A stretch of DNA of 63,976 bases, the filler included, from Hausera hauseri (taxonomy: Eukaryota), in assembly GCA_046269625.1 (NCBI GenBank). It is 12 parts of 12 records of this genome, joined end to end, with 100 filler letters (N's around TTAATTAATTAA, not from the genome) between each part and the next. Parts side by side here need not be neighbours in the genome. Positions count along the whole stretch, not along the records: positions 50,264 to 54,597 come from JBJURY010631108.1; 11 more parts are not named here. The stretch is one strand, 5' to 3'. Numbering within the stretch: the stretch's first letter is position 1; each line of letters opens with the position of its first letter. The notes beneath the pieces are model-generated. The model worked only from the letters and a program-made list of their open reading frames with translations. It was not told the origin of the DNA and searched no databases. Below are positions 1 through 63,976 of the stretch, one piece after another. The translations under genes and the position numbers were made by a program.

Positions 1-859
1 CACGTACTGAGAAGAAAGATAGAATAATAGCAAATCGTATTTAATGGTGTGTTAGAAAGGTAGGTGGTTACCCTTTTTTGTTTTATTGGTTTTGTGTAAT
101 GATGCAAGTCTATTGGTTTAGATTTGTTTTTGTTTTGTAATGTGTGTTAGTGCAATTATTTCGTTTTGTGTGTTTGTATTTAAATTTATTAATTTCCTCG
201 GCGTCGACTGTCCACTCCACACCATAATCTATTAAACATATTAAACCATTTGAAAGTAAAAGAGCTTTATTCACCATAGTTTGTTTTTTGGAGAATTTTT
301 TTATTTACCTGATTACAAAAGGTAAGGATATGAACAGTAGGAGGGGTATTATTACAACGAATGGTATCATAATTTTTAACATATTTGTTTGAGTATTAGA
401 AGTAGTTACTGGTTGAGTTTGTGTGTAGACTAATATTTATTCTGGTATTAAATATCTTTTGGTTCCTGTCTGGGTCCTAACTGTTTTATGTCGTGTTACT
501 GCATAAAACCTAAAAAACACAGCAAGCCTCAGTGATGCTTCTGTCCCTCATTTGTTCACAGTTTAAATGTGTGTATGTCATGCAGTAAAAATGTCACCCA
601 GGTATGGTAAACTCAAGGGGACAATTAAATCAAGAAGGTGAAGAACAGTCAACGATAAAAGCCTGGTTTTAATTTAGATGTCTTTGAAGCATCCAGGATT
701 GTTTAGTTATCTTGCTGTGGAGTTTTAGAATAATTCTGATGAGTTAACAACTATTCTGACCCAAGTTAAAGAAACACTAATCTCCGTATTTTGTTTTTAC
801 GTTTTTTCATACATTTACTTTCGTTAAAACATTATATTCAGTATTTATGACCAAAATTG

Positions 860-1200
860 TACCATGTATATAATGTATTTAATGTATATATTGTACTATG
901 ATAATGTCTTTTTTTCCTATGAAAGTGTATATAACTAATGTATATAAATATGGTTCCTATGAAAATGTATATATTGTACTATGAAAACATGTTGTATGTT
1001 TTCTTCTGGTTGTATTTTTTTCCAATAAAAGTGTATATAACTAATGTACTATGAAAACCTGTTGTGCATACTGTAACTAATGTATATATTGTGTATAAAC
1101 TATGACTGTATTTCCTACCAACAAGAATGTTGTATATAATCTATGTTTCCTATGAAAGCGTATATAACTAATGTATATATTGTATGTACTATGAAACAAG
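860..1200. repeat. Degenerate AT-rich tandem repeat array
   Basis: Recurring units such as CTATGAAAGTGTATATAACTAATGTATATA and TGTACTATGAAAAC. Confidence 0.6.
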
Positions 1201-1689
1201 TTTGTCAATGAATTGTAATAACTTTTACATGACTACCCGTAAGAAACTGAATGTTAATGTATCTAAACTTGTTTGACCACCTGGGCGAAACATTATTAAA
1301 GTTAGTCCAGGGAGAAAGCTTAACGAACCTTTTGTGAGCTCGTCCCGTGACTAGAACGACCTATTCAGTGTCACATGCCTGAACAAAATGTTTACTCTGT
1401 CTACCTGTAAGAGGATTATGCTGGTCAGCGGTCACCTCTGAGTCATACAATGGATATCGTTAATGACATATTTACCCGGGGGCTATTTTGTCAGCGTACG
1501 TTTTGGCATTTATGAGCGTACGTTTCAGAGTGATTTTAGTTTGCGATTTTAGTTTGCGATATATGAGAAATGTATCATTTTAAAATATATGAGAACCTGA
1601 TGGACTATATTACCTATGTAAAACTTGTGGAAAAATAAAAAATGATGAAACTATACTTATGGTTTTCATGTCTGTCTTTTCGTGTTGTT

Positions 1690-2030
1690 AAATAAATGTG
1701 TATGCAAGAAAGAAAGAAAGAGTCTGCGACATGAGGATGAAAGAAAAGAAAGAAAATGGTTGTAAACAAGATGCCGGCTACAGGGAGGATGTAGACAAGA
1801 GGCAGGCTACAGGGAGGATGTGTATGAAAGAAAGAAAGCAAGAAAATGTTGTAAACAAGATGGGGATACGGGTGGATGTGTATGAAAGAGGGAAAGAACG
1901 AAAGAAAAAAAAAGAAAGAAAATGACAGAAAGACTAGCTCTCTCCCCACAAAATATTGGCATAATGGAAATAAGCACCACCACCACGAGCGGGAGGATGT
2001 GTATGAAAGAAAGAAAGAAAACGTATTAAA
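1690..2030. repeat. Purine-rich degenerate tandem repeat
   Basis: GGATGTGTATGAAAGAAAGAAAG and GAAAATG(G/T)TTGTAAACAAGATG each recur several times. Confidence 0.55.
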
Positions 2031-3963
2031 GAGGATGATCCGGCGCGGGCAAGTGACCCGACCGGCGACCCCAACCTCGGAAGATGACGAAAGTGAACCG
2101 GCGGACTAGCCGTCGTGGAGAACGATGACTGGAACGGCGGCCTGCCCCAACACCTGCGGCTGACACGACCATCTTCAGCCGACATCAACTATTATTATAA
2201 AAGAAAAAAAAATAAATTTTACCCAACACCTAATTAGCTAATTACCTAATTAAAAACAAAAAAAAAATATTCAGCGCCTCCTAAACAAAATATGCAAGAT
2301 TTATCTACCCCTTAAAACATTTTCCTAACAGAGTAGTTACCCCTTATCACCCTCTAGGGGCTCGAGTATTCCTTTATATAAGGTATATAATGGGGGATCG
2401 CGTATTCTTTATATGAGGTATACAAGATCCCCCATCGATCCCCCAGATTTACGGCCCCAAATGAACACTATACACTACTCACGTGTGACAATAACACGAA
2501 AGAAGGCTTAATTGTTTACATACACTGCATCCATTTCTCATCAGGAACTATATCCTCCAGCCCATACACAATGACATCATCTACACGACCGTCCACGACC
2601 TTCTGATTTCACCTTTTCAATCAGGTACCTTTTATCTCTATTCCTTAATATAATTGGTGATCTTTGTTAATATTGATTCAGAGGTAGACACGAGTTCGGA
2701 ATTATTGCATTCTATACGCCATTGTTGGACAATTACGTATGAATAGCATAACTTGGCTATCGTAATTCTTGTGCATCCAAGCCTCAGACTCATGGGGGTC
2801 GTTTCCGGTCTCTCTGTATGAGTTATCCACGCCGAAACATGCCGTAATATTTTAAGAACCAGTAAATGTTATTACATATCGATGATAGGTCTTTCCTAGA
2901 TTTGTATTATAATGTGGTTTATGTATTTTTTAAAACCCAGGTAATGGACTTCCGCTGTGTGACGACTTCGAAGTAGAGGGTTTATGTTCGAAACTACTGC
3001 CTTCGTATTATGTAATGGTTAAAACGTTATATATCTCAGGTGCATTTTTATGCCAGGTGTTAAGTTAAGGGGTTCATTTAATTAGTATTTTCTACGGTGC
3101 TGCTCAGTTAGTCTGTACTAACTTTTTTTTTTTAAATTGTGATTGTGGAGACACCTTTGATTTCAATTATGGAGACTCCTGTTAAAAAATGAATGAATGA
3201 ATGAAATAAAAACTAGCCGAGAAAAAAAAACGATATAGGAAAACGACGTGTGCTGAGGTTAAAATAGAAAGGTAGAATTATGTCCCTCCGTCTAGGATTT
3301 TAAAATGTGCGCATTTTAAAATAGGAGCGGTATATTTGTGGATCACATTGTCTATAGAGCAGACATCGTATCCTTACAATAGATGACGGCAACCCGCACA
3401 TAGCCAGTCCAGGACGCAACAGGCTTGTGACCCTAAAGCTGGATTTCGGGTCCTCGGTGGTTTAGTGATTGGAACACTGGCCTCGGAAACCGAAGACGGA
3501 GATTTAAAACTACGCAAGACCCGATTAATGATTCTCTAGTCATGAGTTTTAGTGTTGCCATTGAAATGTCGGCACTTGTGTGACACTTGTCACTTGGTCA
3601 CTTGAGTCATACCCTTATATATACACTAACACTAACAGTAATCATCACACCCGTACCATGTCACCATAAGCCGCTAAGAGCGATACTCTGACACAATTCG
3701 ATTCATCAGCTCAACTGATAACCAAATGTTAATAATTTATTCACGTGCTAACACCATATCATAAACAAAACGGTAATTCAAACGATATTCAAAATATATA
3801 CATCATAGACCATGAAAGTCAATGTAAGTATAAAAACAGACAGATAACATATAATATTCAAGACTACACATCGCACAAATTATGTGGACGAATGCACAAC
3901 TAAATTACATGAAATCTAGCTATTCTTAGTACTAAGGAGGACCTCTTTCCTCTGTTTTTCCAG

Positions 3964-4063
3964 NNNNNNNNNNNNNNNNNNNNNNNNNNNNNNNNNNNNN
4001 NNNNNNNTTAATTAATTAANNNNNNNNNNNNNNNNNNNNNNNNNNNNNNNNNNNNNNNNNNNN
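3964..4063. other. Artificial contig spacer N44-TTAATTAATTAA-N44 (same spacer at 8858, 15633, 22315, 27862, 32004, 36395, 43035, 50164, 54598, 59402)
   Basis: Identical 100-bp pattern occurs 11 times; TTAATTAATTAA gives stop codons in all six frames, a standard concatenation linker. Confidence 0.97.
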
Positions 4064-4843
4064 ATCATCAACAAAAACAAACGACAGAAACCATACATGA
4101 ATTTTTCGAATAAATATATGTTTGGATGAATATTATATTCCATATTTTGTTTACTTAGTGTTTATTTTCTTGAACGCGTATATTAGAATCAGTCGGTTAT
4201 AATGATTATGGACCGCCGGGCCGAATGTGATCACATTAAGCGGCGACTACTGTAATGAAGTCTATGTTTTGTAAGTAAAGAAATAGTTTATTTAGTGTCT
4301 ACTCTCGTGGTTACTCTGGATTACATAATTAATTTAAACGAGTTTATATTTTTATGTACCACAGGATAACGGAATTGTTGTTCAAAAGATGTTATTGCCA
4401 TCGTTTTTCGAAAATGAAGTGACAAAGTATGTAAATGTACAGTTAATAATATTAATAATATTCCAACTTTTGGATCTTCATGTATTTTGTGACATTGGCA
4501 CAATTTCCACATGAATTTCTAGATAAGACATCCGTGTTTCAGTGTAAAGTTCCTTTAATATATATCCCATGCTGCGTTTAATAAAATATTACAATTTAAT
4601 ATTTACTTGGATATTTGCAAAAATCTTTTTCATATTACTAAGAAGCATAAAATTTTGTACTTATAGAACTTTTATAACTTGTAAAACTTCAACTTAGAGT
4701 AAAGTGCTGTTTCGTGTTAATAACCCGGAATGAAAATTTGTCAAACGATAGTACGTCTTTTACTACAATGAGTTGATTCGAATGGAAAATATTTATTAAC
4801 CAATTTAGTAACATATCTTTCGATCCTTAATGGTAAGTGGTAC

Positions 4844-4958
4844 TGTGGTGATTAGAATAAAAATTTGTTTAAAGAGGCAAACTGTGGGGAACTGCGAAAT
4901 TTGGAATTATGTAAAATAAACTAGTACTGTTTTGCTTCGTTCAGTTTTTTTCTGACAA
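4844..4958 (+). repeat. 5' LTR (~115-120 bp)
   Basis: TGTGGTGATTAGAATAAAAATTTGT...TAGTACTGTTTTGCTTCGTTC matches 8357-8475; contains AATAAA. Exact 3' end uncertain. Confidence 0.85.
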
Positions 4959-4970
4959 GCTATCACGGTG

Positions 4971-7900
4971 ATGGATTCAGAGACAGAAAGGATTTCTATC
5001 AAATATTCCGATATGACATCGGCATATGACGGCAATTGCAATTTATTCGAATGGATTAAAAAAGTGGAGATGATAGGGAAGCTGCAGAAAATTCAAGGAC
5101 TCGGATATTTTGTGCCATTATCCTTGTGAAGTGATGCGTTTGCAATATATGAAGGATTATTAGAAAAGCAAAAGAAGACTACAAAAAACTGAAAACTGTA
5201 GTGGTCAATGCCTTTTCAATCAATGATATCAAAGCATTAGAGCGTTTTGCGACTCAAAAATTAACAAGAGGAAAATCGGTAGATGTTATGTTCCCAAATC
5301 TGCGTCGATTATCCCCATTGTAAAATGGCCTCCCAGAAAGCATAAAGCAATAATTAACAGCTTTATGCATGATAAAAAGTATGAACACACAGGATGTTCT
5401 GAACAGGGCTTGAGCACTAACGAATTTGAAATAAAGACGTGCTAGCGCTGTGATTATATACGAAAAGACGGATGAAAAAGATAGACCACCAAAGTTGGTT
5501 GTTTGTTTCAAATGTGGGAAAGGACGCATATCGCGTCATTGTTAAAACTTGCAGAGAAAGGATATTGAATATTTTGGATGTGGGTTGAAAGAACACAAAG
5601 TTGACGAATGTATTTCACAAAACTTACTCGGAAGACTGCGATTTCTTGCGCTAGCAGTTTTCCGGTTAATTTTGTGCAACTTCTATACATTTCCGTACGT
5701 ATTGTATGGTAGGCTCGTCAGAGCATTGGTAGATAGTGGATGCACGAGGTCAGTTGTGTCCCTAATTATAGTTACAGGGACAGTTGCATTGCATGGAAGA
5801 AGTAAGATCGTACTGATAAATGGCTTGGAAGTAAGTTCGCAAGGATCGTGTCAGATGGAGATGGAAGTTGGTTGAATGAAACATGTTGTATATTGTGATG
5901 GATGGTTGCCAGATACTAATTGGGATGGATGTCTTTCAAATACTAAGTGGAGTTCAAATTTCCGGTGACGGAACTACACAATTTCTGGATCATAACAACG
6001 ATTGGAAGAAAGGATGCAGTATTGTTGCTGTAAGTGTTAATGAAATTGTTATCAATAATGAAGGTTTTAATGTTTATTTTTGAGAATGAAAATGGACTGC
6101 AAAGTGGAAATGGAAAAATTGGATTACAAATCTGGTGTTGGGAAATTTGTTAGCTTGTTGCACTATGAAAGATGCGATTCGATAAAAATTTAATGAAGTC
6201 AAGGAGTGGATTCAGTCTAGATGGCTACAAAGATATAGTTGAAAGTTTGAGGGGATTATCCCATTATTGGCCGTGAAACAATCTAATGAAAGTAAAGTTC
6301 GGCCCGTGCTAGACTATCGAAAATTAAATCGGTACATATAATGTCATACCGCGGATAGCGAAGTGTGCAGTGAAAAGATCAGAACTAGGAGATGAATGGG
6401 AGAGAATTTAATGATTCTATACTTGGGAAAGGCGTATTTGCAAATTCATGTAGCAGAGTGCATATGGCAGTATCAGGTTGTGTGATTCAAAAGACAGGTA
6501 TTTTGTCTAACGCGTCTGGGCATGGGGCTAAACGTTGATCCCAGAATAATGACAGAAATTGCCAAAAGGTGTTGTCAATAGACACGCAAGTATGCTCAGG
6601 AACGAATTCTTATATAGACGATATTGTCGTAAACTTGGATTCTGTCAGTGTGAAGCACGTCCAGTATGTTTTGAAAAAGTTCGAGCTGATTGCAAAGGAC
6701 CCTATTCTTATTATTAATGGTCGCATTTTGGGGTTACATGTAATGGAGATTGAGAGTAAGTTGTGTCTGACTCGAGGAAAGAACCTTCCATCAATAACCA
6801 AGCACATGACAAAGAAAGCGATATTTTCGGTGTGCACTAAATTACTTGATCATTACCCTATTGCGGGATGCTTGAAGCAAACTTGCAGCTTTGCAAAACG
6901 CAGTCTAAATGATAAGAACTGGACGGACCGTGCAGATACAGAAACAATTTCAATAATTACTGACATTTTAGAAAGAGTTCGAAGGGAATACCCGGCACAA
7001 GAAAAATGGGCAGTACCAACGATAACAAAAGGGAAGATATGAAGCGATGCGAGCAGCTTGTCAATGGGAGAAAGTGTTCAAATTGAAGATGAGATAGTCG
7101 AAGATGCATGTTGGTTGCGCAAGGAAAATTGAAAATGGTTGCTGAACTAGAGGATTTGCAAAGGGCGTGAATTTGGCAATTAAATAGGATTTGACAGATA
7201 TTCAATTAATGAGAGACAACCAACAATGTTTATGTGGGTATCGTCGACGATTTCAAAAAATCAGAGAGTGTGAACTCACGGATTAATTGAATTGCTTGTA
7301 CAAAGAAGGCTGGGTTTTCTGAGGGATTTAATGAAGAAATATGAACTTCATATGACATTTGACTTCATCAGGTCCGAGATGAGCAAAAGGCAGACAAATG
7401 AACTCGGATTCCCCAAAAATGACTATATTCAAGAACATCTGTTGCAAGCGTTGCAATGAGTTGAAAAGATAAAATATCGGAAGTTCATCCAAATTGCCAC
7501 TTGCGTATAAGCCGATCATTATATCTTGTACGAAAATATTACCCAAACAAGATGATTATGAAAGACATGATAAGCCATTGTAAAAGTTGTAGGTCAATCG
7601 ATCCAGCTCCGATAAAGTGAATATCTGAGAGCTATGTAAAACATGTCTGGAAGTGTATTGCGTGCGACGTGCCACATTATAAAAATATTTTTTATCTCTC
7701 ACAGATTGCGGCCCAACCAAATTTGCCGTTTGGAAGTCTGTGAGAAACGAATCCGCTGACGAAGTAACCAAAGAACTTCAAAACTTTTTTCGATAGCATG
7801 GGCCTCCAGAGAAATTGTTCTAACTCAATGATATAACACTGTGAAGAAAATGGGGAATTAAGTCTCTGTACAGAGCGGTATATAGAACGGAAGGAAATGG

Positions 7901-8335
7901 GATCATCGATAGAAATCACCAAACCGTTAAAAGAATGGATGCACGGACAAACGGGGAAGTGTTAGACATGGTACTTTGGTACAAAATAACCCCTCGACGA
8001 AAAACGGATGAACAATCAGTGACATACACACAAGTTTTAATTATGAATGGCGACTGGGGTTGGACGACATCAACCAAAAAACTACGAGTAAACATTATAA
8101 CCAAAATCTGTGCCGCTGAGAAAGTGTTTTTGTGAAGCCGCTCGGTGTGAAATGTACGTCACAATTACCAGTTAGTGTTATTACCGATGTGAACAGTCCA
8201 TGAGCGGTAGAGGTTGACGACATTCCTAGACACGTTTCAGACGTGCGAGCAGTTGATAGTGGTGATAAAGAAAGGCACCCGACAAGATTGATACATCCGC
8301 CTCTTCGCTTTCAAGATTATGAATGGAGCAAATGA
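4971..8335 (+). pseudogene. Gypsy gag-pol pseudogene (two CCHC-type knuckles, aspartic protease, RT, RNase H, integrase)
   Basis: CFKCGKGRISRHC at ~5504; ALVDSGCTRSVV in 5549..5875; RPVLDYRKLN at ~6300; NSYIDDIVV in 6569..7042; many stops and frameshifts. Confidence 0.9.
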
Positions 8336-8356
8336 TATATAGATATCACGTTGGAG

Positions 8357-8475
8357 TGTGGTGATTGGAATAAAAATTTGTCTAAGTAGACAGATTGCAG
8401 TGAAGTGCGAAATTTTGAATTAGCTAAATGAAATTAGTACTGTTTTGCTTCGTTCGGTCTTTTTCAGTTATAATA
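8357..8475 (+). repeat. 3' LTR
   Basis: TGTGGTGATTGGAATAAAAATTTGT...TAGTACTGTTTTGCTTCGTTCGG, followed by the TSD GGTAC. Confidence 0.85.
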
Positions 8476-8957
8476 GGTACCTATAGGTACCAGAATCACT
8501 TAAAGGATTAACACAAGTCGAAGACAGATTTTTTCTGATTTTTCCAGAGCTTTGAAATAAACTACATTGTCATAGATGAGTACTACAAAAAAGTAAGCTT
8601 CAAAATAAGTAATATGCATCATTAGTTTTAACAGATGTGTCAATAGACTGGATGTGAGTAACAGAACCAACTAGAACACCACCGTTTACTAATGTAAAAT
8701 TAATCGAAATAAGAATTTAAAAGAGGACAATGCAGAACAATATTTTCCAGTAAAGAAATTATAGTGACTTACGAAATAAACCAATTCTAGTAAACATCAA
8801 ATCAAACATTTGTAGAACGATCTATTTTATATAATAAGAATGTAATTAAAATGACAANNNNNNNNNNNNNNNNNNNNNNNNNNNNNNNNNNNNNNNNNNN
8901 NTTAATTAATTAANNNNNNNNNNNNNNNNNNNNNNNNNNNNNNNNNNNNNNNNNNNN

Positions 8958-9630
8958 CTTCATTTGTTCTCTTTGCTGTCCACGGGATTTTCAACATTCT
9001 CCGTTGTTTTCAAAGAACTTTGCAGTTTCAATGGTAATAGCAGGTTTGTTGTGCATAATATGCTTTTCATTGTCTGGAATGCTGTTTTTGCCTGTGCAAT
9101 TCTACTTTTGATTCCCGTGTCATATCTGCCATCTGATGTTATAATAGTTCCAAGATATTTGAATTTCTGCACTTGTTTTACTTTTGCCGCTTTTATCATT
9201 ACATTGCACACAGGTTGCTCTTTCTTCTTAGAGACTGCCATCGTTACCGTTTTTTTATATATGTTTAAGCTAAGTCCATTCTTGTCACTTTCAGTTATTG
9301 ATGTGTTCAGTATGTCTTGTACATCCACTTCGTTCGTTACTTTTAAGACAGTTCAATCTGCATAGTGTAAATTATTTAAATTACATCCACCAATTTTTAA
9401 TCCAGGCAAATCTGCCATTGATCTCATTATGAGGTAGAATAGGTCTGGGGATAGAACACAACCCTGTCGTACACCCACTTTTATCTCTTGGGGTGGTCCT
9501 GTTTGGCTTTCTGTCCGTACTGCTGCCTTTTGTTGCCAGTACAGGTTCTTTTTCAGTCTTAGATGTTTACATCCACGTTTATGTCCTCGAGCATCTGAAT
9601 ATTTTCTTTGTTCTTAACTTTGTCAGTAAT
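8958..9630 (-). mobile_element. Non-LTR retrotransposon (RTE-like LINE) RT fragment
   Basis: GVRQGCVLSP, NNLHYAD and FKYLGTIITSDGR...IKSRIAQAK motifs on the minus strand. Confidence 0.85.
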
Positions 9631-9691
9631 TATTAAAGCAAAAAACATAAAACAGGCAACATAACGGTATTAAATTTCACCTCTTTGGTAT

Positions 9692-9880
9692 GGAGTCGAG
9701 ATAGCGTAGTGGTTAGCTCCCTTGGCGATCGCAAAGTCATGATTCGGATCCCAGCATTTGCTGGTTGAATATATTCAGAGGTTTGCCCAGAATAAAGAAA
9801 ATTGATTACCCGAGAAATTCTCTGGAAAAGTAAGGGCTGTCTGACGTTATGCTGATGAACATAGCTTAGTTTAGTCAAAT
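9692..9880 (+). mobile_element. Diverged tRNA-derived SINE, same family as 38831-39101
   Basis: A-box-like TAGCGTAGTGG and B-box-like GATTCGGATCC; core CCGAGAAATTCTCTG...GTAAGGGCTGTCTGACGTTATGCTGA resembles the 38.9-kb copy. Confidence 0.65.
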
Positions 9881-10330
9881 GATTAAAATTTTCCGCGAGC
9901 AGCGACTGTTAGGCCTTCTCATTTTTTGATTTCCAGCTACCAAGGGATTTTTAACGTGCCCGTCAATGTACATTGACCATCGATCTCACTACCCAGAGAT
10001 CAGGGAAGCGTTTAACTAGAAATTCAGGAGAATAAAATCCTAAATCCTTCCATCTTCAAGGGTTTTAACTTTGTAACTCCATTACTCGAGGCGGACGTCT
10101 TTCCCGGGGACTTTTAAACTCCCCCTCCTCGCGGAATGATGATTGAAAATTAAATAAATAAATCTAGCTTAATTTTTGTAGGTACCCAAATACATCTTTA
10201 AGTGGTCAGAACGTCAGAACGAATATATTAAGAGGTCAGAACGTATTGTGATTTCTCTTTTAACACTACCTGACATTTTCTGAAGCTTGTTATGTTAGTT
10301 TGTTTTCCTTTTCATTTATTGTTTTTACAG

Positions 10331-10566
10331 GGCAACCTCCAATGATGTTTCAAGGGCAACCACAAATGGGCGGTGGAAGTGCAGCTGGCATGCCTGTCGG
10401 AGGAATGTTTTCTAACCCCCTGATGATGGCAGCTATGGGACAACATTTTGACTGGAACAAGTTAATGTATGCCTCTATGCTATCACAAAGTCTTGGTCCT
10501 GGCGGAAGTCCATTTGGAATGGGGTCTATGCTTCCAGCGTTCGGCCTCTTTCATGCTTTCAATTAA
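10331..10566 (+). CDS. Terminal exon of a host Gly/Met/Pro-rich low-complexity protein
   Basis: Pyrimidine tract plus TTTACAG acceptor ending 10330; open frame QPPMMFQGQPQMGGG...FSNPLMMAAM...HAFN*; AATAAA at 10663 and 10676. Confidence 0.7.
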
Positions 10567-10974
10567 ATCCCAGAAGAAAATACCGTGTCATTTTTTCGGA
10601 TAATGGAAAAGGCTCGATATTCGGATCCGAAACAGAGGAAACACTTTTTGTAAATTCTGCAAAATAAAAAAATTAAATAAATTTCAGTTACTCTCAATGG
10701 TATCATTTAATGGAGTTAGAATCGTCCATATATGCCGTCAGCTTAGATGAGGAGGAGAGAGAATAGATAACTATGATAATGTATGACCTAGGTAATGTGA
10801 CGTTATAAAAAAAATTGTTGCAGGTACAACTTTTGTTGTTGAGGAAAACAGATAACAGATGCTAGATAACCAACTCGCTTATTGGTGGGACTTGAACATG
10901 TAAGGCTCAGGGTTACTAAAACAACGGCTTTAAAACTCTCTCCAGGACAACAGGAATAAGTCCATATAGCACTC

Positions 10975-13900
10975 GGTATGTGAAGTAATTTGTACGATCC
11001 TTCGGACAATCCGAGGTATCCATGTGATGAGCCAAATTTGAGAAATCCGCATACACGTCCTCCGTATTGATCTGATAGATAAAACTATCAGTGTCCATAT
11101 ACGTCAGCAGTATGGACTTGAATGTTGGTACCATTATCTCATAAAAACTCGATGTTGATCCTGTTGTGGATATTTTTCATCGTCTTGCCAAAAACGCTGT
11201 TATTATAGAGCTTAAATTGATCCTTCTCAAAATCATTTTTGGAATTTGTCCGCAACTTGGTGTTTAGATCTATGTAGGACTGCAACCACATGGGCTGACT
11301 GAACTGGAGCACTCTGTGGATTTTTGTAATGCGGAGTTCATGTTTGATTGCCTGCTGGAAATTAATATAATAATTACATACCCTTCCTATTACCCAAATG
11401 GCAGAGCAGATTTCGCTGCTTTCCATTGGGTGGTGGTCTGCATTCAGGGAGGAAAGGCATCTGTTGATGACTTGTGTGGATGGAAGTCGGATATTCCATA
11501 TCCACCTCCAGTATGTAGCCCATATCTCCAGCGGGGACCAGGTCCATTATAGGGATGTCATAAAGATGCTCAACCCACTTGGAATTATCATATGGCAATG
11601 GGGTGCTCATTGCCCATCTATACAAGTTGTTGGCATCCAGGTAAGAAACATATAATGAATCCTTTGTTGAGTCGTATTCAGCCATATATTTGTTGTTGGC
11701 CTCACTATACCGGTGAATGGTTTGGTCTATTCCGGTTCCGGACGTTCTCCATAGTTTTGCAAAAGACTGATTTGTTATATAACTTGAACTGGTCCTTTTC
11801 AAACTCGTTCTTGGCATTGGCCCTCAACTGAGTATTGAGGTCTATGTATGGATTTAGCCATTTTGACTGGCTGAACCGTAAGGGCCGATGAATCCTAAGG
11901 ACTCTGAGTCCATTTTGGATGGCCTGTTGGAGATTGATGTAGTGGACTACATACCTCTCCCTGTTTTTGAGATGGCAGAGCAGCTTCTTATGCTTACCAT
12001 TTGGTGGCCTTTTGCTCTCCGGCAGAAATGGCAGCTGCTCATGCATTGTGTGGATGCTATGTGGGTATTCCACATCCACCTCTAGTATATAGCTCGTATC
12101 TCCAGTGGAATCTAGGTCCAATATAGGGATGTATTCAGGATTCTCGATTCATTTGAAGTTATCATAGGGCAACGGGTTGCTCATTGCCCATCCATACACG
12201 TTGTTGGCATCCAGATATGATATATATATGAGGATTCCTTTGATGGATCATAATCTGCCATGTATTTGTTGTTGGCCTCACTGTACCTGTGAATGGCCTG
12301 GCATATTCCACCCCTGATGCCTCTCTTAACCACAAGGACCATATTGTAATCCTTCAATATCTGGAGACTTATGTCGGTATAGCGCAGCATCGCCGCCCAG
12401 CTCATTCCTGGAGCTGTAAAGAAATGGGCTGGATCTAACTTGTGGTTCTTAAGGGTCGCATCCAGGAAGCTTTCGAAGACATCTGTAAGCAGCAGCACAT
12501 CTGTGAGGAGATAAATATCACTCTATTCTCCTATTGTCCTGCACTGAAAGGTTTTTCATACTCTTTCGGCATGCTGATAGTCAGCATCATTAATATCACT
12601 GGATGACAACTAACTATAAAAGTCCTCCTTGACTGGTAATGCTTCTTTATCCAGTGTTTCCCATGACGTCATATAGTCATAGGGGAACACGCCTTTCCTC
12701 TCGACAAGGTCAAATGCGGTGGGGAAGAGCCGCTTCTTCTCCTTGAGTTCTTCAGTAGGGAGGTTCTTCATTAAACTATCCAATGACAAGCTCATGAAGC
12801 GGAAGCTGCCTATGAATCGAAGTCTAATGCAGCCCACATACTTATTGAAGGAGATATATTTTTCCTCACTGTTTGGAATGACATCAATGTTCCCCTCAGT
12901 TCCAAAACAGTGAAGTGGAAATTATAACCACTGAGATTGTGGGACACTACAGGTACATATGTGCATGTTTTGCAACGTAGACAGCAGTTCTTGCATGCTG
13001 CACCTTGATATTTGCAGTAAATTGCAATAATCCCTGACTTTATAATTATCCTTGGTGAAGGACTCGTCGCACAAGTAACATGTTGTTGTTTTGCACCATT
13101 CATCTTCTTGTTGTTTCGACATTCTCATTGTATCGTTATGCTGCTGAAGCATGTTTTCAAGCTTATGAGCCATGTCTTCTAATCTCTTCATAAAATGTGC
13201 TGCTGAGTCTGGTCCTCTGAATAGAAATGGTTCATTGTTCAGTCCTTTGGCATACATACAATATGATAGTAGTTCAAGATATTGGTATGCTGTTGTGCTG
13301 CTATGTTGGGGATTAGGGATGCAGCTGTGAACTGGGTTGAGGATGGCCTCAAAATCACAGTAGACGACAATTGGCACATTCTGCATCTTCTCGAACTCCT
13401 TGAATTCCAGGTAATACTCCTTAGGGAATTCTGCTAGGATGCAATGGTTTGTATTACAGTAGGTCTTGTGCTCCATCAGCTTTTCTGCGGCTGTGTCCCC
13501 ATTAAAATGAGTAAAGTATCTCTTGCATATTTTCAGCCTTGATTTATGCTTGGATATTTGGGATTCTAATAGGCGCTCAAAATTCTTGATCCAGATGAAA
13601 TGCTTCGTTTTTCTATCATCTAGCAGGAGTAGATCCCTATGATTATCCAATTCCTCCGTGCACACATGTAAAGGATAAAATTTGTCCTCCTTCAATCCGA
13701 AGATGTTGATTGAGATGTTGTTCACGCTTTTAAATTTCACGACTTCATCTAGACTCGGCGGGTATGAAATACAGCTGAAGTTCTACGTGTGCTGCACTTT
13801 TTCACATATCCAAACTCGGGAAGCATTATGTTGATCCTGGACTAGTTTTGATAAAATGGCATACATGAAACACATGTTATCATTATTATGGACATTGGCA

Positions 13901-14853
13901 CATGCCTTTTTCTTAACTATCCATTCAGGAAGCGGTGTGTAGGACATGCCTCTCATGGGAGAATACTTGTGCACATGCACAAGTAACCCCTTTATTGTTG
14001 CTAAAGTCCAACCGCACTTCTTGTCCTGGCTTTCTTCGGCTTCACGGATTAGCCTTGCATAGTCCTCTGTAATGAAATCCTTAATGTTAGAGGATTTCAA
14101 TAGTGGCCTGTTTTTTGTCTTGAAGGCTCTATTAGACAGCTCTCCTTTGACATTGCTGAAGGTGGATTTCAATATGAAGTTCATCTTAATGGCCTTTAGC
14201 TCCAACAATTTGCCCTGGAGAATTCCTGCTTCCTCTTCCCTTGAATATTCCAGGAAATCATGGAGCGATGTCTGTCCCACTGATGCTATGAAGTATCGCC
14301 GCACTTTGCTCTTCAGTGCATCTGCATCAACTGGCCGCTGTCTTTGGCTTTTTGATGGAGCATCTGCTGCTACTTCTGATAGGTGTTTTGGTCCGGCATC
14401 AGACATTGCTGATAAAGCAGTCTGTATAACTGGCTGTACTGCCAAAGCAGTATGCTGCTCATTAAATAGGACCTTCTTTGGCTTTAAATTGAAGTCTGTC
14501 AAATGGGCAATATGATATTTGTAAAACTGCATGTATTCTCCATCACATATAGCCTCACATCCAGGGCAAATATAATAGAGGACTCTATTGAATTTGTGTC
14601 GATAATAGCTCCTCATAGCATTGTGGCAATTCTGAGGGTTGTGTATTACACATGTGCAATACACATAAGAACTGCATCTTTGATTTTCCTTTGGCATGAA
14701 AGTCGTTATTGGCATATTCGTACTGAATATTTATTTTTTCGACTTGGTGAAGGAAATCAAGTACTGTTTATGGACATTGTAAAAGTCTTCATAATTGATT
14801 TGGCACACTACCTAACATGTATGGCATATATAATACTAAACTCTGTTGTACAT
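10975..14853 (-). pseudogene. Polinton/Maverick-type pPolB, copy 1 (N-terminal Zn fingers, EndoVII-like insert, exonuclease, polymerase); fragmented, 3'-truncated
   Basis: VVYCDFEA (Exo I), HNLSGY, RKGVFPYDY, YLDANNLY (motif A), [11 protein letters not shown] (motif B), YMDTDS (motif C) across ORFs 13783..14715, 12922..13740, 12610..12837, 12181..12498, 11139..12121, 10916..11134. Confidence 0.92.
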
Positions 14854-14859
14854 ATAGCC

Positions 14860-15632
14860 AAAGTACTTCTTCATAACACTGTGACAATTTTCAGACTCGT
14901 GGATTTGAGCCAAATATTCGCTGTAAAGTTTGCACATCTAAAATCAATTAATTATTTGAGGAGCACAATTAAAAAACTGACCATTCTTTAAAGTGATTTT
15001 GGAAATAATGAACAATATTGCCACATCACCATGTACTGCCTCGCTTATTGATTGGTTTTAATGCGCTTTTGTTTTAATGCATCAAATAAATTAAATAGAA
15101 GGCAGCGCCAAATTTAAGGTTTTCGACCATGAAAAATCGAACGACGTCATTAGATTCTTCAAATAATGCATGCTTGACCGAATATTCGAGTTACAATAGC
15201 TACGTATTCGACTTGTAAGTTCGAATTCGAATATATAACATCATATTCCGATTCAACACACATGACTTCCTATCAAGTCCCGCTATTAGATTTATTGATT
15301 TCCGCTTCACTGGGCTTTAAATGCACATTTTGCTTAATTCGGAATATTTATTTTATATTTATATAGTACATTTTCATGGAATAATTTTTATTTATGAGGG
15401 GGTTTTCGTATATGGGGAATCGATTGACGTTGTTAGATTTTTCGAATAGTTCGATATTCGATATTGGGGCCAAAAAATTTTCGAATTTCGAAAATTCGAC
15501 TCGAGATTCGAGATAGTCATGCTCGATTTCCTATCTGTCTCCGCTAATTATAATATCGAATTTTGCTTCCTTGGAGCCTAAAAAGCCTATGAGGAGTATG
15601 TCATAGTTGCACTTTGGATCGATATTATTGGA
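14860..15632 (-). repeat. Conserved non-coding 5' flank of the pPolB element family
   Basis: Homologous in reverse to ~17250-17775 and ~22740-23165 (e.g. CGATTCCCCATATAxGAAAACCCC, GCTCCTCAAATAATT); TTCGAA-rich. Confidence 0.75.
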
Positions 15633-15899
15633 NNNNNNNNNNNNNNNNNNNNNNNNNNNNNNNNNNNNNNNNNNNNTTAATTAATTAANNNNNNNNNNNN
15701 NNNNNNNNNNNNNNNNNNNNNNNNNNNNNNNNAAAAAGGAAGCAGAAAATATAAGTCCAATAAGGAAATTAATCCCTTGCAGTTTTCGTCTCAATTCATC
15801 ATATATGCGTTTAATGAAGAGAGATCTGATAATCAATTCAATATACTCTTGTCTGCTAATTATTCTGGTTTCTGTCAGTTCTTGGCATGACTTTCTTCA

Positions 15900-16395
15900 G
15901 CCCCAGTTACCAATTTTAATTACTCTTCATCCTGAGGCTTGCAAAATGGGTTTGCTTTTTGTTTTCAAGGCCCTTTTAGACAATTCACCTTTTCAAAGTT
16001 GGCCTTTAGAATAAGGTTTACTTTCAGGGCATTGAGTTCTACTAAGCTTTAATTTAATGCGGTGGTTGCATCCGTTTTTCAGTACTTTAAATACTCAGGC
16101 AGGCTCCTCTGACCGGTGGCGGGATGAAGTGGGTAATCATTTTTCTGTTAAAGGCTTCCTTACCCACTGCTATTGACCTTTTTTTTGATTGCTGAGCAGG
16201 AAGTTGTTGGCGTCGTTTACCACCACCAACTCGACTGATTATTGATTTACTCTGTTCATCAATGTCATTTCTGTTGGTGGAAAAAATTGTCTTTTCGGAT
16301 TTTATAAATGATTTGAGGTGGTGATAGTGCTGATTGTAAAAGTCCGGGTATAGTAAACTCGAGACTGATTCACAAATGGGCATATGTAGTATATT
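15900..16395 (-). pseudogene. pPolB N-terminal fragment (copy 4), head-to-head with copy 2
   Basis: YYICPICESVSSLLYPDFYNQHYHHL Zn-finger unit and VELNALKVNL...GELSKRALKTK, matching LELKAIKMNF...GELSNRAFKTK of copy 1. Confidence 0.7.
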
Positions 16396-16539
16396 AGTAA
16401 GGGAAAATGCGAAGTCTGCCTCACCCCGGGGGATGTGAGAATCGATAAATCAATTTGCACATGGGCCAATCGATAGTAAACAAAGTGCAGTGTCGATCTG
16501 TAATGTGCTAGGCGATGGTGCCGCTAGTCACCGTTGCTA

Positions 16540-17330
16540 TTCACATTTTTGCATATTTCACAAATCGATCGCTGCACAGTGCAATATTAATCGAATCGAT
16601 CGGGATAAAGTTCTAATCGATAGTGCACATAAGTGCACATCGATTAGTGCACAGTGCAGGTGTGCAGCACATGCGCAAGTGTGCAAAAATCAATAATATG
16701 GAATTTCCGATAATCCTAATATTGATAATTGGGGCACGGCACCGGGTGCAATCGAAAGCACATATGATGGACTGTGTGAATGTGCAATTAGGATCTAAAT
16801 ATATTGATTGGATTTCGAACAACTGCCAACTTAGGCAGATTTCCCATAGGCCTTTCCGCTATAAATTAAAAATCAATAATATTAATATGGCGTATATACT
16901 GGCAGGTGCAGTACTTGATGTACTATCGTTTTGTAAAATACTCGAGTCAGGTGTGCTCTTGGATACGGTTGATAAAGCACTTTTTCACTTCTCACATATT
17001 TGTCACTGCGCAGCGTAGGATTAATGGAATTGATTGTGGTAAAGGGCAGGTAGACAGGGCACCTCGAGACATAGCTCGCCATATACTATGCAGTGCAAAA
17101 GTACATGTGCAAGTGTTCAAAAAATAAATAGTATCGGTTTTCCGATATTTCAAATATTGATGATTAGAACATGTGACTGGGTGAATTCGAACACAAACAT
17201 GGTGCAGTATATGAATGTGCAGTTAGAATTTGAATTTATCGACTAGTTTTCAAATAATATCGATCCAAAATGCATCTGCGGCAGACTTTCCATAGGTTTT
17301 ATTTGCCCCTATCACTCAAAATTCGATATT
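16540..17330. repeat. Diverged ~430-bp tandem duplication (GTGCA/ATCGAT-rich) in the pPolB 5' flank
   Basis: ACATG(C/T)GCAAGTGT(G/T)CAAAAA...TTCCGATA...GAATGTGCA(A/G)TTAG...GGCAGA(T/C)TT(C/T)CCATAGG occurs at ~16670-16850 and ~17103-17297. Confidence 0.7.
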
Positions 17331-17774
17331 ATAATTAGAGTGGACAGAGAGGAAGTCGAGTAGGAGATCTGCTATCTCAAGTCAGATATTCGAAATTCGA
17401 ATATTTTTTAGCGCGAATATTGAAGTTCGAAATATTCGAAAAATCTAACAGCGGCAATCGATTCCCCATATATGAAAACCCCTTTTACATAAAAAGTATT
17501 ATTGAAAATATACTCTATAGGTACAAAATCAATATTTTAAATTAAGCAAAACGTGATTTAAACCTCAGTGAAGCAAATATCGATAAATGTATAAGCAGGT
17601 ACAGATAGGAAATCATGTATATTGAACTGGAATATTATGTTAGATAATCGAATTCGAGCTTACAAGTCGAATACTTAGTTATTCGAACTCTAAAACTCGG
17701 TCAACCATGCATTGTTCGAAGGATCTAATGACGCCATTAGAATCCGCATGGTCGAAAGCATTAAATTTGGCGCC

Positions 17775-20700
17775 ACTGTCACAATACCATAAGGACCTAT
17801 TATGGCCACAAATTTAATAGGATCATTTATTATATCTGCCCAGGATGTGGGACTGTATGTGATGGAGAACACATAAAATTTTATGAAGATCACAAACATC
17901 ATTTGACTGACTTCACATCAAAGTCAAAGAAGATCATCTTTAATGAATATAAGCCTGCAGAAGTTCCACAGCCAGATGCAGCAGTATAGCCAGATTCAGG
18001 ACTAAAACGCACATCAGACCCATCAGGCGCATCAGGCGTAGAGACTCCATCAAAAAGCCAAAGATATAGGCCAGTTAATGCTGCAGAATTAAAGAGGAAA
18101 TGCCGCAAATATTTCATTGATGCAACTGCTCAAGCAACAATCAAGGAGTTCCTGGAGTACAGAGAGGAAGAAACAGTGGGAATTCTCCAGGACAACATAG
18201 CTAAGGTCAAGGACATTAAGGCTAATATGAAATTTGAGGTCATATACGTCAATGTTAATGACGAAGAGTCCAAAAGTGCATTAATGACCAGAAATAGGTC
18301 CTATTTTGAAGCCACCAATATAGTAGAATGGCTGCATGAAGAGTATGCGAAGCTGATCCGTGAAGCCGATGAGAGCCACAGTAAGAAGAGTGGATGGACT
18401 CTTGCAGCCATCAAGAGATTGCGTGTGTATGTGCACAGATTCTCTCCCATGCGGGGTAGTTCATATATTCTACCCTGATTGGATCGCTAATAAAAAAGCA
18501 TATGCCAGTGTCCATAATAATGACAACATGTGTTTTATGTATGCCATTCTATCAAATCTCGTGCCTGATCAACATAATGCTTCACGAGTTTGGCAATATC
18601 AGGATGTGCAGCACAATTAGACTTCCAATGTATCACATTCCCTCCATCCTTAGATGAAATTAAAAAGTTCAGCCGAATCAACAGCATATCAACCCACATC
18701 TTTGGATTGGATGAGGAGGACAAATTCTATCCCATGTAGATATATAATAATGAATTGGAAGATCGTAGGGATCTGCGCCTACTAGATTATGGGGAAAAGA
18801 AACATTATGTTTGGATCAAGAACTTTGAACGTCTAGTAAGATCCAAATTAACGAATCATTATGGCAAAATTGAGATATGTAAGCCATGCCTGTCTCATTT
18901 CAGTCTCAAGCTTGCAGAGCACAAGATGTACTGTAGCAACAATTATTGCGTAAGGCCAGAATTTCCCAAGGAGGATTACATTGAATTCAAGGAGTTTGAG
19001 AAGAAGATCAAGGTACCAATAGTTATCTATTGCGATTTTGAAGCGATTCTGCGTACAGTTCACAGCTGCACTCACAGTCCCGAACATAGCAGCACAACGG
19101 CATACCAATATAATGAACTCTCATCGTATTGCTTGTATGCAATAGGACTGGACTGTGAACCATTTCTATTCAGAGGACCAGGTACAGCAGCACATTTCAT
19201 GAAACGACTTGAAGGCATGACTCATAAGCTTGAAAACATGCTTCAGCAGCATAAGGATACAATGAGCATGTCGTAGAAACAAGAAGATAAATGACGCAAG
19301 GCAGCAACATGTTAATTGTCCTTCACCAAGGAAAATTATAAAGTTAAGGATCACTGCAATCTGCGTTGCAAAAAATGCACATACGTGCCTGTAGTGTTCC
19401 ACAATCTCAGTGGCTATGATTCCCATTTCATAGTACGAGAACTAGGCAACATTGATGGTAATATATATGTAATCCCAAACAATGAGGAGAAATATATCAC
19501 CTTCACTAAGCATGTTGGGAAAATCCGACTTCGATTCATAAACAGCTTTCATTTTGTGTCGTCTTAATTGGACGGTTTAGTGAAGAACCTCCCTGCAAAA
19601 GAACTCAAGTATATGAAGCGGTTCTACCCCACTACATTTGACCTCGTCAAGAGGAAAGGCGTGTTTCCTTATGACTACATAACTTCATGGGAAACACTGG
19701 ATGAGATATCATTGTCGACCAATAAGGACTTTTACAATATCCTCTCTGATTGCAATATCAGTGATGCTGACTACCATTATGCCCAGAACGTCTGGAATGC
19801 ATTGCAATGCCGAACATTAGGGGAATACGGCAGCATATACCTTAATATGGACGCGCTGCTACTGACAGATGTCTTTCAGAGTTTCAGGGATGTTACAATG
19901 AAGAACCATACATTGGATCCTACTCATTTCTTTACGGTTCCAGAGATGAGTTGGGCAGTTATGTTGAGATATAGTGGTATTAGGCTGCAGATCATTAATG
20001 ATTATGATATGATCCTTATGATCGAAAAAGTTATTAGAGGCGGAATATGCCAGGTCATTCACCGGTAGAGTGAGGTCAACAACAAGTATATGGCTCAGTA
20101 TGATCCATCCCAGGAATCCTCATACATATCATACCTGGATGCCAGCAACTTGTATGGATGGGCAATGAACGCCCCATTGCCATATTATAACTTCAAATGG
20201 GTCGAGAATCTTGAAAACATCCCTATATTGCACCTAGATCTCACTGGTGATACGAAATACATACTGTAGGTAGATATGGAATATCCGGCTTTGATCCACG
20301 CAAGGCAACAACAGCTGCCTTTCCTCTCTGAGAGCAGGCCTCCGCCCCATGGAAAGCAGAGAAAGCTGCTCTGCCATCTTGGTAGTAGGGAGAGGTATGT
20401 TATCCACTACATCAATCTCCAGCAGGAAGTTGGACATGTACTTCGTATTACTAAGATTTATAGAGCCCTGCAGTTCAAGCGGTCCATGTGGTTGCAATCA
20501 TACATAGATCTCCATACGAAGCTGCGGACAAATGTCGAGAACGACTTTGAGAAAGATCATTTCAAACTATATAATAATAGCGTTTTTGGCAAGATCATGG
20601 AGAATATCCGCAACAGGATGAACATTGAGCTATTATGTGACTGGAAGAGGGCCAAGAAGCTCCGTTCTAATCCTAACTTCCATAGCAGCAACATATATAC

Positions 20701-21329
20701 TTAGAACTTGGTAGGCATCCATATGCTGAAAACAGCATTGGTATTCAACAAGCCCATATATGTTGGTATGGCAATATTGGATCTATCAAAGACCCGAATG
20801 TACAGATTCCATTACAATATAATAGTCCCCCAGTTCAAGTCCATGCAACTAATGTATAAAGGATACTGATAGTTTCATCTATGAGATCCATACTGAGGAT
20901 ATTTATGAGGACTTTGCCCAATTGGCTCAACACATAGATACCTTGGACTATCCAAAGGATTATCCCAACTATTAAATTGCCAACAAAAATGTCCTTGGGA
21001 AATTCAAAGACAAGGTAAATTGAGCAATCATCTCGCGATTTGTAGCGCTCAGATCTAAAATGTATGCCCTAGATGTATGTGGCCAGATCAAAAAAAGGGC
21101 CAAGGGCGTTCAAAGGGCTACCTCATTCAAGAAGATCAGTTTTCAGGACTATGTGACAGTTCTGCAGGATAAGACTCACATCATAGCTGAAATGAAAAGG
21201 ATACCATCTAGGGATCATAACATATAAACAGTAACTCGCCATAAGAAAAGCCTAGATTGGATGGATGACAAGAGGCAGATCCTCAGCGACGGAATCAATA
21301 CACTACCTCATGGACATGTGGCATTGTAA
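17775..21329 (+). pseudogene. pPolB copy 2, near full length, many stops and frameshifts
   Basis: [75 protein letters not shown]; stop 21327-21329; AATAAA ~30 nt downstream. Confidence 0.92.
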
Positions 21330-21543
21330 ATATTGTTATTCTTTGCTATTCTTTGTTTAATAAATGTTATATAGAAAGGTCGTGTTGTCTTCTTGATCAA
21401 ATAATATGGTATATAGGATAAGGCCAAGTAAAACTAAGTAACTACTATATAGGCTAAGACCAAGTAAGATCAATAAATTTGAAATTTGAATAAAAGTCAA
21501 TACAATGCGACATTTACTTGCATTAGTTTTTCATTATTTCTAA

Positions 21544-21744
21544 ATGTTGAAAACTTGTCCGATATGTTGGCAGCAGATGTTAGACAAAACCATGAGAATG
21601 GCAACATGCAACACACATACCTTGTGTATAGGATGTCTACAGAAATGGTCGTGCACCAAAATGTCGTGTCCTCTATGTACAAAAAAGTGCGAGTATGCGG
21701 TAGTCCAGGATGCTGCAGACCAGATCCTGTATGTAAATAGGTAG
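21544..21744 (+). CDS. Small RING-finger (C3HC4-like) protein in the pPolB element
   Basis: CPIC-x13-C-x2-H-x2-CIGC-x10-CPLC; frame stays open past the TAG to ~21830 with an acidic tail, then AATAAA. Confidence 0.75.
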   Translation: MLKTCPICWQQMLDKTMRMATCNTHTLCIGCLQKWSCTKMSCPLCTKKCEYAVVQDAADQILYVNR

Positions 21745-23167
21745 GGCTACTGATAAACCCCATACATGATTTCTTACCAGATACAGAACCTTACATTGAC
21801 AGTGATAGTGACTATATAGTTATTATGTGAATGTTATTTAATACATGTTTTTTTATTATATGCTTTATATCTTACAAATAAAAACCAACTAGTTTTCATA
21901 AAACATTTACTTCGTAACAACATAACTTTGACATAACACTAAACATTTTTTAAAAGCGCAGTATGAACCATGTTCACGAAAAATACAGGTAATATTCTTT
22001 GGTATAGCTTACAATTTACCACATTCGTACGTACATATTCGCAGTTCCGGAAATGCGCTATTAAACAACTTCTTTCTTCCATCAACATGATTTATGACAT
22101 AGAACATAGATTCATTTATATCACATATATTTCAAATATCTCGCATAATGCAATCTATGCAGAACTGGGTATTATATTCACCACACGTCAGTTTATGATG
22201 ATGTCGGGTCAGGTAAGAATTGGTTGCTTGAGCCTTGCTCGTGCAACAATGCAGTGTAAGCCTAAAAATATAGCATAAATCACATGTACTATACTAAATT
22301 CACTTACGCAAATANNNNNNNNNNNNNNNNNNNNNNNNNNNNNNNNNNNNNNNNNNNNTTAATTAATTAANNNNNNNNNNNNNNNNNNNNNNNNNNNNNN
22401 NNNNNNNNNNNNNNATAATAACGGTTTTTCGATAAAACCTATAAAGTTGATTTTAGCACACAAACGAGTGGAAATCGAAAAATGTAAAAGCGTACGCACA
22501 CAGAAACTAACATGTGCTGTATCCCATTATGACATCAGATATTCGAAAACTCGAATACAAATCGAACTTTTGGAACAATTGATTTTCTTTATGAATAAAA
22601 GCAAAAATCGAAAAATCTAAAAGCGTAGACGGATAGAAACCCATATATGGAGAATCCGAATATGATGTCAGACATTCGAAAAGAGGCTTAAATAAAAAGG
22701 CCGATTTTTCTATCGAATTTGAATATTCGAATAATACCATCGGATTTCCTATGTCCGAAAACCTCTGTAGACCAAAAATTGGGTGTGCAAAGTATACACA
22801 AGTGTATGGAAATGAATAAAATATTGAAAAATAGGATAGTATTCGGTAAAGCATGCATTATTGGAACAATCTGATCACGCCATTCGATTGAATGAAAACC
22901 TATTTGGTGCCGACATGCATTTAATTTATTTGATGCATTAAAACAAAGTGCTCTAGAATGTTCGAAAAAATCCATAAATAATGCAGTATGCATTGATATG
23001 GCCATATGTTTCATTATTTCCAAAATCACTTCCACGAATGGCGAGAATTTTATTTGTGCTCCTCAAATAATTGGTTGATTTTAAATGTGCAATGTATACA
23101 AACAGTGCTGGACTCAAATCTACGGCCCGAAAATTGCCACAATATTATGTAGAAATACTTCACCCGT

Positions 23168-26100
23168 CTATACAACAGGGCTGAGTATTATATATGCCCA
23201 ACATGTGAGGTAGTGTGCCAGACCAAATATGAAGACCTTTACAATGCCCATAAACAACACCTGATTCCCTTCACCAAGTCGAAAAAACCAAGTACCAATA
23301 TGACAATAACTACTTTCATGCCGAACCAAAATCAGAGATGCAATTCGTACGCGTATCGCATATGTGCAATCTACAACCCTCAGAACTGTCATAATGCCAA
23401 GAGAAGCTATTATGAATATAAATTCAATAGGATCCCTGATTGGATCGCTAATAACAAAGCATGTGTCAATGTACATAATATCGATAACATGTGTTTCATA
23501 TATGCCTCTCTATCAAAACTCGTAACAGATCAAAATCATGCTTCACGAGTTTGGCTATATAAGGATGCGCAAGACAACTATGACATCCAATGTATCCAGT
23601 TCCCTCCATCCATAGATGAAGTTAAAAAATTTGGAAAAGTCAACATGTCCATCAATATCTTGTGGTTGGAAGAAGATGATAAATTCTATCCCCTGCAGAT
23701 ATGCGATAATGAATTGGAAGATCATATGGATCTGCTCCTACTAGGCGATGGAGAAAAGAAACATTATGTTTGGATCAAAGACTTTGAGCGGCTAGACAGA
23801 TCACAAATTACGAAACATCATTGACAAATAGAAATATGTAAACGATGCTTGTCCCATTTCAGCTGCAAGTTAGCTGTGGAGAAGCTGAAGGAGCACAAGA
23901 TCTACTGCAGCAACAGTTATTGTACCAGGCGAGAATTTCCCAAGGAAGATTACATTGAATTTAAGGAGTTCGAGAAGAAGATCAAGGTCCCAATAATTAT
24001 CTGTTGCGACTTTGAAGCGATCCTGTGTCCAGTTCAGAGTTGCAGTTCTAATACCCAACATAGCAGCACAACGGTATACCAATATTATGAGCTCTCATCA
24101 TATTGCATGTATACCAAAGGACTGGACAGTGAATCATATCTATTCAGGAGTCCAGGCGCAGCAGCACATTTCATGAAACGACTTGAAGATATGGCTCATA
24201 GGCTTGGCGATATGCAGCAGCAGCATAAGGATACAATGAGCATATCGAAGAAGCAAGAAGAAAAATGGTGCAAGGCAACAGCATGTTACTTGTGCTCCAA
24301 ACCATTCACTAAGGAGAATCATAAAGTTAGGGATCATTGTCATTTTACAGGACATTATCGGGGCGCGGCATGCAACAATTGCAATCTGTGTTGCAAAACA
24401 TGTACATATGTGCCTGTAGTGTTCCATAATCTCAGTGGCTATGATTCCCACGTCATTGTTCGGGAAGTGGGTAGCATTGAAGGAAACAGTAAGGTGATCC
24501 CTAATTGTGAGGAGAAGTACATCACCTTTACAAAGCATGTTGGAAAAATCAGGCTTCACTTCGTAGACACTTTCCGTTTCATGTCGTCTTTACTTAAGGA
24601 GACGAAGCGGTTCTTTCCCACCGCATTTGACCTCGTCAAGTGGAAAGGCGTATTTTCCTAGGACTACATAACCTCGTAGAAAACACTGGATCAGACGTCA
24701 TTGCTGGTCCAGAAGGACTTTAATAATATCATCTCTGATTGCGATATTAGTGATGCTGAATACCAGCATGCTCAGAACGTCTGAGATGCATTCCAATGCA
24801 GAACATTAGGGAAATACAGAGATACATACCTCAAGACGGACGTGCTGCTGTTAACGGATGTATTTGAGAGTTTCAGGTATGCTACAATGAAGAGCCATGC
24901 GTTGGATTCGGCTCATTTCTTTACAGCTCTGGAGATGAGTTGGGCAGCTATGCTGCACTATACAGGTATTAGGCTGTAGATTATAAAGGATTACGACATG
25001 ATCCTCATTATTGAGAGAGGCATTAGAGACTAAATATGCCAGGCCATTCACCGGTGTAGCAAGGCCAACAACAAGTCTATGGCCCAGAATGATCCATCCA
25101 AAGAATCCTCATATGTATCATGTTAGTTTCTGTGTGTACGCTTTTACATTTATCGATTTCCACGTGCTTGTGTGCTAAAATCAACTTTATAGGTTTTATC
25201 GGAAAACCGTTATTATTGATTAAAGCACACTTGCACATGTGCGATACATCTGAAAAGTGCTACATTGATGTATTAAGGCATGGGAAATTGACTGGTGCTC
25301 TCAGATTTCTCAAAAAAATTATGGGTGTCAAGATAATCAATACTATTCGTTAAAAGTCGATATTTATTCGAGTTGTGCACCGAATTTCAGTAATCTGAGA
25401 TGGGAGACCCGGGTTACAATATGGCACTTTCTATCTGTTCCCGCTTAAACATTTGTCAAATTTTGACTCCTTGGGACCAAAAAAAACTATCGGAAGTCTG
25501 CACCAATTGCACTTTGGATCGATATTATTCAAAATCCACTTTATCAACTTAAATTCGAATTGCACATTCACATAGTGCATTGTATTTTCAATATATTGCA
25601 CCAGGTGCCATGTACTAATCATCAATATTGGCAATATGGAAAACCGATATTATTGATTTTTGCATACTTGCACATGTGCTGCGCACCTGCATAGTGCAGC
25701 AGTTGATGTGCACTAATGTATACTATCGATTAGTACTTTGTCCCGATCGATTCGACCGATTACGTAATGTGCAGCTATCGATTTGTGAAATGTGCAAAAG
25801 TGTGCTTAGCGCCCTATTGCCATATGATAAGTGCAAGTGGGTCGAGCATTTTGAAAACACCCTTATACTGGATCTGGGTCCTAGTGGACATACGCGATAC
25901 ATACTGCAGGTGGACATGGAATATCAGGCTTCTATACACACAAGGCATCAACAGATGCCTTTCCTCCCTGAGATCAAGCCTCCACCGCATGGAAAGCATT
26001 GAAAGCTGCTCTGACATCTGGATAGTAGGGAAAGGTATGCAGTCAACTAAATAAATCTCTTGCAAGCTGTTAGACATGGACTCCGCATTACTAAGATCCA

Positions 26101-26963
26101 CAGAGTCCTGCAGTTCAGCCAGTCAATGTGGCTGCGGCCCTACATAGGCCTCAATACAAAGCTGCGGACAAATGCCAAGAACGATTATGAGAAGGACCAG
26201 TTCAAGCTTTACAACAACGTTTTTGGCAAGACCATGGAGAATATTCGCAACAGGATCAAAATTGAACTGGCCTTTAAATGGAAGTGGGCAAAGAAGCTCA
26301 TTGCTAAGTCCAACTTCCACAGCAGCACCATATATGCTGAGAACTTGGTCAGCACCCATATTCTGAAAACATGGCTTTAGTTCAACAATCCCATATATGT
26401 TGGTATGGCAATATGGACCTGTCAAAGACCTCGATCTACAATTTCCACTATGACATTATGATCCCCAAATTCAAGTCCATACAGCTGATGTATATAGATA
26501 CTGATAATTTCATCTATCACATCCATACTGAGGACATTTATGAGGACTTTTCTAAGTTGGCACAGCATATGGATACGTCTGACTATCCAAAGGAGCATCC
26601 CAAATATTCAATTACCAACAAGAAAGTCCTTGGGAAATTCAAAGACGAAGTGAATGGGACAATCATCTCGAGATTTGTAGCTCTTAGGTCCAAAATGTAT
26701 GCAATTGATGTATGTGGTCAGATCAAAAAGAGAGCTAAGGACGTTCAAAGGACTACCTTAGTCAAGAAGATCACTTTTGCGGATTACGTAAGAGTTCTGC
26801 ATGAACAGACTCACATCATGTCAGAGATGCGAAGGATCCAGTCTAGGACAGTAACATTGAGACAGTAACATTACGGAAGAAGAGCCTAGATTGGATGGAC
26901 GACAAAAGGCTGATCCTGGGTTATTGAATAAACACACTACCTCACAGGCATGTGGAATTGTAA
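23168..26963 (+). pseudogene. pPolB copy 3, with an N-terminal in-frame deletion and an insertion replacing motif A
   Basis: CYLC...KVRDHCHFTGHYRGAACNNCNL (EndoVII/HNH-like), ICCDFEA, KLYNNVFGKT, YIDTDN, LRSKMY; stop 26961-26963. Confidence 0.92.
25121..25810 (-). repeat. Inverted copy of the element's own 5' flank inserted in pPolB copy 3
   Basis: 25121-25216 is the near reverse complement of 22415-22512; ~25500-25810 is the reverse complement of the 16540-16830 unit. Confidence 0.8.
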
Positions 26964-27159
26964 ATATGTAGATATTGTTATTCTTTGTTTAATAAATCTT
27001 GTATAGAAATATCGTGTTGTTTTCTTGATAAAGTAATGTGAAATATAGGATAAGGCCAAGTAAAACTAAGTAAATACTATGTAGGATCAGGCCAATTAAT
27101 TTTATAGCACATTTATTTCATAACAATATAACTTCGGCATAAAGCTAAACATTTTTGTA

Positions 27160-27560
27160 GTGCGTGTGTGTTTGTATGGGTAAAATGAAGTAACTTAGGA
27201 AAAGAATTGGCTTAAATATATGTCTCGTGTATGTGTTTTGTCTGTGTGTGTGGGTGGGTAAAATGCGAGTAATTTGAGAAATAAATGACTAAGAAATATG
27301 ACATATGAATGTGTTTGTGTGCGTGTGTGTGTGGGTAAAATGCGAGTAACTTGAGTAATGAATGATTAAGATATATATCTTGTGAGTGTGTTTGTGTGCG
27401 TGTGTGTGGCTAAAATACGAGTAACTTGAGAAATGAATGATTAAGATGTATGGTGTGCATGTGCGTGCCTGTGCTTGTAAAATGTAAGTAACCTGAGAAA
27501 ATGTATAACTCAGATATATGTTTGTGTATGTGCGCATGTGTGTAAAATACAAGTAATATT
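27160..27560. repeat. Minisatellite of ~55-60-bp units containing (TG)n
   Basis: About seven units of (TG)n-GGGTAAAATGCGAGTAACTTGAGAAATGAATGATTAAGAT. Confidence 0.85.
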
Positions 27561-27961
27561 TAGCTAATATGAGTAATATGCAGGTAATACAAGGGAAGTA
27601 TGAATGTGATATAGGAATTGTATAGATAGAATATGTTGGGTATGAAATACAGACATCATATATGGGTAATCTGCAGATACTATATATGTATTATGCTCGT
27701 AATATATCTAATGAAGACAATATATAGACAAAATATGTCCTATCAAAGCAGTGCATGTGAAACTAATCAATAAATCAATACATTAATGAATACGCTCATC
27801 AATACAACGCATCATTGCACTTATAAATACATTATGTATATTTTGGCCCTATTTAATTAACNNNNNNNNNNNNNNNNNNNNNNNNNNNNNNNNNNNNNNN
27901 NNNNNTTAATTAATTAANNNNNNNNNNNNNNNNNNNNNNNNNNNNNNNNNNNNNNNNNNNN

Positions 27962-30900
27962 TGATGTTCCATTGTCCTTAGGAAAGTCTGTAGATATTCT
28001 AAAAACAAATCTTCCTCTCTTCATTATTTCATTGAGTGTGGGGAATTTAAATAATGAATTTACTCCTTTTCTGAGTGTAGTGACTTCGAATAGAGCAACT
28101 GTTTTCAGTCTTCGTAATGGATAATAATAAGGCAACTGAATGTGGGCTAAATAAGGATACCCTGACATTAATTGAACGCACTCAACGTGTGTGCTAGTAA
28201 TCAAAAAACAGGCGTCATTTGTATTTTCCAATGTGACAATAAAGTCAGGATCTGGCGAACTGAATATTACGCGATCGGATCTTACTTGTACATAAATGTC
28301 CAATGGTCTAAAGGAAATAAACTAAATGCGTTCTGGGGCTTGCCTTATTCCTGCTATTAAGTACGGAATTTGATTATTAACCGAATAATGAAAACTGCTT
28401 AACCAAAAGGTATTTCGACAAGATGATTGCAATTGCAGCGTAAGAAGTATCTGCCGATTATCCTGTTTCGTGCATGATATTGAAGGTCGGGGCTTGTGAC
28501 CTCTACATTATAAAGTTCGTCAGTATATTGTTTCGCGGCGCATGAAAGAGAATAACTGACTCTACTGATTCGTGGTGCTTTTACTAAAACTCCCTTGTCA
28601 TTAAATATCTTTGCTCCAATTCGTTTATTATCTTCAACTGAAGGTGTACACGGTATCATTGGTGCTTTTCCTTCTATTCCAGTTACCGTACGTTGCCATA
28701 TACCATTTACAAGACGAAACATGGCGAATATTAATGAATATTCTTGGTTAGGTCGTGTATATATGCAAGTCGATTGATTATGTTCTCGGAAATAGTAAAC
28801 ATTATTTTGTTCAAAGGTTGTATCAGCATATCGTGTGGTTATTATCATTATTCTACCTTGTGGAATCTTCCTATCCCATTCAATTTGTAGGCATGGCTTT
28901 TTATAATCGGGTTGGCCTATAAACACTCTTTCTTCTAAGAATGATCTCTCAATTTTGGTTAACTCTTTCTGTTCGGGTGAATTGTCCATTAGAGATAACA
29001 TAACTGTTTTTGGTTTTAACGGTATCATTATTTTGAATGTTCGATCTTCATAGAGGGGTGAATTTTTATCCTTTGACATATGAATCTGCACCGAATAAAC
29101 AGTTCCATGCACAACTTTACAACAATTTTCCCCATATGAGGACGTAGTCGTACATAGCATTCTTTCTTCTCTATACAATGTTAACGTTCCCCAATTTTCG
29201 TTTATTGTTTTATTACTATTTATCCCAATTCGTGGATTGAGGAATCTCAGGGATAAGCAATTTCTTGTGTGATTATATTGAATGTACAGATCTCCTGGAG
29301 TAATACCTTGCATATCCCATGGTTCTATTTTTGGAATTCTCTTCAAATATTTCATGAAATCCGAAAATGTATTCGATGATAATTGAGTAAATACATTTGT
29401 TGTTTTCATTGAGCTTACAGTTGGCTGTGTAAATGAATCTGGTATGCAACAGACCAATATACCCATTGGTAATAACATTCTGTGAGGTTTTGAATCATGT
29501 TTAATCCGTGACAGTTGGGTTTGGACAGGTCTTTTAGTTTGTCGGTGGCTTTTAACGTATAGTAATACTACCCATATTAATACAAAAATGAGAATGACAA
29601 TGGGTGCAACAATTATCAGTAACAGATATCCATCATCCTGTTTTGTTGTCATAATGAATGTTTGGTTCTTCACTAATATCTTATTTTCGTCTGGTATTGC
29701 TTGCCGTTCTATATGGACAACGAGTCGTTTACCGGAAGTAGTTATATGACATAATGCTATTGTTTTTCGTTGGTGTATTATCCGTACGATGTAAAGACAT
29801 TGGGGTTTGAGACTGTAACAACTAATAGATGTATCCTTAAATAGTGAGCATTTGACTGTATCATCATCAAATGATATCATGTAATTGTTATTAGGGAAGT
29901 TAAATTTGGCATTTCTGTCATTTACTTGATAGGAAATATTCAAAGGAGTAAATCGAACCATCTGAATATGTTCAGGAAATTGTAGACCGTCGTAAGATAC
30001 ATGTAATGGCGAATTGAGAGTATTGAAATAAATTGTACTGATCCAAAACATATTGGGACATGGAGATAGTAATTGTAAGGTTAATAGTATTTGTCCGTCA
30101 TTACCTGGTACACAGATTCCTGAGGGTTCCACACTGGAATATTCTATATTATAATCCTCATCATTTGTTAACTTTGCTGTGCATGTTATAATGTTAGTGA
30201 CATTTTCTACTCTGGGGGTAATTCTCATTATTTCGTTGGAATTATCTACATCTGCATTTATTGGTCGATCATATTCAGGTGTTAGGCGACATTCATCATT
30301 ATTTTCTTTAATGGGTTCGTCTACTTTTATTCCTGTTCTAATTAGTTTGATAGTTGTTATTTCCGTAGGTATCGTAACGAAAATAGTTCGCTGGAAGGTG
30401 ATATAATGACCAAATCCATTTGTTCCCATGGTGATCTGATATAATTGAAAAGTAAGAGAATAAGTGTATCCTTGAGTAACCAAACAACATTTATTATCCT
30501 TTAGTTCCTAATGCACAACGCAAATAGGTCTATTTTCTTCAAACATTGTTATTGCTTCCCTTTCTTGTCCATTCAACCCGCTTACATAGGTTATCATTAA
30601 GCATTTTCTCTTGGAATTATAGTAAATTGAAAAAACTTTAAACACAAATCGACGATTGTTATTCAAATCCAAACTTGCATTTTCTAATAATTTCGAATAG
30701 TCTTGGTATACGGTATACAACTCCTGCTTTTGGTCAAAATTTGAGATCAGGGTTTGATTCAAATGAGGTGTAGCAGTTATTCGTGCCAAAACATTGGTCA
30801 TGCATAGTGTTAATACACATGAAAATAAAGTCATTCTTCCAAACTGCGGTTGTATACTCTGATATTGTTGGCTTATTGAATCACTTTCGACATCTTGTTG

Positions 30901-32003
30901 ATTATCCAGTTCACAAATATATTTGTTCGCGATGGGTTCCGTACTTACTGTAGAATTCATCTCCTGACTATTTTCGACGAACTGAGCATCTACCGCAAGG
31001 TTTGAGTTATTCAATTCAATGGGACTTACGTCGATGATATCGTCTTCTTCTTCTTCTATTACTGGTTTTAGGCTAAATTTATCCTCTATGGTAGGTTTTG
31101 GGAGGAGTTCAAGCAATTTGTCGATATTCTCTTCCATTCTATTCCAAGCTTTTTTATCTCTGGTAGGTCCTCTGAATTTCTTTTTTTTCTTAAATAATGC
31201 TTTATATTAATCGTATGCATCGACATTTCTATCAAGTACCACTGGTAGGGCAATTTGGTCGACAATGCTGCTCTTTGCGGTATTTTAGCTAAATATTTTA
31301 TTAAATATGCCTCTTCTCCAGGTAATAAATCCACTTGGGTTAGTCCTAAATAAGCCATCACCCTATTAATCCATCTGGTGTCATAAACTACTTTACTATC
31401 TATCCCGTATTTTTGAGCAAGCAAGTCTATTCTCTCATCGTGTAATTGTACTGAACGATAGTAAATTTCCAGCGTGCTGGCTTGTGTTAAATTAATTATT
31501 TCTTTATCGGTTATTCTTATTCCCTTAGGTTGATCCTTGTTTCTGTTGAAACTATAGAAAAGAATCTTTATCATGTATTGTCGAACTTCTTCTGTATCCA
31601 AATCAGGTGCCAGTATAAAGTTATTGATATAGAAATAATCTACAATTCGCTGTAATATACTCTGTTGGTGGTATTCATTATCACGATAAAAGGAGGTGAC
31701 ATATTGGCTTTTAATCCATGCTACAACACTATGGGATATATTAAGGTGGTCTGCCCCTAATTCCCATAACACTTGGTATACCCACCTATCCATTTCTGGA
31801 GTTGGTTCAGATAGGGCCTCTAGACTCTTGTATAAAAGTCTAGTACAAGTAAGTCTACTGTGAGTTATCTTGTTTACTGGTGTCAAGGTATCTAATAATT
31901 TAATCTTACAACATCTTAGGTTTGGTGTATTAGGATTTTCTTCAGCACTGATTCCTCTGTTAACCAAGATATCTGAGTAATTATCGAAACATCTTCTCAT
32001 CAT
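27962..32003 (-). pseudogene. Intronless virus-like polyprotein (>1300 codons): helical N-terminal region, then two signal-peptide-led ectodomain units with FnIII-like motifs separated by a TM helix
   Basis: ORFs 31086..32003, 30508..31137, 28399..30483 and 27962..28303 join through a frameshift near the T8 run 31181-31188, an in-frame stop at 30508, a frameshift near 28450 and a stop near 28325; TM YLLLIIVAPIVILIFVLIWVVLLYV; clear internal duplication. Confidence 0.7.
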
Positions 32004-32103
32004 NNNNNNNNNNNNNNNNNNNNNNNNNNNNNNNNNNNNNNNNNNNNTTAATTAATTAANNNNNNNNNNNNNNNNNNNNNNNNNNNNNNNNNNNNNNNNN
32101 NNN

Positions 32104-33265
32104 CGGAAAACGTTATTCAAATGAAACGCATACGAATGCTAGGTCAAGAGAAGAGGTAATAGAACAATCCACATCAACGATATTAATATCAGATGCACAC
32201 GGGTTGAAATTTATTAGAAAAGATATGTTATCACGTTGCGATGTAGTTATATATGCCACTAACTACGAAGCATTTTTTGTAGCAGAAAAAGAAATCGATA
32301 TGAAAACGTATGATTTAAAAACACAGGATGTGAGGATCGAAGACTACCTCAAAAACCGAGACGACTATTTCTATTACAAAGGTCAGACCGGAATAGCGGA
32401 ATTATATTACAAAATGATAACAAATGACTGCAGATTAGATACTGAATGCATGCGAACCAAACTAGCTTTAATTTACGCTAACTCAGAATTAGCATCACCA
32501 ATTATACTAATTAAAGTAAGCGTTTTCGGACGGGTTACCGGAGAAGTACTATTAACCTACAAATGCGAGAAAAGAGATGTGCCAATCAACGTAGAAGAGA
32601 AAAGATGCATGCAAAAATTACCGGTCATCTATGAGAATATGCCGAGATTACAAGGCCACTCACTCGCGTATTATTGGCAAACTCTACCGAACCGACGATA
32701 CTGAAGGAATGTTAAACGAGTCTAAGTGAACCAATGTTTCGACGTAGCAGTACAGACTGGATAAGCTTACCGAATGGAGGCTCTGCTGCAGCCCCTAGTA
32801 AGCTAACGGGAACTAATTTAATGAAAGAATTATCTGAGGAAAAATTCGAGGACACGGCTAACAAAGGAATTGATAGACCAAAAGATATAGAAGCTTTTAG
32901 ACAATTTCTAGAGTTTCCACGACAGAGAACATATAAACGGAATAAAGCTATGTCAATGGTCATGTACGATACTCGTTTTCAAGCAAAATTGGAGTCATTA
33001 CTTGGCGCTAATCACTACCAGAGGGTAACATCAGAAATACTATATAAAATCTGGAGAGGATTTTTAATTTTTGGACAAGTTGCATCTGGATTTTTAGCCA
33101 TCTACTTTTTAGTCTAACTAATTAAAGCAGTAATTTAAGCCATTATAAACGGGTATGAAACATTCACATTGACAGGATTCTCTTGTAAAATTTTAACCGC
33201 ATTCATCACACAATTTGAAAAGATGCTTAAAGCGTACGAAGAAAAAACCGATGGAAAAATGATGT
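32104..33265 (+). pseudogene. env: Chuvirus/gB-type (class III) envelope glycoprotein, C-terminal half
   Basis: RCDVVIYATNY, DYFYY...NDCRL, FGRVTGEVLLTYKC, RCMQKLPV, FLEFP, then membrane region KIWRGFLIFGQVASGFLAIYFLV; pattern recalled from chuvirus-like glycoproteins. Confidence 0.8.
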
Positions 33266-33929
33266 AGAACGCCATGTCGGATATTATAATCGTAAACGAC
33301 GAGGCAGACCCTCGATTCTTAATAAATGCAAAAATAGAAAGACAATAGTATGGAAAGACGACTCAGGTGATGACGAGCCTAAGGGAGGAGAAGTAAATTC
33401 CAGAATGAGGATACACAAAATATACTCAGTAATTAACACATCATTGCCTATCATGCCACCAACAGCGCCAATATATGAAGACTGTGACCATAAATCGATC
33501 ACATACTGTCGATCAGAAATCTATCAAAAGCCTATTAATTATGAGAATCCTTATGAGAAGACAAAACAATATGGAGTACTTCGGAAAATGAATGTTATCA
33601 ACCAAGGACCAACAGAAAACAACCACGGAATATTATATTCAGAAAGGATACCGCGCCACATAGAGCCGAAATCAACAATCTGGGAGAACCCAAAAATGTG
33701 TCCTATCTCGGGTTCACTACCCCAGGAACCTCTCATTGACAGTCGTGTTACTGAAATAACAAATAACAATTTATATCCGAATGGAGAATTAAGACAATTA
33801 AGGCAAGATATCATTTCATCGCCAGGAATAACAATAAATGGACATAGAGTCTACTATGAAGCAGTCAAAGATAGCCTAAAATTGCTACAGGACAGTAGCA
33901 AAAGGAAGACCTTTCGCCAAAATACACAC

Positions 33930-36394
33930 TGAAGATTGGGAAGTATATGCATTAATCGACACCGAATCAGAAAAATCATTTATAAAATATGAATCTATAC
34001 CAACCACATTGCGAGACCAGTTATGTCCGCCCGCCCCATCGCACCCAGGTAGCATAGGAGCATTTGGACAAGTACCGAGGCCAAAATTGAAATGGACTCC
34101 TACTGTGTATATGATGGGCCAAGCACTTCAACATGAATTCGCGATAATGGATCAGTTAACAGACAATGTAGTACTAGGTTGCGACATACTGAAGCAAATA
34201 CCAGGGATGGCAATTAATGTGCATAGTGGAAAATTAATTGAGCTCGAGCCAATAAAAGGGACAAAGGCAATAAAGGAAAGGAAATCAGGCGAAGTATGGA
34301 TTCCGGTGGATGAGGACATTCCGCCTAGAACCGAAATGATAATATTTGCACAAATTTGACAGGACGAGGACCTACCAGTATATTTCGAGCCTCAAGAGAA
34401 TATTGATCCAAATCTTATGTTTAACAATATTCTATGTAGAGTAATGACGGGACAAATACCTATCAGACTAATGAATAATGCACCAATTCCCGTAAGATTA
34501 CACGCTAGAACTACTTTAGGTCACACTTACAGAATATCGGCAGTAACAATAGAGGAGAAACCATACAAGTGTGCCGAATTTCCACCTCACGTGGAGCCCA
34601 AATTCTCTCCCGAAGCGTATTGCAAATTCTACGAATTATTGTGTAAATTCCGTTCGATAATAACGCAAAACGAAGAAGACATAGGTAGAGCAGGGGCTCT
34701 AAGATTAACGATTCCATTGAGGAAAAAACCCGGCTCAAATGACGAAATCGATCTAGAAGAACAAAAAATGTTCAAATGGTACGCGCCTCCTCACTCATTG
34801 AGACCGAAGATAACTAAAGAGGTAGAACGAATGTTAAAGGCCGACATAATTCGACCAAGTTATCGATCATGATATTCACCTATACTTATGGTTAAGAAGA
34901 AGGGAACTACAAAACATAGATTTTGTATAGATTATCGGGCACTAAAAACGATAATAATGAAAGACGCATTTCCCTTGCCATCGGTAAATAAAGCTTTAGA
35001 CAGACTATCAGGAGCAAAATGGTTTACCACTCTCGACTTACAATCGGGATACTGGCAGGTAGAAATTGAAGAAGAAGATTGATATAAAACAGCGTTTAAA
35101 ACACATGATGGCGTATACGAATTTAATGTTATGCCTTTTGGCATCACCACCAGCCCAGCTATTTTTACTAGAATGATGAATAAGATGCTCATGGGACTTG
35201 ATCATGCATTTGCATACTTAGACGACGTGATGATAGCATCAAGAACGGAGGAGGAACACTTAAAGGACATTGAAGATACACTCATGCGGCTAGAACAAGT
35301 AGTTCTAAAACTAAAATCAAAGACATGTAAATGGGCATAGAACGCAGTATCGTACCTCGGACACCTAGTTGGAGAAGGAGGATCAAAACCGCATAAATAA
35401 TTTTTAAATAAAGTATCCGATTGTATGCAACCGCAGAATCAAAAAGAGTTAAGACACTGGTTAAGCCCATATGGATATTATGTCACTTATGTACCAGACA
35501 ATTCAAAAATGAACGCACCACTATATCGCCTACTCAAAAAAGGAACGAAGTGGAGATGGACAGAAGTGCAACAAAACCAATCAACGAAATGAAGAAAGTT
35601 TTGACAACGAACCAGTTTTAAAATACCCGGATTTTAACCTACTATTCATCATTAAAACAGATGCAAGTAAAGAAGGCATAGGATGAGAATTAACTCAGAA
35701 ACGAGAAGAAGAAGAATTAGAACATCCCATAGCCTATGGAGGACGTTCATTAAAGAAAGCAGAAAAGAATTATTTAGTTAACGAATTGGAAACGTTAGCT
35801 GTAAAGGAAGCACTACGACACTTTAATGTCTACGTCTATGGACAAAAGATTATCATAGTTACTGATCACAAAGCAGTTACAACATTGAAAGGACAAGCTA
35901 ATAATCCAACATGCAGATTAAACCGTTGGATTGAAGAAATCTCACGATATAACATTAAATTTCAATACAAACCGGGTAATAAACACGTTGACGCCGACGC
36001 ACTGTCAAGATGAAAGACAAAAACGAGTGCAATCACCACAATAAAAAAGCCACAACTCGAACAGCTGATCGAACGACAAAAAACTCTAATATCGAATAAG
36101 ACAATTAGAATTACAGCGGAGCAAGCGAAAGATACGGTCATTCAGCAAATTATTGAATTCGTACAAAACGACAAAATGCTAAAAGGACGGCAACTGAAAA
36201 AGCATTTACAGAAACACGGACGTAAATATCGCGCATCAAACCTAGATAACATCCTGTATTACAAACGGAACGGAAGAAGATTAGTAGTCATTCCAAAAGG
36301 ATTACGCACCGAAGTACTCATGGCTGAACATGACTCGTATTTAGCTGGACACATGTTGTGGAAGAAGCCATTGGAAAGAATATTAAATAAATAC
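33930..36394 (+). pseudogene. pol: Ty3/Gypsy pol (protease-RT-RNase H-integrase N-terminus), decayed
   Basis: ALIDTESEKSF (protease, ~33950), VVLGCDIL, RFCIDYRAL, LDLQSGYWQV, YLDD, TDASK, TDHK, DADALSR, integrase Zn-finger start EHDSYLAGH. Confidence 0.92.
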
Positions 36395-38029
36395 NNNNNN
36401 NNNNNNNNNNNNNNNNNNNNNNNNNNNNNNNNNNNNNNTTAATTAATTAANNNNNNNNNNNNNNNNNNNNNNNNNNNNNNNNNNNNNNNNNNNNTGATAA
36501 GGGAAAGAAGAAAGTGGGTAAGGGGGACTTGGTTTCATACTATCAATGAGAATAAAATCATCACACCTGGAATGCAACTTAGTAAACGATAGAATAATAA
36601 CAATTAGACTGAAGAGGAAAAAAAGAAACATCAAAATCGTGCATATATACGCACCTACATCAGCAGCAAATGGCAAAGACATCCAGGAATTTTACAGAAA
36701 ATTGCAAGTACCTGTACATGAAGCAAAGAAAGGCGTCATCACAATTATAATGGGAGATCGAAATGTAAAAATCGGCATCGAAAGAACAGAGACAGTGAAA
36801 AAAGCGCGAGGGACTTTTGGTATAGCACATAGAAACGAAAGAGGGGAAAGACTAATTGAATTCTTCCTAGAAAACAGCTTGTGCATCACAAACACACTCT
36901 TCAAACAACACTCCAGAAGACTGTTTACATGGACCTCACCAGATAGCAACACCAGGAATGAAATAGACTACATCCTAATGCAGCAGAGATGGAGGTCAAG
37001 TATAACAGCCACAAAGACATTACGAGGAGCAGAACATCGAAGCAACATCGAAGTCCAAAATAAATTCAAGTTCTAATGGCAATACAAGTTGACATGACAC
37101 CTGACGAGTTAGCCACGCACACATGAGAGATTCTCATCTCAACAGCTCAAAACATGTTACAAAGACAAACTCAGAAGAAACAGAGCTACATGACTAACAA
37201 AACACTGAAACTCATACAAGAAAGAAGAAGACCGAAGCGAGAAGGGGTGAAACGAAACAGCAGCAACTATAGACTCTGCACCTGAAAAAGTAGAAGAGAA
37301 ATAAGGAAAGACAAAATAAAAAACAGTATATAACAAATGCATGCAACAAAATAGAAGATCTTCAAAAACAAGGAAACGATGGAGACATGTTCAGATAAAT
37401 TAAAGCACTAACTAGAATTTTTAACCCACATCTACAAGTAATAGATGACAAACAAAGAACGACTCCAAAAGAAAACACAGACATTCAAGCAAGATGGAAA
37501 GAATACTGCTGGAAAGGTACAAAGACACTAAAAATAATACAGAGGTAGTAATAAAAGGTAATGATAAGGAACCAGAACGGATTTTAGATGAAGTGATTTT
37601 CGGCAATAAATAGTCAAAACAAAGGTAAATCACCATGTTGCGATTACATACCAGCTGAATTAATTCAAGCAGGAAGCGAAGCCAGGGCCCGAGTCTATCA
37701 CGCTTTGTATATAAAGTTTTGGAATAGTCCTGACTGGCCAATGTAAGAAAAAGATCAGTATGCATTCCCATACCAAAGAAAGGTAATCTAAAACTGCACA
37801 AATTATCGCACCATTGCAGTAATAAGTGATGCCAACAAAATCCTCCTACCCATCATCATGAAAAGAATGAAAAAGAAAATCGCGGAAGAAGTACAAGAAG
37901 TGCAAGCTGGGTTCTGACCAGGCAGGGGCACCAGGTACCACATCTTCAACATGAGAAACATCTTCGAGAAATGCAGAACGTGCAACGTAGACCTTCGCAC
38001 TTGTTTCATTGATTACAATAAGGCTTTTG

Positions 38030-38108
38030 ACTGAAAAAATCCCAAGTGCTTCCACCGTACCTCTAGCACTCGAGGCGGACGTCCTACCTCGAGACCACTG
38101 AGCCCCCT
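38030..38108 (-). mobile_element. Possible second SINE-family head fragment (related fragment near 10050-10110)
   Basis: Minus strand reads GGGGCTCAGTGGTCTCGAGGTAGGACGTCCGCCTCGAG; CTCGAGGCGGACGTC is shared with ~10086. Confidence 0.35.
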
Positions 38109-38830
38109 GAAAGGAGTAAGATAAAGATGTATACTCTGCCAATATCTGCTCAACATCTATGCCGAGAATATAATGTGAAATGTCAAAGAAGATAAAATTG
38201 TGCGAACTGTGATCCTTTCACATTTGGTGTTAACACCCTTCCATAACTCAGAAAACGCAGACGATACAGTCCCCTTTCAAAAAGCACTGGAGGTCTGAAA
38301 TAACTGATACTGGTGGATAAAAAACACACAAAGAACAGAACCTTCTCTTGAACACAAAGAGAACAAAACTAATGACAACTCACAAAACTAGTCGCAAACC
38401 CAAAATCCCCATAGACAAAGAAGAAATGGTGAATGTTTGAAATTATGAATATCTGGGTTTCACAATAGACAACATTGGAGTCTGATTAGGGGAAGTGAGA
38501 ATGATATTAACAATAGCAATGCAGAGATTAACTAGTATGAAGAACCTATGGCATGACACCAGCAACTCAGACAATTAAAATTTCTAAGAACATGAATTTT
38601 CTCTGTGGCGACCTATGGATGCGAATCATGGACTATCACACAAGCAATAAAGAAAAACAGATAAACGCATTCGAATTAAAGTGTTACAGAAAAGTCATAA
38701 GAATAGCATGGACTAAAGGAGAAAAACACAAAGCTATACTTCAAAAACTGAACATCGCGAACAACTGGCTTGTCAACAGTATCATGTGTCTCGAAAACAG
38801 AATTATTTTGGCCACGTTAAACGTCATGAT

Positions 38831-39101
38831 AGGAGCCGCGATGGCGTTGCGGTTAGTTCGTTCTTGCGCCGATCGTGTGGTCGTGGGTTCAATCCCAATT
38901 GCGGGTGTTTTTTTCAAAACAGATCCAAGGACCCACCAGCCTCAAAAATTGGCACCGGAGAAATTCTCTGCATAAGTAGAGGCGGCCTGGCGGTATGCTA
39001 GCAACATAATCCAATCATGTGCCGATGTCAAAGAAAATCTAGACACTAACTCTACATTTCCCTATATGCATTATGTGGCGTGTAATGGGCTTTACTTTTT
39101 G
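38831..39101 (+). mobile_element. tRNA-derived SINE with Nin-domain-like core, 13-bp TSD
   Basis: A box TGGCGTTGCGG, B box GGTTCAATCC; core CCACCAGCCTC...GGCACCGG...GGCGGCCTGGCGG...TGCCGATGTCAAAG...TGGCGTGTA; TSD TAAACGTC(A/T)TGAT at 38818-38830 and 39102-39114. Confidence 0.85.
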
Positions 39102-40699
39102 TAAACGTCTTGATGGCCTGGAGAAAATAGTTTTTGAAGGTTTTGTTCCTGGTGCAAGAGGCAAGGGAAGACCAAGAGACGCTGAACACAAGAGATCATG
39201 GAGACACTGAATATAAACTTGAGAGAGTCGGGCGAGCTGACAAGAGACAGAGAATCTTTCAGACGGGCTATGATGAGTACGACGTTCTGCAAAGGACATG
39301 CCACATATGTATAATTGCTTTGCAACCTGGTCTTTCTAGTAGATTCCAACCGCTGCCTGCGACTCTTTCCCTCAATATTTATAAAGAAGTTAAGTTTCAA
39401 GTATCTTCGTATCGCTAAAGAATGATTCTGTTTGTGTTACTTACATACATATATGAAAATGGACACGGGCCATGCGCCGTAGCATATCGTTCACCTCAGA
39501 ACATAATGGTATATGTCATAAGACAGATTAAGGAAAATCATTTCCATACAATTATTGAATGCCGCCAGAGAATGACGTGTAGTACTTTCATTTTTCTCAG
39601 CTACCAAGTTGTCATTATGGACGCAACCACCTATCTTGCCCCTTTTCTTTCTCGCGTTGTATCTTGGTAGCCATTTCGGGCTTTTATTTCTGTTTCTTAT
39701 TTCTTATCAACACTTTAACTATTCTAAACAAAATGTTTATTTCGGCATGACTGTTTTGTTTTTGCTTCAAAAGTTTCAGTGACTACCAAATTTTGTAGTT
39801 CTTTTTATCTCATCCCAAGAGCCAGAAAGTTAACTTCGCATTTTCTTGATCAGATTCCGATCTGTTGTAACTAACGTGTCAATACGATTAAGAATTTGTA
39901 ATACTTTTTTCATAGCTATCTTTCAGCAACTCCTATTGGTTTTAAGAAAATAAAATGTCTGTGTATTGACCTAATCTCAAGTGGAGCAGTATGGTTACCA
40001 CTGTAGCACTCTTTTCGTTGTTTACGTGTTAGGATCCTGGTGTTTCTAAAAACGTCTTTTTGCTTTGACTATTCCTGCTTTGATTTCAATTTAGTTCCTA
40101 ATAGCTGCTATCAAATTGAAACACGCGTGAACTTGTTCTGGTGGGCAGTATTGATAAGAGAAATATCCTTGACAGAAAACTGTATTACAATGTGTGAATC
40201 ATCAACGGAAACTAAAAACACCTCCATCAAATAGCTGAATACTTCCATATTAAGAATACAAGTGTTCATGAATAGGATAACTTTAAAAGCAACGTTTTGA
40301 GTACGCAAAAGAAAACAATAGTGAATACGAAACGTTTCATATCGGATAGACAACCGCAAGCCAATATGTTATTGTGTGACCGCCTTGCCCACAGTGATTT
40401 TCAGATTTTTAAAATTAAACATTGGCCTTTGATCGAGCCGGGCAATAACATAAACGAAACAATACAGATACGGATTCGGAAACTTACAAAATCAGAAATG
40501 ACACCAACGATGTTAATTGTTTGGTTTCATTCGTCTGATGGTTTAAATCGTCATCTAGAGATCTAAGGCTGTACGGATCATCAAAGCACAGTTTTGTAAC
40601 CAAATCTGGACAGAAAAAAAACTTTTCGCTGAAGTGTTTGTTACTACACTCTATTGTTTTCTTTCTATATTTTCACACTCTTCTATAATTTGTTATCTT

Positions 40700-41830
40700 T
40701 GTCTCTGGTGCGCTGGAAAGGGCGCCTTCATAACCAACACGGGAGAAAACTTCATATACTCAGGGAAAGAATAAAGTTTACAAGGAGGGATTGGTTTCAT
40801 ACTATCAAAGAGAGTAAAATCATCACACCTGGAATGCAACTTAGTAAACGATATAATAATAACAAGTAGATTGAAGAGAAAAAAAAGAAACATCACAATA
40901 ATGCAGATATACGCACCAACATCAGCAGGAAATGGCGAAGACATCGAGGAATTTTACAGCAAATTGGGAGTACCTATATACACTAGGCAAAGAAAGGCGT
41001 CATCACAATTATATTGGGAGATTGTAATGCAAAAATCGGCATAGAAATAACAGAGCTAGTAAAAAAAGTGCGAGGAACTTTCGGTATAGGACATAGAAAC
41101 GAAAGAAGCCAAAGACTAATGGAATAATTCTGCCTAGAAAACAACAAATACACCAAAATAGTACAGAAGCAGTAATGAAAGATGATGATAAAGAGCCAGA
41201 ACCGATTTTAGATGAAGTGATTTCGGCAATAAATAGTCTGAAAAAAAGGGAAATCACCAGGTTGCGATGATATACCAGCTGAATTATTTCAAGCAGGAAG
41301 ACAAGCCAGCGCCCGAGTCTATCACACACTGTGTATAAAGAACTGGAATAGTGCTGACTGCCCAATACATGGAAAAGATCAGTATATGTTCCCATACCAA
41401 AGTAATACAAGAAGTGCAAGCAGGTTTCTGATAAGGCAGGGGCACCAGGGACCATATCTTCAAAATGAGAAACATCTTTGAGAAGTGCAGAGAGTACAAC
41501 GTGGACCTTCATACTTGTTTCATTGATTACACCAAGGCTTATGGAACATCTTGAGAGGCTTGGGGTTTACAACACAAATAGTACACCTAATTGCACCACT
41601 GTATCAATAACAACAAGCAACTGTAAGAATATCGGGAGATACATCAGAATGGTTTGCGATACTAAAATGAGTAAGACAAGGATGTATACTCTCCCCATAT
41701 CTGCTCAACATCTATGACGAGAATATAATGAGAAATGCCAAAGAAGATGAAAATTGTGCAAACTATGATCCTTTCACAATTGGTGTTAACACCCTTCCAG
41801 AACTCAGATACACAGATGGTACAATCCCTT
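40700..41830 (+). mobile_element. Internally deleted copy of the same RTE-like LINE
   Basis: Collinear segments homologous to 36530-38270 (YAPTS, EPEPILDEVISAI, QAGF) with large deletions. Confidence 0.85.
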
Positions 41831-43034
41831 TTTTTTATTCTGTATATATCTTTAGATTGTGACAGCAGTGCTATATCATCTGCAAGTGTAGATTCTCTAA
41901 TCTCATAGTCAGTCCTCATATAATTCCTCTGTTTTCTTCTCCACGTGTAAAAGGCGACGGAATACATGTCTGCCTAACACCAGATTTGACCTCAAACCAT
42001 CTAATATATGAACCTTGGTATGAACACAACATTGGTTGTTAGAGTACGTATCTTTGAATATATTTATATCTTTTGTTGGAAATCCATATTCTATAAGGAT
42101 CTTTCACAGTGCTGGATGACGTACACTGTCAAATGCCTTTTCAAAATCTATGAAGTTAATATGTGCCGATGACTGCCATTCTGGCGATTGTTCAATTACT
42201 GTCTTCAATACAAAGATCTGATCTGTGCAAGACCTCTCTTTCCTAAATCCTGCTTGTCCTTCTCTCAGAGTTTTTTCAACACTGTTCTTTATCCCTGAGA
42301 GTAGTACCCTGCAGAATATTTTCTCTGCAACAGACATGAGATTGATTCCTTCGCCAGTAGTCACATCTTGAGAGATCTCATTTCTTCGGTATTTTTACAA
42401 TGACACATCCCTTTCCTTGCATCTGGCACGATTTCTTCTTCCCGCATTTTGTTAAACAAATTGACAAGGCATTTTGCACTTATCTGAGGCTAAAATTTGA
42501 GCATGTCTGCAGATCTATTCTTCCCCAGGCGCTCTGTTGTTCTTGTGTTGTATGATAGCTTCTTCTATTTCCGTATATGTAATAGGTGTTTCTTCATTTC
42601 TTGTTGTTGTCTTTGGCAATTAGTCTGTATTTCTATTAGTGGTTCTTTCCCGGTGAGTGTTGTGTTAAAATATTCTGCCCATCTGTCTAGCTGATCTTCA
42701 TCTTTGACAAGTTTCCTACCATTTAGATCTTTAATATTTGCATCAAAGTCAACACGAGCTGACGCTCGATGACTGTGGAGGAAAGACAAAACATGACACG
42801 ACAAGATCTTTAGTTACTGTTGAACTGTTAGCATTTCCTTGGGTTATTTCTCTGATTATTTTATACAAGGCTCCAGTGTTTCATTTGTCTGCGGCCTCTT
42901 GGGCTTGTTGGGTTGTAATAGTAACATGTTTTTGTAGTTTATCATTCCATTATTTTGTTTTTTTTTTCTTTTTGGTGCTTTAATGTGACCTTTAAATAAG
43001 TTTATGAGACAAATTTATTATAGTTGTTTTAATT
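41830..43034 (-). mobile_element. Second LINE family, RT fragment
   Basis: LREGQAGFRKERSCTDQIFVL...FIDFEKAFDSV in 42104..42364; RWAEYF in 42565..42804. Confidence 0.85.
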
Positions 43035-44311
43035 NNNNNNNNNNNNNNNNNNNNNNNNNNNNNNNNNNNNNNNNNNNNTTAATTAATTAANNNNNNNNNN
43101 NNNNNNNNNNNNNNNNNNNNNNNNNNNNNNNNNNAATACGCAGGAAAAGAGGGTGATGTGTGGTGCCGCGGTAGGGGACACAACTTGTGTCCTATCTACA
43201 CCCATTCATGATCAGATCAATTAGAAACAGATCTAATACTCAACACCCATAGATGAGCAGATCAAATAGAAACAGTCGAATACTCATTGTGCTCCTCCAC
43301 CAAAATTTATCCGTGCTAATGTTACTAATTCTAACGCTCAATCCTTTGATGTAGTCGACTGTCTCTCCATCTCTAAACAACTTTCAGCCAGTGTTCAAGT
43401 CAACTTCCGCTCCAAAGGCAGATACTGAAGTCAGCTCAAATCCAAATTTAGATGTTTTATATTCATTTCGTCATATATAAAAACTATCACGTCATTTCGC
43501 ATTTTTACAATGTTCTCTTTCAACAGGCAGTGCAGTTCGTCTCAAGTCAATTACGTCATCTCACACGTCCACAACTTCCCTTGGACGCGTTTCTAATCGA
43601 AAGACGCTTGATTGTACAAAAAACTATATAAACATTTGTATATGCATTTGATTGTAGAGAATTGATTGAAAAATAATTAATAATTTTTTATTTTAAATAA
43701 TAAAGCCTAATTCAGTACCTGTTTTTCTCTTCATTTTGGATTTAACTTTGGGAATTAAGTCATAAAATTGGTGTCAGATTCAATCAACAGTTATACTTTG
43801 TTCACAAGAAATGACCAACGATAGCATTACACCTTTTCAACAGAATTCTAATGAAAGTTCTTTCGAGGGGATTGAAAATTACAGTAATGGTAAGAATCTT
43901 CAGTCAAATAGATAAAATCGTAAAACTATTCCAATACCAAATGGTATAATGGATCAATTAATAATGGCTACAGTAGAAATGACAATTACGGATTTGCTTA
44001 TAATAAATCCACTTGGGAAGATTTCGTTGGTTTAACGATTAGAACAGGATTGAATGAGACGGATATAGCTATGAAAAATAATTCCTGTGTAGAAGTACTT
44101 CATACGGTTAAAGTTGATACTATTGTAATACCATGCCATAGAAAATTGAAATTTTTAATGATTTCTGCTGCAAAAAATTCCTTGAAATTACTCATCAGTG
44201 AAATACGGTTATATCTAATTACAAACATTCTTCATGTAAACTTGAAAAGGATGAAAGTAAAAAAGTGCTAAGAAACTGTGCCATGACATTAAACTCTACA
44301 ATCTAATAGAT

Positions 44312-45440
44312 TTGGATCCTCTCATCGCCCAAGATTATACATGTCATTTGTGGAAAAGCAACAAGGTTTCGAATAAACATTTCTGTAACATTGCTGTGAA
44401 GATAAACACCAATGATCGTCAATCGATTGAAAAATGTGGATCAGATATATGCACAGAATCCGTTTATGCCTACTGTAAAACGAGTAAAATTGGAAGTGAG
44501 TATGTGGGAATTCATAATGTATCAAAGTCAGCGTTGGCTTGCGATAAATGGATCAAATACAAATCCAAACTCCAAGATACATATTCAAGGTCATACAGTG
44601 ATAAAAATTATTGTCGTAACCCAACCTATGATACTGAAGGACCATAGTGCTATGCCACTGATAACAAAATAACAAAGGAACATTGTAATGTTTCTCGTTG
44701 TTATAATGCTGCTCCATTTGGAAATCTAACAAAGGATTTCAAGGAAAGTCCTAATAATGTTTTTTGTTTAACGAACACCACTGGCGAAGTTTACAAGGGT
44801 TCGAAAAACACATCAAACATTGGAGAATGCCAGGGACGGAATGATACGAACTATGACGAATTAAATTATGCAGACTCACCCAATCATAACTTTTGTAGAA
44901 ATTTTGGTGGACGAAATAGACCATGGTGTTATGTAGAAAGTCTAAAGCAAAACTGGTCATAAGGTGATATTCCATTATACAAAGATTTCAATGATTGGAA
45001 AGTATTTGATGCTTCAAAAGCAATAGATGGTAACTTCGATCAGTCCTTGGGGAATTGTGCATTAACTCAGTCATTCAGTTCAAGCGACAAAGTGTATCTA
45101 ACATGGAAATGGTCGGTAACAGTCCTTGTAAAAATCAAAGGAATTAGGATTTATCCATCACGAACCAATCTCAGTGACTCATCTGGTCACTGTGTGTTAC
45201 TGTACAGTACTAACAATTCAACAGTCATCATATTCAAAATGATCCACAGAAAAACAACCTCGCGTTTTGTGCTCCGCGAAGTTCAAATATTCACAATTGT
45301 AGAAACATCAGAATGTTATAGTAGCCAATATGGCGTAGATTACGTATGGAAATGGAAAGTTTCTATAAGCAACGTCTGTAAGAATTGGAAAAACTATCAT
45401 AAATTTAGTGAGCTAACCTTTCTGGAGGGTTTGAGTAATG
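44312..45440 (+). pseudogene. Kringle-kringle-fucolectin (FTP/F5-8)-kringle pseudogene
   Basis: CKTSKIGSEYVG...CDKW...KNYCRNPTYDTEGP*CY; second kringle NHNFCR...RPWCYV; ASKAIDGNFDQSLGNCALT; third partial ECYSSQYGVDY; stops and frameshifts. Confidence 0.8.
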
Positions 45441-45760
45441 ATCAGAATGTTATTTCGGAAGTTAGTGGTGCCAACAAATTTTCTTCTAATAATAAATCAC
45501 GACAAAATAAGTATCACGGTGATAACCGCGGATGTACATTTCGATCTAACCAATATCATGAACGTAATCAACGGACCGATGTAAAAGAATCACAAATTGA
45601 GACAACACAAAACACATTTTGGCCATCATTTTTACCAAATGCTGAAATGACAGCTGGCAACACGCTTAACTCAGCTCTTCATTTAATGTTTTCCAAGATT
45701 TCCGTATATATATCTTGGTATCATTGACAAGTTAACCAATGTGCTACGGACACATACAAT

Positions 45761-46738
45761 TTGTCAACACAACTAAACTCAAAATTAGCGTCTTATATTT
45801 TCGTCTCAGACAATTGCAACGGTTCTTGCATTCTGACTAATTTGAAACGAATCCATGAAATAAAAAATGCAAATCGACTTATTAGTTTGGTCCCTTTCAG
45901 TGGAAAGTGGCCGCGAAAGTTACACTCCATCGCATTTCATCTAACCGAAAATAATCAGGAAAATGAGGTAGTCTTACAATGCCTGGCCAATTTCAATTTT
46001 CTCCTGTCCCATATTCAATGTTTCGGAACTCAGGAATTAATCATTTGGTTGAAATTGTCTTCAAAACGTTATCCATCAAATCAAATAAGTGATATTATTA
46101 AGAGTTGTGTAGTGTTTATTGAATCATGGTTGGATTCCGATGGTTTGCAATTACTAGGACAAAAAATTTTTGACGGATGTATTTTTCTATATAATATACT
46201 TGAAGTTATGGAAGGATTGAGACATTTTAATTATAACAAAAATGAAATAGTACAATACTTCAAATATACGAAACAGCCTCGAGTTTCGATCAAATATTTC
46301 ATTAACAATAATACTGAAAGTCGTTATCAAATGCCAATTTTGAAAAATTTATTTAAAGATGATCATAATTCAGACGATAAAGATGATAAAAACGTGTTGG
46401 AATGTTTTAGTTGTGGCCAAAATTCTCCAGATAATAATAAAACAAATGGAGAAATTTTCAAAGAGTGTTCGATGGGTAAACACGAGTCAGATGTCAAAGT
46501 TGAAAATTATTCAATGATTAAAACACCTAAATTCGACTCTCAATTATATGCCAATCCCAACATCTTATCCATCAACAAATTTCCTTCTCGGTTCATCAAA
46601 GTTGACTACAAAATCATTCGATACACCTACTACGGAATTATCAACTGCTTCAGCAACCGCATCTCTAGTAACTTCAGAAAACGATGGAAACCAGAAGTAG
46701 ATGAATGCGCCCTTTTCAACCAGTTTTATGCCGGATAA
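45761..46738 (+). CDS. Hypothetical 325-codon open frame, unknown function
   Basis: Unusually long stop-free frame in AT-rich DNA; non-ATG start; no motif recognised; may be chimeric. Confidence 0.35.
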   Translation: MSTQLNSKLASYIFVSDNCNGSCILTNLKRIHEIKNANRLISLVPFSGKWPRKLHSIAFHLTENNQENEVVLQCLANFNFLLSHIQCFGTQELIIWLKLSSKRYPSNQISDIIKSCVVFIESWLDSDGLQLLGQKIFDGCIFLYNILEVMEGLRHFNYNKNEIVQYFKYTKQPRVSIKYFINNNTESRYQMPILKNLFKDDHNSDDKDDKNVLECFSCGQNSPDNNKTNGEIFKECSMGKHESDVKVENYSMIKTPKFDSQLYANPNILSINKFPSRFIKVDYKIIRYTYYGIINCFSNRISSNFRKRWKPEVDECALFNQFYAG

Positions 46739-46934
46739 TCCAGGTTCATTGGAGCCTACCACGAATACTGCAGATACAAAGCCTACAATAATTGCGGGTG
46801 TCTCAGACCTCACAGTCCATTGGAATTTTTCAAAGTAATTTTATGCTAGGATATTTTTCTTTGTTTAAGGAGCATTCGATAAACTGTATAGCTGAGGGAC
46901 CGAGCTTGCCCGACCCCGCTGCATTGCATCCCTT

Positions 46935-47154
46935 TCTCTTCTTATTTTTTACAATAATAAACATGTGTATACATTGAGGGTTGCATGCAAACATGCGGCA
47001 CACACTTTATTCTGCATTTTTATCTTTTTTCGGCTCTTCCGATTTTTGTTGCATGCGCAATGGCCTGACTCTGTTACCTTCCGACTCTCTGTTATCTTTT
47101 GCATTCAGAAAACATTCAATAATTTTGACTATTCATTTTCGTATCTGTGGTGGA
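46935..47154 (+). other. Ubiquitin-like domain ending RICGG, in frame with Gag
   Basis: LLIFYNNKHVYTLRV (frameshift) ...FCCMRNGLTLLPSDSLLSFAFRKHSIILTIHFRICGG aligns by eye to ubiquitin [35 protein letters not shown]. Confidence 0.6.
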
Positions 47155-50100
47155 TCAGACCCTGTTCCTTCTGCCGAAAAATTAACCAAAACTAGATCTG
47201 GTCGTCGTCCTGACGACGTCACGCTAAATACATCTCCAAATCTCCCTTGCACGGATTTTTTTCTCGACAAAACGAATTCTAGCCGTACCTGGTTACAATT
47301 CTATTTGCAATGGCTTAAAGCCAATCATATCACATACTCCTTTTTGCAGGCGAGCAGCTTGCTGCTACTACTTCCAGCTAATATCAAGCAGCAAATCAAT
47401 AATGTGGCTGAAATACTAACCTCTTCAAATCCATATTATATGCTTTATGAATCAGTTCTGCACATTACCGACCCTTTTATTGACAGCATAATTCAGAAAT
47501 ACTTTAATGAATATGCCATCGGAAATCAAAACCATCGGATTTCCTTAAAACTGCAATATCCCAACTGAGTTCTTTAGGCGTCACTACTATAAACAATGTT
47601 AATTTTCTTCGTCGGTATTTTCTTTCATCCTTGCCAACCTCCATCAGAGCGCTGCTCACGGGATTAGACGACTCAACTGCCCTTCAAAAGCTCGCCTTAT
47701 TGGCAGACAAAAGTTTTGACATTTTTCCATCTAATAGTTCACAGCCAGTAGCTGCAGCAACCGCTCACACACCATCACGCACAGATAACACTTTATTTTC
47801 ACAACAACTGCATATTATGCAGAAGCAAGTCGAAACACTCCAACAGGCAATTTCTGCGATCACAGCCAAACTATGCGACTTATCCGTGCCTCGAAAAAAC
47901 AAAAACCATGTTTCGTGCAATCGTAGCTTTTCCAGACACTCTACTTGGTCCAAATCTCGAGATTGTAGAATAATTTGCTTCTATCACAATAAATTTGGTA
48001 GAGAAGCAAGAAAGTGTTTTAGGCTGTTGATTTTACGATGAACTTTATGTAGTAGACAACCAAATCTGCATCTATCACACAAAGTATCAATCAAAGGCTA
48101 GGTCGTGTGTGCCAGGATTCACATATTTTAAAAAGAATTCTAGTTTTTCTCCGTCTTCTTCGCCTCCTCGTATTTATCATTCGTCTGCTTTTTCCCAACA
48201 ATCCCCAAAAACCAGTAATGCCATCAGATGTCACGGCCAATTCTGGTATAGGCAATATCGCTCAAACTTCTGGCCGTTTCGACAGCACCTCTGCAGTCTT
48301 TCTGTTGAAAGCTGAAATGATATTTGGAGACACCTCGCACATAGACTTCCTTATCGATTCAGGAGCTGCCTTTTCACTTCTTCCTTTGTCTTTCGCTCCT
48401 ACATCTAACACAGTTTTCTCTCCTCCACTCTTCACTACCTGTGGTCAACCCTTGAACATTGTAGGCATCACTAAACTGTCTTCCTCATTCTCCAACCTTT
48501 CAGGAAAATTCTCCTGAAAATTTCACATAGCCAACATCAGATCGCCCATAATAGGCGCCGATTTCCTGGCTGCATACTATTTGTTAGTCGACTGAAAGCA
48601 TAGATGCCTTCGTAGAATCCCCGCTGCAAATTCTTACAAATGTTTACTAAACGAACAGTCTGACACTTTGTCTTCCTCTGTTCATTCAAATATCAATTTG
48701 ACATGCTGCTCATCGGCTGATAACAACACGCTTAATAATTCTTCAATATTTTCTATTTCATCAAGTAAGAACAAATCAATCTTTAAACAATCGATTGAAA
48801 CGAATATTATTAACAAAGTGTTCTGTGATTCTGTATCGATTACAGCCATTGACTCTTCCACTAATATGCCCTCATCATTCTTATCGCTGGAAACCAATCT
48901 TAAATCCTTCATCAAAACTTTTTGCTTCCGCACTCTTAAGAAGGACATCAATTTCAAGCCTCATTCTACAACTTATCACCACATAGTCAGCGAACACCAA
49001 AGACCTATTAGACAAAAGGTAAGGCCACTGTTACCTCGTAGACAAAAAGCCGTTAAATTAGATTTCAATGAACTCGAAAAGGCTGGCATTATTCGAAGAT
49101 CCAAATCACCATGGGCTTCGCCATTGCATGTAGTAACAAAGAAAAATGGAACTTACAGACCATGTGGTGACTATCGGCAGTTAAATAATCTTACAGTCAT
49201 GGATGCTTACCCGCTACCTCTAATAAATGACATCATGCACAGTCTTACCAACACTAACACGTACTCCACAATTGACTTGCATAAAGCATATCATCAAATT
49301 CCGGTTGCACCTGATGATATTCCAAAAACTGTTATTATTACTCCATTTGGCCTCTACGAATATATCTTTATGCCATTTGGTTTACGTAGTGCTTCTAAAA
49401 CTTTCAAACGACACATTGATACCGTACTTTCAGGCATAGACTTCGCTCATCCATATATTGTTGACATATTAGTTGCCTCTACGTCCGTCAAACAACATCA
49501 AGAACACCTTCGCATTATTTTTCACAGATTGCATCATAGCAATTTGCAAGTCAACTTCTCCAAGTGTCATTTCTTTCAAAATCGTGTTATTTTCCTAGGT
49601 CACGTCATTACTCCTAACGGCCACTCTCCACAACTGGACTGACTACATCAATTGAAGAACATAATTCTGCCGACGAATATCACGGACATGAGAAGTTTCT
49701 TAGACATACTCCACTTTATCCACAAATACGTACCACATTGCTCTGAGCTTACAGCACCTTTTGCACCTTTAACATCTGGAACAAAGAAGCAATTGATCCA
49801 CTGGACTCCTGATTTGGTAACCAAGTTTGATCACTGGCGTGAGGGTCTTAAAACCGTAGAAATACTGGCTTATCTGAAACCCAAGGCAGATCTTATTCTT
49901 ACAACCAATGCCTCAACCACAGCTATTGGCGTTGTACTACACCAGATTTCTAATGGTGTTGACTTGACATTAGAATTGTAATCTAGGAAACTTACACAAC
50001 CCGAGATCCGTTACTCCACATTTGACCGTGAGTTACTTGCCATAGTTCTGGCAGTAAAACATTTCAAACACTTACTTCTCTCTCGTCCATTCGTCATTCA

Positions 50101-50163
50101 AACTGACCATAAGCCTCTGCTGCACATCATGTCGTTAAAAGAGCCATCACCAAGGCAAGAGAG
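46935..50163 (+). mobile_element. CsRn1/Kabuki-type Gypsy retrotransposon, copy A (Ubl-Gag-PR-RT-RH), truncated by contig end
   Basis: CHCC-type Gag motifs CFYHNKFGREARKC and CIYHTKYQSKARSC; FLIDSGAAFS; RPCGDYRQLN, IDLHKAYHQI, YIVD (decayed YxDD); YSTFDRELLA, TDHKPL. Confidence 0.9.
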
Positions 50164-50263
50164 NNNNNNNNNNNNNNNNNNNNNNNNNNNNNNNNNNNNN
50201 NNNNNNNTTAATTAATTAANNNNNNNNNNNNNNNNNNNNNNNNNNNNNNNNNNNNNNNNNNNN

Positions 50264-50301
<38 letters not shown>

Positions 50302-50309
50302 AATGATGG

Positions 50310-50340
<31 letters not shown>
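50264..50340. repeat. (GAT)n microsatellite
   Basis: About 25 GAT units with two variants. Confidence 0.97.
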
Positions 50341-50404
50341 ACATTCGCCGGATGATATTTACGTTATCACTTTAGCCCAGTGTTTTGTACGTGTCCGAAT
50401 CCAG

Positions 50405-51274
50405 TCAAATAGAAGCCAATAGTTGTTTACGGTCTCCGCCAACATATACAGGTTCGGTTAGATCCGTTAAAATATTGATTCGATGTAATGCTTTGTAGGG
50501 ACATGGTTTGTGTTTAGCGACAATGGGCCGTCCGCCGTGGCCGCCGCCGGTTTGACCAAATTCTCGTTTCTTAAAACCCAGATTCCGTGCCAATAGTTCA
50601 TCAAAGGCAAAATATGTAACATTATCACGTAATATAAACGAAATACGACCATTAGAGTTTAATTCAAATGTCTTGAGAGTCAATTTATCTACTGCCTTGA
50701 TGGTTGCGCAAAATTCTGTTTCCGTTTCCGTAAGAAAACCAGTGCCTGTTGTATGCGAGTAAAAGAATGATTCAGTCTTTTGCCAGTTCACTCTAATATC
50801 GGTAGTTTTCATGGAAAAGTTCAATTTTTCACTAATTGTACCATGTCCATCGAACTGTAGACCTTTCGAGCGCATACTGACAGATTGAAAACTCCATGCC
50901 TGAGCGTCGGCTAGTGATTTAAATTGAAATTCAATCGTATGTTTGTGTTTTAGCACCAATCGATTGTTTAAATGAAAAATATAAACTGGGAAATATTGCC
51001 GTTGGTAATTGCGAACGTGAAATGTTCCATTAGAGTCTTGGACTAACTGAAAACGACTAGATTCAGGAGATTGTCTTACTAAAGTATAGTATATTCCATT
51101 GTTCTCACGTATTTTTATTGGTGAAAATGTAAACGTAAATTCCGCCAAAGCAACTTCCCAGGCTCCCTGGCATAAGTCGAGCGGCTGGTCCAACGCCATG
51201 GTAAACCGTTCAGCGGTATTGTTGTTGTCATGTTCTGATAATGTGTTACTATCAAGTATTAAATAAATGCTCAT
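50405..51274 (-). CDS. Polinton/adintovirus minor capsid protein (penton), probably C-terminally truncated
   Basis: N-terminus MSIYLILDSN...NTAERFTMALDQPLDLCQGAWEVALAEF and C-terminal INILTDLTEPVYVGG...LL match Maverick penton patterns. Confidence 0.8.
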   Translation of the reverse strand: MSIYLILDSNTLSEHDNNNTAERFTMALDQPLDLCQGAWEVALAEFTFTFSPIKIRENNGIYYTLVRQSPESSRFQLVQDSNGTFHVRNYQRQYFPVYIFHLNNRLVLKHKHTIEFQFKSLADAQAWSFQSVSMRSKGLQFDGHGTISEKLNFSMKTTDIRVNWQKTESFFYSHTTGTGFLTETETEFCATIKAVDKLTLKTFELNSNGRISFILRDNVTYFAFDELLARNLGFKKREFGQTGGGHGGRPIVAKHKPCPYKALHRINILTDLTEPVYVGGDRKQLLASI

Positions 51275-52293
51275 TACCCATTCTGCGATGCAAATATCCA
51301 ACTCGGTGTAGTGTATCCGTGCCACTTGATAAGATATTGTTTATTCGAACCTTTGCCGCGTGAACGTAGAATTTCCTGAAGACGATACACATCAGATTTT
51401 TCCGGTAGTACTTGCAGTTCCTATTTCGTCAAGTATTTCGTCACCATTTTCATCATCTAAAACGTACATAACAGGTGTTTGTTTTGTGTTGATTGCCGAA
51501 ATGGGGAAAACCTCGTCGCTCCAGTTCTGATTGATATTCTTAATGAATGGTGTCGTACTCAGCTTTGAAATACGTACATAATCACCGATTTTATACTTGG
51601 AACGACGTTTAGTTGGTCGTCGTCGTTGTCGGTTTTGATAAAGCCACATGTCCAAATCATCGATTACGTCAACCTGCCATAATCCATTGATGCCACGGTG
51701 TGATTGTACGCATGAATAATATCCGTCAGTACATCTATCCAGCGTTTGTTGCCTTGCTTCGTAAAGAATTTGTTTAGGCGACCGCGCAATGTTCGATTAA
51801 ATCGTTCAACGAGTGCCGCCTTGTATTGGGAAAACACCGAGTAGTGGTTTACGCCGAACCGTTTCAAAACCTCTGCAACGTAGGCGTTGTTGAATTCCTT
51901 ACCCAAATTTGTTTGTAAATGCTTCGGCGGCTGTTGTTGCATCAGCAGTGTCTGAACAGCGTAGGGCATTATCCTACCGGATTTAGATTTCACAGCAATT
52001 GCACGTGCAAAACGGCTAAACAAATCAACACATATCAGCACGTACCAATACCCATCGTTGATGCTGGCGTACGGAATCATTTCCATCACATCCATTTGCC
52101 ATACATTATTTACACCGGCAGCACGGTGTGCACGAGTTGAAAACCGCCTTCTTATCGGTTTGTTTATGCTGTATGCTAACTATTTCCCGAGCCAACTTTG
52201 GGTCTGTTACCGAGTCTGTTTGACAGTCTTTGCTAGTTTGTTGACGCCAGTATATCCGACGGAATAACGCAGGTCGAACCACACATTGCTCAT
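51274..52293 (-). pseudogene. int: Polinton rve integrase with C-terminal chromodomain
   Basis: QMDVMEM, VDLFSRFA, LQTNLGKEF (catalytic D to N), VERFNRTL, KIGDYVRISK, YLIKWHGYTTPSWI; frameshifted. Confidence 0.9.
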
Positions 52294-52436
52294 CGTTGCC
52301 GCGATGGTGTTGGTTTTGCTCGCATTACAACAATTTGAACGAAACGTAAATGAAAGATTCGGCAAACTGGGACAGAAAGATAAAAACCATGCACCCATAT
52401 CGCCGAATCATTATATACTTACCGTCATTGTTCATA

Positions 52437-52800
52437 CTATGATGTTGTTGCAGAACCAATGAGTCCACCCAGTAATGACGTGTCAATCGATAGAATTGCA
52501 CCAAGGAATCCGCCGTCTTCCTGGTACATGACCTCCCGTTTAAGTCGTTTACTACTGGCGTTGGCAAGGCCAATGAGTCGTTTTCGATACTTTAGTAAAT
52601 TCTGCTTTTCACTACAAAATGTCAACCTGACCCACAACGATATTGTAAAATTTCCATCAAATCGTCTACTAGAAACTGCGGGAATGATCGTAACATATTT
52701 CGCTTATGTCTCGTAGGTGCCTTGAGCAAAACAATAAAGTACGGCTGACTATGTGTGAATCGCATGTTTTTTTGTGGATGTATTAATACTGCTGATGATG
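52437..52800 (-). pseudogene. Polinton small basic virion/core protein with C-terminal GGFLG amphipathic segment
   Basis: KQNLLKYRKRLIGLA...KREVMYQEDGGFLGAILS; a Q-x-GGFL motif is typical of these Maverick ORFs. Confidence 0.65.
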
Positions 52801-52824
52801 AGATTTAGTTATTTGTAACCGTTG

Positions 52825-53007
52825 TCAGTGTGACGGTAATTTGCGTCTAGTTGCTGCTTTTGTTGTTCGAAGCACCGAATTGATTAATCGCTTCACTGTA
52901 GCGGCGCTTCTTTTTGATACACGTTTTTTGCCATCGGACACCCGCTTGCTAGTAGGTTTACGTTTAACAATTGTTTTTCGGAAATTCTTTATTTTTATCA
53001 TAATCAT
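52825..53007 (-). CDS. Small highly basic protein, possible DNA-condensing core protein
   Basis: 60 aa, K/R-rich, co-oriented directly downstream of the ATPase. Confidence 0.45.
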   Translation of the reverse strand: MIMIKIKNFRKTIVKRKPTSKRVSDGKKRVSKRSAATVKRLINSVLRTTKAATRRKLPSH

Positions 53008-53051
53008 GTCGTCGATTTTCGAATTTGTTTATAGACACATAGACCACCTTT

Positions 53052-53663
53052 CTAATTAAAAATATCTGTTCGTACACGCATGTCGTCGGGACACTCTTGT
53101 GTAAAGTCAATAAACAGATATCCATGCCGTTTGTTCGTAGCACCAGGATATGTATCTATCAAGTAGGCTCGATTGTGAGGAAATGCTTGTCGTGCAACAT
53201 AATCAATGATAGTCAGATCACGGGGATTTTTAAACAACACCAGATAGTGTACGTTTAGATTTCTTGTTCGATGCTTTCCGCCCTGATGGAACATGTTTTG
53301 CGTAATGAAAATAACCGTTACGCCACGGTGTCGTGCAATCATCGTAAAGAGGTTGTTGAAGTCGGATTGTTTCGCGGCTTCCTGAAATAAATCGTCGATG
53401 GCAATAACGTCACCGTTGCGTAATCTCTCTGACCAGTTTTCATCATACCCTTCAATTACCGTTATGGATTTCAGTTTACACAATTCCCAATGTGTCAAAC
53501 CGGACTCACCATCATCACAAACACCCTGATGCCAATATATGTGATTGTGTCGCAGTAAATGGAACATTTCACGGTAGTTCTGCAATAGTTTACACATAAA
53601 GTGTGTTTTGCCACTTCCACTAAGGCCTACAATCTGGAAAATGGCGTCATTCTGCACCTTCAT
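53052..53663 (-). CDS. Polinton A32/FtsK-like genome-packaging ATPase
   Basis: Walker A GLSGSGKT, Walker B VIAIDD, ARHRGVTVIFITQ, VLFKNPRD, GYLFID, RVRTDIF. Confidence 0.92.
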   Translation of the reverse strand: MKVQNDAIFQIVGLSGSGKTHFMCKLLQNYREMFHLLRHNHIYWHQGVCDDGESGLTHWELCKLKSITVIEGYDENWSERLRNGDVIAIDDLFQEAAKQSDFNNLFTMIARHRGVTVIFITQNMFHQGGKHRTRNLNVHYLVLFKNPRDLTIIDYVARQAFPHNRAYLIDTYPGATNKRHGYLFIDFTQECPDDMRVRTDIFN

Positions 53664-53697
53664 CTAATAATACAACCTTTCCTCATCACATGATTTG

Positions 53698-53743
53698 TTT
53701 ATAATCGCTTTACATACGCGCATATAAATAGTTATGGTATAAA
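53698..53743. promoter_or_regulatory. Putative bidirectional TATA promoter
   Basis: TATAAA on the minus strand at 53698-53703 near the ATPase ATG; TATAAATA at 53723-53730 and TATAAA at 53738-53743 ahead of ATG 53757. Confidence 0.5.
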
Positions 53744-53756
53744 CACTGTTTCTACA

Positions 53757-54230
53757 ATGATAGCTAATATCAATTATCGCTATGTTACCGAGTGTGACAT
53801 TATTAGCACACTACCTTTTAATCCGTGGAAGCCAAGGCAGTATGTACTCCAGTGTCCACCGGATTTTACATGCATCGTATTTCAATCGGAAAAGTGTCGT
53901 ATTATAGGCTGTCGCAAACTAATCACAGCAGACAACAGTAAACTGCTGCCATTCGGAATTGTCATTGACAAAATCCAATCAATAACGGTAACGACTCAGT
54001 TAGATTACCACCAAACAATCAATCTGTACAAATTAGCAATGGCCGCTACTACTGAATTTACGTATAAACCCGAACTATTTCTTGTACTGAGACTTACATC
54101 ATTTCGCCCAATTTGTGTCAATGTGTTTAACACTGGAAAAATTGTTGTACTCGGTATTCGAAGTGGACTATGAACCTATTATTAATCAAATTAAAAATCA
54201 CATAAATGTTTTACTGAATTACAATAATGT
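53757..54230 (+). CDS. Divergent TATA-binding-protein-like gene; last helix displaced by a frameshift near 54165
   Basis: Two TBP half-repeats: IANINY...FNPWKP...TCIVFQSEKCRIIG and KIQSIT...INLYKLA...YKPELFLVL...VNVFNTGKIVVLG (TBP: YEPELFPGL...LIFVSGKVVLTG). Confidence 0.8.
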
Positions 54231-54697
54231 ACATTGCACAACAACAAACTATAAATACCATTCCCATGCCCAATCAGACATTACTGCCATGGAAGACGAC
54301 GATAACGACAAAACAATTCTACTTAATGATGCCAATGATGATGAAAGTTCAGATTGGTCGTGGTTGTTTGGCTACAACAAAAAGGACGATTCTAATGTCA
54401 GTGATGGAACCACCTGTCCGACAATTAGAAAAACCGGGTGATTGTCTGCAGGCCGATTGTCTGGAAACGAAACAGGAATTTGCTCAGAAAGCAGCAGCAG
54501 CAGCAGCAGCAAAACCAACGTTAAAAAGGCAAAATTCAATGATTGGAATACGTAAACGAAAATCAAAACCGTCGTGCCAAACACAAACATTTTTACCNNN
54601 NNNNNNNNNNNNNNNNNNNNNNNNNNNNNNNNNNNNNNNNNTTAATTAATTAANNNNNNNNNNNNNNNNNNNNNNNNNNNNNNNNNNNNNNNNNNNN

Positions 54698-55752
54698 TCT
54701 TGAACATATAATTCATTAAAAAAAAAATAATAATAAGTCTCTTTTGTTTGTATATTCTCTTATTGTCTATTTTTCCCATTGAAACATAGTCCTTTTGGCC
54801 AGCACATAACCTACTATTTATATCGTCTTGATAAAACTCAGTAACACAGTTTATTACTTGCTCACTTAATTTGTGGCCTTCTCTTTTGAATATTTCTTGT
54901 AAAATACCTTGTTCCTTTACAAGTTCTCTTGTCTGCTGCACAAAATATTCAGAAACGTTAAATTCCTTGCTTATTTTACTACGAGACCAAGAATCTGGTA
55001 ACAGGCTGATAATTTTTACTTTTCCATTCTTATTGGCAACTTTACATTTTTCTTTCAGTTTACTTATAAGTTTTTCATATTCATCGTCAAATGAAGTAGA
55101 CATATATGATGAATTCGCCTCCAAATTTTCACTGAAAGTTTCTTCTAACTTTCTTTTGACAGCACTGGAAATTTTTTCAGTTTTTTTTCATTAATGCTAT
55201 ATGTCTTTGATCTTTATTTAATTTCATTATTTTATTCATAGGAGATAAATCTAATGATTCACATACTGTATCAACTCTATCGAAAGTTTTATTTTTATCT
55301 ATCAATAATTCATGAGGATTAAATTCAGTATCATTGTCATCATTACTTATGTTTTCTACATGAGTTGTTTGAATAAATAATTTAGTGGCACAATTAGGAC
55401 ACAGTGACTTACCTGGAATTAAATCAACAGGTAGATTTGTAGGCTTAGACACATGTTCTAAAAGAATTTTTCTCAATCCATTTTTAACAGGTTTTTTATG
55501 AATTTGTAATGGATCACAACATTTTTCCCCAAAAATGTGATGAAATTTAACAAGATATTTATACTTGTGATAATGACAAATACTATCTATTTCTTTAGAT
55601 ATTGTAAGTTTAAGCAACATCTGATCATCTTCTGACAATTCACTCACTCCAATCACTTCCTCAGGCACACTTTGATAATCCTGCTTATGGCACTGCTCAC
55701 TACTGAGAACACCCACAAAACAGTTCATAGTGGAAATCACAATGGAAAACAA
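54698..55752 (-). pseudogene. DNA transposase 5' half, Sola2-like, with Cys-rich N-terminus
   Basis: CCDP...HKKPV...LIPGKSLCPNC, then LLPDSWS...FYQDDINSRLCAGQKDYVS...KQKRLI; frameshift at the A-run near 55180. Superfamily call is from memory of motifs. Confidence 0.55.
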
Positions 55753-56139
55753 AACTAAAAGAAATCACATTAAAATGCACAACCTTTCATTAGATAAGAC
55801 AAATGTCAACTGAGTTCTCTTAATAAAAAGTTAAATAAGTTCAGGAATGAGCAACTTAATACATGAAATATTTATCCACTTACTCATTACTTGTAAACAT
55901 GATAGAACAATGAAATTTGTTCTCAGTCACAGAATGGAATTCACATCACTTAAAGTTGTAGTTAAAGACATAATATATTTATACACTGACTCATTAAAAA
56001 TAAATAGGACAGGATTATGAAAATATGTTCTGAATCATAGAATGAAGTATGCAATTGCACATGGCTTATTAAAAATAAACAGGACAGGACATGCAAATTT
56101 GTTCTCAGAATTAAGTAGTTAAAGTTAAGGCATGATATA

Positions 56140-56963
56140 CAGGGTGTGTCACAATTCACTCCCTGGTTTGGAAGGCTTATAAAAAAAAATATATTACCAA
56201 TACAGCAACAAAGTTGACTTTACTGGAGAAAAAAACATTACAAGTTTTGTTTCATAAATGTGTGAGTAGATGGCGCCACATGATCTAGAGCAGAAGCAAA
56301 TAACAGAAACACAGGCATTCCAAAGAGGCAATGGCGTCGTTCACAGGTCCACAGAAAGCCTACTGCGTGTTAGAATTTGCAAAAAGTGAATCTGTTGTAA
56401 CAGTTCAAAGAAAATTTCGTACAAAATACGGATTTCAACCTCCGACGAATAAAACTATTCATGCGTGGTTTCGGAAATTTCAGGAAAGTGGTTGTTTGTG
56501 TGATGGAAAACGAACTGGTCGTCCAGGCCCTTCGGAGGAAAAGGTTGATCGTGTACGAGATGCGTTTGTGCGAAGGCCGCGACAGTCAATTCGTCAAGCA
56601 AGTGCGGAATTACAGATTCCGGGAAAAAGTGTTTGGCGTATTTTACGAAAGAAACTGCAAATGAAACCCTACAGAATTCAATTAATGCAACATTTGAGTC
56701 CACAGGATATGAATGTTCGTTTCGATTTTTGCTTGAATGTCCAGAGGATGATGGAGCAGGAGGATTTTGCAGATAAATTGATTTTTAGTGACGAATCAAC
56801 ATTTCATACGTGTGGAAAAGTTAACAAACACAACGTCCGCATTTGGGGTACTGCCAATCCTAAGGACGTGATGACTCACGTTCGTGATTCGCCTAAAGTT
56901 AACGTTTTTGCTGCTATGTCGTCATCACGTGTGTACGGCCTATTTCTCTTCATGGAGAACACT
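56140..56963 (+). mobile_element. Tc1/mariner element, 5' half (TIR, DUF4817-type HTH, first catalytic Asp)
   Basis: TA then CAGGGTGTGTC at 56140; SVVTVQRKFRTKYG, GRPGPS, KPYRIQLMQHL, LIFSDESTFH, VNKHNVRIWG. Confidence 0.88.
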
Positions 56964-57293
56964 GGGATTTTAGATAGCACCAACCCACTCCATATTAGGG
57001 CTCTTCACCATGTTTATCTTGCAAGAATAAGCAGATCTGTAGATGAGTTTATTAGCCAATGGAACCACCACAGTTTAAGGACAATGGACAATAGGTCCCC
57101 ACTTCAGTTGTGGACTATTGGGATGCTGCAACTTCCTGACCATGAAAGACCATCTACTATTGCTCATGTTCAACATGGTCACAGTTTTCACCAATGGGAT
57201 GAAGAGTTAGGGCAAATTAATCCCTTAAATGAAGATGGAAACCATGGAATAGAACTTTATTTATCTGCATGTACCATACTTCAAAATATTTAG
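56331..57293 (+). CDS. Chimeric ORF: mariner transposase N-half fused in frame to an IS3EU-like integrase-core C-terminus
   Basis: 320-aa frame; after FMENT it switches to GILDSTNPLHIRALHHVYLARI...WNHHSLRTMDNRSPLQLW. Confidence 0.7.
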   Translation: MASFTGPQKAYCVLEFAKSESVVTVQRKFRTKYGFQPPTNKTIHAWFRKFQESGCLCDGKRTGRPGPSEEKVDRVRDAFVRRPRQSIRQASAELQIPGKSVWRILRKKLQMKPYRIQLMQHLSPQDMNVRFDFCLNVQRMMEQEDFADKLIFSDESTFHTCGKVNKHNVRIWGTANPKDVMTHVRDSPKVNVFAAMSSSRVYGLFLFMENTGILDSTNPLHIRALHHVYLARISRSVDEFISQWNHHSLRTMDNRSPLQLWTIGMLQLPDHERPSTIAHVQHGHSFHQWDEELGQINPLNEDGNHGIELYLSACTILQNI

Positions 57294-58015
57294 TTTTCTA
57301 AGTCATTATGTTCATCTTTAAATGATGATGTTTTCTTTTTATTATACATGGATAAACTATTTTGAAACTAATTTCAAAAGTTATGTTGTAAAGTTTTTGA
57401 TTTCTTGCATGAAAGGAGTGTACAAGACTAAGGACAATGTATATTTACACATTTTCCTTAGTCCTGTACACTCTTTTCATGTAATGCTGAAACAGGAATT
57501 TTCTTTTCATGACATAACTGACGTCATATCAACAAGATGTATCACATATTTTGTTATGGCATTAATTTTGAATGTATTACCACTAATAACTTACTTTCAT
57601 GTTAAAAATAAACATTATACCAAACATTAACTACTTAGTTTTCAAATTAATAAATTTGTGATCTGGTATTCTCACAAAAAATTAAATAAGGGCCTCTAAA
57701 CCAAAATTAAAACCAAGGCACAAGAAAAAATACCAAATACAAGTTTTTAACTCAGGAGTTCTTTATTTGAACAGGCTCACTGAAAAAAAAAAATTAAGTG
57801 CCACGTACAATAGTAAAAACTTTAACCATGTGCACTTTAAAAAATGTGATAAAAAACATTCAAATGTCTCTGAAAATGAGTAAACACACCTTTAGATTTT
57901 ACTTCTTTTTACCTATGCAGTATATGCTTCATTTGTGCCAAATACTATTATGAATTATGAAAAAAAACACACCAGTTTTTCAGTAAACAGTAAAAAAAAT
58001 TATAACTGTAACTCA

Positions 58016-58228
58016 CAGTTGTCGAATTCCGGTCCTCAAGGGCTGCTGTCCTGCATGTTTTCTAGTTTTCCTGCTCAAACAGACCTGATTTGCATGAATG
58101 GATGATTAAAAGGTTTCTACAGAATTTAAGGACCTAATTGAAACACTGAATAAAGTGTGTTGAAGCAAAGAAACAATGAAAACATGCAGGATAGCGGCCC
58201 TCATAGCGACCAAAGTTTGACATCCCTG
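58016..58228. mobile_element. hAT-type MITE with 8-bp TSD
   Basis: Imperfect long TIRs (GGGCTGCTGTCCTGCATGTTTTC / GAAAACATGCAGGATAGCGGCCC), CAG...CTG ends, TSD GTAA(C/T)TCA at 58008-58015 and 58229-58236. Confidence 0.85.
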
Positions 58229-58267
58229 GTAATTCAAGCTAACAGATTGTTATCTAGACACTACCTC

Positions 58268-58500
58268 TTACGCTCTGCCAAAACCTGGAGAGTTTCGTAT
58301 GGCAAAATCCATGTCAGTTTTGAAATCAGTGTAAACATTGTGGAAGGGTATACGAAGAATATTCTCACAAGTATTGGCCACTGGAAACCGAGAATAACTG
58401 ATGAACTCAAGACTTGGTTTTGGAGAAAATCCAAGTGCTGGAATGGCGTCACATCCGGTGAAGAAAACAAGAACATCCTCCAGACAGACCCCATCTCCAA
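58268..58500 (-). CDS. Terminal exon of a HECT E3 ubiquitin ligase (G2E3-like); not in the ORF track
   Basis: Acceptor TTTTCCAG then GDGVCLEDVLVFFTGCDAIPALGFSPKPSLEFISYSRFPVANTCENILRIP...RNSPGFGRA*; catalytic P-x-A-N-T-C intact. Confidence 0.85.
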
Positions 58501-58877
58501 CTGGAAAACATTAAAAACAAACCATTATTTATCCCATTAAGTTTTCTGCTAATTTCAGAACACTCCAGTATTAATTAGAATGCATTAAAAACAACACTAG
58601 TCTTTATTCAGGAAAATGAGAACTCATTTTAAAGTTTGCTAAGGATTCATATGTCAAAATAACATCATACCATTAAGTAGAACACATCCATCATGATCAA
58701 GCAAAACCACAACGACCACCACCCCCATATTAGCAACAACAACTGACTGATGAATACAGGATACAGTATATATGAATATGTAAAATGGACACATAACACA
58801 AAACAAATGTGAACAACAAATCCTAAATTAATACAGGGAATAATGATTTTAAAGATGTCTTAAAATGTATTGTTTTA

Positions 58878-59401
58878 CAACGGAAGTAGAGAGCAGACTT
58901 TTTCCACAATTAATACTTTTCTATAGTTTTCTCGTGATACACATATTATGTTTTTATCACAACGAGGAGCGTATTCTCATGATAACAAGTTATGATTTTC
59001 TTGTGTATCATTCAGTAACCATGGAAATGGCCCGATCCCCTCAGCTGGTGACCAGTAAAGTTTATTATATCATCCAGTTCAAGATCACTTTTAAATGCCT
59101 GCTGATCTGCAGTCAGGCCACCTGTCTCCTCAAATGACAAAGGCTGATATGAAAGTTATCTGTACAAGACAAAAAAATTGCAATATCAGTTGGTGAAACA
59201 ATACAAAATGACACAAAATTATGAACAAATAATAGGTTGCCTTCAGGCCCAGGCCCCCTTGCAAAATAGATCTGCCATCTCAATGTTATTTAGACAGACA
59301 GACAGACAATTTATCGATGAACAGTCGAGGGGACCAGGCCGTCTCCATGGTTACTGAATGGACGAGAGTAAAACCATCTGAAAATTAACTCGTTATCTCG
59401 A
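58878..59401. mobile_element. IS3EU-like non-autonomous fragments in opposite orientations
   Basis: Minus ISLCHLRR...DIINFTGHQLRGSGHFHGY*M and plus EQSRGPGRLHGY*M, each next to GATAAC(A/G)AGTTA-type sequence. Confidence 0.45.
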
Positions 59402-60059
59402 NNNNNNNNNNNNNNNNNNNNNNNNNNNNNNNNNNNNNNNNNNNNTTAATTAATTAANNNNNNNNNNNNNNNNNNNNNNNNNNNNNNNNNNNNNNNNNNN
59501 NTTCGACGATCACGTTTTATTCGATTTATTGCCGAGGTTTAAAATTTTTTTCAAATGAAGCTGTCGAGTTTGCTACTTCGGCAGCTAAATATACAATATT
59601 GGTAGACCACTATAAATATTTCAACTAAAGACAAAAAGACAAAACCTGGTCGAAAAAACTGACACCTCGACAACGGTAATCACATCGTTTATCAAACCTC
59701 CTTTAAAGGCGTTGAGAGCCAAAACTAAACGCGGAATAGTGGTGGCACCTGAAACCTCTGCACTACATTACCCCTTGTGGCAAAGACGGTGTTACTAAAA
59801 GTAAAAATAACGAAAAAGGAAAAAAACAAAAAAACTGAACACTGTATGGCTTATTCAGTTTTTGTTTTTGTACCAAGTGTTGTACTCCTTTACTATTTTT
59901 CTCCTTACTGTACTTGTAAAAAGTGACCGACTTGTGTGGTATGATTGATTGTTTAACTATGTGCTGAAATGGTTGGGGTGAAGTTATGTTTTGTTTTGAT
60001 GTGTCAGCAGGTCAAAAATTAGTCGGTGAGTTGTTGGATTCACATGTTTTAGCTAATTC

Positions 60060-63000
60060 TTATTTTGAAGCAACGGTTTGTGGGGTCGGTAAACTGCAAG
60101 GATAATTGAAAGAGTTAAGAAAGGTTGATGTAAGTTCAGTTGAAGAGTCAGGCGTGTCATCAACAAAGAACGCCGGATTAACATTAGAGATGTGAACATT
60201 TTGATCTTTGCCGCTTTTATTTATGGTAACTGTGTGGGAAGTCATGTTTAAAACTTTAAAATGTCCTAAATAGTGTGGTTGAAATCCGGATGGTATAGGA
60301 ATTTTGCGTTGAATAGCGATTCGGACAAATATGACTTATCACCATGTATGATTTTGCAGAAAGAGTCCCGGCTTAAATTGACGAAATAGTTTTGCGCAGA
60401 TCGTATCGTCTCGTCGGTCGGTGTGTTATCTAAGTCGGTTAATTCGAAAAGTGAACGTATCGTGGTGCTAAAGCATGCTTCTGCGGGTGCACAATCGGTG
60501 GTAGTGGACGGCGTGTTGCGCCATCTGGGTAATACGAAAGGAAGGGCTGTTGTCCAGTTAGCGTGAATTTTGGCGAGAATTTCTAATGAAATTTCAAGAG
60601 TTTAGCGAAAACGCTCCAATAAGCCGTTTGACTGGGATTGGTATAGGGTTATGTGCTAAGTGGTTTATGCCCAGTCGATTAACTAAGGATTTGAATAGTT
60701 TAGATTCGAATCGGAGGCCTTCATCTGTTATTATGTAGCGTGGTGAACCGAACCGGCTAATCCAAATCCTTAGGAAGGAGTCGGCAATGGAGTCTGTGTT
60801 TATGGAGCGCAAAGGAACAACTTCGGGCCAACGGGATGCGCGGTCCATCATCGTTAAGACAGATTCAAAACGTGACGTACAGGGAAAATGAAATAATGGT
60901 GGCTTAAGATGCTTAGATACCTTGAATTTTTGGCAAGCCAAACATTGCCTAATCCAGTCCTGTACGTCGTATCTCATCGATGGCCATGTTACGTGGCTTT
61001 TAAGGATGTTGGATGTACCACTCGCACCTGTGTGATGCAAAGAATGAATGTGATTGAATGCTGTTTGTTGGAGAGATGGTACCAAAATGGGCAAGTGATT
61101 TCCATGTTGCGAGGTGTCTATTTCTACGCCATCGATGACTTGGACTAATTTGTATTGGTTAAGTATTTCCGTGGTTGGAGGGTTTTGGACTAATTGGTCT
61201 TTGGAAAAGATAGATTTTATACCTATCGCTCCAACTGACCGAGACAAAAGGTCAGAAATTAAATCATCGGTACCAGAAATATGGAAAGTTTTAAAATTAA
61301 ACGTTGACAAGTACGAAATATGACCTTCTTGTCGGAATGATGGTTGCTTCATGCTCATAATGTGAACAAGAGGCATGTGGTCAGTTTGTATGGTGAAAGA
61401 TCGAGCGACAAGATGTGAAAAGTGTGAGTGCTTAAACGATATCTAACAATTCCCTGTTGGAATAGTGACATTCTTGTGGTTGTAATTTCAGTGAAAAGAA
61501 TTATCGTGGCTCATTTGTGCCTTGGTAGGTTTGATGGAGAACTGTGCAGACTGCTGTTGTGGAAGGGTCAGTTGTTAGGATTAAGTTAGCATCGGGTCTT
61601 AGGTAGGCAAGAATTTCCACTGTTTTGAAATTGTTACGAAGCTCGTTAAATTGGTTTACTAGTTCTGGAAATTGAGTATCAGCTACTATAAAAGTCCATG
61701 TAAAATTTTCAGAAAAGGAGTGTAGTTTAAGAGATTGTTGAGGCGCCTAGTACACGCAAGGGTTGACAATTTGCGATATGCCGTTTAGTTGTAGATGATG
61801 AGATGGTTCATATTTTGGTAGACACAGGTAGAAGTGATAATACCGCTCCAGAATCAATTAGGATAAAAGGCACATACTTTATAGACTGTATTTGTGCGGA
61901 TGTTCGGTTGAAAATAGTTGCCTTTGCGAGTATGCACCGAAACATCTGGATGCTTTATTCATTTTTTGAGGGAGATGAGTTTACAGCATTAAAAGAATTA
62001 CTAAGATGTGTTAGGTCCGTTAACGAACGTGCATCCAGTAATGCAGTTTCCTGTTTTATTGTTAAATTTGCCGTGGTAAATACATACAACGTCGGATGTT
62101 CGAAAAGTAGGTGCATAAAATTTGCAACCTAAGCAACATTTGGTTGCATTGTTTTTGAATTTGGTGTGGTAATAACACACCATCGGTCGCGCAGGCGACA
62201 TAATAGATCTGAAATTGTGCGATGAAGCACGGATACGATCCGTTGCAATACGACCTCGTCACAGCATAGACAGGACGTCTAGTTTAGGTGTTAAAGCTGA
62301 AATTGCTTGGTGGGTCACAGCGTTTTCAGAGCACAGAGAGTTTATTTGGTTGNNNNNNNNNNTTCAACGCTGAAGTGTCTTCATCAGGTTGAGCTGTAGA
62401 TGGTTGTAGTGTGGCGGCAACAATAAGCGTAATGCGTGTGTGTAATATTTCATGACTTTTATCAGCTAGCTGTGCTAGCTTTTCTAACGATGCTGTGTCC
62501 TCGACTATAGTTAAGAGTGCTCGCATGTTTCTTGGTAAGGATTGCTGAAAATATCTGCAAGTCAGCGTTGTTTGTTTGATTCACACCTAAGGTGTTCAAT
62601 TGGGACAAAGAAATTCGTAGAAATTCTGAAGGTTTTTGACTCCTTATGGTGTTTTCGTTGAAATATTTATAGATAATGTTGTCTAAAGATTGTTCCGTTA
62701 TTTTTAAGACTGAATTAAAGAGAGTGTTGTATGGGTCACTGCTTTGAAAGATTTCTGACACGTTGGAAAGCTGCGACTTATTGTTGGAAGGCAGAAGTAT
62801 AAGCAAGCTGTTTGCTTTAAGGAAAGAGTTGACGATATTATTTCATTTTAACCAGGCTGTATGGAAGTTCAGCCATGTTCGGCTGGAGTGTTGTTTATCA
62901 TCAAAGTATTCTACGCAGGGTCGAATTACTGCAGATGACGGGGATGGAGCTGAATTTAGAGGTACGCTGATAGTAGGAACGACGACAAGGTCTTGTTGGT

Positions 63001-63200
63001 CGTTAGGCGAGTCTTTTGGATCACACCTTCCGAATAGACGAAGATGGATAGTTAACAGAAGCGTGGACGATGTAGAGGTATAAGACGGAAATTTGTTAAG
63101 TTGATTTGGTATGACAATACATCAGACAAGTTTTTAACAGTGGTATGTTTGTATATGTAAAGGGAATATATTTGTTTATTTTGAAAAAAAGAATGAGGGA
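60060..63200 (-). mobile_element. CsRn1/Kabuki-type Gypsy copy B (Ubl-Gag-PR-[RT deleted]-RH-IN)
   Basis: Gag homologous to copy A (SSRTWL, LAQLADKS); CYYHTKF...C...C and CIYHGKF...C...C; LIDSGAVLS; TDHMPL; H...H...C..C; MDRASRWPE, ITDEG. Confidence 0.9.
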
Positions 63201-63976
63201 GAGGAAGTTATTTAAGATGCCCAGGATGTATTATGGTGTTCGAAGTGCGAGCGTGCCCAGGCGTCCGCTGAAGTCGCACTTGGGCCGCCCGTCGATCGCC
63301 GCTCGGTGGCAGAAGAGGGTAAAGCTCGGTTTCGTCATCGAATATAAACGTTATATTTTTTAGACTCTTCCTTTTTCCTTTCGAGGTCTTGTTAGGGAAA
63401 TGTTGTGGCTTCGATGAATTCAATTATCAGTATTCATTTTATTGTAAAAGATATTGTTAGGTTTGTATCGACACATCTGACGTCGTAAATGCGTTTTGTT
63501 TTTGATAAGAAACTTGTAAATGTCGCTTTTGTGAACGCTACCTTTTGTAGCACGTTTTGGTTTAAAACTTGGGTTGTGCAATGTAATATTAGACCGGTTG
63601 TTGTTGATGGAAAATGCCTTAGGATAGGTTGAATACTTTCCACTAATATTTAATCGGACGATAATTGATCGCGAATTTAATGTCTTTTCAACGTCTTTTT
63701 TAAACGGCGCCGTATCATGAGTTTCAGTAGTACTGGCAATTTGCCTTTCATTTTTAAGTTCGCGCATTGTGTTAAAGAATTTGAATGTGAGAAAAACTTC
63801 GAAGGTTCCACGGAGCTTGGAAGAACAAATAATTCCTATACATTATTCCGGGGTGGTGAGCTTGTGAGCAAAACTCGAAATCTGAAATCTAATATGTTAG
63901 AATCTTCAAAAAGTTTGCAACGCTTATTTTCAAATCGATGTGTTTTAATAATAGTTGTAGCTGTCAGTTGAATTTT

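Follow-up and report, generated by a model that had tools for sequence, protein, structure and literature searches.

A decayed Ty3/gypsy-type element with a gB-type envelope upstream of pol in a contig of Hausera hauseri

The nematode endogenous retroviruses (NERV) of Sacco et al. 2022 are said to contain one continuous gag-env-pro-pol ORF with a Nyamiviridae-like env, and are reportedly limited to chromadorean nematodes. In planarians, the giant Gypsy elements Burro/GYPSM1 carry env in frame between gag and pol, within one polyprotein (PMC6431247). Their Env matches mononegavirus fusion glycoproteins, a dUTPase-like domain is located between protease and RT, and Bcl-2, ubiquitin-like, BIR and ankyrin domains are present as accessory domains; decayed Burro fragments with stops and frameshifts are also known (PMC6431247). 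Errantiviruses with the order GAG-ENV-POL and an HSV/gB-type envelope were described in Nematoda, Bryozoa and Platyhelminthes (Chary and Hayashi 2026, PMC13524379). These are not monophyletic in pol trees and, among the entries listed, reach up to 215 copies in one planarian (PMC13524379). The same paper, whose main text contains no mention of a polyprotein, a single ORF, a late domain or Burro, notes NERV for their flipped env and pol (PMC13524379). A chuvirus glycoprotein is carried by the BEL/Pao elements called Anakin (PMC7642597, PMC10084718, PMC13524379). Troyka was considered for comparison as well and was dropped, since no member encodes env according to the available text of PMC12440569.

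The DNA analysed (the window; 63,976 nucleotides, filler included) is a chain of small contigs from the H. hauseri assembly GCA_046269625.1. Our sample was one whole contig of this chain (JBJURY010653330.1; 32104-36394, 4.3 kb), bounded by N-linker-N spacers. On a single strand it contains the second half of env, a membrane region, a 233-codon open linker, protease, RT, RNase H and the start of integrase (Table 1). Pfam confirmed this domain order, which had been proposed in the initial annotation, on one strand, with two corrections: only the first ~35 residues of the integrase are present, and the linker, described as Pro-rich, is only mildly so (7.3% proline vs 2.5-3.8% in env, RT and RNase H, and 9.3% in the protease). 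The coding path is interrupted by 10 in-frame stops and 4 frame changes (near 32650, 33240, 33880-33930 and 35590) which, together with a degenerate protease motif, indicate a dead copy. Since the contig opens partway through env (at about position 260 of the 653 in the PF24664 profile) and ends within the integrase, before its core, gag and the LTRs are outside the view. The left-hand neighbouring contig was considered as the post-integrase tail of such an element and dropped, as it gave no match. Very probably, the contig preserves an internal piece of a Ty3/gypsy LTR retroelement, now dead, that is multicopy, of the Burro/NERV kind, and has a class III env between gag and pol.

Table 1. Features of the contig copy, with positions in the window
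Feature	Position	Strand	Basis and remarks
gB/Monjiviricetes-type env ectodomain, middle part	32104..32640	+	Pfam PF24664, env of relatives, fold; 5' end cut by contig edge
env ectodomain, C-terminal part	32656..33048	+	PF24664, collinear tblastn; other frame, break near 32650, one stop near 32713
Membrane region	33049..33216	+	Predicted TM helix ~33060-33147 plus a weaker amphipathic stretch; interrupted by two stops
Open linker of 233 codons, interpreted as Env cytoplasmic tail that leads to protease	33231..33932	+	Open frame; no Gag features
Retropepsin-type protease	33904..34203	+	Pfam RVP, collinear with P0006 and P0111 from 33904; catalytic motif degenerate
Spacer between protease and RT	34240..34560	+	Aligns with relatives; place of dUTPase-like domain in Burro
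RT and connection	34780..35580	+	Pfam RVT_1; four stops
RNase H	35612..36010	+	Pfam RT_RNaseH; after frame change near 35590; one stop
Integrase zinc-binding domain, start	36290..36394	+	Pfam Integrase_H2C2; cut by contig end

The envelope had been proposed to be of the chuvirus/gB type, and this was upheld by profile and fold searches. PF24664 (Monjiviricetes_fusion) matched in two pieces, both above the Pfam cut-off: 32105-32701 (E 2.3e-13, profile 264-406 of 653) and 32716-33114 (E 7.1e-10, profile 440-560). Identity to the env of the ten best matches was 30-37%, and by tblastn the C-terminal part was collinear with P0001, P0002, P0006, P0111 and others. Hydropathy is highest at 33079-33147 (2.53), and an equivalent segment is present in relatives. 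The predicted model of the first env piece (mean pLDDT 78.6) shows strands, a 48-residue central helix and further strands. With this model, the Foldseek list was filled by herpesvirus gB chains (best E 0.09, none at E 0.001). In a wide fold search, the top three of 48,161 chains were gB with a middling score (Z 5.4, 5.3 and 4.5), the first at an rmsd of 5.3 over 153 residues. A PDB sequence search gave only two chance nucleoprotein rows (E 0.1-0.17). The full-length relative P0012, which matches the contig env piece at E 5e-20, gave a fold match to HSV-1 gB at E 1e-13. At the level of the family, the class III (gB-like) assignment of the contig env is sound.

The assignment of pol to Gypsy was likewise confirmed by its Pfam set and matches. 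RVP matched 33880-34356 just short of the cut-off (E 7.6e-4), and the catalytic motif of the protease deviates from the family pattern. RVT_1 was found in two pieces (E 5.6e-9 and 8.4e-17) with the RT catalytic motif at 35215-35226, followed by RT_RNaseH (E 5.3e-24) and by positions 1-34 of the 59 of Integrase_H2C2 (E 4.1e-4). The order protease-RT-RNase H-integrase is that of Ty3/gypsy, the integrase being present by its start only. Named matches among the 120 listed for RT/RNase H include Ty3-G, 17.6 and K02A2.6-like proteins with Gypsy Pfam sets, and identity over RT was up to 53%. Pfam gave no match at E up to 1 in the spacer between protease and RT, and no dUTPase-like domain was detected there.

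An exhaustive search of 1.84 billion representatives with the env piece identified 110 relatives, of which 21 (the best and the longest) were scanned; a word-index search for longer proteins gave none among 431 candidates. In 8 of the 10 best env matches a protease is fused after env. Eleven of the 21 scanned relatives contain both env and protease, and 5 of these 11 continue to RT and RNase H. Looking up clusters and searching with P0001 added further relatives, which are a selection for the env-protease layout. Gag markers were found upstream of env in P0010, P0016 and P0017 (Pfam) and in P0001, P0004 and P0239 (CCHC pattern), which together with the protease after env bears out the suggested (gag)-env-pol order in a retrovirus-like Gypsy lineage of invertebrates. 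P0012 and P0025 stop soon after the membrane region. A scan for loci with alignment A2 yielded 589 pattern matches in metagenomes, 2 of them loci, and nothing in viral contigs, and a scan with P0001 gave nothing in metagenome or genome contigs. Locus L002 has one ORF of at least 150 aa, with 2,693 codons and weak matches to Ty3 capsid, CCHC, env, PR, RT, RH and IN; no LTR pair was found in L001 or L002. The cluster of P0239 has 20 members, and the 15 listed are all 4,026-4,029 aa. The suggestion of one polyprotein therefore holds for relatives such as L002, in which a single ORF is seen, and a single ORF is likely also in the lineage from which the broken contig copy descends. Accessory domains occur in several relatives: Bcl-2 in P0012, ubiquitin in L001, ankyrin in P0111 and P0160, and three CCHC in P0010.

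Phylogenetic analysis of the RT, which the initial annotation had called for, placed the contig copy on the env-pol side of well supported splits in two of three trees: at 97/99 in the first, with long-branch warnings, and at 89/96 in the third, from which the long-branch P0229 had been removed. In the second tree its position was poorly supported (42/59), outside both strongly supported env-pol clades and outside the 100/100 clade of ankyrin-bearing polyproteins, in a set of sequences without a named Burro reference. Most Cordylochernes gene models were left out of the trees, as were matches covering fewer than 170 query residues (97/99 tree) or 350 query residues (second and third trees); the pol search for longer lengths served only as background. 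P0160 and P0162, both from the pol search and both beginning just before RT, fell inside the env-pol clade. In the env tree the copy grouped with all 15 env-then-protease proteins (SH-aLRT 87). Env and RT trees have a three-way pattern in common, consisting of a main clade, a small clade of P0015, P0017 and L002, and the contig copy alone, and the copy is a long branch in every tree. It is a deep, long-branch new member of the known env-before-pol layout.

Other copies were found in the sequencing run X1, which contains 0.20 of the sampled words; no RNA run was among the runs listed with these words. In total 14,082 contigs of X1 match the env-pol stretch at 80% or more. They reach all 30 of its 30 bins, and most are 80-95% identical. 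Possibly X1 is itself the source of the contig copy, and its depth does not equal copy number. The contigs of this run show a large, diverged family. One of them, with 57 differences over 33596-33962, bridges the linker into the protease.

These data bear on whether env and pol belong together. Env of a different origin, either a chuvirus-like glycoprotein EVE or a foreign env, could lie by chance beside an inserted env-less Gypsy element, or the contig could be misassembled. Jingchuvirales glycoprotein EVEs often adjoin fragmentary Gypsy copies without capture (PMC10084718), no single X1 contig spans the whole stretch from env to integrase, and PF24664 was carried by none of the 120 pol matches listed, a list swamped by fused multi-RT gene models. 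Against this, env and pol of the contig align collinearly to the same polyproteins (~20-39% identity), which argues against a nested insertion, and the three-way pattern is the same in env and RT trees. Moreover, the gap between the two is an open 233-codon frame with the YP motif of the family (see below), direct repeats of at least 20 nt are absent from 32104-36394, AT skew is uniform (+0.22 to +0.26) over 32001-36000, and the diverged X1 contig crosses from linker to protease. A chance juxtaposition is very improbable and has largely been refuted; the nested insertion between env and pol that the initial annotation had put forward against its own reading was not found, given the collinear polyproteins, the lack of an internal direct repeat and the bridging contig.

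If env and pol form one element, Pol could still be reached by a programmed frameshift or readthrough at 33880-33932, so that mostly Gag-Env with a free tail would be made and a fraction would carry Pol. The frames of linker and protease differ and overlap by ~50 nt, and the X1 copies have no listed length difference at this junction. With such a switch the 1:1:1 stoichiometry of Gag, Env and Pol would no longer be a problem, and in L001 an in-frame stop separates the gag-like ORF from env, at a different junction. However, all 11 env+protease relatives, P0238-P0240 and L002 read through in frame into the protease, and the three other frame changes in the contig copy resemble decay. Close to three of the four frame breaks the X1 copies differ in length, in keeping with decay that is private to the contig copy. 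We consider the frameshift unlikely and retain the continuous env-pol polyprotein for the working element.

The linker frame has a chance of about 4e-8 of being open at contig composition. From the membrane motif to the protease there are 295 codons in the contig copy vs 124-384 in relatives, which is longer than in most. It gave no match in Pfam, in the Atlas or to the proteins of the fetched relatives. The linker was considered as Gag, and this was rejected in view of the lack of a CCHC, capsid or Pfam Gag match and of an Atlas match. An order ENV-GAG-POL, with the linker as a short divergent gag, is known from two oribatid mites (PMC13524379) and would suit an open frame that has no family assignment. 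The two Medioppia entries examined have an F-type env (ENV_F) whereas the contig env is of the gB type, and in gB-type relatives Gag is found upstream of env. Together with the missing Gag features this makes such an order in the contig highly unlikely, and we read the linker as the cytoplasmic tail of Env.

Two short motifs in this tail are reminiscent of retroviral late domains: PTAP at 33459-33470 (shuffle P 0.0015) and an LYPx3L-type motif at 33771-33791. In retroviral Gag, LYPXnL binds ALIX and PT/SAP binds TSG101 (PMC10144533), and aromatic-Pro is a type 1 site of the retroviral protease (PMC3185560). PT/SAP was present in the tail of only 1 of 13 relatives. Tyr-Pro was found in 14 of 15 tails (14 relatives and the contig copy; 4.8 expected from shuffles), which are otherwise unalignable, and the pattern [LIMVH]YPx1-3[LI] in 10 of the 15 (0.47 expected). 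With L002 added these counts are 14/16 and 10/16, L002 and P0003 being the two without the YP motif. None of 22 env-less Gypsy proteins has the full pattern before the protease. The pattern was defined after 11 of the tails had been seen and the sequences are related, so that the P-values overstate; three relatives fetched after the pattern was set gave two full matches and one with YP. In relatives, hydrophobic-YP stands in front of the first protease, adjoining Env, and before only one later protease copy. Among 43 stand-alone gB-like proteins, 5 likewise carry the pattern within their final 130 residues (0.9 expected), a result that somewhat favours an Env-tail signal over a cut site. Judged from its sequence, the hydrophobic-Tyr-Pro motif is a tentative candidate for an ALIX-type late domain and, with somewhat lower probability, for a protease cut site; it may equally well have some other role. 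The motif in Env is possibly a new point beyond the published layout: an Env-borne late domain is not stated in the available text of PMC6431247, in the main text of PMC13524379 or in the general retrovirology papers given by a search of mostly open-access literature.

A working element would be translated from one long ORF as a membrane-threaded polyprotein. In relatives, the ectodomain is flanked by a hydrophobic signal-like segment on its Gag side and by one strong TM segment after it. From standard membrane-protein topology we infer that Gag would remain in the cytosol, that an internal signal sequence would direct the gB ectodomain into the ER lumen, and that the single TM helix would act as stop-transfer, so that the cytosolic Env tail would run on into protease, RT, RNase H and integrase. 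Signal peptidase would then separate Gag from Env. Because the tail would be continuous with the protease, the retropepsin would be tethered to the membrane in the precursor, as the initial annotation had suggested, until self-cleavage, and would then release Pol. The tail motif may recruit ALIX/ESCRT for budding, or may mark a protease cut. If it is a late domain, budding would proceed by an Env-borne ESCRT signal with Pol loaded through the membrane tether, which would explain how particles form from a 1:1:1 Gag-Env-Pol polyprotein.

It is possible, though rather doubtful, that the contig copy represents a third deep lineage of Gypsy elements with a single gag-env-pol polyprotein, whose signal for budding is no longer in Gag but in the cytoplasmic tail of a gB-type Env. 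Similarly speculative is the part of this reading in which an LYPxnL-like ALIX motif is conserved across the group and was joined by PTAP in the contig copy, a pair as in HIV-1 p6. If both were true, Env would recruit ESCRT and also anchor protease and Pol at the membrane, so that a reverse-transcribing element would use a polyprotein strategy resembling that of flaviviruses.

The order of env before pol, which the initial annotation had implicitly treated as a surprise, has already been published for Burro (PMC6431247) and for nematode, bryozoan and flatworm errantiviruses (PMC13524379). Like decayed Burro fragments, the contig copy has env before the protease and is broken by stops and frameshifts; a spacer lies between protease and RT, where Burro has its extra domain. 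Of the domains seen in Burro, its nearest relatives have Bcl-2, ubiquitin, ankyrin and triple CCHC. Compared with Burro, the contig copy has one protease only between env and RT and a longer Env tail with PTAP. Its RT and env, as placed among the relatives, are long branches outside the clade of those that are accessory-rich. Like the GAG-ENV-POL errantiviruses, it combines a Ty3/gypsy pol with a gB-type env upstream of pol in one element and is multicopy; judged by eye, domain I-II of the relatives' env resembles the Schmidtea errantivirus entries. In the available text of PMC13524379 the GAG-ENV-POL elements are treated as three ORFs, and the contig copy is broken. With Anakin it shares the capture of the same broad glycoprotein family by an LTR element, but the contig pol is of the Gypsy and not the BEL/Pao type, and no Pao peptidase family was found. 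With NERV, as reported, it would share a Metavirus-type RT. Judged by its layout, the contig element would work as Burro and NERV do. The copy adds one deeply diverged, decayed member to a known layout, which is of modest weight, and adds to the case for an old and diverse set of env-before-pol Gypsy elements that carry gB-type fusogens.

Among the protein relatives of the env-before-pol element, P0001, P0006, P0015, P0111, P0114, P0160 and P0238-P0240 are polyproteins of 2,400-4,844 aa. Several of these carry two to six protease-like motifs per protein, and several contain C2H2 fingers or ankyrin repeats. In many of these polyprotein relatives a second hydrophobic pair, a signal-like segment followed by a membrane anchor, lies downstream of the integrase; this pair possibly represents a second membrane protein. 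The best env-pol relative, P0001 (HBK71150.1), is filed as a hypothetical protein on a 9-kb contig of a Flavobacteriaceae MAG. We infer that its source is most likely animal DNA that was binned with a bacterial genome.

At the related DNA locus L001 (L001:61-4266), a 999-aa gag-like frame with a CCHC motif and a ubiquitin-like match is followed, beyond one in-frame stop, by a gB-type env. This stop is either the result of decay or a readthrough site.

The contigs that make up the window are 4-7 kb long. Each is separated from the next by a constant spacer, which consists of a 12-base linker with 44 N on either side, and the contigs that flank a spacer are not neighbours in the genome. Signal-like and transmembrane segments were present within the long frames of the contig to the left of the main element. 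A Pfam search of this contig gave no significant match, and no match was obtained in a comparison with the post-integrase tails of the env-pol relatives. Similarity in the Atlas database pointed to fibronectin-III/cytokine-receptor-like proteins (0.82-0.85), as a lead only.

Other features of the window
Position	Strand	Feature
12922-14730, 17990-26868, 51664-53663		Polinton-like pieces
27962-32003	minus	three long frames (321, 232 and 702 aa), separate contig
36522-38975, 40633-41862		presumed decayed RTE-type LINE fragments (from translations)
47511-50155	plus	second Gypsy element, env-less, with protease, RT and RNase H besides a gag-like frame
56304-57293		presumed Tc1/mariner-like transposase frame (from translation)

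The Polinton-like pieces include an integrase-like frame, an ATPase with a Pox_A32 match (E 1.4e-4) and frames that we take to be protein-primed polymerase-like. The RT of the second Gypsy element shows 34% identity to that of the env-before-pol element at 32104-36394, and the two elements are unrelated.

Follow-up and report, generated by a model that had tools for sequence, protein, structure and literature searches.

Ubiquitin domains occur in some protist non-LTR elements. Fixed extra domains are described as rare in LTR retrotransposons (PMC9289625). Among the latter, CsRn1-type elements are defined by one CHCC box in Gag with the signature C-X2-H-X9-C-X3-C, and a −1 frameshift into pol has been reported for CsRn1-like elements (both in the available text of PMC2582038). 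No description of a ubiquitin-like domain (Ubl) fused to a retrotransposon Gag was found in the open-access literature (main texts, abstracts and listings): the main texts of PMC2582038, PMC12801592 and PMC5408684 do not contain the word "ubiquitin", PMC9289625 has it a single time, within a reference, and the available text of PMC10144533 treats the ubiquitination of Gag only.

Cleavable Ubl segments are known from other settings. In BVDV, a ubiquitin insertion that lacks its first residues still serves as a cleavage signal (PMC8310069). The Ubl of SDE2, which is less than 20% identical to ubiquitin, is cut by USP5, and the equivalents of residues 69 and 72 and of the terminal Gly-Gly (GG) are required for this cleavage (PMC13572447); FUBI is removed from FUBI-eS30 by USP36 (PMC8354635). 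The stretch of DNA analyzed here, called the window, comprises 63,976 nucleotides from Hausera hauseri. At 46932–47154 it was confirmed to carry a decayed ubiquitin-like domain that ends in Gly-Gly and reads on in frame into a CsRn1-type Gypsy Gag (copy A).

Two decayed elements in the window

The window strings together short contigs through 11 joins between 3964 and 59501, each a 100-base spacer of N plus TTAA repeats; since the spacers join separate short contigs, features on opposite sides of them are not neighbors. Copy A lies on the contig at 43135–50163 and a second element, copy B, on that at 59502–63976, so the two are not true neighbors. Both are decayed Gypsy elements (reverse transcriptase, RT, E 4.2e-26) and dead relics, with capsid regions that share 57% identity over 95 aa (Table 1). 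No LTR pair was found in 44000–63976, both copies being decayed and on short contigs, and a 7-mer of the tRNA-Trp primer site was not found upstream of Gag in either copy.

Table 1. Features of the two Gypsy copies, in positions of the window
Feature	Position	Strand	Evidence
Copy A, N-half of ubiquitin-like domain, strands 1-2	46932..47000	+	aligns with P0001 and P0003
Copy A, C-half of ubiquitin-like domain: helix, strands 3-5, tail HFRICGG	47001..47154	+	family profile E 1.4e-5
Copy A, low-complexity linker after GG, first residues Ser-Asp-Pro, no Met	47155..47244	+	
Copy A, capsid region of Gag (DUF7041-type) with a frame break near 47530	47245..47786	+	similarity to copy B; relatives match DUF7041
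Copy A, two CHCC-type Cys-His boxes, both damaged (frame break; last Cys missing)	47970..48126	+	
Copy A, decayed pol with a protease motif (near 48350), RT and RNase H	48127..50163	+	RVT_1 E 4.2e-26, RT_RNaseH_2 E 3.1e-08
Copy B, domain remnant, tail LTIHLRLFGR, diglycine broken	63026..63200	−	tail aligns with copy A
Copy B, Gag interrupted by stops and frame breaks; both CHCC boxes intact	61960..63025	−	
Copy B, remnant of pol with a protease motif, RNase H and integrase	60594..61861	−	

In copy A, the GG (47149–47154) lies inside a stop-free frame (46978–47568) that continues into Gag, and Met is absent from the stretch that separates GG from the Gag core. The preliminary description had quoted a peptide ending at this GG and placed the domain in frame with Gag; the peptide is present and the shared frame holds for the C-half, whereas the N-half (LSLLIFYNNKHVYTL, from 46932) is read in another frame, with the break near 47000. 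This N-half aligns with the relatives P0001 and P0003, and a structural model of P0003 has strands at 5–11 and 14–20. The spacing said to match that of ubiquitin is off by one, the quoted stretch having 32 residues vs. 31 in ubiquitin. The Ser-Asp-Pro that begins the linker is the predicted new N-terminus; the linker region has low pLDDT in the P0003 model. The pol of copy A stops at the contig spacer that starts at 50164.

The remnant in copy B is shorter and spread across three frames. It had been put forward as a diverged copy of the same domain, and this stands for the tail, which ends in a GR at 63026 in place of GG, is followed by Cys-Asp-Pro and aligns to the tail of copy A (38% over 26 aa); the N-half remains unconfirmed, its pieces scoring at background in the family-profile search described below (E 1.8–7.3) and being matched by 241, 521, and 969 of 1000 shuffles when compared with a near-ubiquitin domain. 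Two full matches to the CHCC signature were found in copy B (62025–62183) and two damaged ones in copy A. The order of pol domains in both copies is that of Gypsy elements, with protease, RT and RNase H in copy A and protease, RNase H and integrase in copy B, where no RT was seen between protease and RNase H. A 10-N gap interrupts copy B at 62353–62362. Its Gag ends at an A-rich site, AAAAAAT, at 61967 (minus), and most Gags of the branch to which both copies belong (relatives P0001–P0053) end in or near Lys-Asn; these observations fit a −1 frameshift site into pol.

An ATG lies roughly 30–45 codons upstream of the Ubl in both copies, at 46843 (plus) in copy A and 63338 (minus) in copy B, and in each case it is separated from the Ubl by a stop or frame break. 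A Pro/His-rich stretch precedes the Ubl in P0001, P0003, and P0005, and the upstream frame of copy A is loosely similar to it; together, the ATGs and this stretch are possibly the remains of a leader.

Transposon debris is abundant in the window (Pfam), whose source is probably an invertebrate animal. The contig of copy A also carries, ahead of the element at 44261–46738 (plus), a kringle-like piece (E 1e-5), a lectin-like stretch recognized by eye and a 336-codon open frame without a Pfam family. A chuvirus-type fusion glycoprotein (PF24664) at 32060–36394 (plus) lies upstream of remnants of a Gypsy-like protease, RT, and integrase on one contig. Polinton/Maverick-like fragments (DNA polymerase B, integrase, A32-type ATPase, endonuclease VII) were seen at 11100–26900 and 50400–54600, with a TBP-like domain among them at 53694–54170, and at 56304–57293 (plus) a mariner-like transposase N-terminus (DUF4817) runs into an rva_4 integrase-core piece in a single frame.

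Ubiquitin origin of the segment

By eye alone, the resemblance of copy A to ubiquitin is not significant, since the score of its alignment to the near-ubiquitin domain of the relative P0031 was reached by 454 of 1000 shuffles and copy A alone, in its natural frame or read through with X, matched 0 Pfam families. It is the relatives that settle the identity of the domain. Word-based homologue searches were nearly blind (1 match, 0 matches and 2 already known matches) and Atlas feature searches gave only leads under 0.9; a word search yielded one relative, P0001, in which a segment ending FRLRGG stands ahead of an unbroken Gag. The Ubl-Gag part of P0001 was then compared with 1.84 billion representatives, giving 1765 matches at E <=0.001, of which the best 150 were examined. 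All relatives are predicted proteins without DNA context. The query contained GG, a possible bias toward GG-bearing matches; 11 of the 33 GG-bearing matches aligned only from query residue 77 on, beyond the GG.

Against the same segment of P0001 and of P0003, the score of copy A was reached by 0 of 1000 shuffles each. A family profile was built from 26 distant segments, the near-ubiquitin member and the three closest relatives of copy A being excluded; among 1716 targets, it matches copy A at E 1.4e-5 in the natural frame, compared with E 0.23 for the top-scoring unrelated tile of the window, and it also matches P0031, P0060, P0001, and P0003. Most of this signal is lost when the last 6 residues of copy A are removed (E 0.062).

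The segment is ubiquitin-derived. At E values up to 0.1, Pfam ubiquitin was matched by 10 of 30 relatives, with P0031 alone passing the curated cut-off (E 3.7e-23). A profile of 30 proteins made without P0031 matches ubiquitin residues 3–76 among 177635 PDB sequences (~E 1e-6 per single domain; about E 4e-9 with P0031 included), and the best 60 of its 316 matches are forms of ubiquitin plus ISG15. In the AlphaFold model of P0003, two strands, a helix and three strands (pLDDT 68–91) are followed by a loose linker and a helical capsid; the model reaches Z up to 9.4 against Ubl domains, and its capsid Z 8.3–10.0 against the capsid domains of MLV, PEG10, Copia, and dArc. The AlphaFold model of P0007, for which P0031 was left out of the alignment, matches ISG15 and ubiquitin at Z 11.3–11.8 (rmsd 1.9 over 75 residues at Z up to 11.8), and an Atlas model of P0003 matches Ubl at TM 0.62–0.72. 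In a Foldseek search with the two-domain P0003 model, Ubl domains ranked first, none of them at E <=0.001 (best E 5e-3). The beta-grasp fold anticipated in the preliminary description is thus present in the models of the intact relatives P0003 and P0007, and the broken domain of copy A is tied to P0003 by alignment.

An origin from SDE2 was considered and rejected: the P0001 segment gave non-significant matches only (sole PDB match E 1.6; Pfam E 2.6). No SDE2 family is among the 25 families listed and the top profile matches are ubiquitin and ISG15, so the likeness to SDE2 is probably convergence. P0031 falls within a group with strong support (100), yet the five other GG-bearing members of this group share 16–19% identity with its Ubl, which suggests, from sequence comparison, the recapture of a fresh ubiquitin; a prediction artefact is the alternative reading.

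Distribution and conservation of the junction

A tree was made from the Gag part only, with the Ubl excluded (137 rows of unnamed Gag proteins, quick search, midpoint root); 16 of 151 proteins, in which the core was too short, were left out. Copies A and B fall within one 43-row branch (SH-aLRT 96), across which the Gags are ~21–56% identical. Among the best 150 of the 1765 matches, a GG-ending segment stands 11–49 residues before the Gag core in 33 of the 41 branch homologues, and the gene models of the other 8, which start within the core or <=33 residues ahead of its motif, are too short to show such a segment. In the same sample, the Ubl-GG tail occurs in 1 of the 94 Gags outside the branch, P0060, which alone carries it among the 14 of 94 that have >=70 residues before the core. 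Two CHCC boxes are found in 34 of 41 branch rows vs. 0 of 94 others, and the doubled box therefore marks the same branch as the Ubl; DUF7041 was matched by 24 of 30 relatives. An independent capture in P0060 was hinted at by the 137-row tree but not borne out: when 66 rows were tested, with 25 of the 94 outside rows kept, the tree joining P0060 to the branch could not be rejected (p-AU 0.60) and had the higher score (branch support 83).

In several gene models, pieces of host genes precede the Ubl: arginine methyltransferase, Rrp44 plus CNOT1, SCC3, histone H2A and 5'-nucleotidase were recognized by Pfam in P0001, P0003, P0013, P0015, and P0020, and Hsp90-like and RING-like pieces by eye in P0017 and P0060. 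They are either prediction artefacts or the trace of a tendency of the elements to take host mRNA into the leader, and they make the leader and start codon of the relatives uncertain. Such pieces, together with the lack of an in-frame ATG in the interval from the nearest preceding stop to the copy A N-half, could be read to mean that the fusion itself is an artefact, in which predictors joined ubiquitin pseudogene fragments to Gag, or that the segment is an untranslated leader. This reading is largely refuted, and we regard it as extremely improbable: the C-half and Gag share one open frame in the raw DNA of the window, the junction recurs at the distance given above in 33 relatives, seven listed members of one eight-member cluster share an open leader and the junction, and conservation falls on core hydrophobic residues.

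Between GG and the Gag core, Met is absent from 20 of 33 relatives and present in 13. Since these 20 and copy A lack such a Met, the segment is coding, and the concern that it might be only untranslated sequence is answered. The 13 with Met, and 8 branch members that begin with Met near the core, indicate that downstream initiation or loss is possible in some. The domain itself is usually not N-terminal (Met in the zone of ubiquitin Met1 in 2 of 28), and the nearest upstream Met lies 73–381 residues before the last Gly in gene models that may be wrongly spliced.

The segments have a median pairwise identity of 19%. In alignments of 32 and 30 Ubl-Gag proteins, with rows picked for GG, the sole invariant columns are GG and one Trp, and GG is conserved as strongly as the best capsid column. 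The GG at the junction, with a ubiquitin-type tail, is found in copy A and in 33 of the 41 branch homologues and is broken in copy B; the conservation that the preliminary description had looked to was thus borne out, GG making two of the three invariant columns. Within the tail, position 72 is R/K in 27 of 34 (mostly Arg) and position 73 is L/I in 32 of 34, while position 74 is variable (R 11, L 10, K 4, Y 3 and C 2 among 34), so that ordinary ubiquitin hydrolases may not accept all tails. When 30 segments, copy A included, were mapped on P0031 numbering, positions 26, 30, 50, 67, and 73 were hydrophobic in 30/30 and position 69 in 26/30, and Gly47 was kept in 18/30. Ile44 was kept in 0/30, Arg42 in 3/30 and Lys48 in 9/30, and position 70 was hydrophobic in 6/30. 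Retention of the core and tail (69, 72, 73, GG) with loss of the Ile44 patch is what cleaved fusions of the SDE2 kind show.

Most segments have Ser, Thr, Met, Gly, Asn, or Ala directly after GG, and Asp often comes next; of 34 such residues, 13 are Ser and none is Pro. Cleavage by deubiquitinases is poor before Pro. With Pro at 11.5% across the ten positions that follow, ~4 Pro would be expected after GG, a weak result given that the sequences are related.

The losses bear on two other uses of the domain. An uncut Ubl could act as an integral domain of Gag, that is, as a mimic of mono-ubiquitinated Gag, as a handle that binds the proteasome or ESCRT, or as a particle spike; the fold is well kept in the models, many integral Ubl domains are among the structural matches of P0003 and P0007, and mono-ubiquitination of Gag matters in retrovirus release as discussed in PMC10144533. 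The binding surface, in contrast, is lost (Ile44, position 70), and the invariant GG is left unexplained. An integral Ubl domain does not need an invariant GG, and this use of the domain is considered unlikely. A role of the released Ubl itself, which might be conjugated to host proteins or block deubiquitinases, E1, or E2 and in this way weaken silencing, for instance, is favored by the C-terminal GG that cleavage would expose, by the prevalence of Arg at position 72, by the closeness of P0031 to ubiquitin and by the precedent of baculoviruses, which keep a variant ubiquitin with its own function (as presented in 10.1101/756791). Across the family, no surface residue is otherwise common, and the surface that a conjugatable modifier requires (Ile44 patch, Arg42, chain lysines) is not kept. 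E1 has requirements for residues of the Arg42/Lys48/Ile44 type. The free modifier or decoy that the preliminary description had allowed for is therefore disfavored by the counts for Ile44 and Arg42, and is improbable to a like degree.

A candidate processing signal and its precedents

The domain, its fold, its position, its pattern of conservation and, in most relatives, the absence of a start Met of Gag's own are established, and a scheme for the use of the fusion can be proposed. In this scheme, a CsRn1-type branch with two CHCC boxes acquired a ubiquitin-type sequence from its host, placed upstream of Gag in the same reading frame, and retained it as a processing signal. ORF1 would be translated as leader, then Ubl-GG, then Gag, and a host deubiquitinase, most likely of the USP type, would cut after GG to give Gag a fixed N-terminus. 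The benefit might be a capsid freed from leader and tag, and perhaps help in folding or a stability that depends on the N-terminus. That the ORF is made as leader-Ubl-Gag and that a host deubiquitinase frees Gag in this way is, we infer, probably correct. A wider proposal, put forward tentatively and with rather more doubt than conviction, is that an old LTR lineage has passed the opening step of Gag maturation to host deubiquitinases, with particle assembly thereby gated by the host enzyme, and that it renews its tag by recapturing host ubiquitin.

Conservation of Ubl-GG across a branch with Gags so diverged points to a host protease step in the transposon cycle. Over thirty natural Ubls that keep only the apparent needs of cleavage could serve to map the minimum recognized by deubiquitinases and, if the wider proposal is true, deubiquitinase-gated assembly would be a new host-transposon interface as well as a supply of natural Ubl variants.

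Among described systems, the CsRn1 clade of Ty3/Gypsy (CsRn1, PwRn1, AgCR) resembles the branch in its CHCC signature, its DUF7041-type capsid and its pol order of protease-RT-RNase H-integrase; as the clade is presented in PMC2582038, the branch differs in having two CHCC boxes and a Ubl-GG before Gag. The insertions of the pestivirus BVDV are alike in that a captured ubiquitin within a polyprotein lets host hydrolases produce a defined N-terminus. According to the available text of PMC8310069, however, they are recent and near-intact, occur in single strains and lie ahead of NS3, whereas the Ubl-Gag domain is fixed across a deep branch, has diverged to ~19% identity and is followed by a capsid protein. 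SDE2 and FUBI-eS30 are similar in having a diverged Ubl with core and tail kept that is removed by a USP (PMC13572447; PMC8354635, as far as these texts describe it), but they are host genes rather than mobile elements. The 2A-like ribosome-skipping peptides of non-LTR retrotransposons are, like the Ubl proposed here as a processing signal, a borrowed device that separates an N-terminal piece; as described in PMC3708506, they belong to non-LTR elements and are based on the ribosome, whereas the device in this branch of LTR elements would be based on a protease.

What the first reader, a model, noticed from the sequence alone, without database searches (positions are those of the whole stretch)
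53757..54230. A Polinton/adintovirus morphogenesis module carrying its own TBP-like gene
Seen: within one contig, a ~150-codon intronless ORF with both TBP half-repeats lies 93 bp from, and divergent to, a packaging ATPase followed by core-like ORFs, integrase and penton. By eye, three of the four DNA-intercalating Phe positions are kept (VF in repeat 1; ELF and VF in repeat 2), repeat 1 is shortened, and the last helix (DYEPIINQIKNHINVL) is out of frame. Known: TBP homologues occur in large Nucleocytoviricota, but TBP is not in the standard Polinton gene set. Inference: this lineage encodes a viral basal transcription factor that could steer host Pol II to viral TATA promoters or act as a decoy. 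It is far too divergent to be a recent host TBP retrocopy.
Basis: partly seen in the sequence, partly recalled or inferred. Interest (0 to 1): 0.85.

Follow-up and report, generated by a model that had tools for sequence, protein, structure and literature searches.

The report
Polinton mini-TBP with matching promoter box
A decayed copy of a virus-like Polinton element carries a shortened TATA-binding-protein gene shared by a whole lineage of such elements, whose packaging and putative capsid genes sit behind a shared TATAAAC-type box that this protein likely reads to switch them on.

Summary
Confirmed. ORF 53757-54173 is a TBP homologue (PF00352 above cut-off; TBP fold), 93 bp from a divergent A32-type ATPase on a 4.3-kb Polinton fragment. 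This copy is decayed. The gene belongs to a large, monophyletic family under purifying selection. 25 of 51 related loci carry Polinton hallmark genes (17 of 22 loci of 3 kb or more). The family keeps three DNA-intercalating Phe and both TFIIB-binding Glu positions, and most members have lost the N-lobe regulatory helices. A sense-strand YATAAAC box precedes 60 of 70 virion-module genes (antisense 1; shuffles 4.0). It precedes 2 of 34 TBP genes and 2 of 68 ORFs of TBP-less relatives. Best model (inferred, about 0.65): a host-read promoter makes the mini-TBP, which reads the variant box and recruits host TFIIB and Pol II for late genes, in the manner of herpesvirus vTBP/TATT. Binding and expression are untested, and the controls are distant relatives. 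A 'TBP' label appears in a MELD-virus figure legend (Starrett 2021); my searches found no paper on the family or the box. The scan noted the same family and box before on other DNA.

The parts
53757..54173 (+). Mini-TBP ORF, 138 codons; the frame breaks before the last helix
   Evidence: PF00352 38.3 bits; pLDDT 91.6 and TBP fold; 70-73% identical to P0001 and P0002
54166..54213 (+). Last TBP helix, out of frame in this copy
   Evidence: Six-frame reading; resembles the C-termini of P0001 and P0002
53723..53730 (+). Canonical TATA-like box 34 nt before the TBP start (candidate host-read promoter)
   Evidence: Sequence; same class upstream of 20 of 34 family TBP genes; function inferred
53738..53745 (+). 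YATAAACR copy 19 nt before the TBP start; unusual for the family (2 of 34)
53696..53703 (-). YATAAACR box 40 nt before the ATPase start, head-to-head with TBP
   Evidence: present before 14 of 14 ATPase genes scored
53025..53663 (-). A32-type packaging ATPase; ORF ends at 53052 while homology runs on past one stop
   Evidence: Pox_A32 E 1.4e-4; 67% identical to the L032 ATPase, 1 stop
53026..53033 (-). YATAAACR box at the end of the ATPase gene, ahead of the basic ORF
52828..53028 (-). Short Lys/Arg-rich open frame, core-protein-like by make-up only
   Evidence: no tblastn match in 50 loci
52485..52765 (-). Core-like gene, in three frames; relatives have weak Adeno_PX matches
   Evidence: PF05829 E 0.011-0.05 in three relatives
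51295..52308 (-). rve integrase with chromo-type tail, in three frames with two stops
   Evidence: the intact relative in L012 matches rve above cut-off
50408..51325 (-). Putative penton (minor capsid protein), lacking the C-terminal part seen in relatives; name unverified
   Evidence: 23% identity to L032, E 2.6e-17; alignment; fold inconclusive

Best explanation
This is a decayed copy of a Polinton element whose lineage encodes a shortened TBP, and that protein likely works as the element's late-gene switch. Shown: the TBP fold, the family, its linkage to Polinton genes, purifying selection, and a strand-specific YATAAAC(A/G) box before virion-module genes but rarely before the TBP gene. Inferred: (1) the host machinery transcribes the TBP gene early from a canonical TATA/initiator promoter; (2) the mini-TBP binds the variant box, helped by changed residues on its DNA face; (3) it recruits host TFIIB and so Pol II through the kept acidic stirrup; (4) loss of the N-lobe helices frees it from TFIIA, TAF1, Mot1/BTAF1 and Brf1; (5) packaging, core, capsid, protease and integrase genes are then expressed together.
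For: Family: 162 clusters at E<=0.001 (a few low-ranked ones are cellular-type TBPs); one side of a branch at 100/98. Linkage: 25 of 51 loci, 17 of 22 at 3 kb or more; L012, L046 and L051 hold TBP with pPolB, integrase, ATPase and putative capsid genes. Selection: dN/dS below 1 in 52 of 52 estimable pairs, median 0.20. Protein: of 31 locus TBPs, Glu at C.L3.2 in 29 and at C.L3.4 in 31; three Phe in 31; the fourth in 0; Asn at yeast position 205 in 31. L205 and V203 are two of the three TBPm3 specificity positions (PMC1636458). Box: 60 of 70 sense, 1 antisense, shuffles 4.0 (max 13 of 200); 19 of 20 elements; Ile-Asn codons spell the box in 18 of 27 cases near a late start against 14 of 96 elsewhere, p 3.6e-7; 38 of 55 ORFs in the five longest TBP elements against 2 of 68 in eight TBP-less elements; 2 of 34 TBP genes. 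No TFIIB match in the 81 proteins scanned.
Against: No binding, start-site or expression data. The box was first seen by eye and then counted on the same loci, and homologous upstream regions are related. The second codon test was not significant (10 of 15 against 17 of 38, p 0.22). The TBP-less controls are distant (major capsid 20% identical) and mostly partial, so TBP and lineage are confounded. Wild-type TBP has been crystallised on a C(-25) TATA variant (PDB 1qn3, title only), so host TBP can bind such a box. Some boxes lie 7-17 nt or over 100 nt from the called start, and no conserved initiator follows the box. 14 of 34 TBP genes lack a canonical TATA, and the window's own TBP gene has the box. 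Elements are incomplete, and scan notes report Polintons with TBP plus TFIIB.
Confidence: 0.65

Rival explanations
1. The box is a weak TATA variant read by host TBP, and the element's TBP does something else: it tops up the TBP pool, competes for host promoters, or titrates TFIIB as a decoy.
For: PDB 1qn3 shows wild-type TBP on a C(-25) variant (title only). The kept TFIIB-binding Glu pair suits a decoy as well. The controls are distant.
Against: After TATAAA the base is C in 49 of 65 cases in late upstream regions, whereas TBP-less elements show A/T-rich canonical words. The DNA face has family-wide changes at known specificity positions. The TBP gene itself mostly lacks the box.
Confidence: 0.15
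2. The mini-TBP reads the box but pairs with an element-encoded TFIIB-like or other viral factor, an orthogonal system as proposed for giant viruses.
For: Ravarani 2020 finds a TFIIB in almost all TBP-bearing viruses. Two scan notes describe Polintons with TBP and short TFIIB. The elements held are incomplete and have conserved ORFs of no known family (F2, F9, F10).
Against: No Pfam TFIIB match in 81 proteins scanned or over cut-off in the assembly that holds L051. The host-type Glu pair is kept in 29 and 31 of 31, against about 40% at C.L3.2 in viral TBPs.
Confidence: 0.12
3. The box is not a promoter but a polyadenylation-signal variant of the upstream gene, or a by-product of conserved protein sequence.
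For: 32 of 64 copies lie inside the upstream gene, several close to its end. TATAAA and CATAAA are known minor poly(A) signals (recalled).
Against: 16 of those 32 lie 60-114 nt before the end of that gene, so cleavage would cut the reading frame. The first base is T or C in 60 of 64 copies and A in 1. The box also stands before the head-to-head ATPase of this window, and 32 of 64 copies are outside known genes. Ile-Asn codon choice is constrained.
Confidence: 0.05
4. A host TBP retrocopy or chance passenger with no role for the element.
For: This copy is broken. An AU test does not reject joining the family with animal TBP (p 0.082).
Against: 20-25% identity to cellular TBP, own clade, dN/dS about 0.2, kept across elements with different gene orders.
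Confidence: 0.02

Closest known systems
Cellular TBP (PF00352; eukaryotic and archaeal)
   Same: Saddle fold, three of four intercalating Phe, acidic C-lobe stirrup.
   Different: About 150 aa; N-lobe H1 region median 10 residues against 18 and H2 region 20 against 32-33; first N-lobe Phe absent; Ser for the C-lobe Asn in 30 of 31; Asn at yeast 205.
Beta/gammaherpesvirus vTBP (KSHV ORF24, EBV BcRF1) and the TATT late promoter
   Same: A viral TBP paired with a non-canonical TATA variant at late genes, using host Pol II (PMC7498053, passages; PMC12529657, abstract and section list).
   Different: vTBP is a large protein that binds Pol II directly within a six-protein complex, and its model is incompatible with TFIIB binding (section title). 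This protein is a bare core that keeps the TFIIB surface; the box is YATAAAC.
TBP homologues of Nucleocytoviricota
   Same: Viral, divergent, lacking the N-lobe basic signature (PMC7221094, sections 11 and 12); BFVD fold matches at 9-22% identity.
   Different: Those usually come with a viral TFIIB and vary at the Glu pair. Here the pair is kept, and no TFIIB or RNA polymerase gene was seen in the DNA held.
Polintons/Mavericks, adintoviruses and MELD viruses (Starrett 2021, PMC8502044)
   Same: pPolB, rve integrase, packaging ATPase, adenain-type protease and putative capsid genes in relatives. The Fig. 5 legend lists 'TBP' among MELD-virus gene labels.
   Different: In the text I saw, TBP is a legend entry only; no TBP label appears in the text of the animal adintovirus maps of Fig. 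S2. No family, structure or promoter box is described.

Membership tests
TBP family (PF00352) | Profile score above the curated cut-off | tested here: met
   38.3 against 22.9 bits; intact relatives 40.6-65.2 bits
TBP family (PF00352) | Two-repeat saddle fold | tested here: met
   pLDDT 91.6; TM 0.66-0.77 to TBP chains over 155-161 columns; two Pfam stretches in L012 and L029
Canonical TBP | Four DNA-intercalating Phe | tested here: not met
   Three kept in 31 of 31; no Phe in the N-lobe loop-3 column in any of 31
Canonical TBP | C-lobe Glu pair that binds TFIIB | tested here: met
   Family level: 29 and 31 of 31; positions per PMC7221094
Canonical eukaryotic TBP | Basic N-lobe helix 2 for TFIIA, TAF1, Mot1, Brf1 | tested here: not met
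   Region median 20 residues with 3 K/R against 32 with 8; near full length only in L043 and L046
TBP family (PF00352) | Binds TATA-type DNA and nucleates initiation | not testable with these tools
   Needs binding and transcription assays
Host TBP/TRF paralogues | Nested in a host TBP, TBPL2 or TRF2 clade | tested here: inconclusive
   Outside canonical TBP in the best tree; joining with animal TBP not rejected (p 0.082); no TRF2/TBPL1 row was in the set
Polinton/Maverick (adintovirus) | Packaging ATPase and rve integrase | tested here: met
   Window hits just under cut-off; above cut-off in L012; 67% and 52-62% identity to L032
Polinton/Maverick (adintovirus) | Protein-primed PolB and adenain-type protease | tested here: met
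   In relatives only: PF03175 in L012 and L046, PF00770 in L029 and L051; absent from this 4.3-kb contig
Polinton/Maverick (adintovirus) | Double and single jelly-roll capsid proteins | tested here: inconclusive
   No family or PDB-sequence match; penton model pLDDT 48 with weak minor-capsid hits; names rest on size, position and recall
Polinton/Maverick (adintovirus) | Terminal inverted repeats and target-site duplication | not tested
   The contig is a fragment and no held locus was shown to be complete
Herpesvirus vTBP system | Large vTBP with Pol II-binding domain, vPIC partners and TATT box | tested here: not met
   Bare core of about 150 aa and a YATAAAC box: an analogue, not a member

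The most novel reading that the evidence does not exclude
A widespread Polinton lineage runs its own early-to-late switch with the smallest kind of two-lobed TBP: a re-specified saddle that reads YATAAACR, plugs directly into host TFIIB and Pol II with no other viral factor, and escapes host TBP regulators. It would be an independent invention of the herpesvirus vTBP strategy, a natural orthogonal TBP-promoter pair, and evidence that these elements run a true lytic programme.
Probability: 0.5. Interest if true: 0.85.

Novelty: new variant of a known kind. Interest (0 to 1): 0.72.

Why it matters
How Polintons control their capsid genes, and whether they run a viral cycle at all, is open. A dedicated TBP with a matching promoter box makes this testable with a gel shift and a reporter. 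It also offers a natural minimal TBP of altered specificity, useful for dissecting which TBP surfaces initiation needs, and it contrasts with the published pattern that viral TBPs drop the host-TFIIB contacts (PMC7221094).

Tried and rejected
IMG/VR gave no confirmed relative of the TBP or the ATPase; the phage collection gave none. Scans for giant-virus TBPs gave nothing with two single queries and five loci with an alignment, mostly cellular-like. Sequencing runs: no RNA holder listed. The penton fold was too poor to use. F2 had no PDB-sequence match. The box is not enriched over the whole window (21 matches against 15.0 expected, 6 of 100 shuffles as high), as expected for unrelated contigs. 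The weak Baculo_LEF-3 match downstream is under cut-off and was rejected. A sequence look-up and a place look-up in earlier findings were blank. The paper on TATA variants that I recalled is not held. No complex prediction was run: no host TFIIB was at hand, and TBP-TFIIB would pass by likeness to solved structures.

Full report
Observation. The window is a chain of short contigs joined by N-linkers; the finding lies on the 4,334-bp contig 50264-54597. ORF 53757-54173 (+, 138 codons) starts 93 bp from the start of a divergent ATPase ORF. It passes the PF00352 cut-off through repeat 2. An AlphaFold model built on 51 relatives has pLDDT 91.6; 44 PDB matches reach E<=0.001 and every listed one is a TBP, aligned over both lobes at 20-25% identity. 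The last helix is out of frame and resembles the ends of the two nearest proteins. Against intact relatives the copy is decayed throughout: one stop near the end of the ATPase, the core-like gene and the integrase each in three frames, the integrase with two stops, and the putative penton short of its C-terminal part. It also departs from the family at some near-invariant TBP positions.

Copy number. Run X1, which may be the source, lays 33,932 contigs on this stretch, covering 30 of 30 bins; 4,207 are 99% alike or more and 19,882 are under 95% alike. Most contig depth at the TBP break does not share it. This fits many diverged copies, but depth is no copy number and the run type is not on record. 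The host is unknown. Other contigs carry Tc1/mariner-type and reverse-transcriptase genes, which suggests an animal (inference; no physical link).

Family and linkage. The ORF has 162 relatives at E<=0.001 among 50%-identity clusters; a few low-ranked ones are cellular-type. An alignment-based scan gave 50 metagenome loci and one contig inside a bacterial MAG. By tblastn with proteins taken from L012, L029, L046 and L051, 25 of 51 loci carry at least one of ATPase (17), integrase (12), putative major capsid (10), protease (10), putative penton (9) or pPolB (4); 17 of 22 loci of 3 kb or more do, and 2 of 19 under 2 kb. One of the 25 (L030) rests on the penton candidate alone. ATPase, integrase, protease and pPolB are anchored by Pfam; the capsid names rest on size, position and recall. 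Gene order varies: TBP lies upstream of the ATPase in the same orientation in most loci, after the capsid-protease block in L029 and L051, and divergent from the ATPase in L028 and this window. dN/dS is below 1 in 52 of 52 estimable pairs, median 0.20 (54 pairs at 62-99% identity, two saturated, not independent).

Tree. Of 244 dereplicated rows I chose 58. The 31 family rows form one side of a branch (100/98), the 19 short forms a subclade (99/98), both outside canonical eukaryotic TBP (99/97); the sister row P0219 has no name or context. Joining the family with six animal TBPs is not rejected (AU p 0.082). No TRF2/TBPL1 and few divergent giant-virus TBPs were in the set, so the donor is open.

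Protein anatomy. In 31 locus TBPs (80% dereplicated, window included) three Phe are kept in all and the N-lobe loop-3 Phe in none. The TFIIB-binding Glu positions are kept in 29 and 31. The N-lobe H1 region has a median of 10 residues (cellular 18) and the H2 region 20 with 3 K/R (eukaryotic 32 with 8); L043 and L046 keep near-full lengths, so the short form looks derived within the family. Ravarani 2020 (PMC7221094; passages and sections 11 and 12 read) assigns the Glu pair to TFIIB and the basic N-lobe patch to TFIIA, TAF1, Mot1 and Brf1, and reports about 40% conservation of C.L3.2 in viral TBPs, nearly all of which come with a viral TFIIB. I found no Pfam TFIIB match in 81 proteins scanned, but the elements are incomplete. 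The DNA face is altered family-wide: Asn at yeast 205 in 31 of 31, Cys at 203 in at least 90% of alignment A1, Ser for the C-lobe Asn in 30 of 31 (numbering). V203 and L205 are two of three residues changed in the altered-specificity mutant TBPm3 (PMC1636458, passages).

Promoter box. Reading upstream regions by eye showed YATAAAC before virion-module genes. After dropping 13 near-duplicate or TBP-fragment loci, gene fragments and starts with under 150 nt upstream, 60 of 70 regions from eight unrelated gene families hold it on the sense strand, 1 on the antisense strand, and dinucleotide shuffles give 4.0 (max 13 of 200); ATAAACA and TATAAAC are the top two 7-mers. It occurs in 19 of 20 elements, and at two thirds or more of scored genes in 11 of 11 elements with three or more. 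The next base is a purine in 64 of 64 copies; 32 of 64 lie inside the upstream gene. There, Ile-Asn codons spell the box in 18 of 27 cases against 14 of 96 elsewhere (p 3.6e-7); the Tyr/His-Lys test was not significant (p 0.22). Eight pPolB-related elements with no TBP match in the DNA held (two records searched whole) have it before 2 of 68 ORFs and 1 of 31 hand-picked virion-module-like genes, against 38 of 55 ORFs in the five longest TBP elements. These controls are distant and mostly partial. Upstream of the TBP gene the box occurs in 2 of 34; a canonical TATAWAW in 20, an initiator-like word in 28 and a CCAAT in 11 (no shuffle control for these, initiator pattern recalled). In this window boxes stand before the ATPase and the basic ORF, and one lies 19 nt before the TBP start; none remains before the penton candidate.

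Mechanism. The simplest reading is a two-step cascade: host-read promoter, mini-TBP, variant box, host TFIIB and Pol II, late genes. Every step after the sequence facts is inferred. It works like the herpesvirus vTBP/TATT system (PMC7498053, passages; PMC12529657, abstract and section list) but is not a member of it. Rivals are a box read by host TBP with the viral protein as decoy or booster, an element-encoded partner, and a non-promoter box.

What is known. Starrett 2021 (PMC8502044; section 3.4, one further part of the text, passages, and part 1 of a cut supplement read; preprint passages and section) lists 'TBP' in the legend of a MELD-virus figure. I could not see the figure, the slide supplements or the supplementary table, so which element it marks, and whether it is this family, is unknown. 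Searches for Polinton with TATA-binding protein, TBP, TATA-box binding, promoter motif and TATAAAC, and for Maverick with TATA or TBP (listings only, apart from the Starrett papers) showed no paper on the family or the box; the library lacks most subscription papers. The scan's own notes, seen only after my motif counts, describe the same family and box on other DNA and, separately, Polintons with TBP plus TFIIB; they are not independent support.

Verdict. Real feature, decayed copy, functional family; new variant of a known kind; interest 0.72.

Noticed in passing
L001:1-722, L004:2374-3082, L005:1140-1838, L008:989-1698, L016:1103-1835: Families F5 and F3, upstream of TBP, look like two exons of one gene (donor- and acceptor-like words between them). 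F3 has weak Atlas leads to viral single-strand DNA-binding families (Pox_I3, DUF2738; scores under 0.9).
   Followed up: partly
Upstream of TBP in L002, L004, L005, L018, L030, L034, L036, L038, L041, L042: A TGTTTWA word appears upstream of 12 of 34 TBP genes, mostly those lacking a canonical TATA (both in 2); spacing to the initiator-like word varies. Unexplained.
   Followed up: partly
L012:9591-10052 and relatives (family F2, 18 loci): Conserved 155-aa protein with an acidic motif and Cys/His residues, often next to TBP and behind the box; no Pfam or PDB match. It may be Starrett's 'MAEL' class (guess from the label).
   Followed up: partly
window 11139-14730, 17990-20704, 23153-26868: Three other contigs hold decayed pPolB-like genes in many pieces (judged by eye); not shown to belong to the same element.
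   Followed up: no
L051 (whole contig): A near-complete TBP-bearing Polinton sits on a contig binned in a bacterial MAG, likely eukaryotic contamination.
   Followed up: no
L012:222-719, L022:1918-3327, L032:1710-2168, L046:7016-7876: Accessory genes in these elements: ubiquitin-conjugating enzyme, LRR protein, RING finger, KilA-N.
   Followed up: no
window 54250-54597: A canonical TATA-like box precedes an acidic, low-complexity reading downstream of TBP that spans two frames and runs off the contig; no family found.
   Followed up: no
window 28399-32051 (-) and 32060-34872 (+): Long ORFs of unknown kind on one contig (702, 232 and 321 aa) and a gag/protease-like retroelement set on the next.
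   Followed up: no
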